Shown: piece by piece, positions 1 through 64,000 of the stretch
How the letters are laid out: the number at the start of each line of letters is the position of its first letter
How positions within the stretch are numbered: the stretch's first letter is position 1
Assembly: GCA_002269645.1 (NCBI GenBank)
Contig: NIVC01001584.1
Location: 92,807-156,806 of the forward strand
Reading direction: 5' to 3'
Origin: Macrostomum lignano
Lineage: Eukaryota
Length of the DNA stretch: 64,000 nt
The notes under the pieces: generated by a model
The model's input: only the letters and a program-made list of their open reading frames with translations
Database searches by the model: none
Told to the model about the DNA's origin: nothing
Translations under genes and position numbers: made by a program

Positions 1-2270
1 CATATGCAATAACAACGGCAATGGTAAAGATTTTCTGTCTGTTATTCAAGATTTTTGCAAGTTTTAGTGGTGTTTTTGCTTTCCATGGTTTCAATGAGTT
101 TATTTTAAACTAGCGATTACGCTCGTAAATTTTTTTTTCGCAAGTTTACTTGAAGTGGCTTAAAAATATGAATGCGACACGCCTTTTCGCAATCGACACT
201 GTACGAGCGTATTCTCTAAAATTGAATCAAGATATTATTCTTTATAGTTGTAATGATTTTGTGCGTCAATTTATTCTATCTAGGCTATGGTTCTAATAAT
301 ATGCTTTTTTGTTTAATTCGATTCGTTTCCAAGAAATTCTACTCATATTTGAACATTCAACTAGTAGTAATTTCTGTAAGCGCATGGCAGTCTTGGACGT
401 GGATCAACCAGTGTATGCAAGATCGAAAGCATAGCAGTTTAGTTTAAATCTTCAGTGTACGCAATTAAATAATAACAAAATTAATGATTACTATTTAGTT
501 ACTAGCAAATCGTCTAGGCCTGACATGCGTAGCCAGTTAAATATATATTCTACTACTAGTACTACTATCGTTCCCTACTCTAGCCTCCGCAAAGTAAATA
601 TACCGGACTCGTTACAGGGTGCTTCTGTTAAAGATACAATATTTTTCCGAGGCTATCCATCGCACAGACAATCTTGACTGATTTTGCAGTTTTGATAATT
701 GTTAAATCCCTGAACACCTAGATAAAGAGTACGAGGTACAGTACGGCTCGTAGTACAGGTATTCAGGTCCTTGCTCGCCTGCGTCAGGACGCGAGTGGTC
801 ACAGCTTCCCGTAGTACGAAGGCATCTGGACGATCCTACGTGACTGATGTTCGCGTCAGAACGCTTGGACACCAAACCACGAGTATCAGCCCCTTATACG
901 CTCGTGTAGTTCTCCGGTTTTTCATTTGACGTCCTAATTTCGTCCAGTGTAGTTTGATCAGTCATACTTAAGAGGGCTTAAAATCAACATCGTGTTGCTG
1001 TTGAGATCTTTCTGCGTTCTTTTCAGTCTTAAACGCAAAATAGTAACAAGACTCAAGTGTTTAAGAGATTTCTAAACAGCTTAGATGCCTGGTCCATGCT
1101 ATATATTTTATTATCTTTCGTTCCCTTAACGCATGGTTAGCAACGGCAGGGGTTTAAATAAACAAACACATGCAACAAATTAAATTAAAATAAAATAGTA
1201 GGTTCGCTACGGGGGCGAGGATAGATTTTTTAGTATCAGTATTTTGGCTCCATTGAGTGAGTCTTGAGTAATTTTATCTGCTTTTTTGCGGTTGCTATGC
1301 TTCCCGGGTTGGTCGTTGGTTTTCGAGCTTTATCTCGCCTGCCAGCTAAATCTTCTCGCCGTCTTGCTTTAACTGGCACCTCGGCTGTTCATTAACGTAA
1401 TCTCACCCCCACTTGTATCTGGAATGGATGGTGGCTGTGATCTTATCAACCCCGCTGCTGACCTCTTTGCTTTTTTCTTTTTGCTCTTTTAACCTGGCCT
1501 TGCCTAATCAGCTAGCCTGGCCTCGGCTTGGCTTTTTTCTGGTCCCTTCTTGCGGATTTCTAAGCCCTACGTACAGGCAATTATTCTACAGAAACAATAG
1601 TTGCTTTTTTGCAAAAGAAATCTCATAAAAATTCATTTCTAAAGTTTTTGCTTTCGTTTAATGAAGAGCCCGTGAGCAGTAGCTCAACCATCGTCAACCA
1701 TACCATAGTTGTTCGAATCGTGACCTCTCGCGGTTTATGCTACTGATTTTATTATATTAAATATTATTTCGATTATTTTAGTGGATTGCTGGTTTATTTA
1801 ATGATATTTAGTGAAAAAACGGTTTAAAACATTAATCCTCCTTGTGTTTCCTTGATATGTGCTAGGGCAAGACTCCCCATGAGAGGCAAGACTCCTATAT
1901 TTCCTATATATTCTAGTTTCCCCTTAGTTCCCCCTTACCTTGAATTCCCTTCAGTTGAAATTTTCTAAGTCAAGAAATATCACAAACGGATGCTTCTCTG
2001 AGAGCCCAACTGCTCTTTACTCATAACGTTTCCCACCAAAACCTGATTAGTAATTACTGATTAGTCTCATATCTCATTCTTATATCTCATTCTCATATCT
2101 CACAGTCTCATATCTCTATTTAATTCTGCTTGCTTTTAATTGTCAATCAGTCTAACACCCCAAGTCTAATATGTCGAGCGCTGAACCGTGTAAGGCCATT
2201 CCCAGATGAAGGTTTCAGCATTTTTTCAAGCATCTAATTGCCTCGTGAGGTCAGTCAAAAAAGAGCGAAA

Positions 2271-2442
<172 letters not shown>

Positions 2443-2574
2443 CCTAAAAGAAAGGGACAGAACCCATGCTATTCATTATTTTACTAAAATGTTTGGGGGC
2501 CTCAGATTCTGCAGACTCAGACTCTGCATTGCAGTATGCACTGGATTGTGCATCTATAGATGCCATGGTTATCG

Positions 2575-3250
2575 GAGTGTTGGGGAACCAACAGGACTAG
2601 GAATGGAAGCTTCCGTACATCACCTGGGCCTATAAAACCTCGGTGCACAGCACCACCGGCCTCAGCCCATATAGTAGGCCTTCAAGGCTGGCCACCCAGA
2701 CTGCATGGCTCTTGACAGCTGGCTGATAACGGCGACCGGCCGGCAGCGGACGGTGGACATCGCGGCTTCCTGCAGCGGACTCAGAAAACCCTGGCAGAGC
2801 ACCGTTGACTCGGTGCATGGCCAGCTGCGGCGTGCGCAGATCGAGCGGAACTGGCTCGCCAACCAGGACTGCCATATTGTGCCGTTCTTGGAGGGCCAGC
2901 TCGTGGTGCTCTGCAACTAAGTGCGGCCAGACGTGGAGCCTGAGTGACAAGTGGAAAGGGTCGTACCGAGTCCTGAGCACCTGACTACCTGCAGCTTCCG
3001 TCTTCGTCATCACTGGAGCTTCCATCCGCTGTCGACAAAGGGGAAAGTGATGTAGTCGACTTGTTAGTGCGCAGGGCTCTGTAGGGTGCCCGTGCAAGCG
3101 ATGTCTTTGGGGTGAGGGTTGCTTGTTATCGCATGCATGTTGGTAGTGGGTGCACTCAGCCCCCGTTCTAGTTCAAATATATTGGCGTGCGACAGTGAGG
3201 TGGGCCTCACGCGTTTTTGGGTAATCATTCTTAAACCACGCTCTTATGGC
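2575..3250 (+). mobile_element. Degenerate Ty3/Gypsy LTR retrotransposon fragment (integrase C-terminus, polypurine tract, partial 3' LTR)
   Basis: The + strand translates as LPYITWAYKTSVHSTTGLSPY (integrase core end) and LSDKWKGSYRVLST (GPY/F-like motif) with stops and frameshifts, followed by a PPT-like tttggggtgagggt. It is absent at the equivalent site of duplication copy B. Confidence 0.75.
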
Positions 3251-4613
3251 TCGCACTATCAATGACAGGATAGACAAAAAAGAAGTGCATTCTTGTAGAA
3301 GTTGTTTCGCTGTGATAAGCTCGAGTTAATAAAAGTTTCTTCGCGTCAAACAAGCAGACAGTTTTAAAGCCTATAGCAGTGTTTTAAGCTTCATTACCCA
3401 AAAAGGTACACTTGAATAACTGCTTATTGATTTTCTTCTACAAACTTCTGCATTGGTAAGCAGCTAAAACATTCCTCTATTTAGTTATAGTGACGACTGA
3501 CTCTAAGACTGATGATTTATAATTCAGTCTTATGATAGTACTCATTTTATTCATTGATTGAAGCCCGTAAATTTTAGCCCAGTAGAGTTGTTGACATAAT
3601 ACGAGCGTAAACCCATTAAAAAACAAGGCAATTTTTTGTGACTAATTTCGTTTTTTCAAATGGTTGTCAAAATATAACACAACCATGTAAATAGCTAATC
3701 GTTGCGGTGTCTCTGTACAAGTCAAGTAATCGAAGGACAACAACAAAAACAACAACAAAATACTTCACCCGTCAGCCACGCAGTGGAAAGAAAGGGGGAG
3801 AAGTCACAGAGCGCGTCTCTGGGTCATAGCCCTCAGAAAGTCACCTACAGCTTGGTCCGGGGCGCCAGCATCGTTAGGACGCTGCACTTTTAGCACGTGA
3901 TCCAAAATCTCACGTTCTGGACTTCCAAATTTCAATTGTAGCCAAGCACGCCCCACATTGCACTAATAAGCTTATCAATGCGAAAATCTTTAAGCAGTCT
4001 CGCAGGACAGTGTCTCTGTGTTGCCAGTTGGCAAGGCTCCAGATACTGTTTTGTTTTCTAAACCGGTTTCGCGAAGATTTGTTTTATTTAATTAGGCTAA
4101 ATGGGGTTTGGCCAAGGACAAAATTCGATCAAGAAAAAGCTTTGCTAGAAAAATGCGATGATGGGAGCACGAGAATCGGCCGCAGGGAGATTTGCCCACC
4201 GAGCGTTTCGTGCCGAACATAGAAAAGAAAACCTACAAGAAACAGTTTGATCTGGTAAATTTCTTTATTCGCTGCCGGAAATACGACAAAAACTCGGCGG
4301 GCAATTCTCTTGGACCCCGATAAGACATGGATATAGCGACTTCCAAAACATTATTTACGTCTTTTGGGACTTTATTCGACTATATTTATTATTAGCCCAG
4401 AAAATATTTGAACCCGTGTGACTTATGTGAGGACACAAGCCTTTCTCTGGAGCTGTATCACAATTTTTTCGTATTGCGCATCGAAAACCGGTCTCTAGAG
4501 CAAAATCTGAAATCTGACCTTCTACATTAGTTCTCCTTGGCAATGTGCTACATCCATATTCAAGGACCACTAATTGCCGAAATTAGCTTTCTAAAAAACC
4601 CGGACAATTTCAG

Positions 4614-7600
4614 ATGCAGGCACTCGAAGGCTCGAAGACTGCACAGCGGCTGCCCCTTCAACAAGAGGCTGCAGCAGCTGTGGTGGCCGCCCAGCCGCCC
4701 GGCACCCCCGAGGCAGCAGCTCTGCAAGCTGAGAGACCTTCACCGGTAACAGGCTCAATTCAGAGCTTCGAAACTTTAACGCCGGAATCGATTCGAAATG
4801 TAAAGCCTGGAGATGTCATCAAAGCGTCAGGACGTTCTGAAGAAATCGTTGTTAAAGTTGAAGTCAAAGACGGATTCTTTACATTTTCGACAATTTATCC
4901 CAAACTATGCAGAGTTTTCGGCCAAATTGAGAGACGAGTAATCAAAGACATATTAATAGTTAAAATTATAAATTCTAAAAGATCAAAACAGCTGAAACCC
5001 AGTTGCCAACTTCGACACTTTCCAAAATCGTGCTGCCATGCTCTTGACGAAGTTGTCTGGAGAGCTCGAAGTCTCTTGAACGAGAAACGCCTTACTAATA
5101 AGTCAGGTTTCATACTTTGGTGCAAGACCAAAGACCAATCTCACAGGAAAAATTGTACCGTGCCAATTTATCTGCCTGGGAATTTCGAAATCCACCAAGT
5201 GAAAGTTGGCGATCATTTGAGTCTTAAGCACGACTCTGGTTCAATTCATGCAGTCGTACGAAGTAGCCAAGAGATGTGCGAGGACATTTATTTACTATCG
5301 TTGAGTGTTTCCACGCAGGACTTGATGAAGGATCGAATTGCCTTTGTAAACATTTCTACGCGAAAATTTCTACAATCGAAAGAATCGAATGAGCGCGTTC
5401 CAGTTGTAATATCGGTATCGAAGTGCGTGGAGACTAAGGAATTTCTCCACAGGATCGAATTGATGCGCGGCCTCGCGTATCCGAGGCGCATTTCGACTCT
5501 GCAGTTTTGCCTTCTTCTCACCGACTCGAGTCGCCACGGGCAGGACTGGAGGCAGCAAGTCGCACAGATGTCGAATCAGAGTAGACCGATTCGACCATTG
5601 ACCCGAAAAATTGAAGCGAAAAATCTTCAACGAGGCGACATCATTTTTGTTGACGATGCCTACAGAGTAGTCTGCAGTGTAGATAGCGACAAGGATGAAG
5701 TCAGCGTTAAATTAGTCAACTACGTTGAAGTCGACCACGAAGATTGCAAGACTTGCACGCTAAAGTATCTGATAAAAAAGGAAGAGACGGAAACAACTCT
5801 GTGTGTGCATAATGATAACACCGCTGATTGCCCTTTGGACTTAGAAGAATCATCGCCGGTAAATCTCGCAGTCATCTGCTCAGAGGAACCGGTAACCCTC
5901 CAGTTGCTTCAACAGCTACAGAAGGGTGACGTCATTCGCCTGTGGTACACTGGCAAGTGGCACAGGGTTATCGTGGAAAAACTGGCGCATGAAAATGAAG
6001 AATACATTGTCACTGCTATTCATTACGGTTTGAAATCGTGGCTTGATGGTAAAACTGTGATCAGAGAGGACTTTGCTTTCAAATATGACAGACAGCGAAC
6101 TAAGCAGGTGCATCCGAAGTGCTTTCTCTGCCACTTCTCGGATCTCTGGTGCCACGAGCCCGATGTTGTGGTTGAAAGAGCTCGAAGCCGCCTCAACGAG
6201 CAGGAATACTCTCTGATTGCTAACTGTGGCACTCGGTTTGTCAAGTGGTGTAAGACCAAGTCTATCAGTCACAGAGCTGACAACTCGGTGCCCATATTTC
6301 TAGATGGCTTTCATACTCACGAAATTAAAGAAGGTGATCATTTTGAATTTAACTGCGGTCTAAAAAACAGACTTCACGGAGAAGTGACCAAAGTAACTAA
6401 ACTGAATAATAGGCGAAAACTTTTTCTCGAATTGCAAGTAATCAAGCCCCATGAATTGCATTACGTGCACACAAGTGAACTAGTGCTCAAAACGGATGAG
6501 GAAGTGACTCGAGTCATTCAGTATCAGTCTCGTGTCTTCAGTGAAGCGGAATTGATTCGTCGGATTGAGTTCATAGAAAATTTGGCCTTCAACCACAGTG
6601 AAAGTTCATTCAAAATTTGTCGCCTGGTGACGAACTGCGATAGCAGATTTGATGATTGGAAAGACAGCATTTGGGATGCATTGACTCAAAATGAAGTGCA
6701 AAGCAATCGGCCCGTATTGGTTGAGAGTGTTACTCCCAATCATGACCATGATGGCCTTAGAGTTGGCGACATCATACAGGTGAATGGTGTCTATCGTGTT
6801 GTTGCGGGCGTCAGTACCGGCAGCGGTGAGTCATCCAAACAAGTCAGCATTAAAACGCTCCACTATGGCTCTCAAAAACAAAATTTGTGTGTGTCAAAAT
6901 TAAAGTACATCATTGATGCTGAAGAGAAGGACGCCAAGCTGTGCGTACACAATGATCCCAGCTTGAACTGCCAATTGTATGGCGGTGGTAGCCAGGCACC
7001 AGCACATATGGCTGAAGAAGTACATGATATGCAAAGCATTTCAGCTGGCTCGGTCATTTCTTGGAGAGACAATCGGTATTCTCTGTACCAGCACGCTGTG
7101 GTGGTCGGAAACCCGGTGGTACCGGATGCGAACAATCCCCACTGCGCTGCAATCGATGTCATTTTTACAGAGGTTCGTGGAGAGGTCAGATTGACAGAAA
7201 AAGTTTATCAATAGACTTAAAAAAGCAGAAACTTTACACAGTTAAGTACGATGTACTGGAAGGCTGCGTTCTCACCCCAGAAGAGGTGATTAAAAGAGCC
7301 AACAGCCGACTCAAAGAGAAGCAGCACAACTTCCAGTGGAACAGCAGTCGCGACTTTGCTCGCTGGTGCAGCATCAAGCATAGCAGCAACAGGGAGCAGT
7401 GCGCAGTTCCCGTACACTCGGCAAAAGACCTTCTTAAGTTCGAGAGAGGCCACATAAAGTTCTACAAGTCGCCTTGTTTTTACAAGCACGAAGCAATTAT
7501 GCGCAGCTGCTCTGCAGTAGATGGCTGCAGCGATATTGTTCGGGTCGAGTTGTACGAAAACAATCACGATCAGAAACGGGTGCGATTTGAAAAGCTCGTC

Positions 7601-8740
7601 ATTGGCCCGGGTGAGAGCTCGATTCGACGGGTCAACTACGGCTTTGAAGAAACCACTGGTTTTTCTATTTTGAAGGAGCTGACGGACTGCACGTTTTTGA
7701 ATGCCGACGACGACAGGAAGGGATGGACTGCGAAGGCCAAGAAGTTTGGCAGCAAGGTTTGCAGTCGGGACTTTTGCTTCTGGCTGAGAACTAATCCTGA
7801 TGCCGGTCGGATGTGCGGCATTCAAAGCCTGTTCGGTACTGACCTGGCCGAAATTCAGGACAAAATGAAGAAACTGACCAAAGAAAAATCACTGAAAGTT
7901 TCGGAAAGTAATCAAAAAGTTGAACTCGAAGACAGAGTTGATAGACGCAGTCTCAGGCAATACGATCACATTGTTCTAAATCGGATGGTCAACGGAGTAG
8001 TTTCTGAGGTTGATTTCATTTTAACCGAGTGGGATGCTGCCACTTGTTCCGGCGTTGGGGTCACGTACGAATTGCCGCAAGGTTCCGGAGCCATGGGAGT
8101 CGTCAAGTTTCAAGGATTTCTTCGCGTTGAAGACAATCAGATCGAGAAGGTCGTGCACAACTCCGATTTAGACTGGAATCAGATCGACGCCAAATTCAAT
8201 CAACTGTGTGGCAGTAGGAGTTACAGTTTACTGTTTAACAACTGCGAACACTTTGTCAACTATTTAATTTATGGCCGGGTGAGCAGTACTCAGCTGAATA
8301 ATCTAGCCTGGCGTTTTAGCCACTTTTTGCCCAACGCGGTGCAAAGCATTGCTACTGCCGCAGTTCGAATCCTTCGATTAGTCTACACCTTGATGGAGAC
8401 GGGAAGTTTGAGCACAGCTGCTTCACTTCCCTTAGTGCTGATTGAGGGCGGCTCGGTGCTTTTAATTGCCCTTTTGGGAATTGCATCATATCTTCTTTTG
8501 CGGTATCGTAAAGCGAAATTCAATATGCCTCAGCAGGAGTTCCTCGGCAGAAGACGTGACATCTTGTGCCGCACTTTGGTTCCAATATTTAGCGTAATCA
8601 TTGTTGGAGCCGTCATTCACACTGCCCCGGTCAGTGCCCCCATTATTGGCAGTGCCGCTGGAGTCGGAGCACTGGCTGTTGGTCTTGCTTACTTCCTGCC
8701 AAGGTTTTTAGCACTACTGATGGCGCGAATGAAACCGTAG
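4614..8740 (+). pseudogene. Poly-LRAT/NC-domain membrane protein, copy 1 (~1375 aa if one T is restored at 7162-7166); frameshifted allele or homopolymer sequencing error
   Basis: ORFs 4614-7214 and 7061-8740 join by adding one T: gtcatttttacag here versus gtcattttttacag in copy 2. Repeated GD(V/I)I...EVVxRARSxL...F..WCKT modules, a final YSLLFNNCEHFVNYLIYG (LRAT/HRASLS NC motif, Cys at 8243-8245) and hydrophobic C-terminal segments. The ATG directly follows an acceptor-like tttcag, so a 5' exon may exist. Confidence 0.8.
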
Positions 8741-8830
8741 CAGATTTACTGCAACCTTTTATTGAATAATTTATTTGCTTACGAACTTTTGTTTTAATAA
8801 GTATGGTATATGTACCTATACAGCCATGGG

Positions 8831-9343
8831 CAACTGAAGTAGAAGGACGCTCTTAGTGGTGACATGTGTGCCTATGGTGACACCCCATGACCATCCCTTA
8901 CCCTACTTCAGTTGTCTATGTGTATACAGTACGAGTGTTGGAATATTTGGTATATAAAATCCGATGTCTTATTTAATTGACCTTTAATGGGCGCCTTCGC
9001 AGCAAAGAATCAATAGTCTATGGTACAAATACTTCTATACCGGGACCAATAAATCATTTAATGGTCTTCAAACGGGCTCTGCCCCCGCACCTCCACCCGC
9101 AATCACGGTCGACCAGATTGAATATCCCAAAAATAAGCAATCTGATTTCATAGAAAATAATAGTCATTAAATTAAGCTATGTCTATGGTCTGAATGTCCT
9201 TGGCCCCACTCAATTACCCTATTCAGCGGGAACTCTCTAAAGCATATTACCTAAATGCACTATAGCAGAAAACAGATGTACGTTCTTTGGCCTCCAGCTC
9301 ATTTTCTAAGTAAACTGAGCGTAGCGTCCTTCTACTGCAGCTG
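8831..9343. mobile_element. MITE-like element with ~21-bp TIRs (second copy at ~20250-21213)
   Basis: caactgaagtagaaggacgct at 8831 versus agcgtccttctactgcagctg ending at 9343; the same TIR pair lies downstream of gene copy 2. No TSD resolved. Confidence 0.55.
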
Positions 9344-10061
9344 TCAATTCGTCTAAAAACGTTCTAGACAGAGTTATTTAAATTTCATATCCTCTTGAAA
9401 CAGTACTGCAGATAAATGCACGCGTAATATTCATATCATATTTGTTTGATAAAAAGAGATATGAATGTTTGCAGTATCTAATGGCTCATTAGAATTGTGT
9501 AGTAATTTCTGTTGTAATTTAAAAACTTTATCTGCCTAAATTAACAAGTGAATTATCATGCAGTTTTTCCAATGATTAACTTTTACAACGCTTGTAAATT
9601 CATAGAAAAAGGTTTGATTTTTGTTAAAATACGCTCGTAGTATACTGCTCGACTTCGTCCTGTTGTACTTTTAAAACGTACGTGGAAGCAGAGATTTTCT
9701 GAGTATCAACAAATCTTGCGCAAATGGACTGCAGGTGCAAAAATGATCAATTTTTATTTTAAGCAAAATAAAATTCTTACGTTTCTTATCTAATGGCCTA
9801 GCTAATTAAAGTATATATATACAAGCTGTTGAAACCTGCAGATTTTGAACCCGTGAAATTCCAATCCCCGGAACTACTTCAAAGTATTTTTGCGTCTATT
9901 CTAAAATCTTAAGTCATTTCAGTCACTCAAACAAAAACTTGTTAATAGTTGGGATGGAGGTAAACATAAAATGGAGTAATTTCGTGGAAAATTAAGATTT
10001 GAGGCAAACATTGATCTTGGCTGGGGTGCTGCGCAGAATGTTGGGCAATGTCTATCTAAAG

Positions 10062-11534
10062 CATGTATTGGCAAACTCATGGCCTCATCTCTTCTCTTCT
10101 CTCTTCTTTCCTCTCTCCTCTCTCCTCTCCTCTCTTTCCTCTCCTTTTTCTCTCTTCTATCAACTCTTTCATCTCTTCTCTATTCTCTCTCCTCTCTCCT
10201 CTTTGTGCTGCCCCATCTTTCCTCTCTTTTCTCTTCTCTCCCCCTCTTTTCTCTTCTCTATAATCTCTCCTATCTCATCTGCCTCTGCTCTCTTATCTCT
10301 ACTCTCTTCTCTCTCCTCTCCTCTCTTCTCTCTCCTCTTCTCTCTTTTCTCTCCTCTACTCTCTTCTTTCTCCTCTACTCTCTGCTCTGCTCATCTCTTC
10401 TCTCTCTCTCTTTCATCTCATCTCTCTCATCTCCATTCTTCTCTCCCCTCTCCTCTCACTTCTCCCCTCTCCTCTCACTTCTCCCCTCTTCTCTGCCCTC
10501 TCTCTCCTCACCCCTCCTCTCTCCTCTCATCTTTTATATTTTATTTTATCCCCTGTCTCGCCTCTCCTCTCTTCGAATCGTCTATTCCTTCTGTTGTGCC
10601 CGTGCGCTTGCCCTGCCAAAGTGCACTCTGCCCCCCACGCGGCATACTGTATTTGTTTTTGTGCTATGTTGTTGTGCCCGTACGCTTGCACTGCTAAAGT
10701 GCACTCTGCTCCGTATTTGGTTTTGGTGTGATAGGCTCAGCGGTGTAAGCCGCTTAGCCCTTTGGGTTGTCTGCGCGCTGGTTGGCTGGGCCGCCCTGTT
10801 TGGCCCTCCTCCCGGGCTGCCCTCCCCCAGCTGCGCCGTGATTGGCCGGTGTGTGGCTGGGCCGGGGGGTGGGGCGGGGGTGTGGCGGGGGGAGCCCTCG
10901 CCCCGGGGGGTCGTGGCCTTTTAAGGCGCGGCCGGGGCGGGTGGCTGCCGGCCCGTGGTTGTTTTGTTTGCCGCACTCTACCACGCAGGCCAAGAGAGCC
11001 GATTACAGCGTCTTTAGACCGTCCTTCCCCTAACACATACGCAATAAACGTTGACCATCGGGTCCGCCAGCCGCGAGCAGATCTCAGCTACGATTTATTG
11101 ATCGCACACGCAAGGGCGAGCCATCCGCGAAGTAAGTCACTGCCTTGTCTCTTTCATTTCGGGAGCTGTAGCAGGGACAGTCCGTGTGTCCTGACGCCGA
11201 CTCAGGGGAGACTAGGCCAGGTAGTCAGCCAGGGGTCACCCTGTACCGTAAGCCCGCTGTACATAGACGTTAGCTTGCTGAAGGTGATCGACATCACAGC
11301 GTCCCTACGCGAGTGCCGGCCACTTGGGTGCATCCTGACGCCCCAGACTTAGGGTCCCGTGCGGACACTCGCGCCCTGACGCAGGCAAGCACGGGCCAGC
11401 GTACTCTGACCCTCGTAGGTGCACCCTTCCTGAGAGTCGTGAGTACAACACTTCTCCTTTTCACTCTCATCTGGCCCGCAGCCATGAGCTGCATTCTTTA
11501 TCTGTCCTTTGAGGTAAAAGTCTGCCGATCCCTG
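10062..11534 (-). mobile_element. hAT (Charlie-like) non-autonomous element with an expanded CT-rich core, interrupted by a solo LTR
   Basis: The right end ctttgaggtaaaagtctgccgatccctg is the reverse complement of the start of the hAT MITE at 20563 (cagggcttggcaaacttttttta cctgaagggcc). It also shares ctggcccgc.gc and a purine/pyrimidine-biased core (10085-10575). The TSD is not preserved. Confidence 0.5.
10592..11450 (+). mobile_element. Solo LTR (Gypsy-type), 859 bp
   Basis: Ends are TGTTGT...ACAACA, flanked by a 4-bp direct repeat CTTC (10588-10591 and 11451-11454). GC/CpG-rich, with AATAAA at 11043-11048 and internal short direct repeats. Confidence 0.75.
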
Positions 11535-13167
11535 CTTCGAAAGCCAATTTGTGGGACGTAGTACTCTCATGGTTGTTCTCATGCTTTGATCACGTCATCT
11601 TTCTGGCCAATTTGCAGCCCTGTGTGGAATTCGTGTACATGTATCTCCAGCTCCACTGCAGTCTTCATCAGTCTGACAATACGCATTTCTCAGGAGACCA
11701 TTTAAAGTTTAAAGTACCTTAAGCGAAACTTAAAACTTCCATGGTGTGACTAATTTAGTAGGGTTGTATTGCATTCCATCGCCTTTTCATGAATTTTTCG
11801 CTTTTATACCTACATGTACAAGCTGGTGTACAGTAACAATTTCCATTTTGGCAATAGAAATCTCTTCACAACTATGGAATTAAAATTTCTAAAGCTTTTG
11901 CTTATCAATAGGCAAGGAGGTAGAAACTACCTCTACTGCCTCTGCCCATATCGTCCGCTGGTGTTCATGAACTCGAGATTCAACTAGCACTTCCGGAAAA
12001 GCCGCAATTAAGTAGTTCTGCAGTTTTGCACTGGGCGAAACAATGGATAAATAATCAGCGGTCCCAGTGCGTGACAACGATTGTCTGGCGAGCGCCGGTA
12101 GGCGAGCCATAGACAAATCGTTGTCACGTGCTGTGACCGCTGATTCTTTGCATTGTTTTTCTATTTGACGATCCTACAGACAATGAAATGACTCTGCGCT
12201 ACGCACCTCGGCGTTTCAGTTCATTTCAGTCCGAACAGCCAGTCCATATTAGTGTTATGGGTAGGCTGAAGCGCGGACGCACAACGCGGTTTCACGTCCA
12301 CAGACAGAAACTGTCTATGGTTGAAAAAGCTTTAGCTATATGCTTAGTGGCGGTTTCGCAGCCCGCGGAGACTGTCTATGGTTGAAACCCAAATAGAGTT
12401 TGAAGCATTCTTCTCCTGGTGGGTGGAGAGAAAAATAAGATTTAAACAGCTTTAAAGGTTCGGAATTAGCCATGTTTCACTGGGAATCAATACTAGAGGA
12501 AGATATTAGCGGTTTAGAAATGAATGAGATTGCGTTTCTGCAGCAACTTGGACATCGTGATCCTGGTGAAGAAGTTAGTCAGTGGACTGGTCTGACCGTA
12601 AGACAGCAGCAGTTGATTGACGCAGAATTGTCCAATCCAAGCACATTCAACATTACACCACGCTAGACAGATGTGTCGTGGATTGCAGTTTCTAACTACG
12701 ACCATGTATTTGAGGTAACTATTGATGAACTATCCAACCACGTTAACCACGTTATTTACTGAATTCTTTCGTTTATTTCGTGTTTCATTCATGTTGTGTT
12801 TGCTCTCACAGTGAAATATTCTGAGACGAAAAGTTATCCAATTTTACCCATGCTTACATCAGTCGTGAGCAGATTTGCTTTGACCATAGACAGTGACGGC
12901 GGACAAATGTAGAGCGTTTCAATCGCGTTTCAACCCAGGAAGCCTACCCATAACTACCTCGGCCAACTGATCCAAATGCCGGAGTTTTCTACATTTGACA
13001 AGCTCATCAGCGAGGAGCAGCGCTAAGCTTCAAGCCACTGAGCTGTTCGATTCAAAAGCAGTCAGCCAGCGCGTTTCCCCCCCCCCCCGGCAGCTGATTT
13101 CATAATCGGTAGTAAAAAATATTTGTTAGAAAACCTTCAACCAAAGACCAAGTACTACTAAAGTAGA

Positions 13168-13814
13168 AGGACGCAACACTCGAGATCTATGGAAAATGCT
13201 TTGGAAGGCCACTTTTCGCCGAAAAATACACTACGGAGATAGGAAGTTTTCATTTTTTCAGCACAACAATTTTTATTGCTTTTGATCGGAGGCGAATCCA
13301 ATGTTTAAGTTTTGATGTAATTTGCCTCTCTTATAGCTCTATTGATATTCACAAAGCTTTCCCTTCAGAAAATTAGGATTCAATGTCAATCTTTGATTCA
13401 AAGTACATTTCCTGTTCCTAAAAATCATTAAAATGCATGGCACAGCTTGAATTTTTGGTTTTGTGAATCTATTTTATTATCTCATTGTTACACAGTCAGC
13501 TAAGAATGATAAAACAGATTCATAAAACCGATGAGCCGAGCCATTTCAATGGTTTTCAGGCACAGGACATGTGCTAATGTACGTCGAATAAAAAAATAAC
13601 ATAAAACCCGAATTTTCTGAGCGAAAAGCTTTATGAATATCAATGGAGCTGTAAAAGAGGCACATGATATCAAAAGATGAACATTGGGTCAGCCTCCTAT
13701 CAAAAGCAATAACAATTTTTGTCCTAAAATGAAAACTTCCTACCTACGTAGTGTATTTTTCGGCGAAAAGTGGCCTTCAAAACACTTTTCCATAGATTTC
13801 GAGTGTCGCGTCCT
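13168..13814. mobile_element. MITE/foldback with ~230-bp imperfect TIRs (partial copy at ~30990-31130)
   Basis: aggacgcaacactcgagatctatggaaaatgctttggaaggccacttttcgccgaaaaatacactacg... is mirrored by ...cgtagtgtatttttcggcgaaaagtggccttcaaaacacttttccatagatttcgagtgtcgcgtcct. Confidence 0.75.
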
Positions 13815-16037
13815 GTATATAAACGAACACGAAGACAAACTTCACAGCCTCATGCAGTATCTTACATTCTCATATCTCCCAGTATATATCATACAGTCTG
13901 TGACATGCATTCACATTCTCTCTCTCTCTCTCCATTACATCACATTCTCATGTTTACCAGTCTCATACTTCGAATTCATAGTCTCATATCTTACAGTCTT
14001 ATGCCTGATTGTCTCATATCTCAAAGTCTCATCTCACAGTTTCATGTCTCAAACCTCATATCTCACAGTACCCGCTCTAACACCCTCTGCTATTTCATTT
14101 CTCTCTCAAATCTCCTTCCAGAACACGTGGAGAGCAAAAAACCTATTTAAAAAGATTTAAATGTATTCAAGTTTGAGTTATTTTAGTCTTAATATTTTCT
14201 ACTCTAAAACAAAGTACAAACTAGCGAGTACTCTGACCAAATACATGGTGGCTGAATGACCCGATTCAAATGACGTCTTACTTCAGTCTTTCGGATTTGT
14301 CAATCAATAAGTAGCAATGATAAAAAATTATAATCCTCTGTATAGATGGCATCTCTTTGTTTATTTTGTCAGTCAGGTTAGAGTAGGGCTTCTCATACGA
14401 ACGTATATACTGTACGTGATGGGTGTAATTTGTTTTTTTGTATGTCAAATTGGCAGCCTATTTTTCTAAATTTCCCCGGAGGCCATTTTTCGCATTATGA
14501 TGTGATGCCTGCCTTTGAATCCATTTAATTCTGCTTGCTTTTGATGGTCAGAGACAGTCTAAGACCCTAAAAGTCTATGTCGAGCGCTGAGCCGTGTAAG
14601 GCCATTCTAGATGATGAAGGTTAAACAATGCATCATTCGCTCCAACATCTAAGTAGCTCTTAAAGACAGTTGAGAGAGAGTAAGAGAGATAAAGAGATAC
14701 CTAAAAGAAAAGACGCAGAACCCATGCTATTCATTATTCGATAAAAAATTTTGGGGGGGGGGTCTCAGATTCAGCAGACTCAGACTCTGCTGCAGTATGC
14801 ACTGCATTGTGCATCTCTATACGCCATGGTTATACTATCAAAAATAAGATAGACAGAAAAGAAGTGCATTCTTGCGGAAACTGTTTTGCTGCCATGCGCA
14901 ATTATAAATAAGCGCGTGTTAATAAAAGTTTGCTTGCGTCAAACAAACAGACTGTTTTAAACCTACCAGTGTTTCGAGTTTCATGACCTAAACAGGTACG
15001 CTTGCAACTTTTTATTGATTTTCCTTCTACAAACTTCTGCATTGGTAAGCAGGTAAGATGTATTTAATTACTGCTGCTACCTTTACTGCATTTCTAAATT
15101 GCTCTGAGCTTTACTTTTCCAAGCAATTTTCACATTGTCGAAGTTTTTAATGCTTCAAAAACTCGAAACTCTAAGCTTTATATGAGAGCATCGTCGAAAA
15201 GTCTAAGAAGTTCACGAGTCGAACTCATGACTAGCAAGGGTTTTTTTAACGATCATGTAAAGTTCCTATTTTGTGAAAGTGACGATACTGACTCTAAGAC
15301 TGATGAGTCTGCTGATATATAATTCATTCTTAATTAAAATAGTATTCAAATTGACACGTTGCTTGAAACCGTAAATATCAACAGTAGCTATCAGCCTCAG
15401 TAGAGTTGTTGAAATACAAACTCATTATGAAATATCAAGGTACTTATTCTTTCCTAAAGTAATTCCCATTTTTACGATTGGTTGTCAAAATAAAACATAT
15501 GCGAATGAAATCACGTCAAGTAATTTTAGCATCAGATCCACAATCTAACGTTCTGGATTTTCAAACTCCACATGTAGCAAGCACATGCATGGTTCGCTCC
15601 AGGTGCACTAATAAAGTTTATTAAGAAAAATCTTTAAGTCGCAGGACAGTGGCAAGGCTCCAAATACTTTTTTGCGAAGATTTTGGTTTATTTCATTGAG
15701 CTAATCGTAAAAACAGCTTCGACAAGGACGAAATTCAGTCATGAAAAATCTATGCTAGTAAAATATGCGATAATACGAGCTACATGAATATAGCGACTTC
15801 CAAAACACTATTTACGTCTTCTGAGACTTTACTAGGTAATATTTATTTCTATACAGAAAATCGTTCAACTCTATCTTTAATATGAGATGAAAGATGCCTT
15901 TCTCTGGTGTTGTATATTAAAAACGTTTCGTATTTGCGCATCGAAAACCAGTCTCTAGCAAAATCTGAAATGACCACAATTGCCGAAATGAGCTTTCTAA
16001 AAACCCTGACATTTCTAAAAAACCCGGACAATTTCAG

Positions 16038-19000
16038 ATGCAGGCACTCGAAGGCTCGCAGACTGCACAGCGGCTGCCCCTTCAACAAGAGGCTGCAGCA
16101 GCTGTGGTGGCCGCCCAGCCGCCCGACACTCCCGAGGCAGCAGCTCTGCAAGCTGAGAGACCTTCACCGGTTACAGGCTCAATTCAGAGCTACGAAACTT
16201 TAACACCGGAATCGATTCGAAATGTAAGGCCTGGAGATGTCATCAAAGCGTCAGGACGTTCTGAAGCAATCGTTGTTGGAGTTGAATTCAAAGACGGATT
16301 ATTTGAATTTTCGACAATTTATCCCAAACTATGCAGAGTTTTCGGCCAAATTGAGAGACGAGTAATCAAAGACATATTAATAGTTAAAATTATAAATTCT
16401 AAAAGATCTAAACATCTGAAACCCAGTTGCCAACTTCGACACTTTCCAAAATCGTGCTGCCATGCTCTTGACGAAGTTGTCAGGAGAGCTCGAAGTCTCT
16501 TGAACGAGAAACGCCTTACTAATAAGTCAGGTTTCATACTTTGTTGCAAGACGAAGGACCAATCTCACAGAAAACATTGTACCGTGCCAATTTATCTGCC
16601 TGGAAATTTTGAAACCCATGAAGTAAAAGTTGGGGATCATTTGAGTCTTAAGCACGACTCTGGATCAATTCATGCAGTCGTACGAAGTAGCCAAGAGATG
16701 TGCGAGGACATTTATTTACTATCGTTGAGTGTTTCCGCGCAGGACTTGATGAAGAATCGAATTTCCTTTGTGAACCTTTCTAAGCGAAAATTTATACAAT
16801 CGAATGAGCGCGTTCCAGTTGTAATATCGGTATCGAAGTGCGTAGAGACTAAGGAATTTCTCCACAGGATCGAATTGATGCGCGGCGTCGCGTATCCGAG
16901 GCGCATTTCGACTCTGCAGTTTTGCCTTCTTCTCACCGACTCGAGTCGCCACGGGCAGGACTGGAGGCTGCAAGTCGCACAGATGTCGAATCAAAGTAGA
17001 CTGATTCGACCATTGACCCGAAAAATTGAAGCGAAAAATCTTCAAAGAGGCGACATCATTTTTGTTGACGATGCCTACAGAGTAGTCCGCCGTGTAGTTA
17101 GCGACGCGGATGAATTCAGCGTTAAATTAGTCAACTACAGTGAAGTCGACCACGAAAATCGCAAGACTTGCACGCTAAAGTATCTGATAAGAAAGAAAGA
17201 GACGGAAACAACTCTGTGCGTGCACAATGACAACACCGCTGATTGTCCTTTAGACTTAGAAGACTCATCTCCGGTAAATCTCGCAGCCATCTACTCAGAG
17301 GAACCGGTAACCCTCCAGTTGCTTCAACAGCTACAGAAAGGTGACGTCATTTGCCTGCGGTACACTGGCAAGTGGCACAGGGTTATTGTGGAGAAACTGG
17401 CGCATGAAAATGAAGAATACATTGTCACTGCTATTCATTACGGATTGAAATCGTGGTTTGACGGTAAAACAGTGATCAGAGAGGACTTTGTTTTCAAATA
17501 TGACAGACAGCGAACTAAGCAGGTGCATCCGAAGTGCTTTCTCTGCCACTTCTCGGATCTCTGGTGCCACGAGCCCGATGTTGTGGTTGAAAGAGCTCGA
17601 AGCCGCCTCAACGAGCAGGAATACTCTCTGATTGCTAACTGTGGCACTTGGTTTGTCGTGTGGTGTAAGACCAAGTCCATCAGCCACAGAGCTGACAACT
17701 CGGTGCCCATATTTCTAGATGGCTCTCACACTCACGAAATTAAAGGAGGTGATCATCTTGAATTTAACTGCGGTCTAAAAAACAGACTTCACGGAGAAGT
17801 GACCAAAGTAACTAAACTGAATAATGGGCGAAAACTTTTTCTCGAATTGCAAGTAATCAAGCCCCATGAATTGCATTACGTGCACACAAGTGAACTAGTG
17901 CTCAAAACGGATGAGGAAGTGACTCGAGTCATTCAGTATCCGTTTCGTGTCATCAGTGAAGCGGAATTAACATGACGCATTGAGTTCATAGAAAATTTGG
18001 CCTTCAACCACAGTGAAAGTTCATTCAAACTTTGTCGCCTGGTGACGAACTGCGATAGCAGATTTGATGATTGGAAAGACAGCATTTGGGATGCATTGAC
18101 TCAAAATGAAGTGCAAAGCAATCGGCCCGTATTGGTTGAGAGTGTTACTCCCAATCATGACAATGAGTTATCCGTGGCTTGTGATGGCCTTAGAGTTGGC
18201 GACATCATACTTGTGAATGGTGTCTATCGTGTTGTTGCGGGCGTCAGTGCCGGCAGCGGTCAGTCATCCGGACAAGTCAGCATTAAAACGCTCCACTACG
18301 GCTCTCAAAAACAAAATTTGTGTGTGTCAAAATTAAAGTACATCATTGATGCTGAAGAGAAGGACGCCAAACTGTGCGTACACAATGATCCCAGCTTGAA
18401 CTGCCAATTGTATGGCGGTGGTAGCCAGGCACCAGCACATATGGCTGAAGAAGTACATGATATGCAAAGCATTTCAGCTGGCTCGGTCATTTCTTGGAGA
18501 GACCATTGGTATTCTCTGTACCAGCACGCTGTGGTGGTCGGAAACCCGGTGGTACCGGATGCGAACAATCCCCACTGCGCTGCAATCGATGTCATTTTTT
18601 ACAGAGGTTCGTGGAGAGGTCAGATTGAGAGGCAAACTTTATCAGTAGACTTGAAGAAGCAGAAAATTTATACGATTAAGTACAACGTACTGGAAGGCTG
18701 CGTTCTCACCCCAGAAGAGGTGATTAAAAGAGCCAACAGCCGACTCAAAGAGAAGCAGCACAACTTCCAGTGGAACAGCAGTCGCGACTTTGCTCGCTGG
18801 TGCAGCATCAAGCATAGCAGCAACAGGGAGCAGTGCGCAGTTCCCGTACACTCGGCGAAAGACCTTGTTGAGTTCGAGAGAGGCCACATAAAGTTCTACA
18901 AGTCGCCTTGCTTTTACAAGCACGAAGCAATTATGCGCAGCTGCTCTGCAGTGGATGGCTGCAGCGATATTGTTCGGGTCGAGTTGTACGAAAATAATCA

Positions 19001-20177
19001 CGACCAGAAACGGGTGCGATTTGAAAAGCTCGTCATTGGCCCGGGTGAGAGCTCGATTCGACGCGTCAACTACTACGGCTTTGAAGAAGCCGCTGGTTTT
19101 GCTATTCTGGAGGAGCTGACGGACTGCACGTTTTTGAATGCCGACGACGACAGGAAGGGATGGACTGCGAAGGCCAAGAAGTTTGGCAGCAAGGTTTGCA
19201 ACCGGGACTTTTGCTTCTGGCTGAGAACTAATTCTGATGCCGGTCGGATGTGCGGCATTCAAAGCCTGTTCGGTACTGACCTGGCCGAAATTCAGGACAA
19301 AATGAAGAAACTTATTAGAGAAAAATCACTAAAGGTTTCGGAAAGTAATCAAAAAGTTGAACTCGAAGACAGAGTTGATAGACGCAGTCTCAGGCAATAC
19401 GATCACATTATTCTGAATCGGATGGTCAACGGTGTAGTTTCTGAGGCTGATTTCATTTTAACCGAGTGGGATGCTGCCACTTGTTCCGGCGTTGGGGTCA
19501 CGTACGCATTGCCGCAGGATCCAAAAGACATGGGAGTCGTCAAGTTTCAAGGATTTCTTCGAGTTGAAGACAATCAAATCGAGAAGGTCGTGCACAACTC
19601 CGATTTAGACTGGAATCAGATCGACGCCAAATTCAATCAACTGTGTGGCAGTAGGAGTTACAGTTTACTGTTTAACAACTGCGAACACTTTGTCAACTAT
19701 TTAATTTATGGCCGGGTGAGCAGTACTCAGCTGAATAATCTAGCCTGGCGTTTTAGCCACTTTTTGCCCAACGCGGTACAAAGCATTGCTACTGCCGCAG
19801 TTCGAATCCTTCGATTAGTCTACACCTTGATGGAGACGGGAAGTTTGAACACAGCTGCTTCACTTCCCTTAGTGCTGATTGAGGGCGGCTTGGTGCTTTT
19901 AATTGCCCTTTTGGGTATTGCATCATATCTGCTTTTGCAGCATCGCAAAGCGAACTTCAATATGCCTCAGCAGGAGTTCCTCGGCAGAAGACGTGACATC
20001 TTGTGCCGCACTTTGGTTCCAATATTTAGCGTAATCATTGTTGGAGCCGTCATTCACACTGCCCCGGTCAGTGCCCCCATTATTGGCAGTGCCGCTGGAG
20101 TCGGAGCACTGGCTGTTGGTCTTGCTTACTTCCTGCCAAGCATGCGCGCCATACTGATGGCGCGAATGAAACCGTAG
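16038..20177 (+). pseudogene. Poly-LRAT/NC-domain membrane protein, copy 2 (1379 codons) with an in-frame TGA at 17973-17975
   Basis: ORFs 16038-17975 and 17997-20177 are in the same frame. Copy 1 reads TTG ATT CGT CGG ATT where copy 2 reads TTA ACA TGA CGC ATT. Same module order, NCEHF motif and hydrophobic tail as copy 1. Confidence 0.82.
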
Positions 20178-20562
20178 CAGATTCACTGCAACCTTTTATT
20201 GAATAATTTTTTAATTACGAATAATTATTAGATATGTGTACCAACAGTCATGGACAACTGAAGTAGAAGGATGCTCTTAGTCTTAGTATATTTTCGAGAA
20301 AGCTAATTTGTCTATGGTGAAACCCCATGACCATACCATTGCCCTACTTCAGTAATTGTCTATGCGTATACTTATTCTAAAGTAATTATTTACTCTACCA
20401 TACAAAATTGCTTATTTAATAGCTCCAGACAAACTACGACCTTGTAATATGCTGAAGACCATGCATAAAGTCCAGAAGTTTACGGTACATGCATATTTAT
20501 GGTATTTTTCGACTTAATTGCGTGACGTACTCAGGAAAAAAACAGTTGCTTTTAGTTTAAAC

Positions 20563-20925
20563 CAGGGCTTGGCAAACTTTTTTTACCTGAAGGGCCTTCT
20601 CTCGACTAGAGAATCTAGTGCATAGCCGCGGGCCAGTGGAAGGGTGAGAGATGGTCAGAGCTAATAGAGAAGAGAGAATTAATTAAGGAGAGGCGAGGGA
20701 TAAAAGAGGAGAGGAGAGACAAAATAAATGAGAACAGAAGATAGAGCAGAGGAGATGAGAGGAGCGAAGGGAGAGAAGATGAGAGAATAGAGAACATATT
20801 ATTAAAGAGAAGAGAGCTGAGAAGAGGCAAACCTTGAGCAGGCCGGATTGCTATTATGAAATTTCAAAGCACTCGAGGGTTAGGGAGCCTCATGTGGCCC
20901 GCAGGCCGAAGTTTTCTGATCCCTG
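20563..20925. mobile_element. hAT (Charlie-like) MITE, 363 bp
   Basis: Ends cagggcttggcaaac...gttttctgatccctg, subterminal ggcccgc.ggcc, and a degenerate 8-bp TSD gtttaaac/atttaagc. Absent from duplication copy A. Confidence 0.75.
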
Positions 20926-21881
20926 ATTTAAGCAATTAAGTTTTTTAAAGATGCATAAACATAAAAAACTGGAGTACAAGCTTAGACGATACACTCAGCT
21001 TTCCTAGAAATTTTGTGCTAGATGCCGGTTAAACATATACTTGCCGCATTGCTAATGCCTTATTAATATGCTCTAATATGTGACCTAATTTTTCGATTTA
21101 CGACCCTATTCAGCCTTCTCTAAAGCATACTAAATTCACTACGGCAGACATACGTTCTTTGGCCTCCAGGTCATTTCTAGTGTATATAGCGTCCTTCTGC
21201 TTCAGTTGTCCATTCATCTAGAAACGTTCTATAGACAAAGAATTATTTCAATTTCATATCCTCTTTAAACAGTACTGCAGCCAAATGCATGCGTATTATT
21301 CAGAAAAAAAATTCCTGTGTTTTTAAAAAATGAAGTACGAGTAATAAATATTACATGAATATTGGTGATGGCTAATTAAAATCGTGCAGTAATTTTTGTT
21401 TTAATAGAAACTTAATCTGACTAAATTAATAAGTGAATATTATGCAGTTTTTTTTCAAATGGTTATCTTTTTTTCAACGCTGTTAAATTCATAGAAAAAA
21501 GTTTGACTTTTTGTTTAAACACGCTCGTAGTACTGCTGGACTTCATCCGTTTTGTTTTTACACGTGAAAGCAGCGATTTTCTGAGTGTAAGCAACTCTTG
21601 CTCAAACGGACAGCGGATACAAAAGTAATCATTTCTATTTTTAACATATTAAAATTCTTAAATTTCTTATCTAATGCCCTACCTATATGTACTTCATGCG
21701 GAAAATGTGTTATCAAAGCCGCCAGATGTACAGAGATTTCGCATCAAGCTTCAGGCGTGTTTTTATATGTCAGAGCTATTTATAACATGTCAGAGATACG
21801 AGCGTTTATATTTATTAGCTATCTTGCTTGCTTTTTGTAATGCACAGTGCACAGGATTTTCTGGCGAGGCGCTTGACCGCT

Positions 21882-24800
21882 ATGGTAAGTTCTTTCGCTT
21901 GTTACATGTAACTAAAAATCGACAATGTTATACACACAATACCACGAATATCTTTTCTACTTTTAGGAACAAACTCAGAACCAGGGAATTTTCGTTTCCG
22001 CTGTAGCCGAAAACACGACTGAAAGTGATGCTGTTGAAGCTGACGAACTCGCTACCGCTTGTGATGCGCCCTGCGAATCAACCGAGTCACAAGCCGATAC
22101 GGCACCACGGGTGTATTGCTACGAGGAGAGGCTCACGTGCGAATCAATCAAGAATGTTGCCATTGGCGACGTACTAGAAATCCGATACTTTGAACTGCCG
22201 CACAAAATTATCGTGGAGAACACGAGCATCGTTGACACTGAGCAGGAGTTGATCATCACCATCGATGCCATTCACTACGGAAGAGACTGGCTTTCTGTCC
22301 AGGTAATGAGAGAAAAATTTCAATTCATTGCTCGAAAAGACTCATTGGATCCCGGTGGGGCGCTGAGCAGGAAATGCTGGAAGTGTCACTTCCCACCAAC
22401 CTGGTGCCACCCACCCGATGTGGTAGTGCAAAGAGCTCGAAGTCGGCTGAACGAACGAGAGCACTCGGTCATTGACAACAGGGCGTCTCATTTTGCATTT
22501 TGGTGCAAGACCCAGTCGGTTAGCAATCGTGCGAACAATATTGTACCGATCTTTGTAGCCGCTAATCAGCACATTCACGAAGTGAAAGTTGGCGACCATT
22601 TGAACTTTGCGACAGACGGTGAAATTGAATTACACGGAGAAGTTAGAGATGCTGTCAAGGCGAGTGAGTCGCAGGTTTTGTTAACTATGCTAGTGTCGAG
22701 TAGACACGTGAACAGAGAAATAATCAACTCTGCGCACATTTGTGAAACTAGAATTCAAAAACCAGTACAAGTTGTAAAATCAGCTGCAATTGGTCTGACT
22801 AGTGAAGATTTACAATGGCGAATCAGAATGATACAGGATATTTCCTACAAGCGTTTGGTTGGAAAACTTGCCTTCTGTCTACACCTGACCAATCCTAACT
22901 TAAGCAGGGAAGACTGGCTTTGTCGAGCTATCCAGGTTCCAAACGTCACGACAGAAACTGCGCAACCACTCTGTAAGACCATTCGCCCAGAGCTGTTGAA
23001 TCCAGGCGACATCATACTGCATGACGGCATATACTCAGTGGTGTCTGCAGTCAGATGCGATGGCTCAGGTGCTCTGATAACTAAAATTCAGTACTCTGCC
23101 CGTCGAGTAAACAAAAATGCTCATAACTGCCTGTTTGAAATAAAAATTGCTATCGAAAAATACGAAAGACAGGCTGTGCTTTGCGTTCACAACGACATTT
23201 TCCGAGATTGTCATCTGTACGGTGGAGGACTTGAAACACCCAGCTACACTGTAACCAAGGTGACGAGTGTGAATGAAATTTACAAAGGGTGCGTCATTAG
23301 CACCAGAGACGGCTTAGTCTTCAAACACTTGGTTGTCACCGATTGTCCCAAAATAATTAGTACACCGGCAATGAAAAACCAAGTGATGTTTAGCGCGATT
23401 TCCTACAATGTAGGACCTTCTATGTTGCTCGGAAAAAATTCCGTCGCCGAGAGCAGCTACACAATAAATTTAAGAACAACGCCAGTTTACGTTGTGAAGT
23501 ACTGTGTCTCGAACGAGGTTCTCTACTCAACTGAGGAGGTGGTTCTTAGGGCTCGCTCGCGTCTGGGAGAGAGACAGCACAACTTCCAGTGGAACAGCGG
23601 CCGAGACTTAGCTCGATGGTGCAGCATCAAGCACCAGAGTAATTTGGAACAGTGCATCGTTCCTGTTACCTCGGCAGACGATCTACATCGTTTCCAAAGA
23701 GGACACATCAAATTCTTGAAGAAGCCGAAGTCTCTCTACGCGCACGATGTTCTTCTCAAAGAGTGCAGTAAAGTTGAAGACTGCGACGATGTGCTGAGAG
23801 TGATATACTATGAAAACAACGTCGTTTTCAAGCATGTCCGCATTGAGAAGCTGGGCATTGGAGAAGATGAGCACCTCCAAAGAGTTCGGTACGCAAGCTG
23901 TCGAGAATGGAACCAAGCAGAACTAGAAAATCTGATTGATCATACGTTTCTAAATGCGGATGACGATCGGCTGGGCTACCTAGGAATGCAAGGCAGCAGA
24001 GTGACTAGCCAAGATTTTTGCTTCTGGATAAAAACTCGCTTCTCAAAGGATGGCATCAAGGCAGTCAAAAACTTACTCGGCGAGGAGTTGGGGCTGTTAA
24101 GGAACGAACTGAAAGTCAAGAGGAAGGACACGGAAACCATCGTAGGTGGACGAAGCCTAAAACCGTTGGATCACATCGTTCTTAGGCGCACTGTAGCTGG
24201 TAAGGAAGCAGAAGTTCACTTCGTCATCACGAGCTGGGATGCAAATTTATCTACCGGCTATGGAGTAACTTACGAATTTCCCGTAAAGAAGACCGAAATG
24301 GGATTCTACGAGTTTAAAGGCTTTCTCAGATTAACTGGCCCGGGTCAGATCGAGAAGGTGGTGCACAACTCAGAGTTCAATTGGGATCTAATTCTAGAAA
24401 AAATTCGAGATCTGTGCGGAGGGGAAGATTACAGCATTCCGTTCAACAATTGCGAGCACTTTGTCAACTACTTGATTTATGGCAGAGTTGTCTGTCTGCA
24501 GCTAGTTAGGCACTCGAGGAGGCTGCTTGGCTTTGTACCGAGTTTTCTACACCATATAGCTGCCGATTGCATTAGATTCCAGAAGTTTGCAATGCACCAC
24601 GCGTCTGGCTTAAGAAAAGTCGGCGTTAAAATTCCAATTTTTGAGAGCGTTGGCCTAGTTCTCAACCTTGTTATCGCCGGCTGTCGATTTCTGCAACTGA
24701 TCAGGCGTCGGGCTCGAACAGCCATGCCACACGAAGAGTTTTCGATGCGAAGACGTTATATTTTCGTGGACGCGATTTCGTCAACATTCGGGGTTTTATT

Positions 24801-24921
24801 GGCTCTTGTTTTGATCGCAGTGCAGGCTACTGTATTTACACCGCTCACTCTGTGTTCCGCACTCATTGGGTACGCGTTGTTGAAGCTGATTCCCTTGGTA
24901 AAATCAATTTTTGTGCCTTGA
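21882..24921 (+). CDS. Poly-LRAT/NC-domain membrane protein, copy 3 (intact, ~985 aa; exon 21882-21884, or from ATG 21840, plus exon 21967-24921)
   Basis: ATG|gtaagt donor at 21885 and tttttag acceptor at 21966, phase 0 and in frame with ORF 22111-24921. Six modules; the last has EVHFVI (His) and YSIPFNNCEHFVNYLIYG (Cys); hydrophobic C-terminal segments. Confidence 0.85.
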
Positions 24922-26286
24922 AAAGCTTCTAAAAAACCTTACGCAGACTATTTTTTCTGGAATTAGCAAGCCCGTAGTCAGTATGTCTGTGACGTCACGG
25001 TATCTGGATTATTAATTGTTCGATTTTTTTTCATTCTATATGATCCGTGCCATTGTTTTTATTCCAGAACATGTAATATATTGATAGTAATACCGTAGTT
25101 TATTTGGTTGTACATGAATTTTACACCACTCTTGTTTAGAAATTTTATCACTGCCTGTAGTTTTTAATATTGTAGCTGGTGCACGGCTGAGAGCGAGGCC
25201 CTCATGTACACAGGCCCCTGCATGCATGCCTGGCTGCTGGGGGGAGCGGGGCGGTTGCAGTTTGATCTGACTCACACCTCCCTATTCTTGTTAGGTATAA
25301 ATGACTATGATTAACAAGTATATGCAAAATCTTTTTGCTCGCTTGCTACTTTTCAACTAGCCACCATGCTCGCAACAAGCCGCTTTAATATTCTAGAATT
25401 TCGTGCGCCTGTACGAAGTAATATAAATTGCCAATGGGGAAATCCCTAATTCCCTGGGAAACCTCTCATTATCGGTGGCTAGTAGTTAATTATAAAGTTT
25501 TATATAAGTTAGTACATGTAAATCTTTAATTGCATTTAGTTTCTTGTCTAAAACACTTCTTTTTATTATTTTTTACGAATTTTTTTTAATCCGAAATTAT
25601 TTTTTATGACGGTAAAAAAATTTGTTACACATTCAAATATATTTCAGAAGACTGTTATGAAGAATCAATTTAACTCTCGAACGAAATTTTGGAGTCCAAT
25701 GGACCCGACGATTACTTTCTCCATGTTTCTTATGGAGAGTTTTCTATTATCGTGGCGCAACTTTTCGCGGGTTAATAACTTTGACCCACAATTGTTGTCA
25801 GTAATTTTTAAACTGTTGTTTAGATAACTGAAATACGTGTAGCTAATTATAATTTTGACCAAAAAGCAGAAGACTTGGTTACTAGTAGACAGATTTTTTG
25901 TTTGTATAGTAGTTGAACGAGTTATAACCAATATTGCGGGTGTAATTTTAACCTTTATTTTTTCATAGAAACAGTATAATTGCTCTTTCGTCCACGGTTA
26001 ACTAGTTCAGTGGATCCTAACTTTTTATCCACAATAAAAAATATCAACCCTGTGCTGTATAGATATTAAGATATATACAGTCTGTGATCTCATACTTTTG
26101 CATTAAGCACTAGTTTACTTTTTTGCAAAACTAATAATATCAGATTTCAAGAAATTTAAACAACTATTAGGCCTTTGAATTTGAAGCTAAGCCTAAAGGA
26201 AATAAACATTTAATATTAATTAAGAGTTCTGTATTGCATACAATTTACAATCTTTAAATAGTCACATTTTATTATTGTTTCCAAGA

Positions 26287-26335
26287 ATGTCTTCATATGC
26301 ATATTTATTCAAGTACATTATTATTGGTGATACAG
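26287..26335 (+). CDS. Rab2: Rab2 small GTPase, exon 1 of 5 (gene spans 26287-45072)
   Basis: MSSYAYLFKYIIIGDT G|gtatgt; missed by the ORF track because it is short. Confidence 0.93.
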
Positions 26336-26677
26336 GTATGTAGGCCTATGTTATTATTTTTATAAAGCTTAATGCCTTAACCTTTACCTACCATTTTTTT
26401 CATTCAGATTTCTGCCTTGTGCATAAAATTTCTTAAGTTATAATTACTTGAAAAAGAATTTGATTAAATGTGGCATCCATGAATTCAATGTTGAAATGTT
26501 GTTTTAGTTTTTACAAATAACTATATAGTTATTTAAATTAGACATTTTTCAAATACAAAGTAAGTTACATGGTCATTTTACACTCCATAGTCAGTAAGAA
26601 AGCATGTGTGCCAGAAATTTCTTTCTAGGATTTTAGGCTTTTGGTATACAGATTTAATATCTTGAGTATATATAACT

Positions 26678-27440
26678 TATAATCCATAGTCAGGAAGGTG
26701 GCAAGTGCACGCGGGAATCAATTTATGAAAAAATCCTTGGTGCACGCCAATGTATGCCAATTTTTTAAAACCCTTAACATGACGTTTCTGTTGCATGCCA
26801 AAAATCTTGAATACCAAAAATCATGTATGCCGAAAATTGTATATACCAAAATCTTGTATGCCAAAAGTGGTTACACTGTCTGTTTACCCTACAGTAAATT
26901 GTAAAAATTTGAATATTAACCATATTAAATACTATTTTTAAATAAATTTTCTACTTACGTTAAACAAAGTTTATATAAAAAAGGAAATTTGCTACAAAGA
27001 ACATAATGAGTATCAAAAACTTTTTCTTCAAATTTCAAGAAACAAATAAAATAAAAGTCTATAAGAGTCACAAAATAAGAGCATTTAAAAGTTATTGGAT
27101 ATTTTAATTTTAATGTAGGCTGTAGAGTGTAGGCCTGGCTATAGGCTAGGCTGTAGCCTCAACTAGTTGGTTTAATCAATATTCAAATTCAATTGTTCAC
27201 ATTTAACTTTATATATTGTATATATATAGTGTATACATCTATATCTGACTTGTTGATATACTGTCAGTTTGTAATTGCATGCCAAGGTTACACGCCAAGT
27301 AAAAAACTTGTACGCTGAAAATTTAGGCGTGGCTTGAGACCCCTATTTGCACGCCAACTTTGCACACCTAAATTTTAGCGTGGCTTGTGCACACGGGAAA
27401 ATTCCCGCGTGCAGGCCACCTTCCTGAGTATGGCTTATAA
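26678..27440. mobile_element. MITE in Rab2 intron 1 with ~45-bp TIRs
   Basis: tataatccatagtcaggaaggtggcaagtgcacgcgggaat versus attcccgcgtgcaggccaccttcctgagtatggcttata; internal a(t/c)gccaa sub-repeats. Confidence 0.65.
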
Positions 27441-27679
27441 TATCACCAAAAAGTAAAAAAATATTATCAATAACAGTGTTGGGCACCATTAATAAAAATC
27501 TTAACTTCTGTTAATGGCAAGTGTTAGCATTAAAACAAAAAAATCTTAGTAACTCTTAATTTTGTTAAGTTGGCTAAAAGTTAACTGATAATTACTAATA
27601 AGTATTAATCTAATAAAGTTAATATAAAAAATACAGAATTCTTGCACTTTTTTTCAAAACAGACTTCTATAATGCACTG

Positions 27680-28603
27680 TAGGGATGCCAACCAGTTTTA
27701 AAACCAGTTTTAAAGAACCAGTTTTTTGTCCAATTTTTTTGATACTTTTTAATGGATTTTTTATTTTAATTATGCCTCACAATTTTGCACTTTGGAGAAA
27801 ACAATAACTGCTAACATAATTTTTCTGAATCGTTACTTTGTAACTTCATAATCGTAAAAAGTATTTGTAAGTAATCATAGATTCGTAATGATTCGTAATT
27901 GTAATCATTAATCATACCGAGAAAAGTTTGTTTTTATTTTTCTAAGAAAGGTCAATGAAATGATTACAAATTTAAAAATTTATAATGAATCAATGTCAAT
28001 TGTGAATGAACATTGATTGATTCATGGATCTTGATGATTGTATTACGTAGGTTTGTGTATTGTGTATAGTAAATGTTATGCATCATTAGCATCAATGCAT
28101 GTATAACACACTGTGTAATTTATCATCATCATATCATTATCATTTCATTCATAATTTCATACATTTATTTTATATTCCATTCACATAATTGTCAAAAGTA
28201 TTACTGTCTACTATCTACTACCTATGAGTGACATGAGTCTGTGACAACAACCCCATAACGTCATAGCATGCATGCATCACAACCACAAGTTCACAAACAA
28301 GTGAATTGTTTCAAGTTTAAACTTCAAAATTTTTGCACAATCTTGTTATTCACAATTCACAAAACATTGTTCATTAGGCCTATCATTATCGGTGGCATCA
28401 TTATCATTTAAAGTTAAGTAAATTAACAAAATAAAGCTTCAGCAGTCAATATTGTTTTAAAATGGGTGAATTCACAATTGTATATAAGTTCTATGCTTAT
28501 TTAGTGCTTTTTAAAAACTTGGCACACAAACGGGTTTTCTTATAAAAGGCAGTTTTGAAACTGGTTAACTGGTTCTCAAAAAGGGCCGGTTTTGGTATCT
28601 CTA
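27680..28603. mobile_element. hAT (Ac-like ends) non-autonomous element nested in the outer hAT, 924 bp
   Basis: Ends TAGGGATGCCAACC / GGTTTTGGTATCTCTA and a perfect 8-bp TSD ATGCACTG (27672-27679 and 28604-28611). Confidence 0.85.
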
Positions 28604-28722
28604 ATGCACTGTATTTGTTTTTCCACTTCTTTAGCAAAACACAAAGGTAATCTAAGGGATTTACAAGCTAAAAAAATAATACTTGTATGTAAAAATACTA
28701 TTAAAAGTAAGCAATTATAACA

Positions 28723-29318
28723 TAGTAGCATAGCCAGGAATTTCAATTGGGGGGGGGTTGGCTTTGCTGGCCATGCCTTATGCCATTGCCACACTTTTAG
28801 TACTGCAGGCACTCATTTTGGCGCCGCAGGCACTTATTTTAGCACTGCAGGCACTCATTTTGGCACCAGAGGCATTTAGCTCATTTAGAATTATTTTAGT
28901 GCCATATGCACTCATTTTAGTGCCGCAGGCATTCATTTTATCATTGCAAGCACAAGCACTGCAGGCACTCATTTTGGCACCATAGGCTCTCATTTTGGCA
29001 CTGCAGGCACTCAATTGCCTATGGTTTTTGGTACCCACTGCCACTGCGTCTAATCTCACCCCAATAAATATTAAGGTAGTACTAAGTAGATGATGAGGCA
29101 TTTTGCCTTAATAAGACAGTCATAGTTACTCCTGCTGTTTATCCAAAGTTGCATTAATTTTGCTTTAGGGCTTCTTTTACATGTAAGTCACATTTTTGGC
29201 CAAAAACTATGTTATATTTTTGTTAAAATTAAGTTGCATGGCCGACCAAATTTTGGAGGTTGCACATGTATGTCCCCAGGTGATTGGGGGGGGGGGCACC
29301 TCCCTGGCTATGCCACTA
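28723..29318. mobile_element. Second nested MITE carrying a ~21-bp tandem repeat (actgcaggcactcattttggc, ~28798-29005)
   Basis: TIR tagtagcatagccagg / cctggctatgccacta with subterminal G-runs. No TSD found. Confidence 0.6.
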
Positions 29319-29829
29319 TGGTAAAAGAAGTAACTCATTTATTTGAAACTTGAAAGCAAATTAGTTAATAATAATATATGAATAGGAAGGCTATTTCAGT
29401 AGCATTAGCAGGCACAGCAGAAAGTTACAAAAAATTAGGAAAGAAGTGAATCAAGGTGATCCATGCTCACGCACAAGCAATAAAGCTCACAATTTTAATT
29501 CATTATTAAAGTTCATTAATATGAAGTTGTTACATTTGCATGATCATTGTGATAATTAGAGATTAATTAGGCATTTAGATGATTTGGAATACATTTGAAC
29601 TGTTGTAACTTCTCGTCAGACTTATATTTTTTTCTTTGTATCTTTGGTCATTGACATTGCCATTAAGGTTAACAATGAATTTGTCATTAACTCATAAAAT
29701 TATTAATGCAAATTCATTAATCCATTAGTGCAAAAATCTTAATGACAGTCTATTAATGTTAACAAAAAATCTTAATGCTTATTAATGCTTATTAACAGAT
29801 TGGCACTTATTAATGGACTCACACATGCG

Positions 29830-29979
29830 CAACTTTGGGATTCACCTGGCCATTTCTATTGGCAACACACATATGTAAGTCGCTATTGGACAGAACAGTA
29901 GTCATGTGACGGCTCTCAACAAATAGCAACTTACATGCGTGTGTTGCCAATAGAAACGGCCGGGTGAATCCCAAGTTTG
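29830..29979. repeat. Short foldback: ~58-bp inverted arms with a ~34-nt loop
   Basis: caactttgggattcacctggccatttctattggcaacacacatatgtaagtcgctatt pairs with aatagcaacttacatgcgtgtgttgccaatagaaacggccgggtgaatcccaagtttg. Confidence 0.85.
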
Positions 29980-30076
29980 CACCCAAGCATAAATGGACTA
30001 GTGCCCAACACTGATCAATAATAGTCACAGTAGTTGTCTACTGTAGTTAGGATCATGTATTAGTATACACTGGGTC

Positions 30077-31657
30077 GGGTCTACGACGTTTGCCTGCGGG
30101 ACGTTTGCCAGCCGACGTTTGCCTGCGGGACGTTTGCCAGCCGACATTTGCCAGCCGACGTTTGCCAGCGGGACGTTTGCCAGCCGAAGTTTGCCTGCCG
30201 GACGTTTGCCTGCGGGACGTTTGCCAGCCGACGTTTGCCAGCCGACGTTTGCCAGCCGACATTTGCCAGCCGACGTTTGCCAGTCGGACGTTTGCCAGCC
30301 GACATTTGCCAGCCGACGTTTGCCTGCCGGATGTTTGCCAGCCGACGTTTGCCAGCCGACGCTTGCCTGCCGGAAGTTTGCCAGCCAAAATTTGCTAGCC
30401 AATATAAAGCCAGTCAGTGAAAAATTTGATACTGAAACATTCGCAGTTTAGCGGTTTGACAAAAACCGTTTTTACTCCAACTTTTTGACGGTTATTCGCA
30501 TGTATACAAGTTTGAAAGCAAAATCTATAAATTATGCAATTTATATAGATTTACATCTAATATCCAGTTTAACAACGATTTTCTTTGAATGTGAAAATAT
30601 TGTTTACTTTTGACAATTGTGTATCGTTTTTCCCAGTTTGAGATGTTTGATTTTTGATGTGCGAAAGAAGACGCGCAGATTACAACGGGAATCTCCAGCG
30701 ATTAAGTTATGAGGCAAACAAAAAGAGCTGCTGAGCGGTAATTCTGGCTCATATATTTCTCAGTTCATTGGGAGATCTAAAAGTAAGCAAATTGATTCCA
30801 ATTCTGTTGTATTACTACTCAAGTAAGCAAGGAAACCGCGATCTCAACGTACATGTGTAGACGAGTCGAATGCGGTACGTTTTTATAGTAAGCTATATAG
30901 CTGAATAGCCAGACAAGCCGCCAGTAGCAAGCTAGTAGAATAGCAAGCGCTAGACACTACGTATGCAAAGCTTAGTCATGCCAAGGACTACTAAAGTAGA
31001 AGTACGCAGCACTCGAAATCTATGAAAAATGTTTTGAAGGCCATAGGGAGATAGGAAGTTTTCATCTTTTCAGCACAACAATTGTTATTGCTTTCATACG
31101 AGGCAAACCCAATGTTCATCTTTTGATATGTTGTGCCAAAATCGTTGTTAAACTAGATATTAGACGTTAGACTGATGAACTGCATAATTTATATATTTTG
31201 CTTTCAAACTTGTATACATGCGAATAACCGTCAAAAAGTTGGAGTAAAAACGGTTTTTGTCAAACCGCTAAACTGCGAATATTTCAGTATCAAATTTTTC
31301 ACTGACTGGCTTTATATTGGCTAGCAAATTTTGGCTGGCAAACTTCCGGCAGGCAAACGTCGGCTGGCAAACGTCGGCTGGCAAACATTCGGCAGGCAAA
31401 CGTCCGGCAGGCAAACTTCGGCTGGCAAACGTCCCGCTGGCAAACGTCGGCTGGCAAACGTCGGCTGGCAAATGTCGGCTGGCAAACGTCCCGCAGGCAA
31501 ACGTCGGCTGGCAAACGTCCGGCAGGCAAACTTCGGCTGGCAAACGTCCCACTGGCAAACGTCGGCTGGCAAACGTCGGCTGGCAAATGTCGGCTGGCAA
31601 ACGTCCCGCAGGCAAACGTCGGCTGGCATACGTCCCGCAGGCAAACGTCGCTATCCC
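30077..31657. mobile_element. Foldback/Mutator-type non-autonomous element with ~500-bp TIRs made partly of 14-15-bp sub-repeats (gacgtttgccagcc)
   Basis: Ends GGGTCTACGACG / CGTCGCTATCCC, perfect 9-bp TSD CACTGGGTC (30068-30076 and 31658-31666); arms ~30077-30582 and ~31138-31657. Confidence 0.85.
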
Positions 31658-32848
31658 CACTGGGTCTAGTGGGAGGAAATATAACTTATTAGACCTTGTT
31701 TGTATACTGGAAATAAAAAATGTTTTCAATATGTTTGCCAAAGTTATATGTTTTTAAGGTGCATCTTTTTAGTTTTTCCCCATTTAAAATGAATTCATTA
31801 TTCATGCAGAGTAACAAACCTAAAAATTATGCACTTTTGCAACATTTACTAAGAAGAAACGATGATAAAAGAAATACTTTAAATACTTTTTATTAGCAAA
31901 AAATTTAAGAAAAATAAGTTTTTAAGGCACAAAGTTAAAAATTGTTTTTTAATATTATTTTTTGTTCCATGCTGATAATGTTGCATGTTGCATATCCTTT
32001 GTAACATAATTTTAATTTTTTGTTGATTCTAATCATAGATATAAGCCAAAAATATTCCACTGTAATATACACTGATGTATACTAAAAAATAGCAAGAACC
32101 CCTATTGTATGCTTGGAAATATTGGTATACACACTGCCTTCTAAACCATATATATGTTGTCCATGCATTATAATTATCAAATTTGATGACTATTTAATGC
32201 AAAAACTGATTTCCATATTTTTATAAGGTGAAGATTTAAAACTTTTACAAAAAATGTACAAAATTTGTTTTTGTTCTATATATATAACATTATACAAATA
32301 TAATTTTATTTTTAGTTTTTAACTCCATCTAATTGAAATTAAGTATCAAAATCACTAGTTTAGTTTTATGCAGATGTTAGATAATTTCAGTGTATAAAAG
32401 CTACAAAATTGAGCTATTATTTAAACCTTTAATTTAATTGAACTTTTACTAGATTTTTTAGTTCTGTTGCACTGCGCATTAGTGCTCTAGCTATATAGAT
32501 AACAATAAACAAATGTATACCTTAATGCACAAATTTGTACTTTAGCTTAATACACAGCATACACCAAAAATATTCTAAAATATATTCTTGTGCACACATG
32601 ACAGTTTCCTGATATGGCATTTTAGTAGGCCTAATATATGTATATGATATACTATAATTATATAGTCAAATAATAGTCAATAACCAAATGACTTTTAGTC
32701 TTTTAGAATAATCAAATGGCAGCTTTTAAATTTGAAATTAATACTTTATTGTATTGGTAATCTGTTATTAGTTATTATTATCCCCAATTAACCAGTTAAG
32801 TGTGTAATTATTTTTAACTAAACAATAATACTATGTTTTAAATGTTAG

Positions 32849-32920
32849 GTGTTGGAAAATCTTGTCTGCTGCTGCAATTTACTGATAAAAGATTTCAACC
32901 AGTACACGATGTTACCATTG
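32849..32920 (+). CDS. Rab2: Rab2 exon 2
   Basis: ttag|GT GTT GGA AAA TCT...ACC ATT G|gtgagt = GVGKSCLLLQFTDKRFQPVHDVTI (P-loop and switch I). Confidence 0.95.
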
Positions 32921-32965
32921 GTGAGTGAATTGCTACTTATATTCTAAAAGTGTATGGCATTTTAA

Positions 32966-34018
<1,053 letters not shown>

Positions 34019-34046
34019 ACTCAAAATTGATGCAATTTTCCATTAA

Positions 34047-34226
<180 letters not shown>

Positions 34227-34615
34227 TAAGCCCCAATAAAATTGTATATTTTGTTAAGATAAATAACTTTATATATTGTTGTTGGAAGGGCTGGTAGGTA
34301 AAGTTAATTCTAGATGTATAAATGCGCTTTATACTATTACTTACTAAGTAGTTTAAAAGTACATATTTTAGTCAATTAATTCCATTAAATTCGGCACCAG
34401 AAATGGGGCTCTGTTTGCCATAATAATGTGTTTGCCTAAATCTCTGCTATCAAATTAATTGTTTTTTAACCAGAGAGAACTTTACACAACTTACTGCTGA
34501 CTAACTCACGAGAGTCGTTGTGTTAGCGCTTAACTTTCTAGTAACTCAAGTACTGTCTAAATTCGATTAGTAGAAAGCATGAGGGGGCTTCTGGGACAAA
34601 ATTTTTCACCTCCTC

Positions 34616-34824
34616 CATAATCCCATTAAATCCATCCATATTATCCCTGACAGAATCAGAAAAAAAGGGGGGTCGCACCTGCTCACAAAACCTCCTCCAT
34701 AATCCCATTAAATCCATCCATATTATCCCTGACAGAATCATGAAAAAGGGGAGGGGCCGCACTTGCTCCGAAAACTTCGAACATAATCCCATTAAATCCA
34801 TCCATATTATCCCTGACAGAATCA
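34616..34824. repeat. Three identical 43-bp direct repeats at 82/84-bp spacing in the TIR (mirrored in the right arm)
   Basis: cataatcccattaaatccatccatattatccctgacagaatca at 34616, 34698 and 34782. Confidence 0.92.
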
Positions 34825-35023
34825 GAGCAGGTGTCCACTGATACCTGTTATGCTCACTGACACCGACATCCACCCATAGCATGTTCGAAACAATCAGAAA
34901 ATAATCTGCATTCTTCTCCCCATGGGGCCCACATTCAATTTGCAACGCGAAATCAGATCCCTAAGACTTTAAATTATCAGCGCAGGGTCCTTACCCTTTG
35001 AAAAAATTAAATTCTCAATAAAA

Positions 35024-35260
35024 ATGTTTCCAGTTGTCTCTCCAGGTTCTTATTATACTCAGCCTAATCCATTGTACAAATCCAAGTACCGATGCAAACT
35101 AGAATGCAGCGAGTACATGAGAAAATATTGGCCCGACGTTGATATCAATGTCCCTAACATTAATCTAGCTCTCCAAAGACACTGGTTTCATAAGTATGGA
35201 GTAGTCATTAACGATTACGACAGCTACTATAACTTTGCAGAAATCATTAAGCAATTGTGA
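35024..35260 (+). CDS. 78-aa Tyr-rich orphan protein in the left arm (identical protein at 42397-42633, minus strand)
   Basis: aataaaaATG context matching the other element genes; ends 4 bp from the penton stop codon. Confidence 0.6.
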   Translation: MFPVVSPGSYYTQPNPLYKSKYRCKLECSEYMRKYWPDVDINVPNINLALQRHWFHKYGVVINDYDSYYNFAEIIKQL

Positions 35261-35264
35261 TTTC

Positions 35265-36128
35265 TTAAATTCTCTCAATGATCAACGTCAATACAAACTC
35301 TTCACCGTTGAAATCAACACCCATCCCATCTTCAGTCTCAAACTGTAGCACAATCTCGTGAATCTCCTTATTACTCAATACAACTCTTTTCACTGGATTT
35401 GGTTTCTCTACCACCATCTGTCCTCCAGCTACAGAGTTGGAGATATTGTACAAAATATTCGTTCGCTTTCCCTTAAATACCCAATCAAGACTGAGATTGC
35501 TTCTGATTAGAATATTCAAACCCTTTACAATGTCTGCAATATTGGGTGCTAAGAACAAACCGCTTACACTTTCCCGGACCATTCTAACAGTCCCCGATGC
35601 TTGAGTGGCGGTCCGCGCCGCGGATTCTGCCTTATAAACTTTCTTCTCGAATCCCAGTTCCCTATACCAAGTGTCATCTTTAAACTCAACTTCCGCATCT
35701 TTGTGAACTTGCATGACCACTCTCATTACAGTGAGATCATAGGTTAGTTTGACAGGGAACAGTTTCTTCTCTGGCTTACTCGCATCAGGTGTCTCGAAAT
35801 GGCCTCTCTTAGTAAAGACATTTTCTAGAAAGTTATTGTAGGTATCCACACTTTGCGTGCTCACATGGAATACCACAGGGTCTGCTGCTGCACCTTTCCA
35901 TTTGTAATAAAACTTATTATTTGCTGCCATCACATTGGGAACGTTTGACCAACCAGTGAAGTCGTTAAGATAGACATGGTAATTAGCGCCTGGATCCAGG
36001 CGAATCGCCTGCTCTAATTTTTCAACAAACATCCCGTTTGAGTCATTAATTCGACCAGTTATTGTAATAGGAATGCTCTCCTTAGAGTGTGAAACAATGT
36101 TGTTTAGTCTTTCAGCAATCGCTTCCAT
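35265..36128 (-). CDS. Minor capsid protein (penton-like, single jelly roll), left copy, 287 aa
   Basis: Motifs ...IRLDPGANYHVYLNDFTGWSNVPNV..NNKFYY... and ...GVDFNGEEFVLTLIIERI match the Polinton/adintovirus minor capsid pattern; protein identical to 41529-42392. Confidence 0.85.
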   Translation of the reverse strand: MEAIAERLNNIVSHSKESIPITITGRINDSNGMFVEKLEQAIRLDPGANYHVYLNDFTGWSNVPNVMAANNKFYYKWKGAAADPVVFHVSTQSVDTYNNFLENVFTKRGHFETPDASKPEKKLFPVKLTYDLTVMRVVMQVHKDAEVEFKDDTWYRELGFEKKVYKAESAARTATQASGTVRMVRESVSGLFLAPNIADIVKGLNILIRSNLSLDWVFKGKRTNILYNISNSVAGGQMVVEKPNPVKRVVLSNKEIHEIVLQFETEDGMGVDFNGEEFVLTLIIERI

Positions 36129-36150
36129 TTTTTTTCACATAAAAAAATAT

Positions 36151-36831
36151 TTAAACTTTACTGGATGAATTGTTGATCATGTTAAGCTTCACCTTCCTCT
36201 CAAATGCATAGATAATGTACAAGTCCACAGGTGTTGCGGCAGTCCTCTCAATGTTAGTCACGATATTCACAGGGCTGTTATCAGTAGGCATTTGTCTGGC
36301 AGACACATCAGCGCCAAACACATCTGAAATGAACTTATCGTCTATTGCCCTTGAAATGTACCCTATGATTGAAGTGTGCACCCCTTTCTCTTTTACTTGC
36401 TTCTCCTGTAGCTGCTTTAGTTTTTTTCGCCTGTTTCGCGCTACTGCTCCAGTAATTGCTGAAATAAGTCCACATGCAGCACCCACAGAGCCGAGCGGGA
36501 TTGCGATTGGGGCTGTGATGACTGGCAACACTGAGACAGCTGCAGCAGATCCAGATAGAACAGACACAGATCCTAGAATCATATTGCTGTAGTCGAAAAA
36601 TTTACAGTGGCTGTTATAGCGCTTAATTTTCTTTGTGTTGTGGAAAATATTTTTTTCAAGATCATCTCGCATTTTTTGAATCTCCACCAGTCGAAACTGT
36701 TGAGAGTTACAAGTAATGACGGGGTAGAGTTTTTGTTGCTCATATTGAGGTGCACTAGGTGCTGTGGGCGCTGTGGGCGCTGTGGGTGCTGTAAGAGCGT
36801 TCAGATCATAAAGAGAATTTTGAGCATCCAT
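36151..36831 (-). CDS. Chimeric ORF: 170 aa of a hydrophobic-hairpin Polinton protein fused in frame to the last 55 aa of the MCP
   Basis: N-terminal part FRLVEIQKMRDDLEK...ILGSVSVLSGSAAAVSVLPVITAPIAIPLGSVGAACGLISAITG...ISRAIDDKFISD; C-terminal part FGADVSARQ...NSSSKV is identical to the MCP end. The junction is at 36320/36321. Confidence 0.8.
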   Translation of the reverse strand: MDAQNSLYDLNALTAPTAPTAPTAPSAPQYEQQKLYPVITCNSQQFRLVEIQKMRDDLEKNIFHNTKKIKRYNSHCKFFDYSNMILGSVSVLSGSAAAVSVLPVITAPIAIPLGSVGAACGLISAITGAVARNRRKKLKQLQEKQVKEKGVHTSIIGYISRAIDDKFISDVFGADVSARQMPTDNSPVNIVTNIERTAATPVDLYIIYAFERKVKLNMINNSSSKV

Positions 36832-36878
36832 TTTTTTAGGAAATTTTTAAAAAAATAATCGACTACTAGTTGGTGGTG

Positions 36879-37667
36879 TTAGATTTGTTTTACGGTTGAT
36901 TGCTTCGTCTGCAGTGACGGCAACGGGTCTCTTCGAATTTGCCTATTCATTGTCTGTAGCTCCATTCTACGTCTGATCTCAAACAAGTCGGTTGGATCAC
37001 TTATTTCCCTTGTGGTCTGTGGTGGTGCCTCTTCAACGTCAATGTTTTTGAGATTATGCAAGCGTTCAAGACGACCGATTCTTCTCACCGATTTCTGCCA
37101 TTCGGTAAAAACTAAATCTACAAAGACTTTAATTGCAGTAATTCTTACTTTGATTTGATCATGCAACGCTGTTGACTGAGTCATGAACTCTTCTAAATTA
37201 TTGGCTTTAACTGTGTTGGTTGCGACGTTTTCTTTAATTCTATCATGCAATGCTGTTGACTGGTTCATGAACTCTTCTAAATTATTCACTTTAGCTGTGT
37301 TTGTGAAAACTCCTCCTTCAAGAATACGCATCCGTCTATCAATGGAATTTCCCAGAAGATTAACTGATGATCTCAAGCCGTTGATTAGCGAGACTATCGA
37401 AGTTATTTCTGACCTTAGTTCATTAGTTGCGTTTAACAACGGCACATAAAGCTTATCACTTTCAAACTTCTGCCTAGCTACTTTAAGCCTGAGATCTTCC
37501 ATGTTTATTTGCAACTGGTGCATGGAGCGCTCTAATTGTTTCAGTCTGTTTTTATTCAGTTTGATCTCTGGGATCTCTTCATCAGTGTTAATGTAGCGCT
37601 TATCAAGGAAGGAAGTTGTGAGAGTGCTGTTGCCTGTAGTTGACTCACCTGCAAAATTTACTGACAT
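36879..37667 (-). CDS. 262-aa coiled-coil protein with a 28-aa tandem repeat; candidate fibre/spike
   Basis: Heptad pattern across ~aa 35-205; TNTAKVNNLEEFMNQSTALHDRIKENVA / TNTVKANNLEEFMTQSTALHDQIK; aaaaaATG context. Confidence 0.7.
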   Translation of the reverse strand: MSVNFAGESTTGNSTLTTSFLDKRYINTDEEIPEIKLNKNRLKQLERSMHQLQINMEDLRLKVARQKFESDKLYVPLLNATNELRSEITSIVSLINGLRSSVNLLGNSIDRRMRILEGGVFTNTAKVNNLEEFMNQSTALHDRIKENVATNTVKANNLEEFMTQSTALHDQIKVRITAIKVFVDLVFTEWQKSVRRIGRLERLHNLKNIDVEEAPPQTTREISDPTDLFEIRRRMELQTMNRQIRRDPLPSLQTKQSTVKQI

Positions 37668-37682
37668 TTTTTAAATAAAAAA

Positions 37683-38483
37683 TTAAATTAAAATTCTTTT
37701 CTCCTTATTAATCATGACAAACTGATAGGGTTGGTTCCACTTTTCATAGCATATGTTAACAAATTCCTCCTGTGATATTGTTCTGTTAGAGTTCTTAGCT
37801 GGATATGTAATGTGAGCTGGGGCAATGACTTCATTATAAAATCGTTTCAGTCGATCCTGTGGTATGGTTGGGAAAAGGAGAATCAAATTACAGTTACCTC
37901 TAATTGTTTTATTTGGCAGTTCAAACCAGTTTTGGGCAATGTAAATAACATTGCAATTATTATGTCTACCCCGGGTGAAATAATTTTCTATCTGTTTCTG
38001 GGGACCGGTCATGCAGTCATCGAAGACAATCAGGTGCTTTCTCCCCTTTTCTAGTTCATCAGGTTGAGGTAAGAGTTTAGTTTTAGGATCTATCTGTGGA
38101 TCTCCATAAGTGAAAACTTTAATGTTTTGCCATTTTTCATTGTCTGGGATGTGCTTTGCGTATTCAGTGGCTACAACTTCCGGGTTGCTGTTGAGGTCTT
38201 TTTGATGTCTAAAACATTGAATAATATCTTCCTTGTTGAGTTTGTTCTGTAGGCCCGCTACTAGCATTTTATACTCATCTTGATACAGAGTGGGTGAATA
38301 GATATGTAGTGTGTCATAATCGAGGAATCCAGGTCTGAGGAGCATGTTAAAAACTCTGAAGGTTTTCCCTGACCCAGATGAGCCAACAACAATGCATCGG
38401 AAGTGCCCTGGAATTATCTCGTTGTGAGCAAATTTTATCTGATTGCGTGTCCAGTGGGGATGAAAGTCGTTTGTGAAGTCCAT
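37683..38483 (-). CDS. A32/FtsK-HerA family DNA packaging ATPase, 266 aa
   Basis: Walker A IVVGSSGSGKT, Walker B LIVFDD, and the A32-family motif RGRHNNCNVIYIAQ. Confidence 0.93.
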   Translation of the reverse strand: MDFTNDFHPHWTRNQIKFAHNEIIPGHFRCIVVGSSGSGKTFRVFNMLLRPGFLDYDTLHIYSPTLYQDEYKMLVAGLQNKLNKEDIIQCFRHQKDLNSNPEVVATEYAKHIPDNEKWQNIKVFTYGDPQIDPKTKLLPQPDELEKGRKHLIVFDDCMTGPQKQIENYFTRGRHNNCNVIYIAQNWFELPNKTIRGNCNLILLFPTIPQDRLKRFYNEVIAPAHITYPAKNSNRTISQEEFVNICYEKWNQPYQFVMINKEKRILI

Positions 38484-38682
38484 TTTTTATGTAAAAAAAC
38501 TTTTTCTTTTTAAAATTGTGTATTTAAGACGCGTGTGTCTTTTTTCGGGATGTGTATGTGTGTGTCTCTTTGCGGGATGTGTGTGTCTTTTTTTCGGGTT
38601 GTGTGTGTCTTTTTTTTCTACTAGTCCTACATCCGACTAGTCCTACACCCTCACACCTCTTTTACCGTCAGGGTGCACCAAA

Positions 38683-39063
38683 TTAGTCAAATTTAAAACC
38701 GCCTCCTTTCTTATATTCAGCTCTCATCTTTGCGTAGATGGCTGGATCGACACTATCTGCACTCGGTGCAAGGGGTTGAATATCTGGTATTGATTTCCGG
38801 GTTTCATTAACTGTATCCTTTATCTTTTTGGCTGCTGTGGCTACACTGCCAGCCGCTTCGGCAACGTTCTTGATGTTCTCTTTGTTCTCTCCAATGACCT
38901 TAAAAATCTTGGCCCCCTGAGCGATCAAATCGGCAAGACCGTTCCCAGAGCGTTCTTTTCTTGGATAGTGGCCTGCAGGGAAAAGTCCAGATCCGCGTTT
39001 AATGAGATTAAGTTCCTCTTTGTCGTAGTATTTGTCAATGTCTTTTTCGAAAATAATTGGCAT
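38683..39063 (-). CDS. 126-aa basic/amphipathic protein with GxG motifs; candidate virion core or membrane-active precursor
   Basis: Likely start aaaaagATG at 39063 (the ORF track start at 39168 overlaps the upstream gene); KRGSGL, RSGNGL and KKGGGF motifs; amphipathic GLADLIAQGAKIFKVIG. Confidence 0.65.
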   Translation of the reverse strand: MPIIFEKDIDKYYDKEELNLIKRGSGLFPAGHYPRKERSGNGLADLIAQGAKIFKVIGENKENIKNVAEAAGSVATAAKKIKDTVNETRKSIPDIQPLAPSADSVDPAIYAKMRAEYKKGGGFKFD

Positions 39064-39079
39064 CTTTTTAAATAGAAAT

Positions 39080-40189
39080 TTATTTTTTGTTAAACCGTGA
39101 AAGCAAAAGTTCTCTTGCTCTTTTATCGATATATTTTCTCTCAAGCATTTTGTCCAGGATGTTGACAAATTCTTTTCTATTCTCGTCTTTCATTCCGGTC
39201 TTTGCCGCTCCTAGAAGAACAGCTAACCGCTTGTAGAATTCAGGCATGCCTTTTCCGGAAGAGCTTGGAGGTGATTCGAATGATTGGTCAGAGGAGGAAC
39301 TGTCATGTGGCGCTTGTCTTTGTTGAGGTGTGAATACTCTGTCATTGATTCGCTTCATTCGTTCTGGGGAGAGCCGCTCTAATTGTCGCCAAGTATCAGG
39401 GTTCGTATCTTTGTACTGCGAAACAACAATCGGTTCTGCGGCGTCAAGTTGATCAAGTACTTGTTCAACCTGGGTTTTTTGTTGTTGTGGTTGCTGCTGT
39501 TGTTGTCTTATGACCTCTTCTTGATCTGGCAAACCAAACCATTGTTTAAAGTATTTGTATTTTCTAAACCTGTTCAAGTCAATCCTGTTTTCATGTAAAA
39601 CTTTCAAAACACCGTTGTTCTTGAGAATGTCTATGTCCCTCTCTAAAGCGAAGGTAACAAGATCTTTGTAATTTTTTAGCTGCTTTTCAGACGTTTTCTC
39701 TAGATTTTTAGTCATGTAATCAAGTAAAGTTTTAGTGTAGGGGATTCTTTTAGTTTCTGCACCTTTATTGATTGAAATATTTTCCTTTGTTACTTCAATG
39801 TTGTAATCCACCGGTTCCTTGGTAATTTCTTTTCGCCAGGCGCTAATTCCAAAAATATATTTTCCATCAACCATTACGGGGCCAAAAAAGTTATCCGTCA
39901 CATTCATCTGCACTGGTTGTCCTGGTTGCTGAGCCTGTGGTTGTTCCGGTGAAGATGGGATTTTACCCAATGTGTTTTGCAACTGGCTCTCTTGAATATC
40001 ATCAATTGTTTCCTTCACAGTGTCGATGTTTTTCTTCGCTTCTGTGTATCCAGGTTTGTGAAATTCGGTGGCTGCTTGGACGAATTCATTGTAAGATTGT
40101 TGTTCTTTGTTGATTAGTCCGGTAACTCGTTTCTCTGCTTGCGCCAGCTTTTCTAGTTCAGAGATATGATATGAACTTTTCCGCTTCAT
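39080..40189 (-). CDS. 369-aa conserved Polinton-type protein (resembles PZ/core-type proteins)
   Basis: The C-terminal GKG..FYKRLAVLLGAAKTGMKDENRKEFVNILDKMLERKYI resembles the conserved 'RLxLLxAsxxAGN...EixxIldeL' ending of Polinton proteins (recalled from memory, not searched). Confidence 0.6.
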   Translation of the reverse strand: MKRKSSYHISELEKLAQAEKRVTGLINKEQQSYNEFVQAATEFHKPGYTEAKKNIDTVKETIDDIQESQLQNTLGKIPSSPEQPQAQQPGQPVQMNVTDNFFGPVMVDGKYIFGISAWRKEITKEPVDYNIEVTKENISINKGAETKRIPYTKTLLDYMTKNLEKTSEKQLKNYKDLVTFALERDIDILKNNGVLKVLHENRIDLNRFRKYKYFKQWFGLPDQEEVIRQQQQQPQQQKTQVEQVLDQLDAAEPIVVSQYKDTNPDTWRQLERLSPERMKRINDRVFTPQQRQAPHDSSSSDQSFESPPSSSGKGMPEFYKRLAVLLGAAKTGMKDENRKEFVNILDKMLERKYIDKRARELLLSRFNKK

Positions 40190-40219
40190 TTCTTATTTTG
40201 TTTTATTTTTAGTTAAAAA

Positions 40220-41506
40220 ATGAACGACCCACTGGCACCAGTTTTCTACAAAATTAACAAGCCTATTTTGAGTGATGATAGCACAATCAAAGCGACACAA
40301 GTTAGAGTTCCGAGTCACGAGAACCAGAATGAAACTAATTTGGGTCCAGGTCAAACACTGACATTTACATACAATGGATGTTCGTCTCTGGTTAGTGTGC
40401 ACAGTCTTAAGAGCGGATTCCATATGACATTTCAATTCAAGACAAAAGGTGGTGCGGATGCGGCTCGTGCTAACGTTGACAAGCATGATGCGGATGTGGC
40501 TCTGATCAGTAACTTTTGGGCGTACATGTTCAAGGAGTTTAGTGTATTGAATGGGAGCACAGAGTTGGAGCGAATCGCCAACTTTGGAATTGTCTATGAC
40601 GCTCATTGTTTGATCGAGAATCCTGATTTTATTCAGTTGGGAAGTGGTGCGGGTTTTATTGCAGACGAAAAAGAAGGAGATATCAATGACAGTGGCTATA
40701 AAAATAGGAAGAAGAGATACAACTATGCATTGCAAGGTGCAGATGATGCTGCTAAGAACCCGCTGTATCGGTCTGTTGATGTATTTGTACCATTGAGATT
40801 CATGAGTGGATTCTGTAATACATTTAATCGACTGACTAGTAACTTTAGCTACACATTTAGACTGACTAGAGATGATCGCAGTAGAGTGTTGTGGACTGGG
40901 GCGGACCACACTGGGATGGCTGTGAAGCTAACCGGAATCGAGCTGTATTTGGAAGTCATTGAGCCAAAGACTGCACTAAAAGCTGATTATCTCAAGGCAA
41001 TAGAGAAGGACATTGATGTTGCATACACGGCCTACATGTGTCGAGATGAGCGAAACGAAACTAGAACAAACATCTGCATTAAAGAGGGATCATGCAGCAA
41101 TCCAAGGTATATTATTATTAACATGAGAAACCCAAATAGCATTATACGCTACATGCATGGAGACGTGCGGTCCATTCAGCATGAAATCAGTGATAATCTT
41201 TACCCTGCACTGCCACAAAATGGAGATTTCAGTCAGAACAAGATTAGCAAATTTTACAACGAGTTGGTCGACTTGGCTGTGAAAGAGAACAATGGAATTG
41301 CTATCACTGCTCTTCAATATGGAACTCTATATCCGATGTTTGGCGCTGATGTGTCTGCCAGACAAATGCCTACTGATAACAGCCCTGTGAATATCGTGAC
41401 TAACATTGAGAGGACTGCCGCAACACCTGTGGACTTGTACATTATCTATGCATTTGAGAGGAAGGTGAAGCTTAACATGATCAACAATTCATCCAGTAAA
41501 GTTTAA
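40220..41506 (+). CDS. Major capsid protein (double jelly roll, Polinton/adintovirus hexon-like), 428 aa
   Basis: SDDSTIK..., LISNFWAYMFKEFSVLNGSTELERIANFG, ...LYPMFGADVS...PVNIVTNIE...LYIIYAFERKVKLN follow the Polinton MCP pattern; adjacent to penton and ATPase genes. Confidence 0.88.
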   Translation: MNDPLAPVFYKINKPILSDDSTIKATQVRVPSHENQNETNLGPGQTLTFTYNGCSSLVSVHSLKSGFHMTFQFKTKGGADAARANVDKHDADVALISNFWAYMFKEFSVLNGSTELERIANFGIVYDAHCLIENPDFIQLGSGAGFIADEKEGDINDSGYKNRKKRYNYALQGADDAAKNPLYRSVDVFVPLRFMSGFCNTFNRLTSNFSYTFRLTRDDRSRVLWTGADHTGMAVKLTGIELYLEVIEPKTALKADYLKAIEKDIDVAYTAYMCRDERNETRTNICIKEGSCSNPRYIIINMRNPNSIIRYMHGDVRSIQHEISDNLYPALPQNGDFSQNKISKFYNELVDLAVKENNGIAITALQYGTLYPMFGADVSARQMPTDNSPVNIVTNIERTAATPVDLYIIYAFERKVKLNMINNSSSKV

Positions 41507-41528
41507 ATATTTTTTTATGTGAAAAAAA

Positions 41529-42392
41529 ATGGAAGCGATTGCTGAAAGACTAAACAACATTGTTTCACACTCTAAGGAGAGCATTCCTATTACAATAACT
41601 GGTCGAATTAATGACTCAAACGGGATGTTTGTTGAAAAATTAGAGCAGGCGATTCGCCTGGATCCAGGCGCTAATTACCATGTCTATCTTAACGACTTCA
41701 CTGGTTGGTCAAACGTTCCCAATGTGATGGCAGCAAATAATAAGTTTTATTACAAATGGAAAGGTGCAGCAGCAGACCCTGTGGTATTCCATGTGAGCAC
41801 GCAAAGTGTGGATACCTACAATAACTTTCTAGAAAATGTCTTTACTAAGAGAGGCCATTTCGAGACACCTGATGCGAGTAAGCCAGAGAAGAAACTGTTC
41901 CCTGTCAAACTAACCTATGATCTCACTGTAATGAGAGTGGTCATGCAAGTTCACAAAGATGCGGAAGTTGAGTTTAAAGATGACACTTGGTATAGGGAAC
42001 TGGGATTCGAGAAGAAAGTTTATAAGGCAGAATCCGCGGCGCGGACCGCCACTCAAGCATCGGGGACTGTTAGAATGGTCCGGGAAAGTGTAAGCGGTTT
42101 GTTCTTAGCACCCAATATTGCAGACATTGTAAAGGGTTTGAATATTCTAATCAGAAGCAATCTCAGTCTTGATTGGGTATTTAAGGGAAAGCGAACGAAT
42201 ATTTTGTACAATATCTCCAACTCTGTAGCTGGAGGACAGATGGTGGTAGAGAAACCAAATCCAGTGAAAAGAGTTGTATTGAGTAATAAGGAGATTCACG
42301 AGATTGTGCTACAGTTTGAGACTGAAGATGGGATGGGTGTTGATTTCAACGGTGAAGAGTTTGTATTGACGTTGATCATTGAGAGAATTTAA
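41529..42392 (+). CDS. Minor capsid protein (penton-like), right copy, 287 aa
   Basis: Directly downstream of the MCP; identical to the left copy. Confidence 0.87.
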   Translation: MEAIAERLNNIVSHSKESIPITITGRINDSNGMFVEKLEQAIRLDPGANYHVYLNDFTGWSNVPNVMAANNKFYYKWKGAAADPVVFHVSTQSVDTYNNFLENVFTKRGHFETPDASKPEKKLFPVKLTYDLTVMRVVMQVHKDAEVEFKDDTWYRELGFEKKVYKAESAARTATQASGTVRMVRESVSGLFLAPNIADIVKGLNILIRSNLSLDWVFKGKRTNILYNISNSVAGGQMVVEKPNPVKRVVLSNKEIHEIVLQFETEDGMGVDFNGEEFVLTLIIERI

Positions 42393-42396
42393 GAAA

Positions 42397-42633
42397 TCAC
42401 AATTGCTTAATGATTTCTGCAAAGTTATAGTAGCTGTCGTAATCGTTAATGACTACTCCATACTTATGAAACCAGTGTCTTTGGAGAGCTAGATTAATAT
42501 TAGGGACATTGATATCAACGTCGGGCCAATATTTTCTCATGTACTCGCTGCATTCTAGTTTGCATCGGTACTTGGATTTGTACAATGGATTAGGCTGAGT
42601 ATAATAAGAACCTGGAGAGACAACTGGAAACAT
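42397..42633 (-). CDS. 78-aa orphan protein, right-arm copy
   Basis: Same protein as 35024-35260; one synonymous difference seen. Confidence 0.6.
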   Translation of the reverse strand: MFPVVSPGSYYTQPNPLYKSKYRCKLECSEYMRKYWPDVDINVPNINLALQRHWFHKYGVVINDYDSYYNFAEIIKQL

Positions 42634-43559
42634 TTTTATTGAGAATTTAATTTTTTCAAAGGGTAAGGACCCTGCGCTGATAATTTAAAGTCTTAGGGAT
42701 CTGATTTCGCGTTGCAAATTGAATGTGGGCCCATGGGGAGAAGAATGCAGATTATTTTCTGATTGTTTCGAACATGCTATGGGTGGATGTCGGTGTCAGT
42801 GAGCATAACAGGTATCAGTGGACACCTGCTCTGATTCTGTCAGGGATAATATGGATGGATTTAATGGGATTATGTTCGAAGTTTTCGGAGCAAGTGCGGC
42901 CCCTCCCCTTTTTCATGATTCTGTCAGGGATAATATGGATGGATTTAATGGGATTATGGAGGAGGTTTTGTGAGCAGGTGCGACCCCCCTTTTTTTCTGA
43001 TTCTGTCAGGGATAATATGGATGGATTTAATGGGATTATGGAGGAGGTGAAAAATTTTGTCCCAGAAGTCCCCTCATGCTTTCTACTTCGATTTGTTATA
43101 AATGCGAAATATAAATGCTTTAGACGCAACTCAGAGTGATTCTGCAGTGACTCACGACTCAGATAGGACTCTGTGTCATTTCAGAGTACACAAGTAGACG
43201 TGAGTTGGCTACTCCATAGACCTCTTTAAGCCATAGACATTTTTATGCCTCTCATTGTGTGCTACTTCCGTTGTACTAATCTGTTCTAAATTGGATAGCA
43301 AGCTCTCTGAGATGGTGGGGTGGGTAGAATGAAGACTATGTCTGTCTGCCTTAATTTGAGGTGTGAGCAATCCACTTTTTTATAGAATTCTAGGCCAGTG
43401 AAACTGAATTTTTAATTTGTACCTCAGTGCATGTCAAGAATGGTTGTACAGTCAGTAAGGTTTGCAGGGTTCAAAAAAGGACAAACGTTCTAGAATGGTT
43501 TTGGGGTCTTAAGAAGGCTTACAGGGTCTCAAGAAAAGTTGTACGGTCTCAAGAAGGGT

Positions 43560-44600
43560 TGTAGGGTCTCGAAAGATCTCGGTATTAGGGTCTCGAGAAG
43601 GGTATTAGGGACTCGAGAAGGATTTTAGGGTCTCGAGAAGGATTTTAGGGTCTCGAGAAGGGTGTAGGGTCTCGAGAAGGGTATTAGGGTCTCGAGAAGG
43701 GTATTGGGGTCTCGAGAAGGGTATTAGGGTCTTAAGAAGGCTTACAAGGTCTCAAGAAGGGTTTTAGGATCTCGAGAAGGGTTTTAAGGTCTCGAGAAGG
43801 GTTTTAGGGTCTCGAGAAGGGTTTTAGGGTCTCGAGAAGGGTTGTAGGGTCTCGAAAAGGGTTTTAGGGTCTCGAGAAGGATTTTAGGGTCTCGAGAAGG
43901 ATTTTAGGGTCTCGAGAAGGGTGTAGGGTCTCGAGAAGGGTATTAGGGACTCGAGAAGGATTTTAGGGTCTCGAGAAGGATTTTAGGGTCTCGAGAAGGG
44001 TGTAGGGTCTCGAGAAGGGTATTAGGGTCTCGAGAAGGGTATTGGGGTCTCGAGAAGGGTATTAGGGTCTTAAGAAGGCTTACAAGGTCTCAAGAAGGGT
44101 TTTAGGATCTCGAGAAGGGTTTTAAGGTCTCGAGAAGGGTTTTAGGGTCTCGAGAAGGGTTTTAGGGTCTCGAGAAGGGTTGTAGGGTCTCGAAAAGGGT
44201 TTTAGGGTCTCGAGAAGGATTTTAGGGTCTCGAGAAGGATTTTAGGGTCTCGAGAAGGGTGTAGGGTCTCGAGAAGGGTATTAGAGTCTCGAGAAGGGTA
44301 TTAGGGACTCGAGAAAGATTTTAGGGTCTCGAGAAGGGTGTAGGGTCTTGGGAAGGGTATTAGGGTCTCGAGAAGGGTATTGGGGTCTCGAGAAGGGTAT
44401 TAGGGTCTTAAGAAGGCTTACAAGGTCTCAAGAAGGGTTTTAGGATCTCGACAAGGGTTTTAAGGTCTCGAGAAGGGTTTTAGGGTCTCGAGAAGGGTTT
44501 TAGGGTCTCGAGAAGGGTTGTAGGGTCTCGAAAAGGGTTTTAGGGTCTCGAGAAGGGTTGTAGGGTCTCAAGAAGGTTTCAGGGCCTCAAAAAGGGTTAA
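43560..44600. repeat. ~20-bp minisatellite (gggtctcgagaagggtttta) with a 338-bp higher-order period, Rab2 intron 4
   Basis: The variant block cttaagaaggcttacaagg recurs at 43731, 44069 and 44407. Confidence 0.93.
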
Positions 44601-44742
44601 ATGGTCTCAAGAAGGCTTTCAAGACCCCTGAGAACTTCATGTATTTGAAATGTGTCCAGAAAATTTACAGATTGCAGGGATGGCTAAACAAGAATTCAGA
44701 CAGGTCTTAGTGACGCACACGCCAGTACATGCCCGACGTTGA

Positions 44743-45072
<330 letters not shown>

Positions 45073-45229
45073 ACTTGACAACTGGATTGTGCAAAACGCA
45101 GAATAACTTTGAAGGGCGATCGGCAATATTAGCAATCCATAATTACCTGGCAGGCCGTTTCTTAGAATATGCCCTAATATAGGGGTTTAAAATTCTATTT
45201 CAATGAATTAATGCTCTCGCAAGAATTAC

Positions 45230-45800
45230 CCCTAGATATTTCTAATAATCACCCATAGATATTTATATGAATTGCCCTAGATGTTTCTAAGAACTGTCCC
45301 TACATATTTCTAAGAATTTATATTTATAGGCTAGATATTTATATGAATTACCCTTAGATATTTCTAAGAATTGCCTTAGATGTTTCTAAGAATTGTCCCT
45401 ACATATTTCTAAGAATTATCCCTAGATATTTATATGAATTACCCTTAGATATTTCTGAGAATCACCCCCAGATATTTATTAGAATTGCCCTAGATATTTC
45501 TAAGAATTTCCCTAGATGTTTCTAAGAATTCTCCCTACATATTTCTAAGAATTTTCCCTAGATATTTGTATGAATTGCCCCTAGATATTTCTGAGAATCA
45601 CCCCCAGATATTTATTAGAATTACCCTTAGATATTTCTAAGAATTGCACTAGATATTTCTAAGAATTGCCCCTACATATTTCTAAGAATTGTCCCTAGAT
45701 ATTTCTAAGAATTGCGCCTACATATTTCTAAGAATTGCCCCTACATATTTATATTACTTGTCAATTCATATTTTTAAGATTGTCCCTAGATATTTATAAG
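45230..45800. repeat. Degenerate ~21-22-bp tandem repeat (ccctagatatttctaagaattg) downstream of the Rab2 stop
   Basis: Recurrent ccctagat/ccctacat + atttctaagaatt units. Confidence 0.88.
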
Positions 45801-46724
45801 AGGGGCCTGTAAATTTTTAAAAATATTTTCCTTCAACGTTTTGGGGAATTTAAAATCATAAGAATTAAACAAAAAAAAACTATGTTAAGTTTGAATCTGA
45901 TACAAATTATCTGTAATTAAATATCTGTAACCCGCTTTAAATAATTGCATTGCAAAATTCGGATGTCAGATTAAAATTATTTTGTTTGTTTCAACGTGCC
46001 CAAATTTGTCTTGTGTTGTGCTTTAAATGGTTTTCTTTGTTTTAATTATGCATGACTTATACTCTGAGCAGCCCATTTTATTGATGACTTTCTGCTGTTG
46101 ATGGGCAGTGAACTAATTTTAGAAAATCCCAAATTGCTTTATTATTTTATTCAACTGTGTTGTGTTTCAATTAATTGCTTTACCTTGAGTAGTTTGTCAC
46201 CACTGTTACTTTTTAGTCTACTGATGTTGTTTTCCTCTCTTTTTTTATTTCAGCTTTCTGAACTGATTTTATTAATACAGTTTCTAACTTTGTTATATTT
46301 GTTATTATTGATTTTATTTTTGACTCGTATTAAAACAAAATTCCATAGAAACTTAGCGATATAATTATTAGCCAAGTTCCGTTTTTCCGTTTTACTTTGC
46401 ACAAATGAAAAAAAATTGTCACACAAGCGTTGGTAAGACTGTCTGAGCTGGTGAATAAATATTCGTTATTGATGATCAAATATTTGCCACAATTATATTC
46501 TGGTCCCAAAACCCCCAGCAGGGATTTTGCTTACAAAAACATGAGAACAATGTTTTATTCTCAACTTGTATTGTGCTTATTATATTCCAATAATATATAT
46601 TATCTAGTTGATGTTGTTTGAAATCAGTTTTAAACATCAGGTTTTACACAGTCTCTTTATTTCATTTTATGATCAGTCAAATTTGGTGTTTAAAAAGCAA
46701 TGTACAATTTTTGAACAGAGAAAG

Positions 46725-47255
<531 letters not shown>

Positions 47256-47613
47256 AAACAGTGACAAATGGGGATGAACTACAAAAGTACAGCTGAACTT
47301 TCGCAGAAACTTTTCTTGATTGCCCATTTCCGCTAGCATTTCGTAAATAGATAGCTCGATTGATACACTTGTGATTGCATCTAGAACTTGCCTCATTTTA
47401 AAGTCAAAGTTCGGAAGTTCAGATGGTGATTTAAATGAGATTTTTGTTTTGGTAAAAAGCTTGATAATTTTCTATCACGCACTGAAATTCCGTCACCTTG
47501 AGCTTCATTAGTAAAGTGCAATGTCACCAGAGTAAACAGACTAGCACGAACTTATATCGTGTGCTGAGTATCATCAGTCGCTTTCTTTAAGCCCTTATAA
47601 TAGTAATTTCAGG

Positions 47614-49125
47614 CTACATCACGTGACAGGGACAGCAGGCAAGATGCTGTCTGCTGGCATTCTTTAAGTACATCGACGCCTTAGCAGCTCGGCCTTTCAC
47701 TGAGTAATGGACTTCGCGGTCCTTGGCCAGCTCTTCCGAGGTCAGCATCGTGGGCACCTGTTCGTAGTATTCCTTAGTTGGCTGTCGGGTCTCTACGAAT
47801 TGTTTTAATGCTTGCGTCATGAGATCCTGAGTGAAGCGATTGTTAAATTCCAGGCACAGGTACTTCAGGTAGGAGTCTCGGATTCTTGACTCCGTCTGGC
47901 AGCAGTACACCAGGTAGTTAATGTAGGGACCGTATCCGTAATTGTAGGTTTTGTCCACTTTTCGGTAGAAATCGATAACTGATGCTTCGTCCTGCGGCGA
48001 CAGCTCGCAGAGGCACAACAGGCAGGTCAGGGACACCGCGGCTCGTTGTAGGAACCCCGCTGAGACGCCGCTAATGCAGTGCTCTCGCTGGGCCATGGTC
48101 GGGTGCGGCCATTTGCCCTCCTCGTCGCCCAGGAGATTGAAGCTGCCTCTGCCCAGCACGGGCACGGCGAATGCGTCTCCGTAGGGCGAGCTGACCTCCA
48201 GCAGGCAGCAGTAGACTGTTTCTGCTTCAATGTAGGCGTCTCTCAGGTAGTTGACTCGAATGCCGAGTGGTTGAATCACCGGATTTCTAGTGATGAAGTT
48301 CCCGTGAAGCTCTATGCTCGAGTCTGAAGGCTGCGACGGCTGTTTATGTGCTGACGTGCTCTTGCTGCCGTTTTTCTGCTTCTTCAGCTTGCTCGGCGGG
48401 TACTCCTACGTAAATGGGTGATTTGTATGAATGTTACCTGTAGAGAGTCAGCCACATTAACGTTAAATCGTTAAATGGAGTCGAACCCCGGAACCCGAGA
48501 ATCGTACGTGCTACCTCTTCGCTACCCATTGCAAAAGCATTCAACTTAACTTGCTACGGTGTTAATATGGAAAGTTGTATCCTCCAAAACTTTTGTACCT
48601 AATGGAAGCAATAAAAGGCAAATTCTATTGGTTTTTTCTAGCCTTACTGCACTTAAAAACTGTTTAAGATATTCAACGTTCATTTCGAGCTTCAAAGCGG
48701 TAACAAAACAGGCGAATTTGAATTCTTACCTGCAGGTCAAGCTGCACTCGACTCTTAGAAAGCAGCCGAATGCCGAGCTGGGCCAGCGCATCAGCCTGAG
48801 CTTCCGGATTCTCCAGCTGGTTCAGCACCGAGCTCAGCAACACGGACTCCCGCTGTTGATCTTCTCCATTCTGCTTCATCATAGAGAATTTGTTGCCAAA
48901 TCTTGGCCTGATGAGGAAGTCCAGACTGTCTCCTGATGCCGCAGATTCCCCAGCAGATGCTGAGGCTGGTTGGTACGATTTGCCTTCCTGTTTCGGCATT
49001 GCTTGCAGACAGGAATTGTCTTCCCCAGAGCAATGCTCAGACGCTGGGTATAAGCTGGAGGTCTTGAGACTACTTCTTTTTGATTTAGAAACAATTCTGT
49101 TACACCAACTTTTTTGTCTCGGCAT
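47614..49125 (-). CDS. Two-exon gene of unknown function (exons 49125-48730 and 48405-47614), C-terminus ACCPCHVM (CaaX-like)
   Basis: CTGCAG|gtaaga donor at 48729 and tttacgtag|GAG acceptor at 48406 are both phase 0 and join ORFs 48673-49173 and 47614-48279. The 5' end is uncertain. Confidence 0.65.
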
Positions 49126-49990
49126 CTCAAGCCTCGGCGTGGTGCTCGTGCAATTGTAAATAAAGTGCGCCACAGTTCTTACTCGTCTGCCCTGGCCCTA
49201 TTGTGTGCCTGCGCAGCTGCTCACCTCTCTCTCCGCCTCTCTTTCAGGCCCGCAAAAGCAAAGAGACGAAGGCAACATTTTTTAGTTTTCCTGTCCCCTG
49301 CCCTAGCTGGGTCTTTTTTTCGTCCCTGGACTGCAGGCATGGTTGTGGCTATTCGGAGACATGGCGGTTGCAACAAACAGATTTGTCGCTCAAGTAATAT
49401 GCTTGAATAAATTTGGGGTAGATGATGGTCGAGTAAGACTGTAGACTTCAATGAACTTTTTTCTAACCGAAATAGTAATTTTATATAAACCAGCCCGCAC
49501 CTAGGTATTCACAGGTATTTCGAGTTTGCACTGGGTCAAAGTTCTTGCTCTGATGAATTAATGCGGGTTTTCCGTTTCACGTTTTTAAGCCTTAGCTTGA
49601 ACAAATAAATCGCACACATTTTACATTCGCCCAGAAAAGTTTCCCTAGATATTGCGACTGATTGATATATTTAAACGCGCATGTACATCTTATATACTTC
49701 ACATACTGTACGCCCAGATTCAACTAAGCTTTCGGTGTACACTAGAATTTGAGAAATTACAGGAATATGGTCGCTTCCTCACTGGTCACTTACTAAATTA
49801 ACTTATAATCTTATCGCATTGAACTCAGCGGGTTCGAGGGGCCGCTCAGCTGACTTAAATTTTTATGCTTGGTTTGCAGAAAGTGTTAACACAGCATTAT
49901 TATCAAAGTGGAGAACTGAGTGAGTTTTTAAAACATTTCCACAAGATTCACTGGTCAGCAAGCTAATTCTCTAAGGGACTGGCTGCAGTC

Positions 49991-52900
49991 ATGTCGCGTC
50001 TCGTAAAGAATTTGCTTTTTTTACTCATGGCAATTCTGCTTGTGATGGCGACTGCTCATGCTCAAGGTGAGGTTGAGTACATGCTACTTCTAATTATTGT
50101 AATTTTTCTGTTCTTTAGCATGTCTGTTGCATGTATCAATACGGTTATCAAATGCATTTAAACAATTCAAACCAGTCTTCATTTGAAAGAGGTTTTCATT
50201 GAAGAGTGTCTAGCTATTATAGAATTTAAGTCGAATGTCGAAACACACCAACCCAAGCAGAAGACACACCTACCGAGAATTGCCTACCTAAGGGAGTCAC
50301 TTGTCAACCAACAATCGGTTTTGATAATCCCGAGAGTGCAGGCAAATCTGTTGAGTATCGATACGCTTTCGAGCAGTCGATCAGCTGGTTTGAAGAAGAC
50401 GGCCAACAGAGCCACAGGGGTTCGAAGCAAGCGGCCAAGCAGAGAGTTGCCTCTGGCTTGCTGACGGTTGTCAAGTTTCGCAGACAGAACTGCGAGATGG
50501 CAGCTCGAGTGAGCGTCGACGCCGGAGCCCGTGAACGCCTGCCCAATTTGAGGTTCGCCATCAGCGGCGGCCGAATTCGTGCCGTCTGTCTGGGAGCTGA
50601 CGAGCGCGATGGCTCATCGGCTGCCTCGCTGAACCTACAGCGAGGACTGCTGTCTATGCTGCAGACATCTGCTAGGGATTTCCACCTGCCAAGAAGCCTT
50701 GTTGAAGTATGTTCGTTAGTCTTAGTTTGAAAAAGAAACAGTCTTCTTCTAATTATAAGGAAAGTATCTATTTTCTATCTACACCCAACCAAGACTGACA
50801 TCCTCGGGGATTGCGCAACCCACTTCGTGGCAACCGGACCCAACAGCTTTCGTAAAACGAAGCAACTTCAAGAGTGCCGCGGCGTGAACCGATTCGCCAC
50901 GGTTGGTCCTCGAATATCGAGCTGGTTTAGCGGTGTGGTGAGCGACTGTTTAACATCGTATAAAGTGATTTTGCTGGGGCAAACGTTTCAGCGCATTAAA
51001 CTGTCACTTTCCAGTCTCCAGATTCATCCAGACGTCTAGTAACTGGCCATCAACAGTGCGACACCAGCCTACATCCAATTCATGGCTCAATCAACGTAGT
51101 CAACTGCTCAGAGAAACTCTCGTTGACTTCTCCACTTCCTGCCTCTTTTGGCTCCACTGTTAAGCTTGAAATTCGCACCAGCCTACGCTTGATTGACAGG
51201 CGTTCTGCTTCAGTACAACCGTCAACTATGCTTAGCAAAATTTCTCGTCGAACTAGTCTCAGCTATGAGAACGACGATGAGCTGGATGCTGAGTCGCCGA
51301 GAGACGATGTCGAATCGTTGCAGTCTGTACTGACCAGTCTGTGCAATCAGTCAAAAGTGCGAAATCCTGCCGTACTGGTTATGAATTTAGGAAAATTGGT
51401 CAGCAAAGTTCGCTACCCCGAACCGCTGGAGTTACTGCATCGATGGCTGACAACAAGCTTGAAGTGCTCGAATTTACGTCTTGCGAGGTGAGACCAAGTG
51501 CAATAAAGAAGAATGTCAGATGTATGTGCGGAGTCCATAGTTCCCGGATGATGTGTGCACATTAGTCGAGAGTTGCAGGGGGTCGTAACCCAGTGGTCTA
51601 GTGCGGCGCTTTCTTGTGTACCAACGGCCCAGGCTTGATTCCAAGTGCAGTCACATTAATTTTGGGGCTAAATTGGAATCTCGGCTTGGCTCTGCTCGCG
51701 CCATTAATGGCTTTAAAGGCCAATCCCTAAGGCACAGTGAAGTGTACATGCCTTGACGATAAATAAATTTAGGGCCGCTGTAAACTCGTGTGTGAGTGTG
51801 TGCCTGTGCGTATGACTGCAGCGTACGTATCCGCGTGCTTGTGTGCCGATGTGTGACAATGTCGCTTAAAGTGCGCCAGGGTGCACACAGCCCTCTGCCA
51901 CCAGCTATTCTAGTCAAAAAGGAGAGAGTTAACGGATGATGTGTGTACATTGGGTTTATAGTTACAGAAAGTATGAATAAATTGTAAAGTGTATAGTTAA
52001 TGCATAAACTGTATGCACCGGAAGAACTAGATTGAATGGATAATTCGTGAGATTTTAGCATAATTTCAATAAAAAATACAACTAGTAGTACTACTATAGA
52101 ATTTCTCAAATGCTTTTCATATCAGTTTTTTTACAGCTTTCAACCCCCTTTCTATCAAACGCAGGTGGCAATACCTGAAGACTTTGGTGCAGGCAGACAT
52201 GGACGCGGGCATTGTCGCGATTTTTCGCCTTCTGGCCGATAAAAGCATCGGTGGCGGATTGCCGATTGTCGGTCCTGACAGACAAAACATCTTGAAGATA
52301 TTAGCTATCCAAGCTGCTTCATCAAAGTTCCCGTTGTCCACTGCAGTGATAATTAGCGCCGTAGATTTTTTCAAGACCTGCCTTACATCGTCGAACTCAA
52401 AAGCCAGCTGCTCACCCGAGGACGTCGGGCCGGCCATGCTGGCCGTCTCAGCAGTTGCGCGTCGAACGAAAGCAGCAGAACGATCAGCTGAGTTGGAATC
52501 TTCTCTGACCACTCTGCTGACCGGATTCAGCGAGGGAGATGATAAAATCAATGGGAAAGTAAGATTCATATGCTCGTTAATGAACTTGTGATAATGGTTA
52601 CACGGGCTCTAATGGCAACAAAGAGTGAAAACAGAGCTAAGGATCGTGAACGAATTCAGCAGATTTTTTATCACTAGTTGGACTTTTAAACTTCTCTTGG
52701 TTTAGTTTTACTGGTAACTATATATATTCAGGCATCGGGAGGTAAGGTAAAAAGCTAGGGTTAACTTTTTTAATCACACGACACCAATCAGAATCAACGT
52801 CACCTGACCGACTGGGCACTCCTGGCAATCGGCAATCTCGGTCCCGATTGGGCAACTCAGGCTGTCACTTCTGTGGCTGCCTCCACAGTTGAAGCAGCTC

Positions 52901-55900
52901 GTCATTCTACTGGCAGACGTCTTCTGGCTGTCGCAGCACTTCAGAACATGCAGCCATCAGCATTGGCAGTTTCGGCGTTGGAGCGTCTGCTGATGTCGGG
53001 TGCTTTGATCAGCAGCTCTGATGGCAGAAGACTGCAGGCTGCCATTGTACGCGCCTTGCTGCCCAGGTTGGAAAAAGGCACTTGTCCAACTAACAGAAAT
53101 TGGTGAGTCAATCATGTTTTTTTAAGTTGCAGGTAATTTTACCGAGGGATGTCGCGACAGAAGTCGTTACGAGTGTACCCTTAGCAACGTTGAAAACCGC
53201 CAGAGCAGTGGCCGAGCGATTGACTTCAGCTTACTACTACAGTATGCAGATGATGATGCAAGGTTTTTTAACGCTCGCTCGGGTTGTCTAGGGTGTAGGG
53301 TGGCGGTTTTCAATGTTGCTAAGTATACATAATGAGGGGACCTTAGGGGTTGTAGCCAAGTGGTTAGAGCGTCGGACTCACAACTGAAGGTCAGGGGTTC
53401 GATTCCAAACCCACTGGAACAATTTGTGCACTTGAGCAAGACACTTAACTCTGCATTTTTTCAGTTAACCCAGCTGTAAAATGGTTACCAGCATTAGCTG
53501 GGGTAATTGACGGTGCGTGTCGCGACCCCCCAGTCCTTGGATTGAGCAGCCGTACGCAACCTTCAGATGCGCCGCGCAATAGCTGCGGCTGAGCTCTCGG
53601 TTGCACATCTGGCCCAATTGTAATCAAATACCATTAATATTACTATCGCACAACAACAAATTTGCAGCCTTCTTAGTTCAGAACTGTGTTCTTCTGAAAG
53701 GCTTTTTGATTTAATAAACGTTATAAAGTCAATTTATTCATATTTTATACGTCCGGTACAGTGACTTTGAACTGCTAATTTTATTAATAAAGACCCTAAT
53801 GACACTAATATTTCAGTCCAACGTCTCTCTCCACTGCAATCGAACGCTTGTGGAACAGCAGCAACCCAGCTGACGCAGCCTTAGCCACTTACGCACACTC
53901 TGTCGCTCGGAAACGGCTCGAAAAACTGGAATCGTCACTTTCACAGGACTCTGCGTTGAAAAGCGACGCAGCTCTGAGGCAATTGCGTCAATTGGTGGAG
54001 AAACCTCCGGCGCTTTTCTCCATCGACCGGGCGTCGAAACCGTCGGTTCGCGCCGACAGGTTTCAGCTGGTAGACGGCCTGATTGATATCAGCTATGAGA
54101 TTGACTGGGAAAGCGCTGATGCGGTGATAATCTCGATGCCAACTCGAGCCGAGTTTCAACTGACCCTACATAACCAGATGACTGGATTTGCTGTTCCACT
54201 GCTGGATGCGGAATTGATTCGACGGTTTTCTAACGGCCCAGGTGATCATACGGCGGTCATCAGAAGAAGAGGCGATGTTACTGTAGCAGTTGACTGGACA
54301 GGCGAGTCTTCTATTGGCGATTTGCAGCGGCTTCTGTGGGACGACACGTGGATGTCTGCGACAATTGAGTCTGTTTTGATGCCGACAACATTGCAAGTGA
54401 CTACAAGCCTTGGACAGGTAGGGAAACCGAATCTTCAACTCTCCTAAGATAAAAAATCACAAAAAACGAAAACTAGAAGTACGCAAAACTTGCGATTTTT
54501 TGCGAATTTCGTTAAAGACAGGGTTTTAGCTGCAAAAATGCTTCAGCAAAATAGAAATTTTCATATTTTTTCACCGCTAACTTTGCAATATCTGGAGCCA
54601 TTTATACTCGTAGAACAGATATTTCTCGACCGAAGTGATGGAAGTTAAGAGAAAGCCTCCTCTTTTTGAAGTTATCTGCTTGAAACACGTGATTCTATCT
54701 TTAATCTTCAGCCATGTTCACTCGCAGGCCCTCTTGATATCAAGCGAGGCGGCACTGATTGCAAATAGCGGTGTGTCACGGCGGCCACCGTCTGTGACTG
54801 AGAGCTTTCGAACCGATGGCTCCGTCATGCTGCAGCCGAGCTTCTCAGTTTATGCCAGTCGCTCAGTCCATCTATCAGGGTTGTCCATGGGCAGGCGGAG
54901 TTCGCGTTCAAGTGTCATCCATCGATTGGGCATCTCTGGCGACGGCGATCTCTCAGTGGAGCTGTTCTGGCGCTGGCAGACTTCTGATGGATGGGGCCTG
55001 TCTGTGGGTCTTCGATCGCCCCTGCAACGTCAGGAGCTGCTCAGAGTGCGCTTGATGAGTGTTCTGGCTGAAGGCAAGAATGATGCGAAAAATCCAGTGT
55101 TTAATGACACCTGGATTTCTGAAAATCAAGACGACATTTCATCAAGACAATCTTGGCAGTTGTGCATGCGAGCTTTTTCCAGAACTATCACGGGCCACAA
55201 CATTTGCGCCAGCGTTAAAAAGCAGAGACAGTGGAGTAAGTTTAGTCTAATTTTAGAGCGACAGGTGAGTTTATAATCTGTAAACGATATTTAATAAGGT
55301 TATAAAATACCTGGAGGGTCTGGGGGGAATATGACGGGGTTGTAGCCTAGTTGGGGGTTGTAGCCTAGTTGGGGGTTGTAGCCTAGTTGGGGGTTGTAGC
55401 CTAGTTGGGGGTTGTAGCCTAGTTGGGGGTTGTAGCCTAGTGGGGGTTGTAGCCTAGTTGGGGGTTGTAGCCTAGTTGGGGTTGTAGCCTAGTGGGGGGG
55501 GTTGTAGCCTAGTGGGGGTTGTAGCCTAGTTGGGGGTTGTAGCCTAGTGGGGGGTTGTAGACTAGTTGGGGGTTGTAGCCTAGTTGGGGGAGGGTTGTAG
55601 CCTAATTGGGGGTTGTAGCCTAGTGGGGGGGGGGGGTTGTAGACTAGTTGGGGGTTGTAGCCTAGTAGGAGTTGTAGCCTAGTGGGGGGGGGGGTTGTAG
55701 CCTAGTTGGGTGTTGTAGCCTAGTGGGGGGGTTGTAGCCTAGTGGGGGTTGTAGCCTAGTGGGGGTTGTAGCCTAGTGGGGGTTGTAGCCTAGTGGGGGT
55801 TGTAGCCCAATGGGGGGTTGTAGCCTAGTGGGGCTGTAGCAGTGGAGGGTTGTAGCCTAGTGGTTAGAGCGTCGGACTCACGACTTGAAGTTCGGGGTTC

Positions 55901-58900
55901 GATTCCCGATCCCAATGGAACAATTTGTGTCCTTGAGAAAGACACTTGTAACTCTGCTTTGCTTCAGTTCACCCAGCTGTGAAATTGGTGCCAGCATTAG
56001 CTGGAGTAATTGAGACTGTGTGTGGCTGCTTTGTTCGCGCCCAAGCTTTGAAGCGCGCCATCTGACGCTGCTTTTGTGATCTGGCAGCGTACTCTGTTGT
56101 TGTTGTTGTTGTTGTTGTGTGGCTGGCGACCTCTCTTAGTCATTGGACTGACCAGCTGTACGCAGCCTTCAGATGCGTCGCGCAATAACTAGGCGGGTGT
56201 AATTATTTTACAAAATTAAAAAAGATTAAATCTGTTACACATTTTTCCGCCATTTGCAGGATCCCAAGGCTGAACTGTTTGAAGCTACACTGGAAAAGAA
56301 AACCACCGAGATCATGTCAGAGACCAGAATAGTTTTTGGAAACCGAAACTCTCCTCAGAGACACTTCGGTTTGACAATCAATTCGCTAAATACTTCGGAA
56401 GGCAGCTTTTTAAAGTTCGACGCCAGCAACCCGGTGTTTCCGGTGAGTCTCAACTCGAGTCTGCAGGCTGGAGGAGGCATCGCCGCTGCCCAGTTGTTGG
56501 CTGGCAGCCAGAGCTACTCGTTTCTTGGAAACTGGAGCCGCAACAGCTCAGATTGGCGGTGCGTATCATTTGGGGCTCGTGCACAAAAATTGACCAGTGC
56601 TTTGATTCAACCCATGAGGGACAACCCCCAAGGCACAAAGAGTGTTCCTGCCTGACGATTAGAAAGGCAGGGCCCCTCCCTGTGCACCCTGTTCGAGCGT
56701 GTGCATGAGTGCTTGTCTGCGTACAGTGTTGGCGCGCTTGTATTGTGCTCAGGATCCAGAGGAACGGGCACAATTATTTGACGATTTCGCCGAAGCCAGA
56801 ATGCCCGCAACCATATCCTGCAGCTATTGCTGTCATAATCAGATCAATTTGGCACAAAGTTCAGACCCATTACTGTTGAGCCCCAAGCTCTGGACTTGGT
56901 TTATGAAGACAAAGGTGTACTTTTTCACTTCCCTTTATCAGACTGACTGGCGACGTGTCCAGAGTGGACAGATCCTGGCAGAGATTCGGTCTAGACTTGG
57001 TCTCCGATGCAGTGTCCGGCACTGATCAACTCACTGTGAGATTTCCCAACGGCAGCCGGCGTATCAACAGTTTAGATGGCGACTTTGGAAGCCTCACTTT
57101 GGCTCGAACTTTAAGACTTCGTGCCTCGGATTTTGAAGCAGCAGTTTCTGCGCGGCTAACCGAATCAGGCAGTAATGAGACGGCCTCTGCGCGTTTTGGA
57201 ATTTCTGGCGGTCGGGTGTCGAATGGTTCGTTAGATAAGCTGGTGTTTGTTCAATCGACAGAAGCCCGACAACTTGGGGTTGGATGGATGCGGCATCGAC
57301 TTGAAACCTCCGTGAGCCGAGCTGGCATTGAAAATGGCTTAGGTACGCTAAACTTAAGTTTAGGGCATCGACTTGAGTTATTTACTCATAGCGCGGTTGG
57401 AAGAAGCTTTTCAATGCTGCCGTCTGATGTTTTTTCGGACAGAACCGACACGATCAATGTTTCGTTAGCAGAGACGCGAGGTGAGAAATGGCTCGCACTG
57501 TCTGGTGGCGGTGAAATATTTAGCCTTGTTGGCGCTCTCGGGCAAAGGCTAGAAGTTCCAAAGGCTCTATTGAACCTATCTGTGTCTGATGCCGGCAGTA
57601 ACTTCATGTCGCTGTGTCAAGCTCGTGGAGCTTTGACGATTTTGTCATCAAATTCAAGCAGATCGACAACTGTAGCAGCTTCCATGGGGTTAATCGAAAC
57701 TGCAGATGGCGTATTTCGTCCGGCGCCACTGGAAAGCTTCAACCTAGATGTTCGGTTTATTCGTTCTCCCAGCGGTATGAGAATTTATAAAGAAACTGAC
57801 GGCATAGCATTCAATATCAAGCACTACTGGCCAGCTTTGACCTCACTGAACCAGTCTCTGCGATTGACAATTGACACGCAGAGATTCCGAGAACCTAAGC
57901 ATTCCAAGAACGCAATTTACTTTCAACAATCCTTGTTGCACCTGCCTGAGAACCGTGGTCTGACGCATCAGATCAGCGCAGATGGCAGCCTTGTGCCGAG
58001 AAACTTCAGCCTGACAAATCAACTCAGTTGGCTTGCCTATCGCAGAGGTTTCTTCAAACTTGTCAGCTTGTTCGAGCTAAACGGAAAGTGCCTGTTCAGG
58101 ATGAAACAGCAGGTTGAGCTGGCTGAAAACTACTCAGCCAGTGCATCAACGTGGTGGCATCAAGTCGGCTACGCTCTCGCTGTTGAAACCCCAAAAAACT
58201 CGCATCTCCTACGCAGCGGCGGTTTGAAAATTTCCACCCAAGCCGCTGTTGATGACGCCACGGTGAAAGCTGCGCGACAGCTCGTACGCGCAGATTTTGT
58301 CGCGATCGATCGCGCAAGCGCCAACACAGTGACTGCAGCTTTCTTGCGCCAACTTTGGCAGCTGCTCAGTACAGTCAGAGCTCGTCAGAACATGACATTC
58401 AGTCTCGGGAACAGCCTTTTAGCCAGTGTTCAGACAGACATTGATGCAGTAGACTTGCGACTGCTGCATCGGCATGTCCTGCAGAAAGGCTGGGGCAGCT
58501 CGCAGGTCTTGTTGGATGTCAGAGTTCTCAAGCTACAGCGTCAGGTTCAAGCAACGCTTGAAGTCGCCGGCCGTGGCGAGCTTCGTGCAAAACTATCGAA
58601 CTGGCCAGCTGAGAGAGCCTCCGTGCAGTTTGAACTTCGGTCGTACGTAAGCGGAAGACAGGGACTGCTGACAGCTGACTGGAACTTATCATCGCGAACT
58701 GCTTCTATCCTTATCAAGGCTACCAGCCCTACCACTGGTGCTAGCGCCGGTAACTTCAATTTCTCAGGAGCAATCAACCTGTCAGTTGGTTCGCTTAGAC
58801 TTTTAGCTGAGCAGCCGAACATTCGGGCTCGTCAGAGGCTCGAAATTAGCTGGCCCAAACTCGGCAGTATGCGATTGGACTTTGAGAGAACTAGCATCGA

Positions 58901-61900
58901 CAACAGATGGGGCCCAGATATCCACCTGGCAGTGGAGCGTCCTTCAAGTGGTGGACGATTGACTTTCAAATTAAATACATCAGAACCAAAAATCGAGCAA
59001 ATCGGACTCGACTATCGCAGCTCAGACGTTGCTGAAGGTTATGCTGCTACTGTAAGGTACGTGCGCTACGGACATGAGTTTAGGGCTGATGCCCGAGGAC
59101 GCGGTGGTGTTACGTTCAATGGCGCTTCAAATCAGCTTCCGTTATTCAATCTGACTGTTGAGCAGGTAAGATGTTTTGTTTGAGTTCGGATTTCTCGAGT
59201 TATCCACATGTTTATTTGCTGTTTAAATTTTCAGGCCCTAGATCTGTACGGATTGGAAGATGCGGCGCCTTTCTCTGACATCGCTAAGCAGCTTCGCTTG
59301 TCAGCTCGACTGATTGCGACTCGGCGCGGGGAGGTCGACCTTGCCTGGTGGCTGACGTCTCCTGTGTCAGCTTTTGGCCTCGAGCCGGTGGTCGGGATGG
59401 AGGTGCTTACTCGCTGGTGGCCGCTGCATCTGCGCCTTGGATTGGCGACGCCGGTCGCTCACTGGCGCCGATGCTCGGCGGAGCTCCGCTGCCAACTGTC
59501 GCGTCGGGTAGCCCTCGTGTCCGCGTCTCTGTCGGGTCCGAGCTCCGATTTCGTTGCGCTGTACGAGCACGAGTTTGACGAGGCGCTGACTAATTTAAAA
59601 GCTCGAGTGCACTATCAGAACAATCTTTTGATATTGACTTTTGAGCCGCAACTTCTGAATGCTAGCGTTGCAGCTGTCTTGGCAGGAAGCGGGGAAACAA
59701 ATTTACGCGGTTTTATCAAGACGTCATGGAGGTCGCTGCAGCAACTCGAGTTTGTTGCCACTCCGGCAGCTACCTATATTGACCGAATAGCGCACGGCGA
59801 GTCGCTAAGGATTTTTGATGCTCGCCGAATCAGCAATAGAAATTTCGATCCAAAAGGTTACATACGTCGACGCGATGACTGGGTTCTCGGCATAGCCTTC
59901 GGTGTGAACTCCATTGAGGCCTTTGTTGCCAACGCCAGCGTCGGCCTGACCTCAGGAGGCGGCATTGATGATAGCGACTTTGAATTGACGCTGAGTGGAG
60001 CAACTGCAGGAATGGACCTTCTAAGTGGTCGGATTTACCGCCAAACTAGCAATGGCAGTAGCGAAAACCCCGTGATTTCCAGTGGTCTCCGGGTAATCTG
60101 TCCGGCAGTGACTCTGAATGCTACCGAAGAAGCTACTGTAGGAGAAAATGGCAGAAAGAGATGGCGACTGTTTCTAAACGATGGTGGCGACGTTGTGACA
60201 GCAGACGTTCGCTTCCGAGGCACTCGCTTGGACCCAGATCCAACAGCCCAGTCTTCAGTGATCATCCGCGGCACCAAATACTCAGTTCAACAGCCTGACG
60301 GCCCTAGCAGTCTTCGCATCACTGCCAGTGGATTCGCGCCAGTCGACTTCAACTGGTCCGTCCAAGCAACCAGCCTTGCAAGATTTCGTTTTCGTCTGAA
60401 TTCGCAGCATCGGGCCAAAAGTTCATCAGAGACCACTGTCGGTACTTTAGATGTTGAGGCTGACTGGCCCAGTCGCATTCGTGCTGTTTTTGGTCGAGAT
60501 GCTAATCTAGCTTCTGTTAAACTAGGGATTAGCACAAGCTCGTTGTCGCTGATTCATAGTGCAAACGGCAGCTTTGATGGCCGAGTGCCTCTGGCTCCCG
60601 GACTAGCGCTCAGTCTACCAACACCTCCTGGACCTGTCAACCTGACCGCCGCTTGGACTCCGGATGACTGGCTGTCCAATGGCCTTCTCAATCTTGACTT
60701 CTGGTCCAGCTGGCGATTTCGTCACCGCCATCGCGTCGTGCTGTCAGCGGCCGCCTCCGAAGCGCAGATTGAGACTGTATCAAATTCTTGGCGCATTTTC
60801 TGCAATCACAGCACGGCAAGTCGTACGGTGCAAATCTTTGGCAGTTCAAATGGTTTCGGAGACGTAGATATCACACAAAACAGCTTGAAAGTAAGCCTTG
60901 CTGACTCTGCAGATAAACTTGATATGCTTTACCCAAATCTGTTTCAATTTCCATGGAATAATCAAGACAATGTTAAGAGTTTGAAATTTGCGGCGAATCT
61001 TACAGCACCAACTTTGAGTTTGCTGAGGCCCGCGTCTCTCAATATTGTTCGCATGGTTGCTTTGGATTCGCAGTTGAAAGTTCGGAATGTCAGTCTTGTG
61101 TGCACCTATCAAGCTGATGGCGGTCTTCAGCAAGCTGACGTTACTATTGCTAAAGCAGTCACCGAAAGCCAAGGTAGCAAACTGATAGGTACTGTCATGA
61201 CTAAAGGTTTCAAGTTGATTCAAGCCCTACACTACGAAGCCGAGGTCAACTGGAAATCTGCTAACGGAGAAGCCACAGCAGGTGTTGTGTGTCGCGAGCA
61301 AGCAAAGCAACTATTGGCAGTTCAAGTCTCTGCTAGTAAAACTGGAATTGCGGAATTCAGCGCTGAAACCAGCACTAACCAGAGTGCTTGTCGCGGTCGG
61401 GTAGTTCTACCGTATCTAATGAAAAGCCGAGCACCTTTGCTTCACTTCTCAATGACAGACCAAGTACGAATCGCCTTCAATGCTAGCAGCGATGTGAAAA
61501 ATTGGCAGTTCGAGTGTTACACAATGATCCGACATTTCAAAGTCTCACGAACAACAATCGATGGCGTTTCCAAGTGGCATTTAACGCCGGATTTCCGACG
61601 AACCTCGGGTGTTGTGCTTAGCAACTCGCCCAGCAATGGTACAACGGAACTGCGACTTCCCTGGCGCACGATTCGACTGGTGCAACGTCGATTGACTGCC
61701 AATTTGTGGGAGCTGATGCTCTGGCCCGATGCAATCAATCGGCCCTTTGACGCCAATAAGCTGCGGTGTCTCACAGTGAGTGGCAGTTCGCTAAACTACA
61801 CGATTGAACTTACTTCACGTTATCTTGCTTCGCCAGGTTTGGTGGTCAGCCTCTCTTCTAATGCTACCAGAATGCAGTTGTTGGTTGCTTTGACTCGCGC

Positions 61901-62752
61901 AATTCGTCTCGATTTAAAGGCGTCACTTCTGCAGGAAGTTTCTTTAAAAAGATTGCAAATCTTTGCTAGCCTAATCACGCCGGATGCGACTTCTCGAATG
62001 GAAGCTGGAGCAGATTTGCCTGCGAAGATGGAGCGCATCGGTCCTGTAGCCTTGCGCAATGGTCGCATGAAGATTTTACTTGGCAAGTCGATGTCAAATG
62101 ATCATCGTGGTGGCATAGCGCATCAGATCGAATTTGAATTGGCGCCATTTCAGCGATTCTATTTCTCGGTAAGTTGTAGCTCTATGATTGAAGTTGTTAG
62201 AACTTTGACTCTCAATTCGATGCTTGACTAATTGTCACTTGCAATTCCTTTCAGATAAAAGATGGTCCCCTGTTAGACCTGAGCTTCAACCAAGCCTCCG
62301 GTCGCCTGGTCTGGCAGCTCCTGACTTCCCGAAGCGGCGCTGGTGGCAACGGAACTCGATCAGTAAAAGATTCTGCTGCAGCAAGAGTTCTGGCAGTTGT
62401 GGATGCCGCAAATTCCGATGCTCAAATTGAAGTGAGCAGCGGGTTGCTGAACAGGCAGCATCGAATCTACTGGCCGAATCAAGTGCCCGCCTTGCTGTTT
62501 GCTGTCTTCAACGGAACCGCAGCTCACGCCGGTGCCCTGGCAGTCAACTCCGATTCCGACAGCGTCAAAGATGCCAGAAAAATTGATTTATGGTTCAGCG
62601 AATCTGTGCCGGCCAACGTGAGCTTCGGTTTTGCCGGCTTCCACCTGAGTCGCAACGGCTCGATGGAGTTGGCGACCTCGTGGCGTCTGCCCAGGGAGCC
62701 GGTGTTTCATGTGCGCGGTTTTATAAATAATTTATGCCGTTTTGTAGCGTAG
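49991..62752 (+). CDS. Large lipid transfer protein (apolipophorin/vitellogenin/apoB superfamily), multi-exon; may continue beyond the window
   Basis: Signal-peptide exon 49991-50066; exon 50342-50706 (EYRYAFEQ...LRFAISGGRIRAVC...SLNLQRGLLSMLQ); exon from 50794 (TDILGDC...KTKQLQEC); 51015-51487; 52165-52558; from 52792 (ALLAIGNLG). These are Vitellogenin_N hallmarks. Large downstream exons 56942-59165, 59235-62168 and from 62255. Some middle exons are unresolved. Confidence 0.82.
51555..51645 (+). mobile_element. Degenerate tRNA-derived SINE head (intronic)
   Basis: ggtcgtaacccagtggtctag (A-box-like) ... ggcttgattcc (B-box-like); does not fold as a tRNA. Confidence 0.35.
53346..53650 (+). 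mobile_element. tRNA-derived SINE with a Nin/Deu-like central domain
   Basis: A box tagccaagtgg, B box ggttcgattcc, core cttgagcaagacacttaactc...acccagctgtaaaatgg.tacc; body and tail shared with 55847-56200. Confidence 0.75.
55336..55846. repeat. ~18-bp G-rich minisatellite (ggggttgtagcctagt(t)g, ~28 copies) derived from the SINE 5' end
   Basis: The unit equals the first ~18 nt of the adjacent SINE head (gggttgtagcctagtgg). Confidence 0.92.
55847..56200 (+). mobile_element. tRNA-derived SINE, second copy, with an internal (TTG)n
   Basis: Collinear with 53346-53650, including the 3' ag..gtacgca.ccttcagatgcg.cgcgcaata. Confidence 0.75.
56942..59165 (+). CDS. Large internal exon of the lipid transfer protein gene
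   Basis: ORF 56955-59183 bounded by tttatcag| and GAG CAG|gtaaga; beta-strand-like alternating composition. Confidence 0.8.
59235..62168 (+). CDS. Largest exon (~978 codons) of the lipid transfer protein gene
   Basis: tttcag|GCC CTA and TTC TCG|gtaagt; phase 0 on both sides, consistent with the neighbouring exons. Confidence 0.82.
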
Positions 62753-62754
62753 GG

Positions 62755-64000
62755 TTAGACACGGTCTGAATTGTGTTAGACAGGATTTGAATGTTGTTAG
62801 ACACGATCATTTGAATAGTGTTAGACATGATCTGAATCCTATTAGACACGATCTGAATAGTATTGACACGATCATCTGAACAGTGTTACACGATCATCTA
62901 AACAGTGTTAGACACGATCATATAAATAGTGTTACACACGATCATCTGAACAGTGTTACACACGATCATCTAACAGTGTTACACACGATCATCTAAATAG
63001 TGTTACACACGATCATCTGAACAGTGTTAGACACGATCATCTAAACAGTGTTAGACACGATCATCTAAACAGTGTTAGACACGATCATCTGAACAGTGTT
63101 AGACACGATCATCTGAACAATTTTAGACACGATCATCTAAACAGTGTTAGACACAATCATCTAAACAGTGTTAGACACGATCATCTGAACAGTGTTAGAC
63201 ACGATCATCTAAACAGTGTTAGACGATCATCTGAACAGTGTTAGACACGATCATCTAAACAGTGTTAGACACGATCATCTAAACAGTGTTAGACACGATC
63301 ATCTGAACAATGTTAGACACGATCATCTAAACAATTTAGACACGATCATCTGAATAGTGTTAGACACGATTTGAATTGTGTTAGACACGATTTGAATAGT
63401 GTTAGACACGATTTGAATATTGTTAGACACGATTTGAATAGTGTTAGACACGATTTGAATAGTGTTAGACACGATTTGAATATTGTTAGACACGATTTGA
63501 ATAGTGTTAGACACATTTGAATAGTGTTAGACACGATTTGAATTGTGTTAGACACGATTTGAATATTGTTAGACACGATTTGAATATTGTTAGACACGAT
63601 TTGAATAGTGTTAGACACGATTTGAATATTGTTAGACACGATTTGAATATTGTTAGACACGATTTGAATAGTGTTAGACACGATTTGAATAGTGTTAGAC
63701 ACGATTTGAATAGTGTTAGACACGATTTGAATAGTGTTAGACACGATTTGAATAGTTGTTAGACACGATTTGAATAGTGTTAGACACGATTTGAATATGT
63801 TAGACACGATTTGAATAGTGTTAGACACGATTTGAATAGTGTTAGACACGATTTGAATAGAGTTAGACACGATTTGAATATTGTTAGACACGATTTGAAT
63901 AGTGTTAGACACGATTTGAATAGTGTTGAGACACGATTTGAATATTGTTAGACACGATTTGAATTGTGTTAGACACGATTTGAATAGTGTTAGACACGAT
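62755..64000. repeat. Minisatellite changing from a 24-bp unit (tgttagacacgatcatctaaacag) to a 21-bp unit (tgttagacacgatttgaatag); runs off the window
   Basis: The unit change is visible at ~63350. Confidence 0.96.

Follow-up and report, generated by a model that had tools for sequence, protein, structure and literature searches.

In an 8,519-bp element within an intron of the Macrostomum lignano Rab2 gene, an inverted copy of the right end has taken the place of the left arm, the replication half. The element is very probably a one-off, arm-replaced derivative of a resident Polinton. It occupies positions 34569 to 43087 (no strand assigned to the whole) of the 64,000-nucleotide stretch that we analyzed (the window; contig NIVC01001584.1). 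Its termini read AGTAG...CTACT at 34569 and 43087, and a perfect 6-bp target-site duplication (TSD), TCGATT, lies at 34563 to 34568 on the left and at 43088 to 43093 on the right; these ends and the TSD had been predicted from the sequence and were found again. AG..CT termini, terminal inverted repeats (TIRs), and a 6-bp TSD mark Polinton/Maverick elements, and all three are present. The element is flanked by consecutive plus-strand Rab2 exons, one upstream (34090 to 34226, ending VIMLIGNK) and one downstream (44764 to 45072, beginning SDLESRR; both starts approximate), so both flanks come from one gene. Two further copies of this gene connect window position 34384 to 43161 with 13 bases between.

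The original prediction overlooked the key feature of this locus, a 1,752-bp inverted repeat at the element ends. The left arm (34569 to 36320, minus strand) repeats the right-hand 1,752 bp in inverted orientation and holds the TIR, the penton gene, and the 3' end of the major capsid protein (MCP) gene; the right arm (41337 to 43087, plus strand) is the native right end and was the template. In siblings, the TIR is about 690 bp, which corresponds to 34569 to 35258 here, with internal repeats of about 82 bp. The arms differ at three positions (34587, 34924, and 35158), by two substitutions and one homopolymer indel, all within the native TIR, and along the 1,062-bp extension they do not differ at all. 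The longest perfect stem between the arms, which lie 5 kb apart, is 1,162 bp. The inner end of the left arm meets the remainder of the element at a nonhomologous junction (36320 to 36323) with a 2-nt insertion, microhomology of at most 2 to 3 nt, and no long overlap. This junction had one match genome-wide in a pattern count allowing up to two mismatches. Window positions 36323 to 43087 align colinearly to the right half of the full-length siblings, which are 14 to 17 kb long, and most 300-bp segments are 98 to 100% identical.

The inverted copy explains the second penton gene. The penton had been listed twice, and both genes are real, but the pair is simply the two arms of the repeat: the native 287-amino-acid (aa) gene (41529 to 42392, plus strand) and an identical duplicate of this minor capsid gene (35265 to 36128, minus strand). 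A 78-aa open reading frame (ORF) lies in the left TIR (35024 to 35260, plus strand) and another in the right TIR (42397 to 42633, minus strand). A penton structure model built from a 14-sequence alignment (pLDDT 76) matched the mavirus penton best (E 2.5e-9), followed by the adenovirus and Sputnik pentons; a fold predicted from the single sequence was discarded (pLDDT 36). The MCP and A32-type ATPase named earlier were confirmed. The packaging ATPase (266 aa, 37683 to 38483, minus strand) matches Pfam Pox_A32 above the cutoff (E 7.5e-7). The double-jelly-roll (DJR) MCP (428 aa, 40220 to 41506, plus strand) has a DJR-like domain match that by itself is below the Pfam cutoff (E 2.3e-4), and all seven homologs found, at 70 to 77% identity, carry PF21738. 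Three further ORFs, all on the minus strand, are conserved in the family: one of 262 aa (36879 to 37667; no Pfam family at cutoff), one of 126 aa (38683 to 39063), and one of 369 aa (39080 to 40189). The accessory ORFs had been called intact, which does not hold for the 226-aa ORF at 36151 to 36831 (minus strand). It is a junction chimera and not an intact gene: residues 172 to 226 are identical to MCP residues 374 to 428 and continue, in frame, the truncated front part of a hydrophobic ORF that measures 220 to 240 aa at full length in siblings. None of eight element proteins, the chimera included, had an exact match in the protein collection, which is uninformative; scanning IMG/VR with the MCP gave no relative, and protein atlas searches gave unnamed clusters only (score below 0.9 for the hydrophobic ORF).

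Compared with one sibling, the element covers 0% of the PLA2, integrase, polymerase, and protease regions, in agreement with the predicted absence of pPolB, integrase, and protease. The integrase of siblings hits PF00665, their adenain-type protease hits PF00770, and their PLA2-like ORF, a gene missing from this copy, hits the parvovirus-like family PF08398 (E 2.9e-13); they also encode pPolB. Siblings with the same ends thus hold the missing functions, and the description of the element as a nonautonomous, capsid-side Polinton derivative stands. One of two papers on such elements (PMC8097293, PMC8502044) calls the PLA2 gene characteristic of Alpha-class virion modules, and the sibling has a PLA2-like gene in its virion module. 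As those papers describe animal adintovirus-type Polinton/Mavericks, our element shares with them the AG..CT ends, the 6-bp TSD, MCP, penton, and ATPase (PMC8097293, PMC8502044), and its siblings add the rve integrase, pPolB, protease, and PLA2. The element differs in being half as long, in lacking those four genes, and in having an inverted repeat that holds capsid genes.

The family is abundant in this genome; we mapped 80 copies out of at least 471 ends and examined one of the seven end pairs above 26 kb. The arm-replaced layout occurs at three independent insertions among them, this element included, and all three keep the capsid end; the inverted repeats of the arm-replaced, polymerase-less copies span 1.8 to 6.2 kb. 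The lopsided polymerase-less copies likewise keep the capsid end (5/5), an end bias that is suggestive at most (5 versus 0, p 0.06; 3 versus 0, p 0.25). One candidate for a replicase-end palindrome, C957, was rejected, with a mismatched TSD and TIRs 76 to 88% alike, and was read as neighboring truncated copies; leaving it out of the arm-replacement count affects the 3-versus-0 tally. Copies that share TSDs (C869/C907, C744/C51, and C217/C1412) are different insertions, judged by their flanks.

Misassembly of a full-length copy at this site, whether across its repeats or by way of a chimeric long read, is an improbable source of this structure. The Rab2 exons on both sides agree with the two other gene copies, each arm has a private substitution of its own, and at the junction there is an insertion without any long overlap. 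A layout of this kind also appears in the assembly twice, at C276 and C1652, with one and the same junction. In read contigs from four contig runs, checked over window positions 34240 to 41330, pieces with this copy's alleles bridged the join of left flank and TIR, by 38 bases in each of two independent DNA runs and by 29 in a third. On the side of an artifact, none of the listed read contigs, a minority of the pieces, was shown to cross 36320/36323 (rare variants are lost from contigs), the arms are perfectly identical along the 1,062-bp extension, and the assembled siblings show many homopolymer frameshifts. The 5-kb distance between the arms and their different host flanks led us to reject a fold-back read artifact. 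Of the sequencing runs listed, 20 of 24 hold at least half of the element's words (best 0.67), and none of the listed runs holding them is an RNA run.

The element had been suggested to be a defective-interfering or satellite Polinton, or one member of a bipartite pair whose other member, replicase only, supplies the rest; the same internal junction at several loci with different TSDs was to prove mobilization as a unit. We consider a propagating satellite, or a capsid partner of this kind, very unlikely. It would fit the whole penton in all seven independent polymerase-less insertions above 3 kb, the perfect TSD of five of these, and the polymerase-bearing copies C744 and C70, which lack penton or MCP. 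However, the junction is present at one place in the genome, as is a second polymerase-less junction, that of C544; those of the remaining polymerase-less copies are common to no other fetched copy, and each reduced copy has its own breakpoints. No multiplied replicase-only class with the same ends was found among the 80 mapped copies of this partial census. Moreover, the missing maturation protease leaves the virion module incomplete, and most mapped siblings carry both virion and replication modules, so a partner is not needed.

Private changes were also neutral, which argues against a satellite. For variant counts, we dropped alignments below 90% identity or shorter than 150 bp and excluded C1652, which is the same insertion as C276. 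This element has six private changes in 6,737 bases, and its private coding changes are 0 synonymous and 3 nonsynonymous, too few alone. Over the seven polymerase-less copies, private substitutions were 16 synonymous and 39 not (neutral share 0.274, p 0.76), and alleles common to two or more copies were 129:56 synonymous to nonsynonymous (p 1e-7). The private changes of the reduced copies match neutrality, and no purifying selection after their origin was seen; the intact capsid frames reflect the youth of this copy and not selection. A single copy with neutral dN/dS had been named beforehand as the mark of a one-off dead derivative, and the single junction and these ratios largely give that picture.

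The clean TSD had been taken to mean that the reduced genome was itself integrated by a helper in trans. An internal change after insertion leaves the TSD untouched, so the TSD cannot date the rearrangement, and among the 74 copies for which both flanks are available, 56 have a perfect TSD, even some that have suffered deletions and nested insertions. That argument for a helper is not supported, and trans-integration of this one copy keeps only the lesser standing given to it below. We read the element as a probable dead product of DNA repair, not as a helper-dependent satellite. We give about even odds to an origin in place, in which a full-length Polinton already in the Rab2 intron would have broken in its left half and been repaired by copying from the opposite end. 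The left TIR would pair with the right TIR, copying would proceed inward past the penton gene and enter the MCP gene, and the new strand would be end-joined to the broken hydrophobic ORF with a 2-nt insertion added. The element ends would stay put during such repair, so the TSD would survive and no helper would be required.

In favor of an origin in place, this element and C2140 together have 4/4 arm substitutions in the native TIR, and their 6.6 kb of extension contain none (p about 0.001 in a pooled test chosen after the data were seen). On the other side, for this element alone the clustering is 2/2 (p 0.16, not significant), and for C276/C1652 it is 0/5. Consensus polishing could also erase differences deep within long repeats.

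Copy-back (panhandle) defective viral genomes and adenovirus panhandle repair regenerate one end by copying the other, and copy-back defective genomes lose replication genes and require a helper. The element resembles them in deriving from an end-copying rearrangement that kept both termini, whereas they are amplified, packaged, and interfering and the element is known as a single chromosomal copy. It is possible, and we hold it tentatively, that a one-off copy-back genome formed outside the chromosome and was integrated once by a helper. A strand broken during strand-displacement replication would fold back at a microhomology within the MCP gene and extend itself as far as its own end, so that a perfect terminus is restored, and the polymerase and integrase of siblings would complete and integrate the genome. 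A single step would then account for both the exactness of the left terminus and the near identity of the arms. Some siblings have kept their frames open, with integrase, protease, ATPase, MCP, and penton all unbroken in 9/75 and a polymerase-region frame of up to 1,268 aa. Rare alleles are common to both arms (two of the three right-arm private alleles), which also counts against an origin in place. The element is also among the youngest copies, with equally few private changes in 13 of 53 others, which leaves little time for an event in place and counts against it. An arm-copy junction in copies that retain replication genes has spread to seven places with seven different flanks; arm-copied layouts therefore do exist in the mobile pool, which also counts against an origin in place. 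Truncated virophages with regenerated TIRs are on record as well, in the available text (PMC8547959).

Against a copy-back genome, no polymerase-less junction has multiplied, either in the two counted genome-wide or in the rest as compared among fetched copies. Polymerase-less copies are also older on average, with a median of 0.38% private changes versus 0.17% in others (7 versus 53 copies, p 0.044), a difference that loss during chromosomal residence would predict. In addition, C2140 has a nested Ngaro-type retrotransposon in both arms that is present in 0/73 other copies searched, so the template of its arms was probably chromosomal.

A broader version, in which the family sheds copy-back defective genomes as free linear DNA and a capsid-end cis signal (packaging or origin) picks the surviving half, seems unlikely to us. 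If true, it would explain the retention of the capsid end in the arm replacements and lopsided copies and would let the insertions serve as fossils of defective-interfering particles and as a guide to the Polinton packaging signal.

Protist virophages of the EMALE type are similarly shortened integrated virus-like elements with TIRs and nested Ngaro retrotransposons, and the authors state that the TIRs of truncated elements must have regenerated; unlike in our family, the available part of that description gives no long arm duplication or capsid-end bias (PMC8547959). In Streptomyces linear chromosomes, as the accessible text describes them, a broken arm is lost and a copy of the opposite one takes its place, so that the inverted repeat grows longer (PMC5869714). 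The likeness is of a TIR-ended replicon that copies its opposite arm, but those events are bacterial, of megabase scale, and mostly begun at long homologous repeats, while the inner junction of our element is nonhomologous (PMC5869714). In the full texts searched, a set with few subscription articles and without the first paper on Polintons, we found no description of an arm-replaced, polymerase-less Polinton. A vertebrate survey picked its loci by integrase and polymerase hits, according to its available text (PMC8097293, PMC8502044), so polymerase-less copies would escape it, and the arm-replaced class would go uncollected by surveys of that design.

This single locus is likely a dead derivative, and its value lies in the class found at three independent sites. 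If formed outside the chromosome, the class bears on a free replicating, packaged phase of animal Polintons and on where their packaging signal lies; if it formed in place, a clean TSD is no proof of trans-mobilization. Mu killer of maize is a partial transposon inverted duplication in a host transcription unit that can give a long hairpin RNA. The element is likewise an inverted repeat inside a transcribed gene's intron, although its arms are 5 kb apart and intronic and a hairpin transcript is putative. Lying in the intron of a housekeeping gene, the 1.75-kb inverted repeat might give rise to double-stranded RNA against the family TIR and penton, a prospect that we regard as a long shot.

The element is real: a young, single-copy derivative of a Polinton/Maverick that arose by arm replacement and evolves neutrally, its left (replication) half having been swapped for an inverted copy of its right, capsid-gene end. 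It spans window positions 34569-43087 (8,519 bp) and lies in an intron of the host Rab2 gene, between exons that end VIMLIGNK and begin SDLESRR. The 6-bp TSD of the original prediction was confirmed as TCGATT on both sides. Two other copies of the Rab2 gene in the assembly join position 34384 to 43161 with 13 bases between, which shows that the two flanks belong together. Public short-read contigs from three runs, each from a different study, pass from the left flank into the TIR without mismatch (reaching across by 38, 38 and 29 bases). No read contig among the matches listed crosses the inner junction, and mis-assembly therefore keeps a small probability. The element is set in a short stretch (34385-34568 and 43094-43160) bearing a dispersed host repeat that the other two Rab2 copies lack. 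Judged from sequence, Rab2 read-through pre-mRNA could fold into a stem of 1.75 kb, with up to 1,162 bp of uninterrupted pairing, and three AATAAA sites on the Rab2 strand might shorten such a transcript.

A feature missed before is that the element is bounded by an inverted repeat of 1,752 bp (34569-36320 and 41337-43087), with two substitutions and a homopolymer indel between the arms. The TIR of its siblings, the resident 14- to 17-kb copies that share these ends and carry replication genes, is typically ~690 bp. Penton and the 3' terminus of MCP lie in the additional 1,062 bp of each arm, which makes the second penton simply part of the copied arm. At the junction (36320/36323), the arm is joined to a hydrophobic ORF partway through it, with 2 nt inserted and next to no homology; the two are fused in frame, and MCP supplies the last 55 residues of the chimera. 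Of the predicted ORF set, the second penton and the chimeric ORF are products of the rearrangement. The ATPase scores above the Pfam Pox_A32 cut-off; the MCP has a weak double-jelly-roll Pfam match, a family present in 7 of 7 of its homologs; and the 287-amino-acid protein has a predicted fold that matches the mavirus penton (E 2.5e-9). The PLA2, integrase, polymerase and protease regions of a sibling are wholly absent from the element. This bears out the reported lack of the last three, which sets the element apart from the autonomous form.

Three terminal patterns of the parent family match 125, 196 and 150 places in the genome, or at least 471 ends. On contigs C1 to C1684 of the assembly, 248 ends could be matched into 66 facing pairs, of which 3 were below 1.5 kb, 7 of 1.5 to 13 kb, 37 of 13 to 19 kb, 12 of 19 to 26 kb and 7 longer. 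We mapped 75 copies end to end, the element included (59 facing pairs, 12 hand-paired copies from C1685 to C2789 and 4 others), and five more beyond these (80 in all). A typical copy runs TIR, accessory genes, PLA2, integrase, polymerase, protease, hydrophobic ORF, 262-amino-acid ORF, ATPase, two ORFs, MCP, penton, TIR. Window positions 36323-43087 correspond to the right half of this order, and most 300-bp segments there are 98 to 100% identical to some sibling, with the best match shifting along the length. Alleles common to at least two copies comprise 129 synonymous and 56 nonsynonymous changes, which indicates that the capsid genes of the mobile pool are under purifying selection. Family copies are mosaics: of 54 copies whose TSDs are perfect, 26 differ between their two ends over the first 110 bp, and the best-matching TIR segments of full-length copies run from <300 to >1,600 bp. 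Polinton ends also lie inside or adjoining other copies at five loci (L202 to L206, on C2829, C3589, C5061, C3282 and C4149); in three of these contigs the polymerase gene is interrupted at an identical position, perhaps representing a single event. MITE-sized, end-only derivatives of 640 to 870 bp occur on C289, C124 and C32 (L072, L073 and L074), the first two being one insertion.

The same layout was found elsewhere. Of the 75 copies, eight exceed 3 kb and lack polymerase, representing seven insertions, all with a whole penton and five with perfect TSDs. Three of the seven are arm replacements, each with its own junction. The second, besides the element, is an 11.3-kb capsid-only copy with 4.75-kb arms, found as one insertion with the same flanks in two copies of a host region (C276:289398-300645, L066+L067; C1652:28604-39932, L068+L069). 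Its unique core is inverted between the two relative to the flanks, through either recombination between the arms or assembly ambiguity. The third (C2140:107247-122715, L194+L195) is 15.5 kb long and polymerase-less, with 6.2-kb arms that are 99.9% alike, and each arm holds, between MCP and penton, a 4.4-kb Ngaro-type retrotransposon with reverse transcriptase, tyrosine recombinase and split repeats. A short duplicated stretch at its junction resembles a templated insertion. Deletion copies of 3.6 to 3.8 kb (L064, C544:473028-476600; L077, C827; L065, C105) have kept no genes other than penton and a complete or partial MCP, and two of the three have perfect TSDs. Among mapped copies there was no TSD-bounded duplication of the replication end, one doubtful case (C957) being excluded, and two polymerase-bearing copies with different breakpoints (C744 and C70) lack penton or MCP. 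Lopsided copies keep the capsid end rather than the other by 5 to 0 (p 0.06), a bias among reduced copies that is suggestive only.

The original prediction took the clean TSD to mean that the reduced genome had itself integrated. However, most copies have a perfect TSD (56 of 74 with both flanks), even some that carry deletions or nested insertions, and a TSD of this kind thus cannot reveal whether the element integrated in its reduced form. The same junction at several loci, proposed as a sign of mobility, was not seen: the element junction matches one place in the genome at up to 2 mismatches, and the junction of the 3.6-kb C544 copy, which has only MCP and penton, likewise matches one. As a positive control, a half-penton left-arm junction was found at seven places with seven different flanks (C714, C819, C869, C1330, C1486, C2344 and C4035; L222, L145, L168, L139 and L224 to L226), in copies that keep replication genes, seen in full in three and partly in three more. 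Two of these copies were compared in detail, and in both the left half-penton has just 73% similarity to the same copy's right penton, a divergence that points to later recombination between subfamilies. Private substitutions in the seven polymerase-less copies (16 synonymous, 39 nonsynonymous) fit the neutral share of 0.274 (p 0.76) and are unlike the shared alleles (p 1e-7); the difference from other copies (102:148) is not significant (p 0.13). The element has 6 private changes in 6,737 bases, and all 3 coding ones are nonsynonymous. With a single-copy junction and neutral private changes, a propagating satellite or a partner in a bipartite system, as first suggested, is very improbable.

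Whether the element took shape before or after integration is closely balanced. We give about even chances to formation inside the chromosome. On average, copies that lack polymerase are older than the others (private changes of 0.38% versus 0.17%, p 0.044), C2140 has copied a nested insertion, and no polymerase-less junction has multiplied. Taken together, the element and C2140 have 4 arm substitutions, every one of them in the native TIR (p ~0.001 for the pooled data, tested post hoc); for the element's own substitutions the clustering is not significant (p 0.16), and those of C276/C1652 show the opposite pattern. These last two points are consistent with a free genome integrated in trans, to which we assign a somewhat lower but substantial likelihood. 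The element is also among the youngest quarter of copies, both its arms carry the same rare alleles, and 9 of 75 copies have unbroken frames for five genes, siblings that fit the same reading.

Adenovirus panhandle repair, copy-back genomes and Mu killer offer further comparison systems. Full-text searches of the literature returned no description of arm-replaced Polintons; supplementary data of the EMALE paper (PMC8547959) may include the arrangement of its truncated elements. Published work describes arm replacement after breakage in Streptomyces (PMC5869714), truncated virophages with regenerated TIRs (PMC8547959) and integrated Polinton-like viruses that lack integrase and may depend on functions in trans (PMC11296320; general background in PMC6431247). 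In a survey that chose loci by integrase plus polymerase, vertebrate Mavericks were mostly defective (96%) (PMC8097293). The PLA2-like gene carried by the parent family has been described as typical of Alpha adintovirus virion modules (PMC8502044).

Elsewhere in the window, large direct repeats (~5000-8900, 16400-20400 and 22000-25000) are probably another transposon or a local duplication; the first two are 95 to 97% alike and ~11.4 kb apart. Tandem arrays occupy 33078-34121 (period, 31 bases), 43489-44700 (20 bases), 45200-45830 (23 bases), 55298-55835 (18 bases) and 62731-64000 (21 to 24 bases).

Follow-up and report, generated by a model that had tools for sequence, protein, structure and literature searches.

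In poxvirus terminal transposition-deletion, adenovirus terminal rearrangements and copy-back defective genomes, an inverted duplicate of one end accompanies a deletion, and these forms arise in free replicating genomes. Polinton terminal repeats differ greatly in length, and some of them contain genes. The available passages of the papers cited here give repeat lengths of 46-1,447 bp (PMC8097293) and 100-1,500 bp (10.1101/2023.08.22.554363) for Polintons elsewhere, and describe polintons of pierid butterflies with repeats of about 2 kb that hold hexon and protease, polB-less copies, and polintons with retrotransposon cargo that are reported as mobile (10.1101/2025.02.07.637071). According to the portions available of a study of Galileo in Drosophila mojavensis, internal sequence that adjoins one repeat is also seen, inverted, at the far end of the element, break repair off the opposite repeat is the proposed cause, the longest repeats are about 1.26 kb, and repeat expansion has been reported for Polintons, with a citation of Jurka 2007 (PMC3573991). 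For polymerase theta of Drosophila, the excerpt of PMC2895639 describes templated inserts that follow aborted synthesis, and two further papers (10.1101/2024.01.15.575659 and 10.64898/2026.07.28.741278), in the parts available, treat Polinton-driven rearrangements and terminal palindromes, not a mirror-ended structure with gene loss. Gene-bearing Polinton repeats and the repair model (that of Galileo) are already in print; a literature search for mirror-ended or deletion-derived Polintons returned no breakpoint series like the one below, which subscription papers (including Jurka 2007) or supplements may hold, and a search for adenovirus panhandle defectives returned only general reviews and AAV papers.

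Contig NIVC01001584.1 of Macrostomum lignano bears an 8,519-bp Polinton/Maverick derivative inside an intron of Rab2. Its features are given below in positions of the window, the whole 64,000-nucleotide stretch that was analysed; sisters are the related copies elsewhere in the assembly.

34050..34225, + strand: host Rab2 exon, 5' of the element-bearing intron (best PDB match Rab-2A, E 7.7e-34)
34563..34568, no strand: left copy of the 6-bp target site duplication flanking the element
34569..36320, no strand: left arm, an inverted copy of 41337-43087 (self-BLAST and base-level alignment)
34608..34826, mirrored at 42830-43048, no strand: 84-bp subterminal tandem repeat, 2.6 copies
35024..35260, + strand: 78-aa ORF, left copy; many sisters have it inside their normal terminal repeat, which is bounded at arm position 689
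35265..36128, - strand: penton (minor capsid protein), extra copy, identical in protein sequence
36151..36831, - strand: 226-aa fusion ORF, a truncated hydrophobic Polinton ORF in frame with the last 55 codons of the major capsid protein (MCP)
36318..36324, no strand: junction, with two extra bases (36321-36322) in a 7-mer that repeats 36303-36309; single in the assembly
36879..37667, - strand: 262-aa ORF with no assigned role, common to sisters
37683..38483, - strand: A32-like packaging ATPase (Pfam Pox_A32, E 7.5e-07, above cut-off)
38683..40189, - strand: 126-aa and 369-aa ORFs with no assigned role, common to sisters
40220..41506, + strand: putative MCP, whole, 428 aa (Pfam DJR-like_dom, below cut-off)
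41337..43087, no strand: right arm, the native right end with the MCP 3' end, penton, 78-aa ORF and terminal repeat, collinear with sisters
41529-42392, + strand: penton, right-arm copy
42397-42633, - strand: 78-aa ORF, right copy
43088..43093, no strand: right copy of the 6-bp target site duplication flanking the element

The termini, 5'-AGT...ACT-3', are the terminal inverted repeats with 5'-AG...CT-3' ends that are expected of a Polinton. Contigs of X1, X15 and X16, from three studies and three of the four runs, bridge the left host/element junction without differences, although one of these runs may itself be the assembly source, and the inner junction (36320-36323) is not among the longest pieces, which were the ones listed out of a set with 6,660 more; the contig of X7 is spliced and covers the exon at 34050-34225, not the intron, so that this run looks like RNA. 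An exact empty site was not found in the assembly, the nearest being two homologous host loci (C4522 and C1606) that are without 34385-43160 and step almost directly from window position 34384 to 43161; the host repeat interrupted by the element is also missing from both. At three of the eight other places compared, a small host repeat lines up with the two flanks in the right order. Because the homologous loci are collinear with the window and the host repeat matches both flanks in order, the flanks belong together. These observations bear on the reading of the structure as an assembly artefact, in which right-end reads were placed on the left terminal repeat and a chimeric read joined them to the core: it is favoured by the inner junction being absent from the read matches listed, is opposed by the collinear flanks in two homologous loci, and on the evidence here and below is improbable.

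The arms (1,752 bp on the left, 1,751 bp on the right) form a single inverted pair by self-BLAST, 34569-36320 against 43087-41337, with 99.83% identity over 1,752 columns, two mismatches and one gap. Base-level alignment places exactly three differences, at 34587/43069, 34924/42732 (a 1-bp indel) and 35158/42499, the same three that the preliminary description had spotted; its account of arms that contain the penton, the 78-aa ORF and the last 55 MCP codons likewise holds, the 287-aa penton and 78-aa ORFs being identical between the arms. The inner boundary had been put at 36320, where the arm does end, but the non-arm sequence resumes only at 36323, after the two extra bases. It does lie within two genes, as had been claimed, and fuses the truncated hydrophobic ORF to the MCP remnant; in six sisters the hydrophobic ORF, counted from 5 codons ahead of the break, goes on for 60-72 codons.

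The 287-aa ORF is predicted to fold like pentons, and so supplies the penton expected of a Polinton: the best fold matches of its model (pLDDT 70.5, from a 12-row alignment) are capsid chains of mavirus (penton), PBCV-1, Sputnik and EhV-201 (Z 9.9-11.6), with Z 11.0, rmsd 11.4 and 230 aligned residues for the mavirus penton and Z 10.2, rmsd 3.8 and 130 aligned for the PBCV-1 capsid chain. In the ESM Atlas it matches only unnamed viral clusters (0.98). The putative MCP scores E 2.3e-04 (20.9 bits) against DJR-like_dom, under the cut-off of 27, the Pox_A32 match identifies the packaging ATPase expected of a Polinton/Maverick, and the 78-aa ORF has no Pfam match.

The terminal 18-mer occurs at 509 places in the assembly (257 and 252 by strand), which corresponds to about 250 elements. 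Over 37127-43087 the sisters are up to 97% identical to the window copy; they then run leftwards past 36323 into a left interior with protease, polymerase, integrase and a phospholipase-like gene; one full-length sister (C716:300870-316680) is 15.8 kb long with a repeat of about 405 bp, and the repeats of full-length sisters span about 260-780 bp. The integrase of C716 matches rve (E 2.7e-10), and the sister protease ORF matches Peptidase_C5 just under the cut-off (E 3.6e-04). The candidate polymerase ORF of a sister carries three motifs whose patterns we take to be those of PolB; Pfam, PDB and phage searches with it gave no polymerase match. In the window copy there is no ORF for a protein-primed DNA polymerase B (pPolB), no retroviral-type integrase and no adenain-like protease. 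Alignment to full-length sisters indicates that some 8.5 kb of left interior with these three genes is missing, as the preliminary description had presumed. The window copy is a Polinton-family derivative without three features of autonomous members and, taken singly, is a dead derivative. Two other views of it were rejected: that the long repeat is the native state, since the best-scoring sister contigs carry the arm beyond about 690 only once, and that it belongs to an amplified non-autonomous subfamily, since its junction has a single match in the assembly at up to two mismatches.

The earlier view is upheld in that ordinary sisters do not carry a whole penton in their repeats. On 14 contigs the repeats extend into the penton by 180 or 540 bp and end at arm position 868 or 1231. 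Shorter boundaries form a ladder, the left ends following the right end to 261, 390, 405, 437, 444, 488, 531, 689, 713 or 754 in 28 end pairs drawn from the terminus list and first hits; position 689, at the penton stop, is the commonest. Longer repeats were sought among the matches listed to a penton 22-mer (200 of 248 exact matches) and to an integrase 22-mer (100 of 207). Sixteen outward-facing penton pairs within 35 kb, picked by hand and leaving out C2787 (28.6 kb spacing), comprise five with long mirror arms and gene loss, nine with partial-penton repeats and two that are not mirrors, and penton matches beside integrase matches reveal five further partial extensions among the matches listed. 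Two contigs suggested by motif spacing, C1098 and C1518, were rejected as mirrors, being a nested pair and an adjacent fragment. Boundary 868 is found on ten contigs with two junction types (six and four contigs) at no fewer than nine sites, C27 and C622 sharing one target duplication; boundary 1231 has the same junction on all four of its contigs, and integrase-side sequence follows the partial penton extension in all 14. Junctions repeated in this way are unlike chimeric reads and speak against misassembly.

The five long-arm penton contigs are the window, C276 and C1652 (arms of about 4.75 kb), C633 (4.83 kb) and C2140 (6.2 kb). The opposite polarity is represented by C975:122373-133902, the single such case among the integrase matches listed, whose 5.55-kb arms double the integrase and most of the polymerase, with no capsid genes. 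Besides the window, therefore, four sites bear mirror arms of 4.7-6.2 kb, each with its own breakpoint, and the mirror-ended structure is recurrent, not a one-off. Matching target duplications flank all six contigs, which again tells against an artefact. C276 and C1652 are homologous contigs that share a single insertion site; their junctions coincide in position, and between the two the core is flipped relative to the flanks: the flip shows that orientation within long arms may not be fixed by the assembly, as misassembly would have it, whereas the coincidence of the junction, despite an identity of only about 91% between the wider flanks, opposes that reading. In C2140 the arm copies most of a 4.4-kb retrotransposon, presumably Ngaro/DIRS-like, with split direct repeats, reverse transcriptase and tyrosine recombinase, which lies between MCP and penton; this insertion preceded the copying of the arm, and its junction is single in the assembly, with no unmirrored parent there.

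The junctions look end-joined in their sequence. In the window the junction 7-mer is repeated 15 bp away (null frequency 0.029, in a post hoc test); C2140 has about 20 inserted bases made from local repeats, C633 a 235-bp third piece from the MCP start, C276 imperfect microhomology, and C975 a clean join with little homology. The junctions tested in the window, C2140 (there the retrotransposon junction), C975 and C633 each occur once in the assembly.

Differences between the arms are concentrated near the termini. Over the window, C276, C633 and C2140, with C1652 omitted as the same site as C276 and two junction-edge sites of C276 also omitted, there are 10 substitutions in the outer 700 bp (2,800 bp in all) and 10 in the remaining 14,763 bp (P 4e-4); with C975 added the counts are 29 in 3,500 bp and 11 in 19,617 bp (P 7e-16), the outer count for C975 being entered as 19 (the alignment lists 20) and inflated by a change in repeat number. 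The arms of C975 have about 30 differences in the first 355 bp and two in the next 5.2 kb, and in both C975 and C633 the outer ends of the arms differ from each other. Several inner arm differences sit close to the inner junction. In ordinary sisters flanked by matching target duplications, the identity between left and right repeats is often no more than 85-98%, so that outer arm differences are the normal inherited state, and their clustering in the outer 700 bp implies that the old terminus was kept and that copying began inside the shared repeat. Misassembly would likewise give arms that diverge at their outer ends and are identical further in.

Taken alone, the window copy shows a weak skew, with two outer substitutions and none elsewhere (P 0.16). 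Its core carries seven private bases over 4,641 sites, a rate that predicts 2.1 unshared changes for the outer arms, where there are two, and 3.2 for the inner arms, where there are none (P 0.04). Both inner arms share one or two private or rare bases. This pattern fits duplication after integration, as far as private bases can date it, although the private core bases, of which five of nine coding sites are non-synonymous, may predate integration. The rare base at 35691, common to both arms, is in none of the matched contigs of the four runs, contigs being prone to drop rare variants. Left-type and right-type repeat alleles were rejected as the source of the three arm differences, each of which is private to one arm.

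According to the preliminary description, a copy of the right end took the place of the entire left arm while the element was replicating, and a recent integration followed. The insertion is indeed young, and the window copy by itself is compatible with that timing, but replacement of the whole arm is not supported as stated: at five mirror-ended sites the arm substitutions sit in the outer 700 bp, and the C2140 arm includes a copied retrotransposon insertion that the assembly has at no other site. In more general form, template switching in the protein-primed strand-displacement replication of the element would give a defective genome, inserted by a helper integrase, and this is a possible but doubtful origin. 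It accords with window arms that are 99.8% alike and share a terminal base present at only three exact matches among the 509 termini, with homogenised ends in the family (base 8 agrees between both ends in 23 of 23 sister pairs), with the spread of the 868 and 1231 extensions to new sites, which shows that such products do pass through the mobile cycle, and with many family copies that have intact-looking genes and appear to be transcribed. A single copy-back event, however, predicts identical outer ends; by their aligned arms the window copy appears compatible with both termini having been copied from one end, and C975 and C633 do not. Template switching would also require the retrotransposon insertion of C2140 to be earlier, with its unmirrored parent absent from the assembly, and each of the four gene-deleting junctions tested is confined to one site. 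A two-switch form, in which copying sets out from the left terminus and changes over within the repeat, gives an outer pattern identical to that of repair in place.

We favour the reading, at a probability of roughly 55%, that host break repair did the copying, from a priming point within the old terminal repeat and probably in the chromosome, once the element had integrated. A full-length Polinton would have integrated in the Rab2 intron first, and a later break or gap in its left interior would have been repaired by the host: the broken end inside the left terminal repeat would have paired with the identical right repeat, and synthesis would have run inward through the penton into the MCP for about 1.1-1.4 kb before stopping; end-joining would then have linked the new strand to the far side of the break, in the hydrophobic ORF, with the addition of two locally templated bases. 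Some 8.5 kb with protease, pPolB and integrase would thereby have been lost, and both target duplications and the old left terminus retained. Aborted homology-directed synthesis and polymerase-theta-like joining may have been responsible, as suggested by the style of the junctions. Products that spare the integrase end would stay mobile and spread, and those that delete it would stay single.

Repair in place is supported because of the differences at the outer ends, the retrotransposon copy in C2140 and the end-joined look of the junctions. Against it stand the weak skew of the window taken alone, the post hoc nature of the 7-mer repeat test, the clean C975 junction, the rare shared base at 35691 that no matched contig shows, the possibly greater age of the private core bases and the equivalent outcome of two switches; consensus polishing, moreover, could erase inner-arm differences and leave those near unique flanks, and several of the inner differences are indeed close to the inner junction. 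The 868 and 1231 forms also count against it, since they prove that a lengthened repeat can go through the mobile cycle. No unmirrored allele of the window site was found, the two homologous host loci being without the whole insertion. C2140 does not prove an origin in place, because retrotransposon-carrying polintons are reported as still mobile.

One genome thus presents a snapshot series of extensions, of about 260, 390-530, 689, 754, 868, 1231, 1752 and 4,700-6,200 bp, in both polarities; those sparing the integrase end are at many sites, and those deleting it are single wherever tested. The series frames the questions of whether repeats grow by host repair or by the element's own polymerase, and of whether helper copies mobilise deleted Polintons. 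A bolder view, to which we give little credence, treats this Polinton as a virus that replicates in the animal in free linear form, and the mirror-ended copies as defective genomes of it that became integrated. If so, the capsid-doubled copies (window, C276/C1652, C633 and C2140) and the polymerase/integrase-doubled copy (C975) would form two complementary halves, preserving a fossil trace of strand-displacement replication and marking the beginnings of a two-part Polinton.

Compared with its Polinton/Maverick (adintovirus-like) sisters, the window copy has the same termini, 6-bp duplication, ATPase, putative MCP and penton, and is up to 97% alike over the retained part, but is without pPolB, integrase and protease and has 1.75-kb arms. 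As in poxvirus, adenovirus and copy-back forms, one end is duplicated inverted at the other with a deletion; unlike those, the product here is integrated, and its outer terminus is apparently the old one. The butterfly polintons, as far as the available passages go, likewise have core genes within repeats, in two copies per insertion, but their doubled hexon and protease are common to many insertions, whereas the long forms here are single-site deletions, and those passages describe no breakpoint series, junction gene loss or mechanism. Galileo, in the portions available, shares the recruitment of internal sequence to the other end and the same repair model, but is a cut-and-paste transposon, whereas the tracts in M. 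lignano reach 6.2 kb and double whole viral genes.

The mirror arrangement, in which long inverted arms double the genes of one element end, occurs in both polarities in this Polinton family. The element on contig C975 carries the integrase and most of the polymerase doubled in 5.55-kb arms around a core of ~490 bp, and capsid genes are absent from it (122373-133902).

Features of the M. lignano assembly (G000) and of the window
G000:C975:122373-133902, mirror element of opposite polarity, matching target duplication
G000:C276:289398-300645 and G000:C1652:28604-39932, single mirror-ended insertion on two homologous contigs
G000:C2140:107247-122715, mirror-ended element, 6.2-kb arms
G000:C32:1150965-1151833, C124:22982-23697 and C289:58541-59180, derivatives consisting solely of element ends, 640-870 bp
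Window 4325-8927 and 15782-20371, two direct copies, 4.6 kb, 92.6%
Window 30084-31650, inverted pair, 515 bp, 92%
Window 13168-13814, imperfect palindrome, 650 bp

Relative to the flanks, the core is inverted between the C276 and C1652 versions, reflecting either a genuine flip between the long arms or an ambiguity of orientation. The left and right repeats of single sister elements are often merely 85-98% alike, yet base 8 of the terminus is identical at both ends (23 of 23 pairs), a sequence pattern that suggests recombination between copies, with homogenisation confined to the tips. All four sequencing runs contain a version of the repeat that is shorter by 322 bp, passing directly from window 34667 to 34990. 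The end-only derivatives C124 and C289 have a target duplication in common, and one contig of run X1 joins penton sequence to an element terminus (window 35973 to 34569), probably a nested insertion.

The window element splits a small host repeat (34385-34568 and 43088-43160) that is missing at two homologous host loci. Because a Rab2 exon (window 34050-34225) appears spliced in run X7, this run looks like RNA; its contigs span the penton, the MCP end and the hydrophobic ORF (window 35325-37186), and the family therefore appears, from these sequences, to be transcribed.

Tightly packed ORFs at G000:C716:321019-329802 include one ATPase-like frame and one protease-like frame; no DNA match between this cluster and the window-copy family was found, and it is probably a second, unrelated Polinton-like element.

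The C2140 arms, 99.9% identical to each other, both hold a copy of a Ngaro/DIRS-like retrotransposon, and similar retro-type ORFs also lie within sisters C110 and C860.
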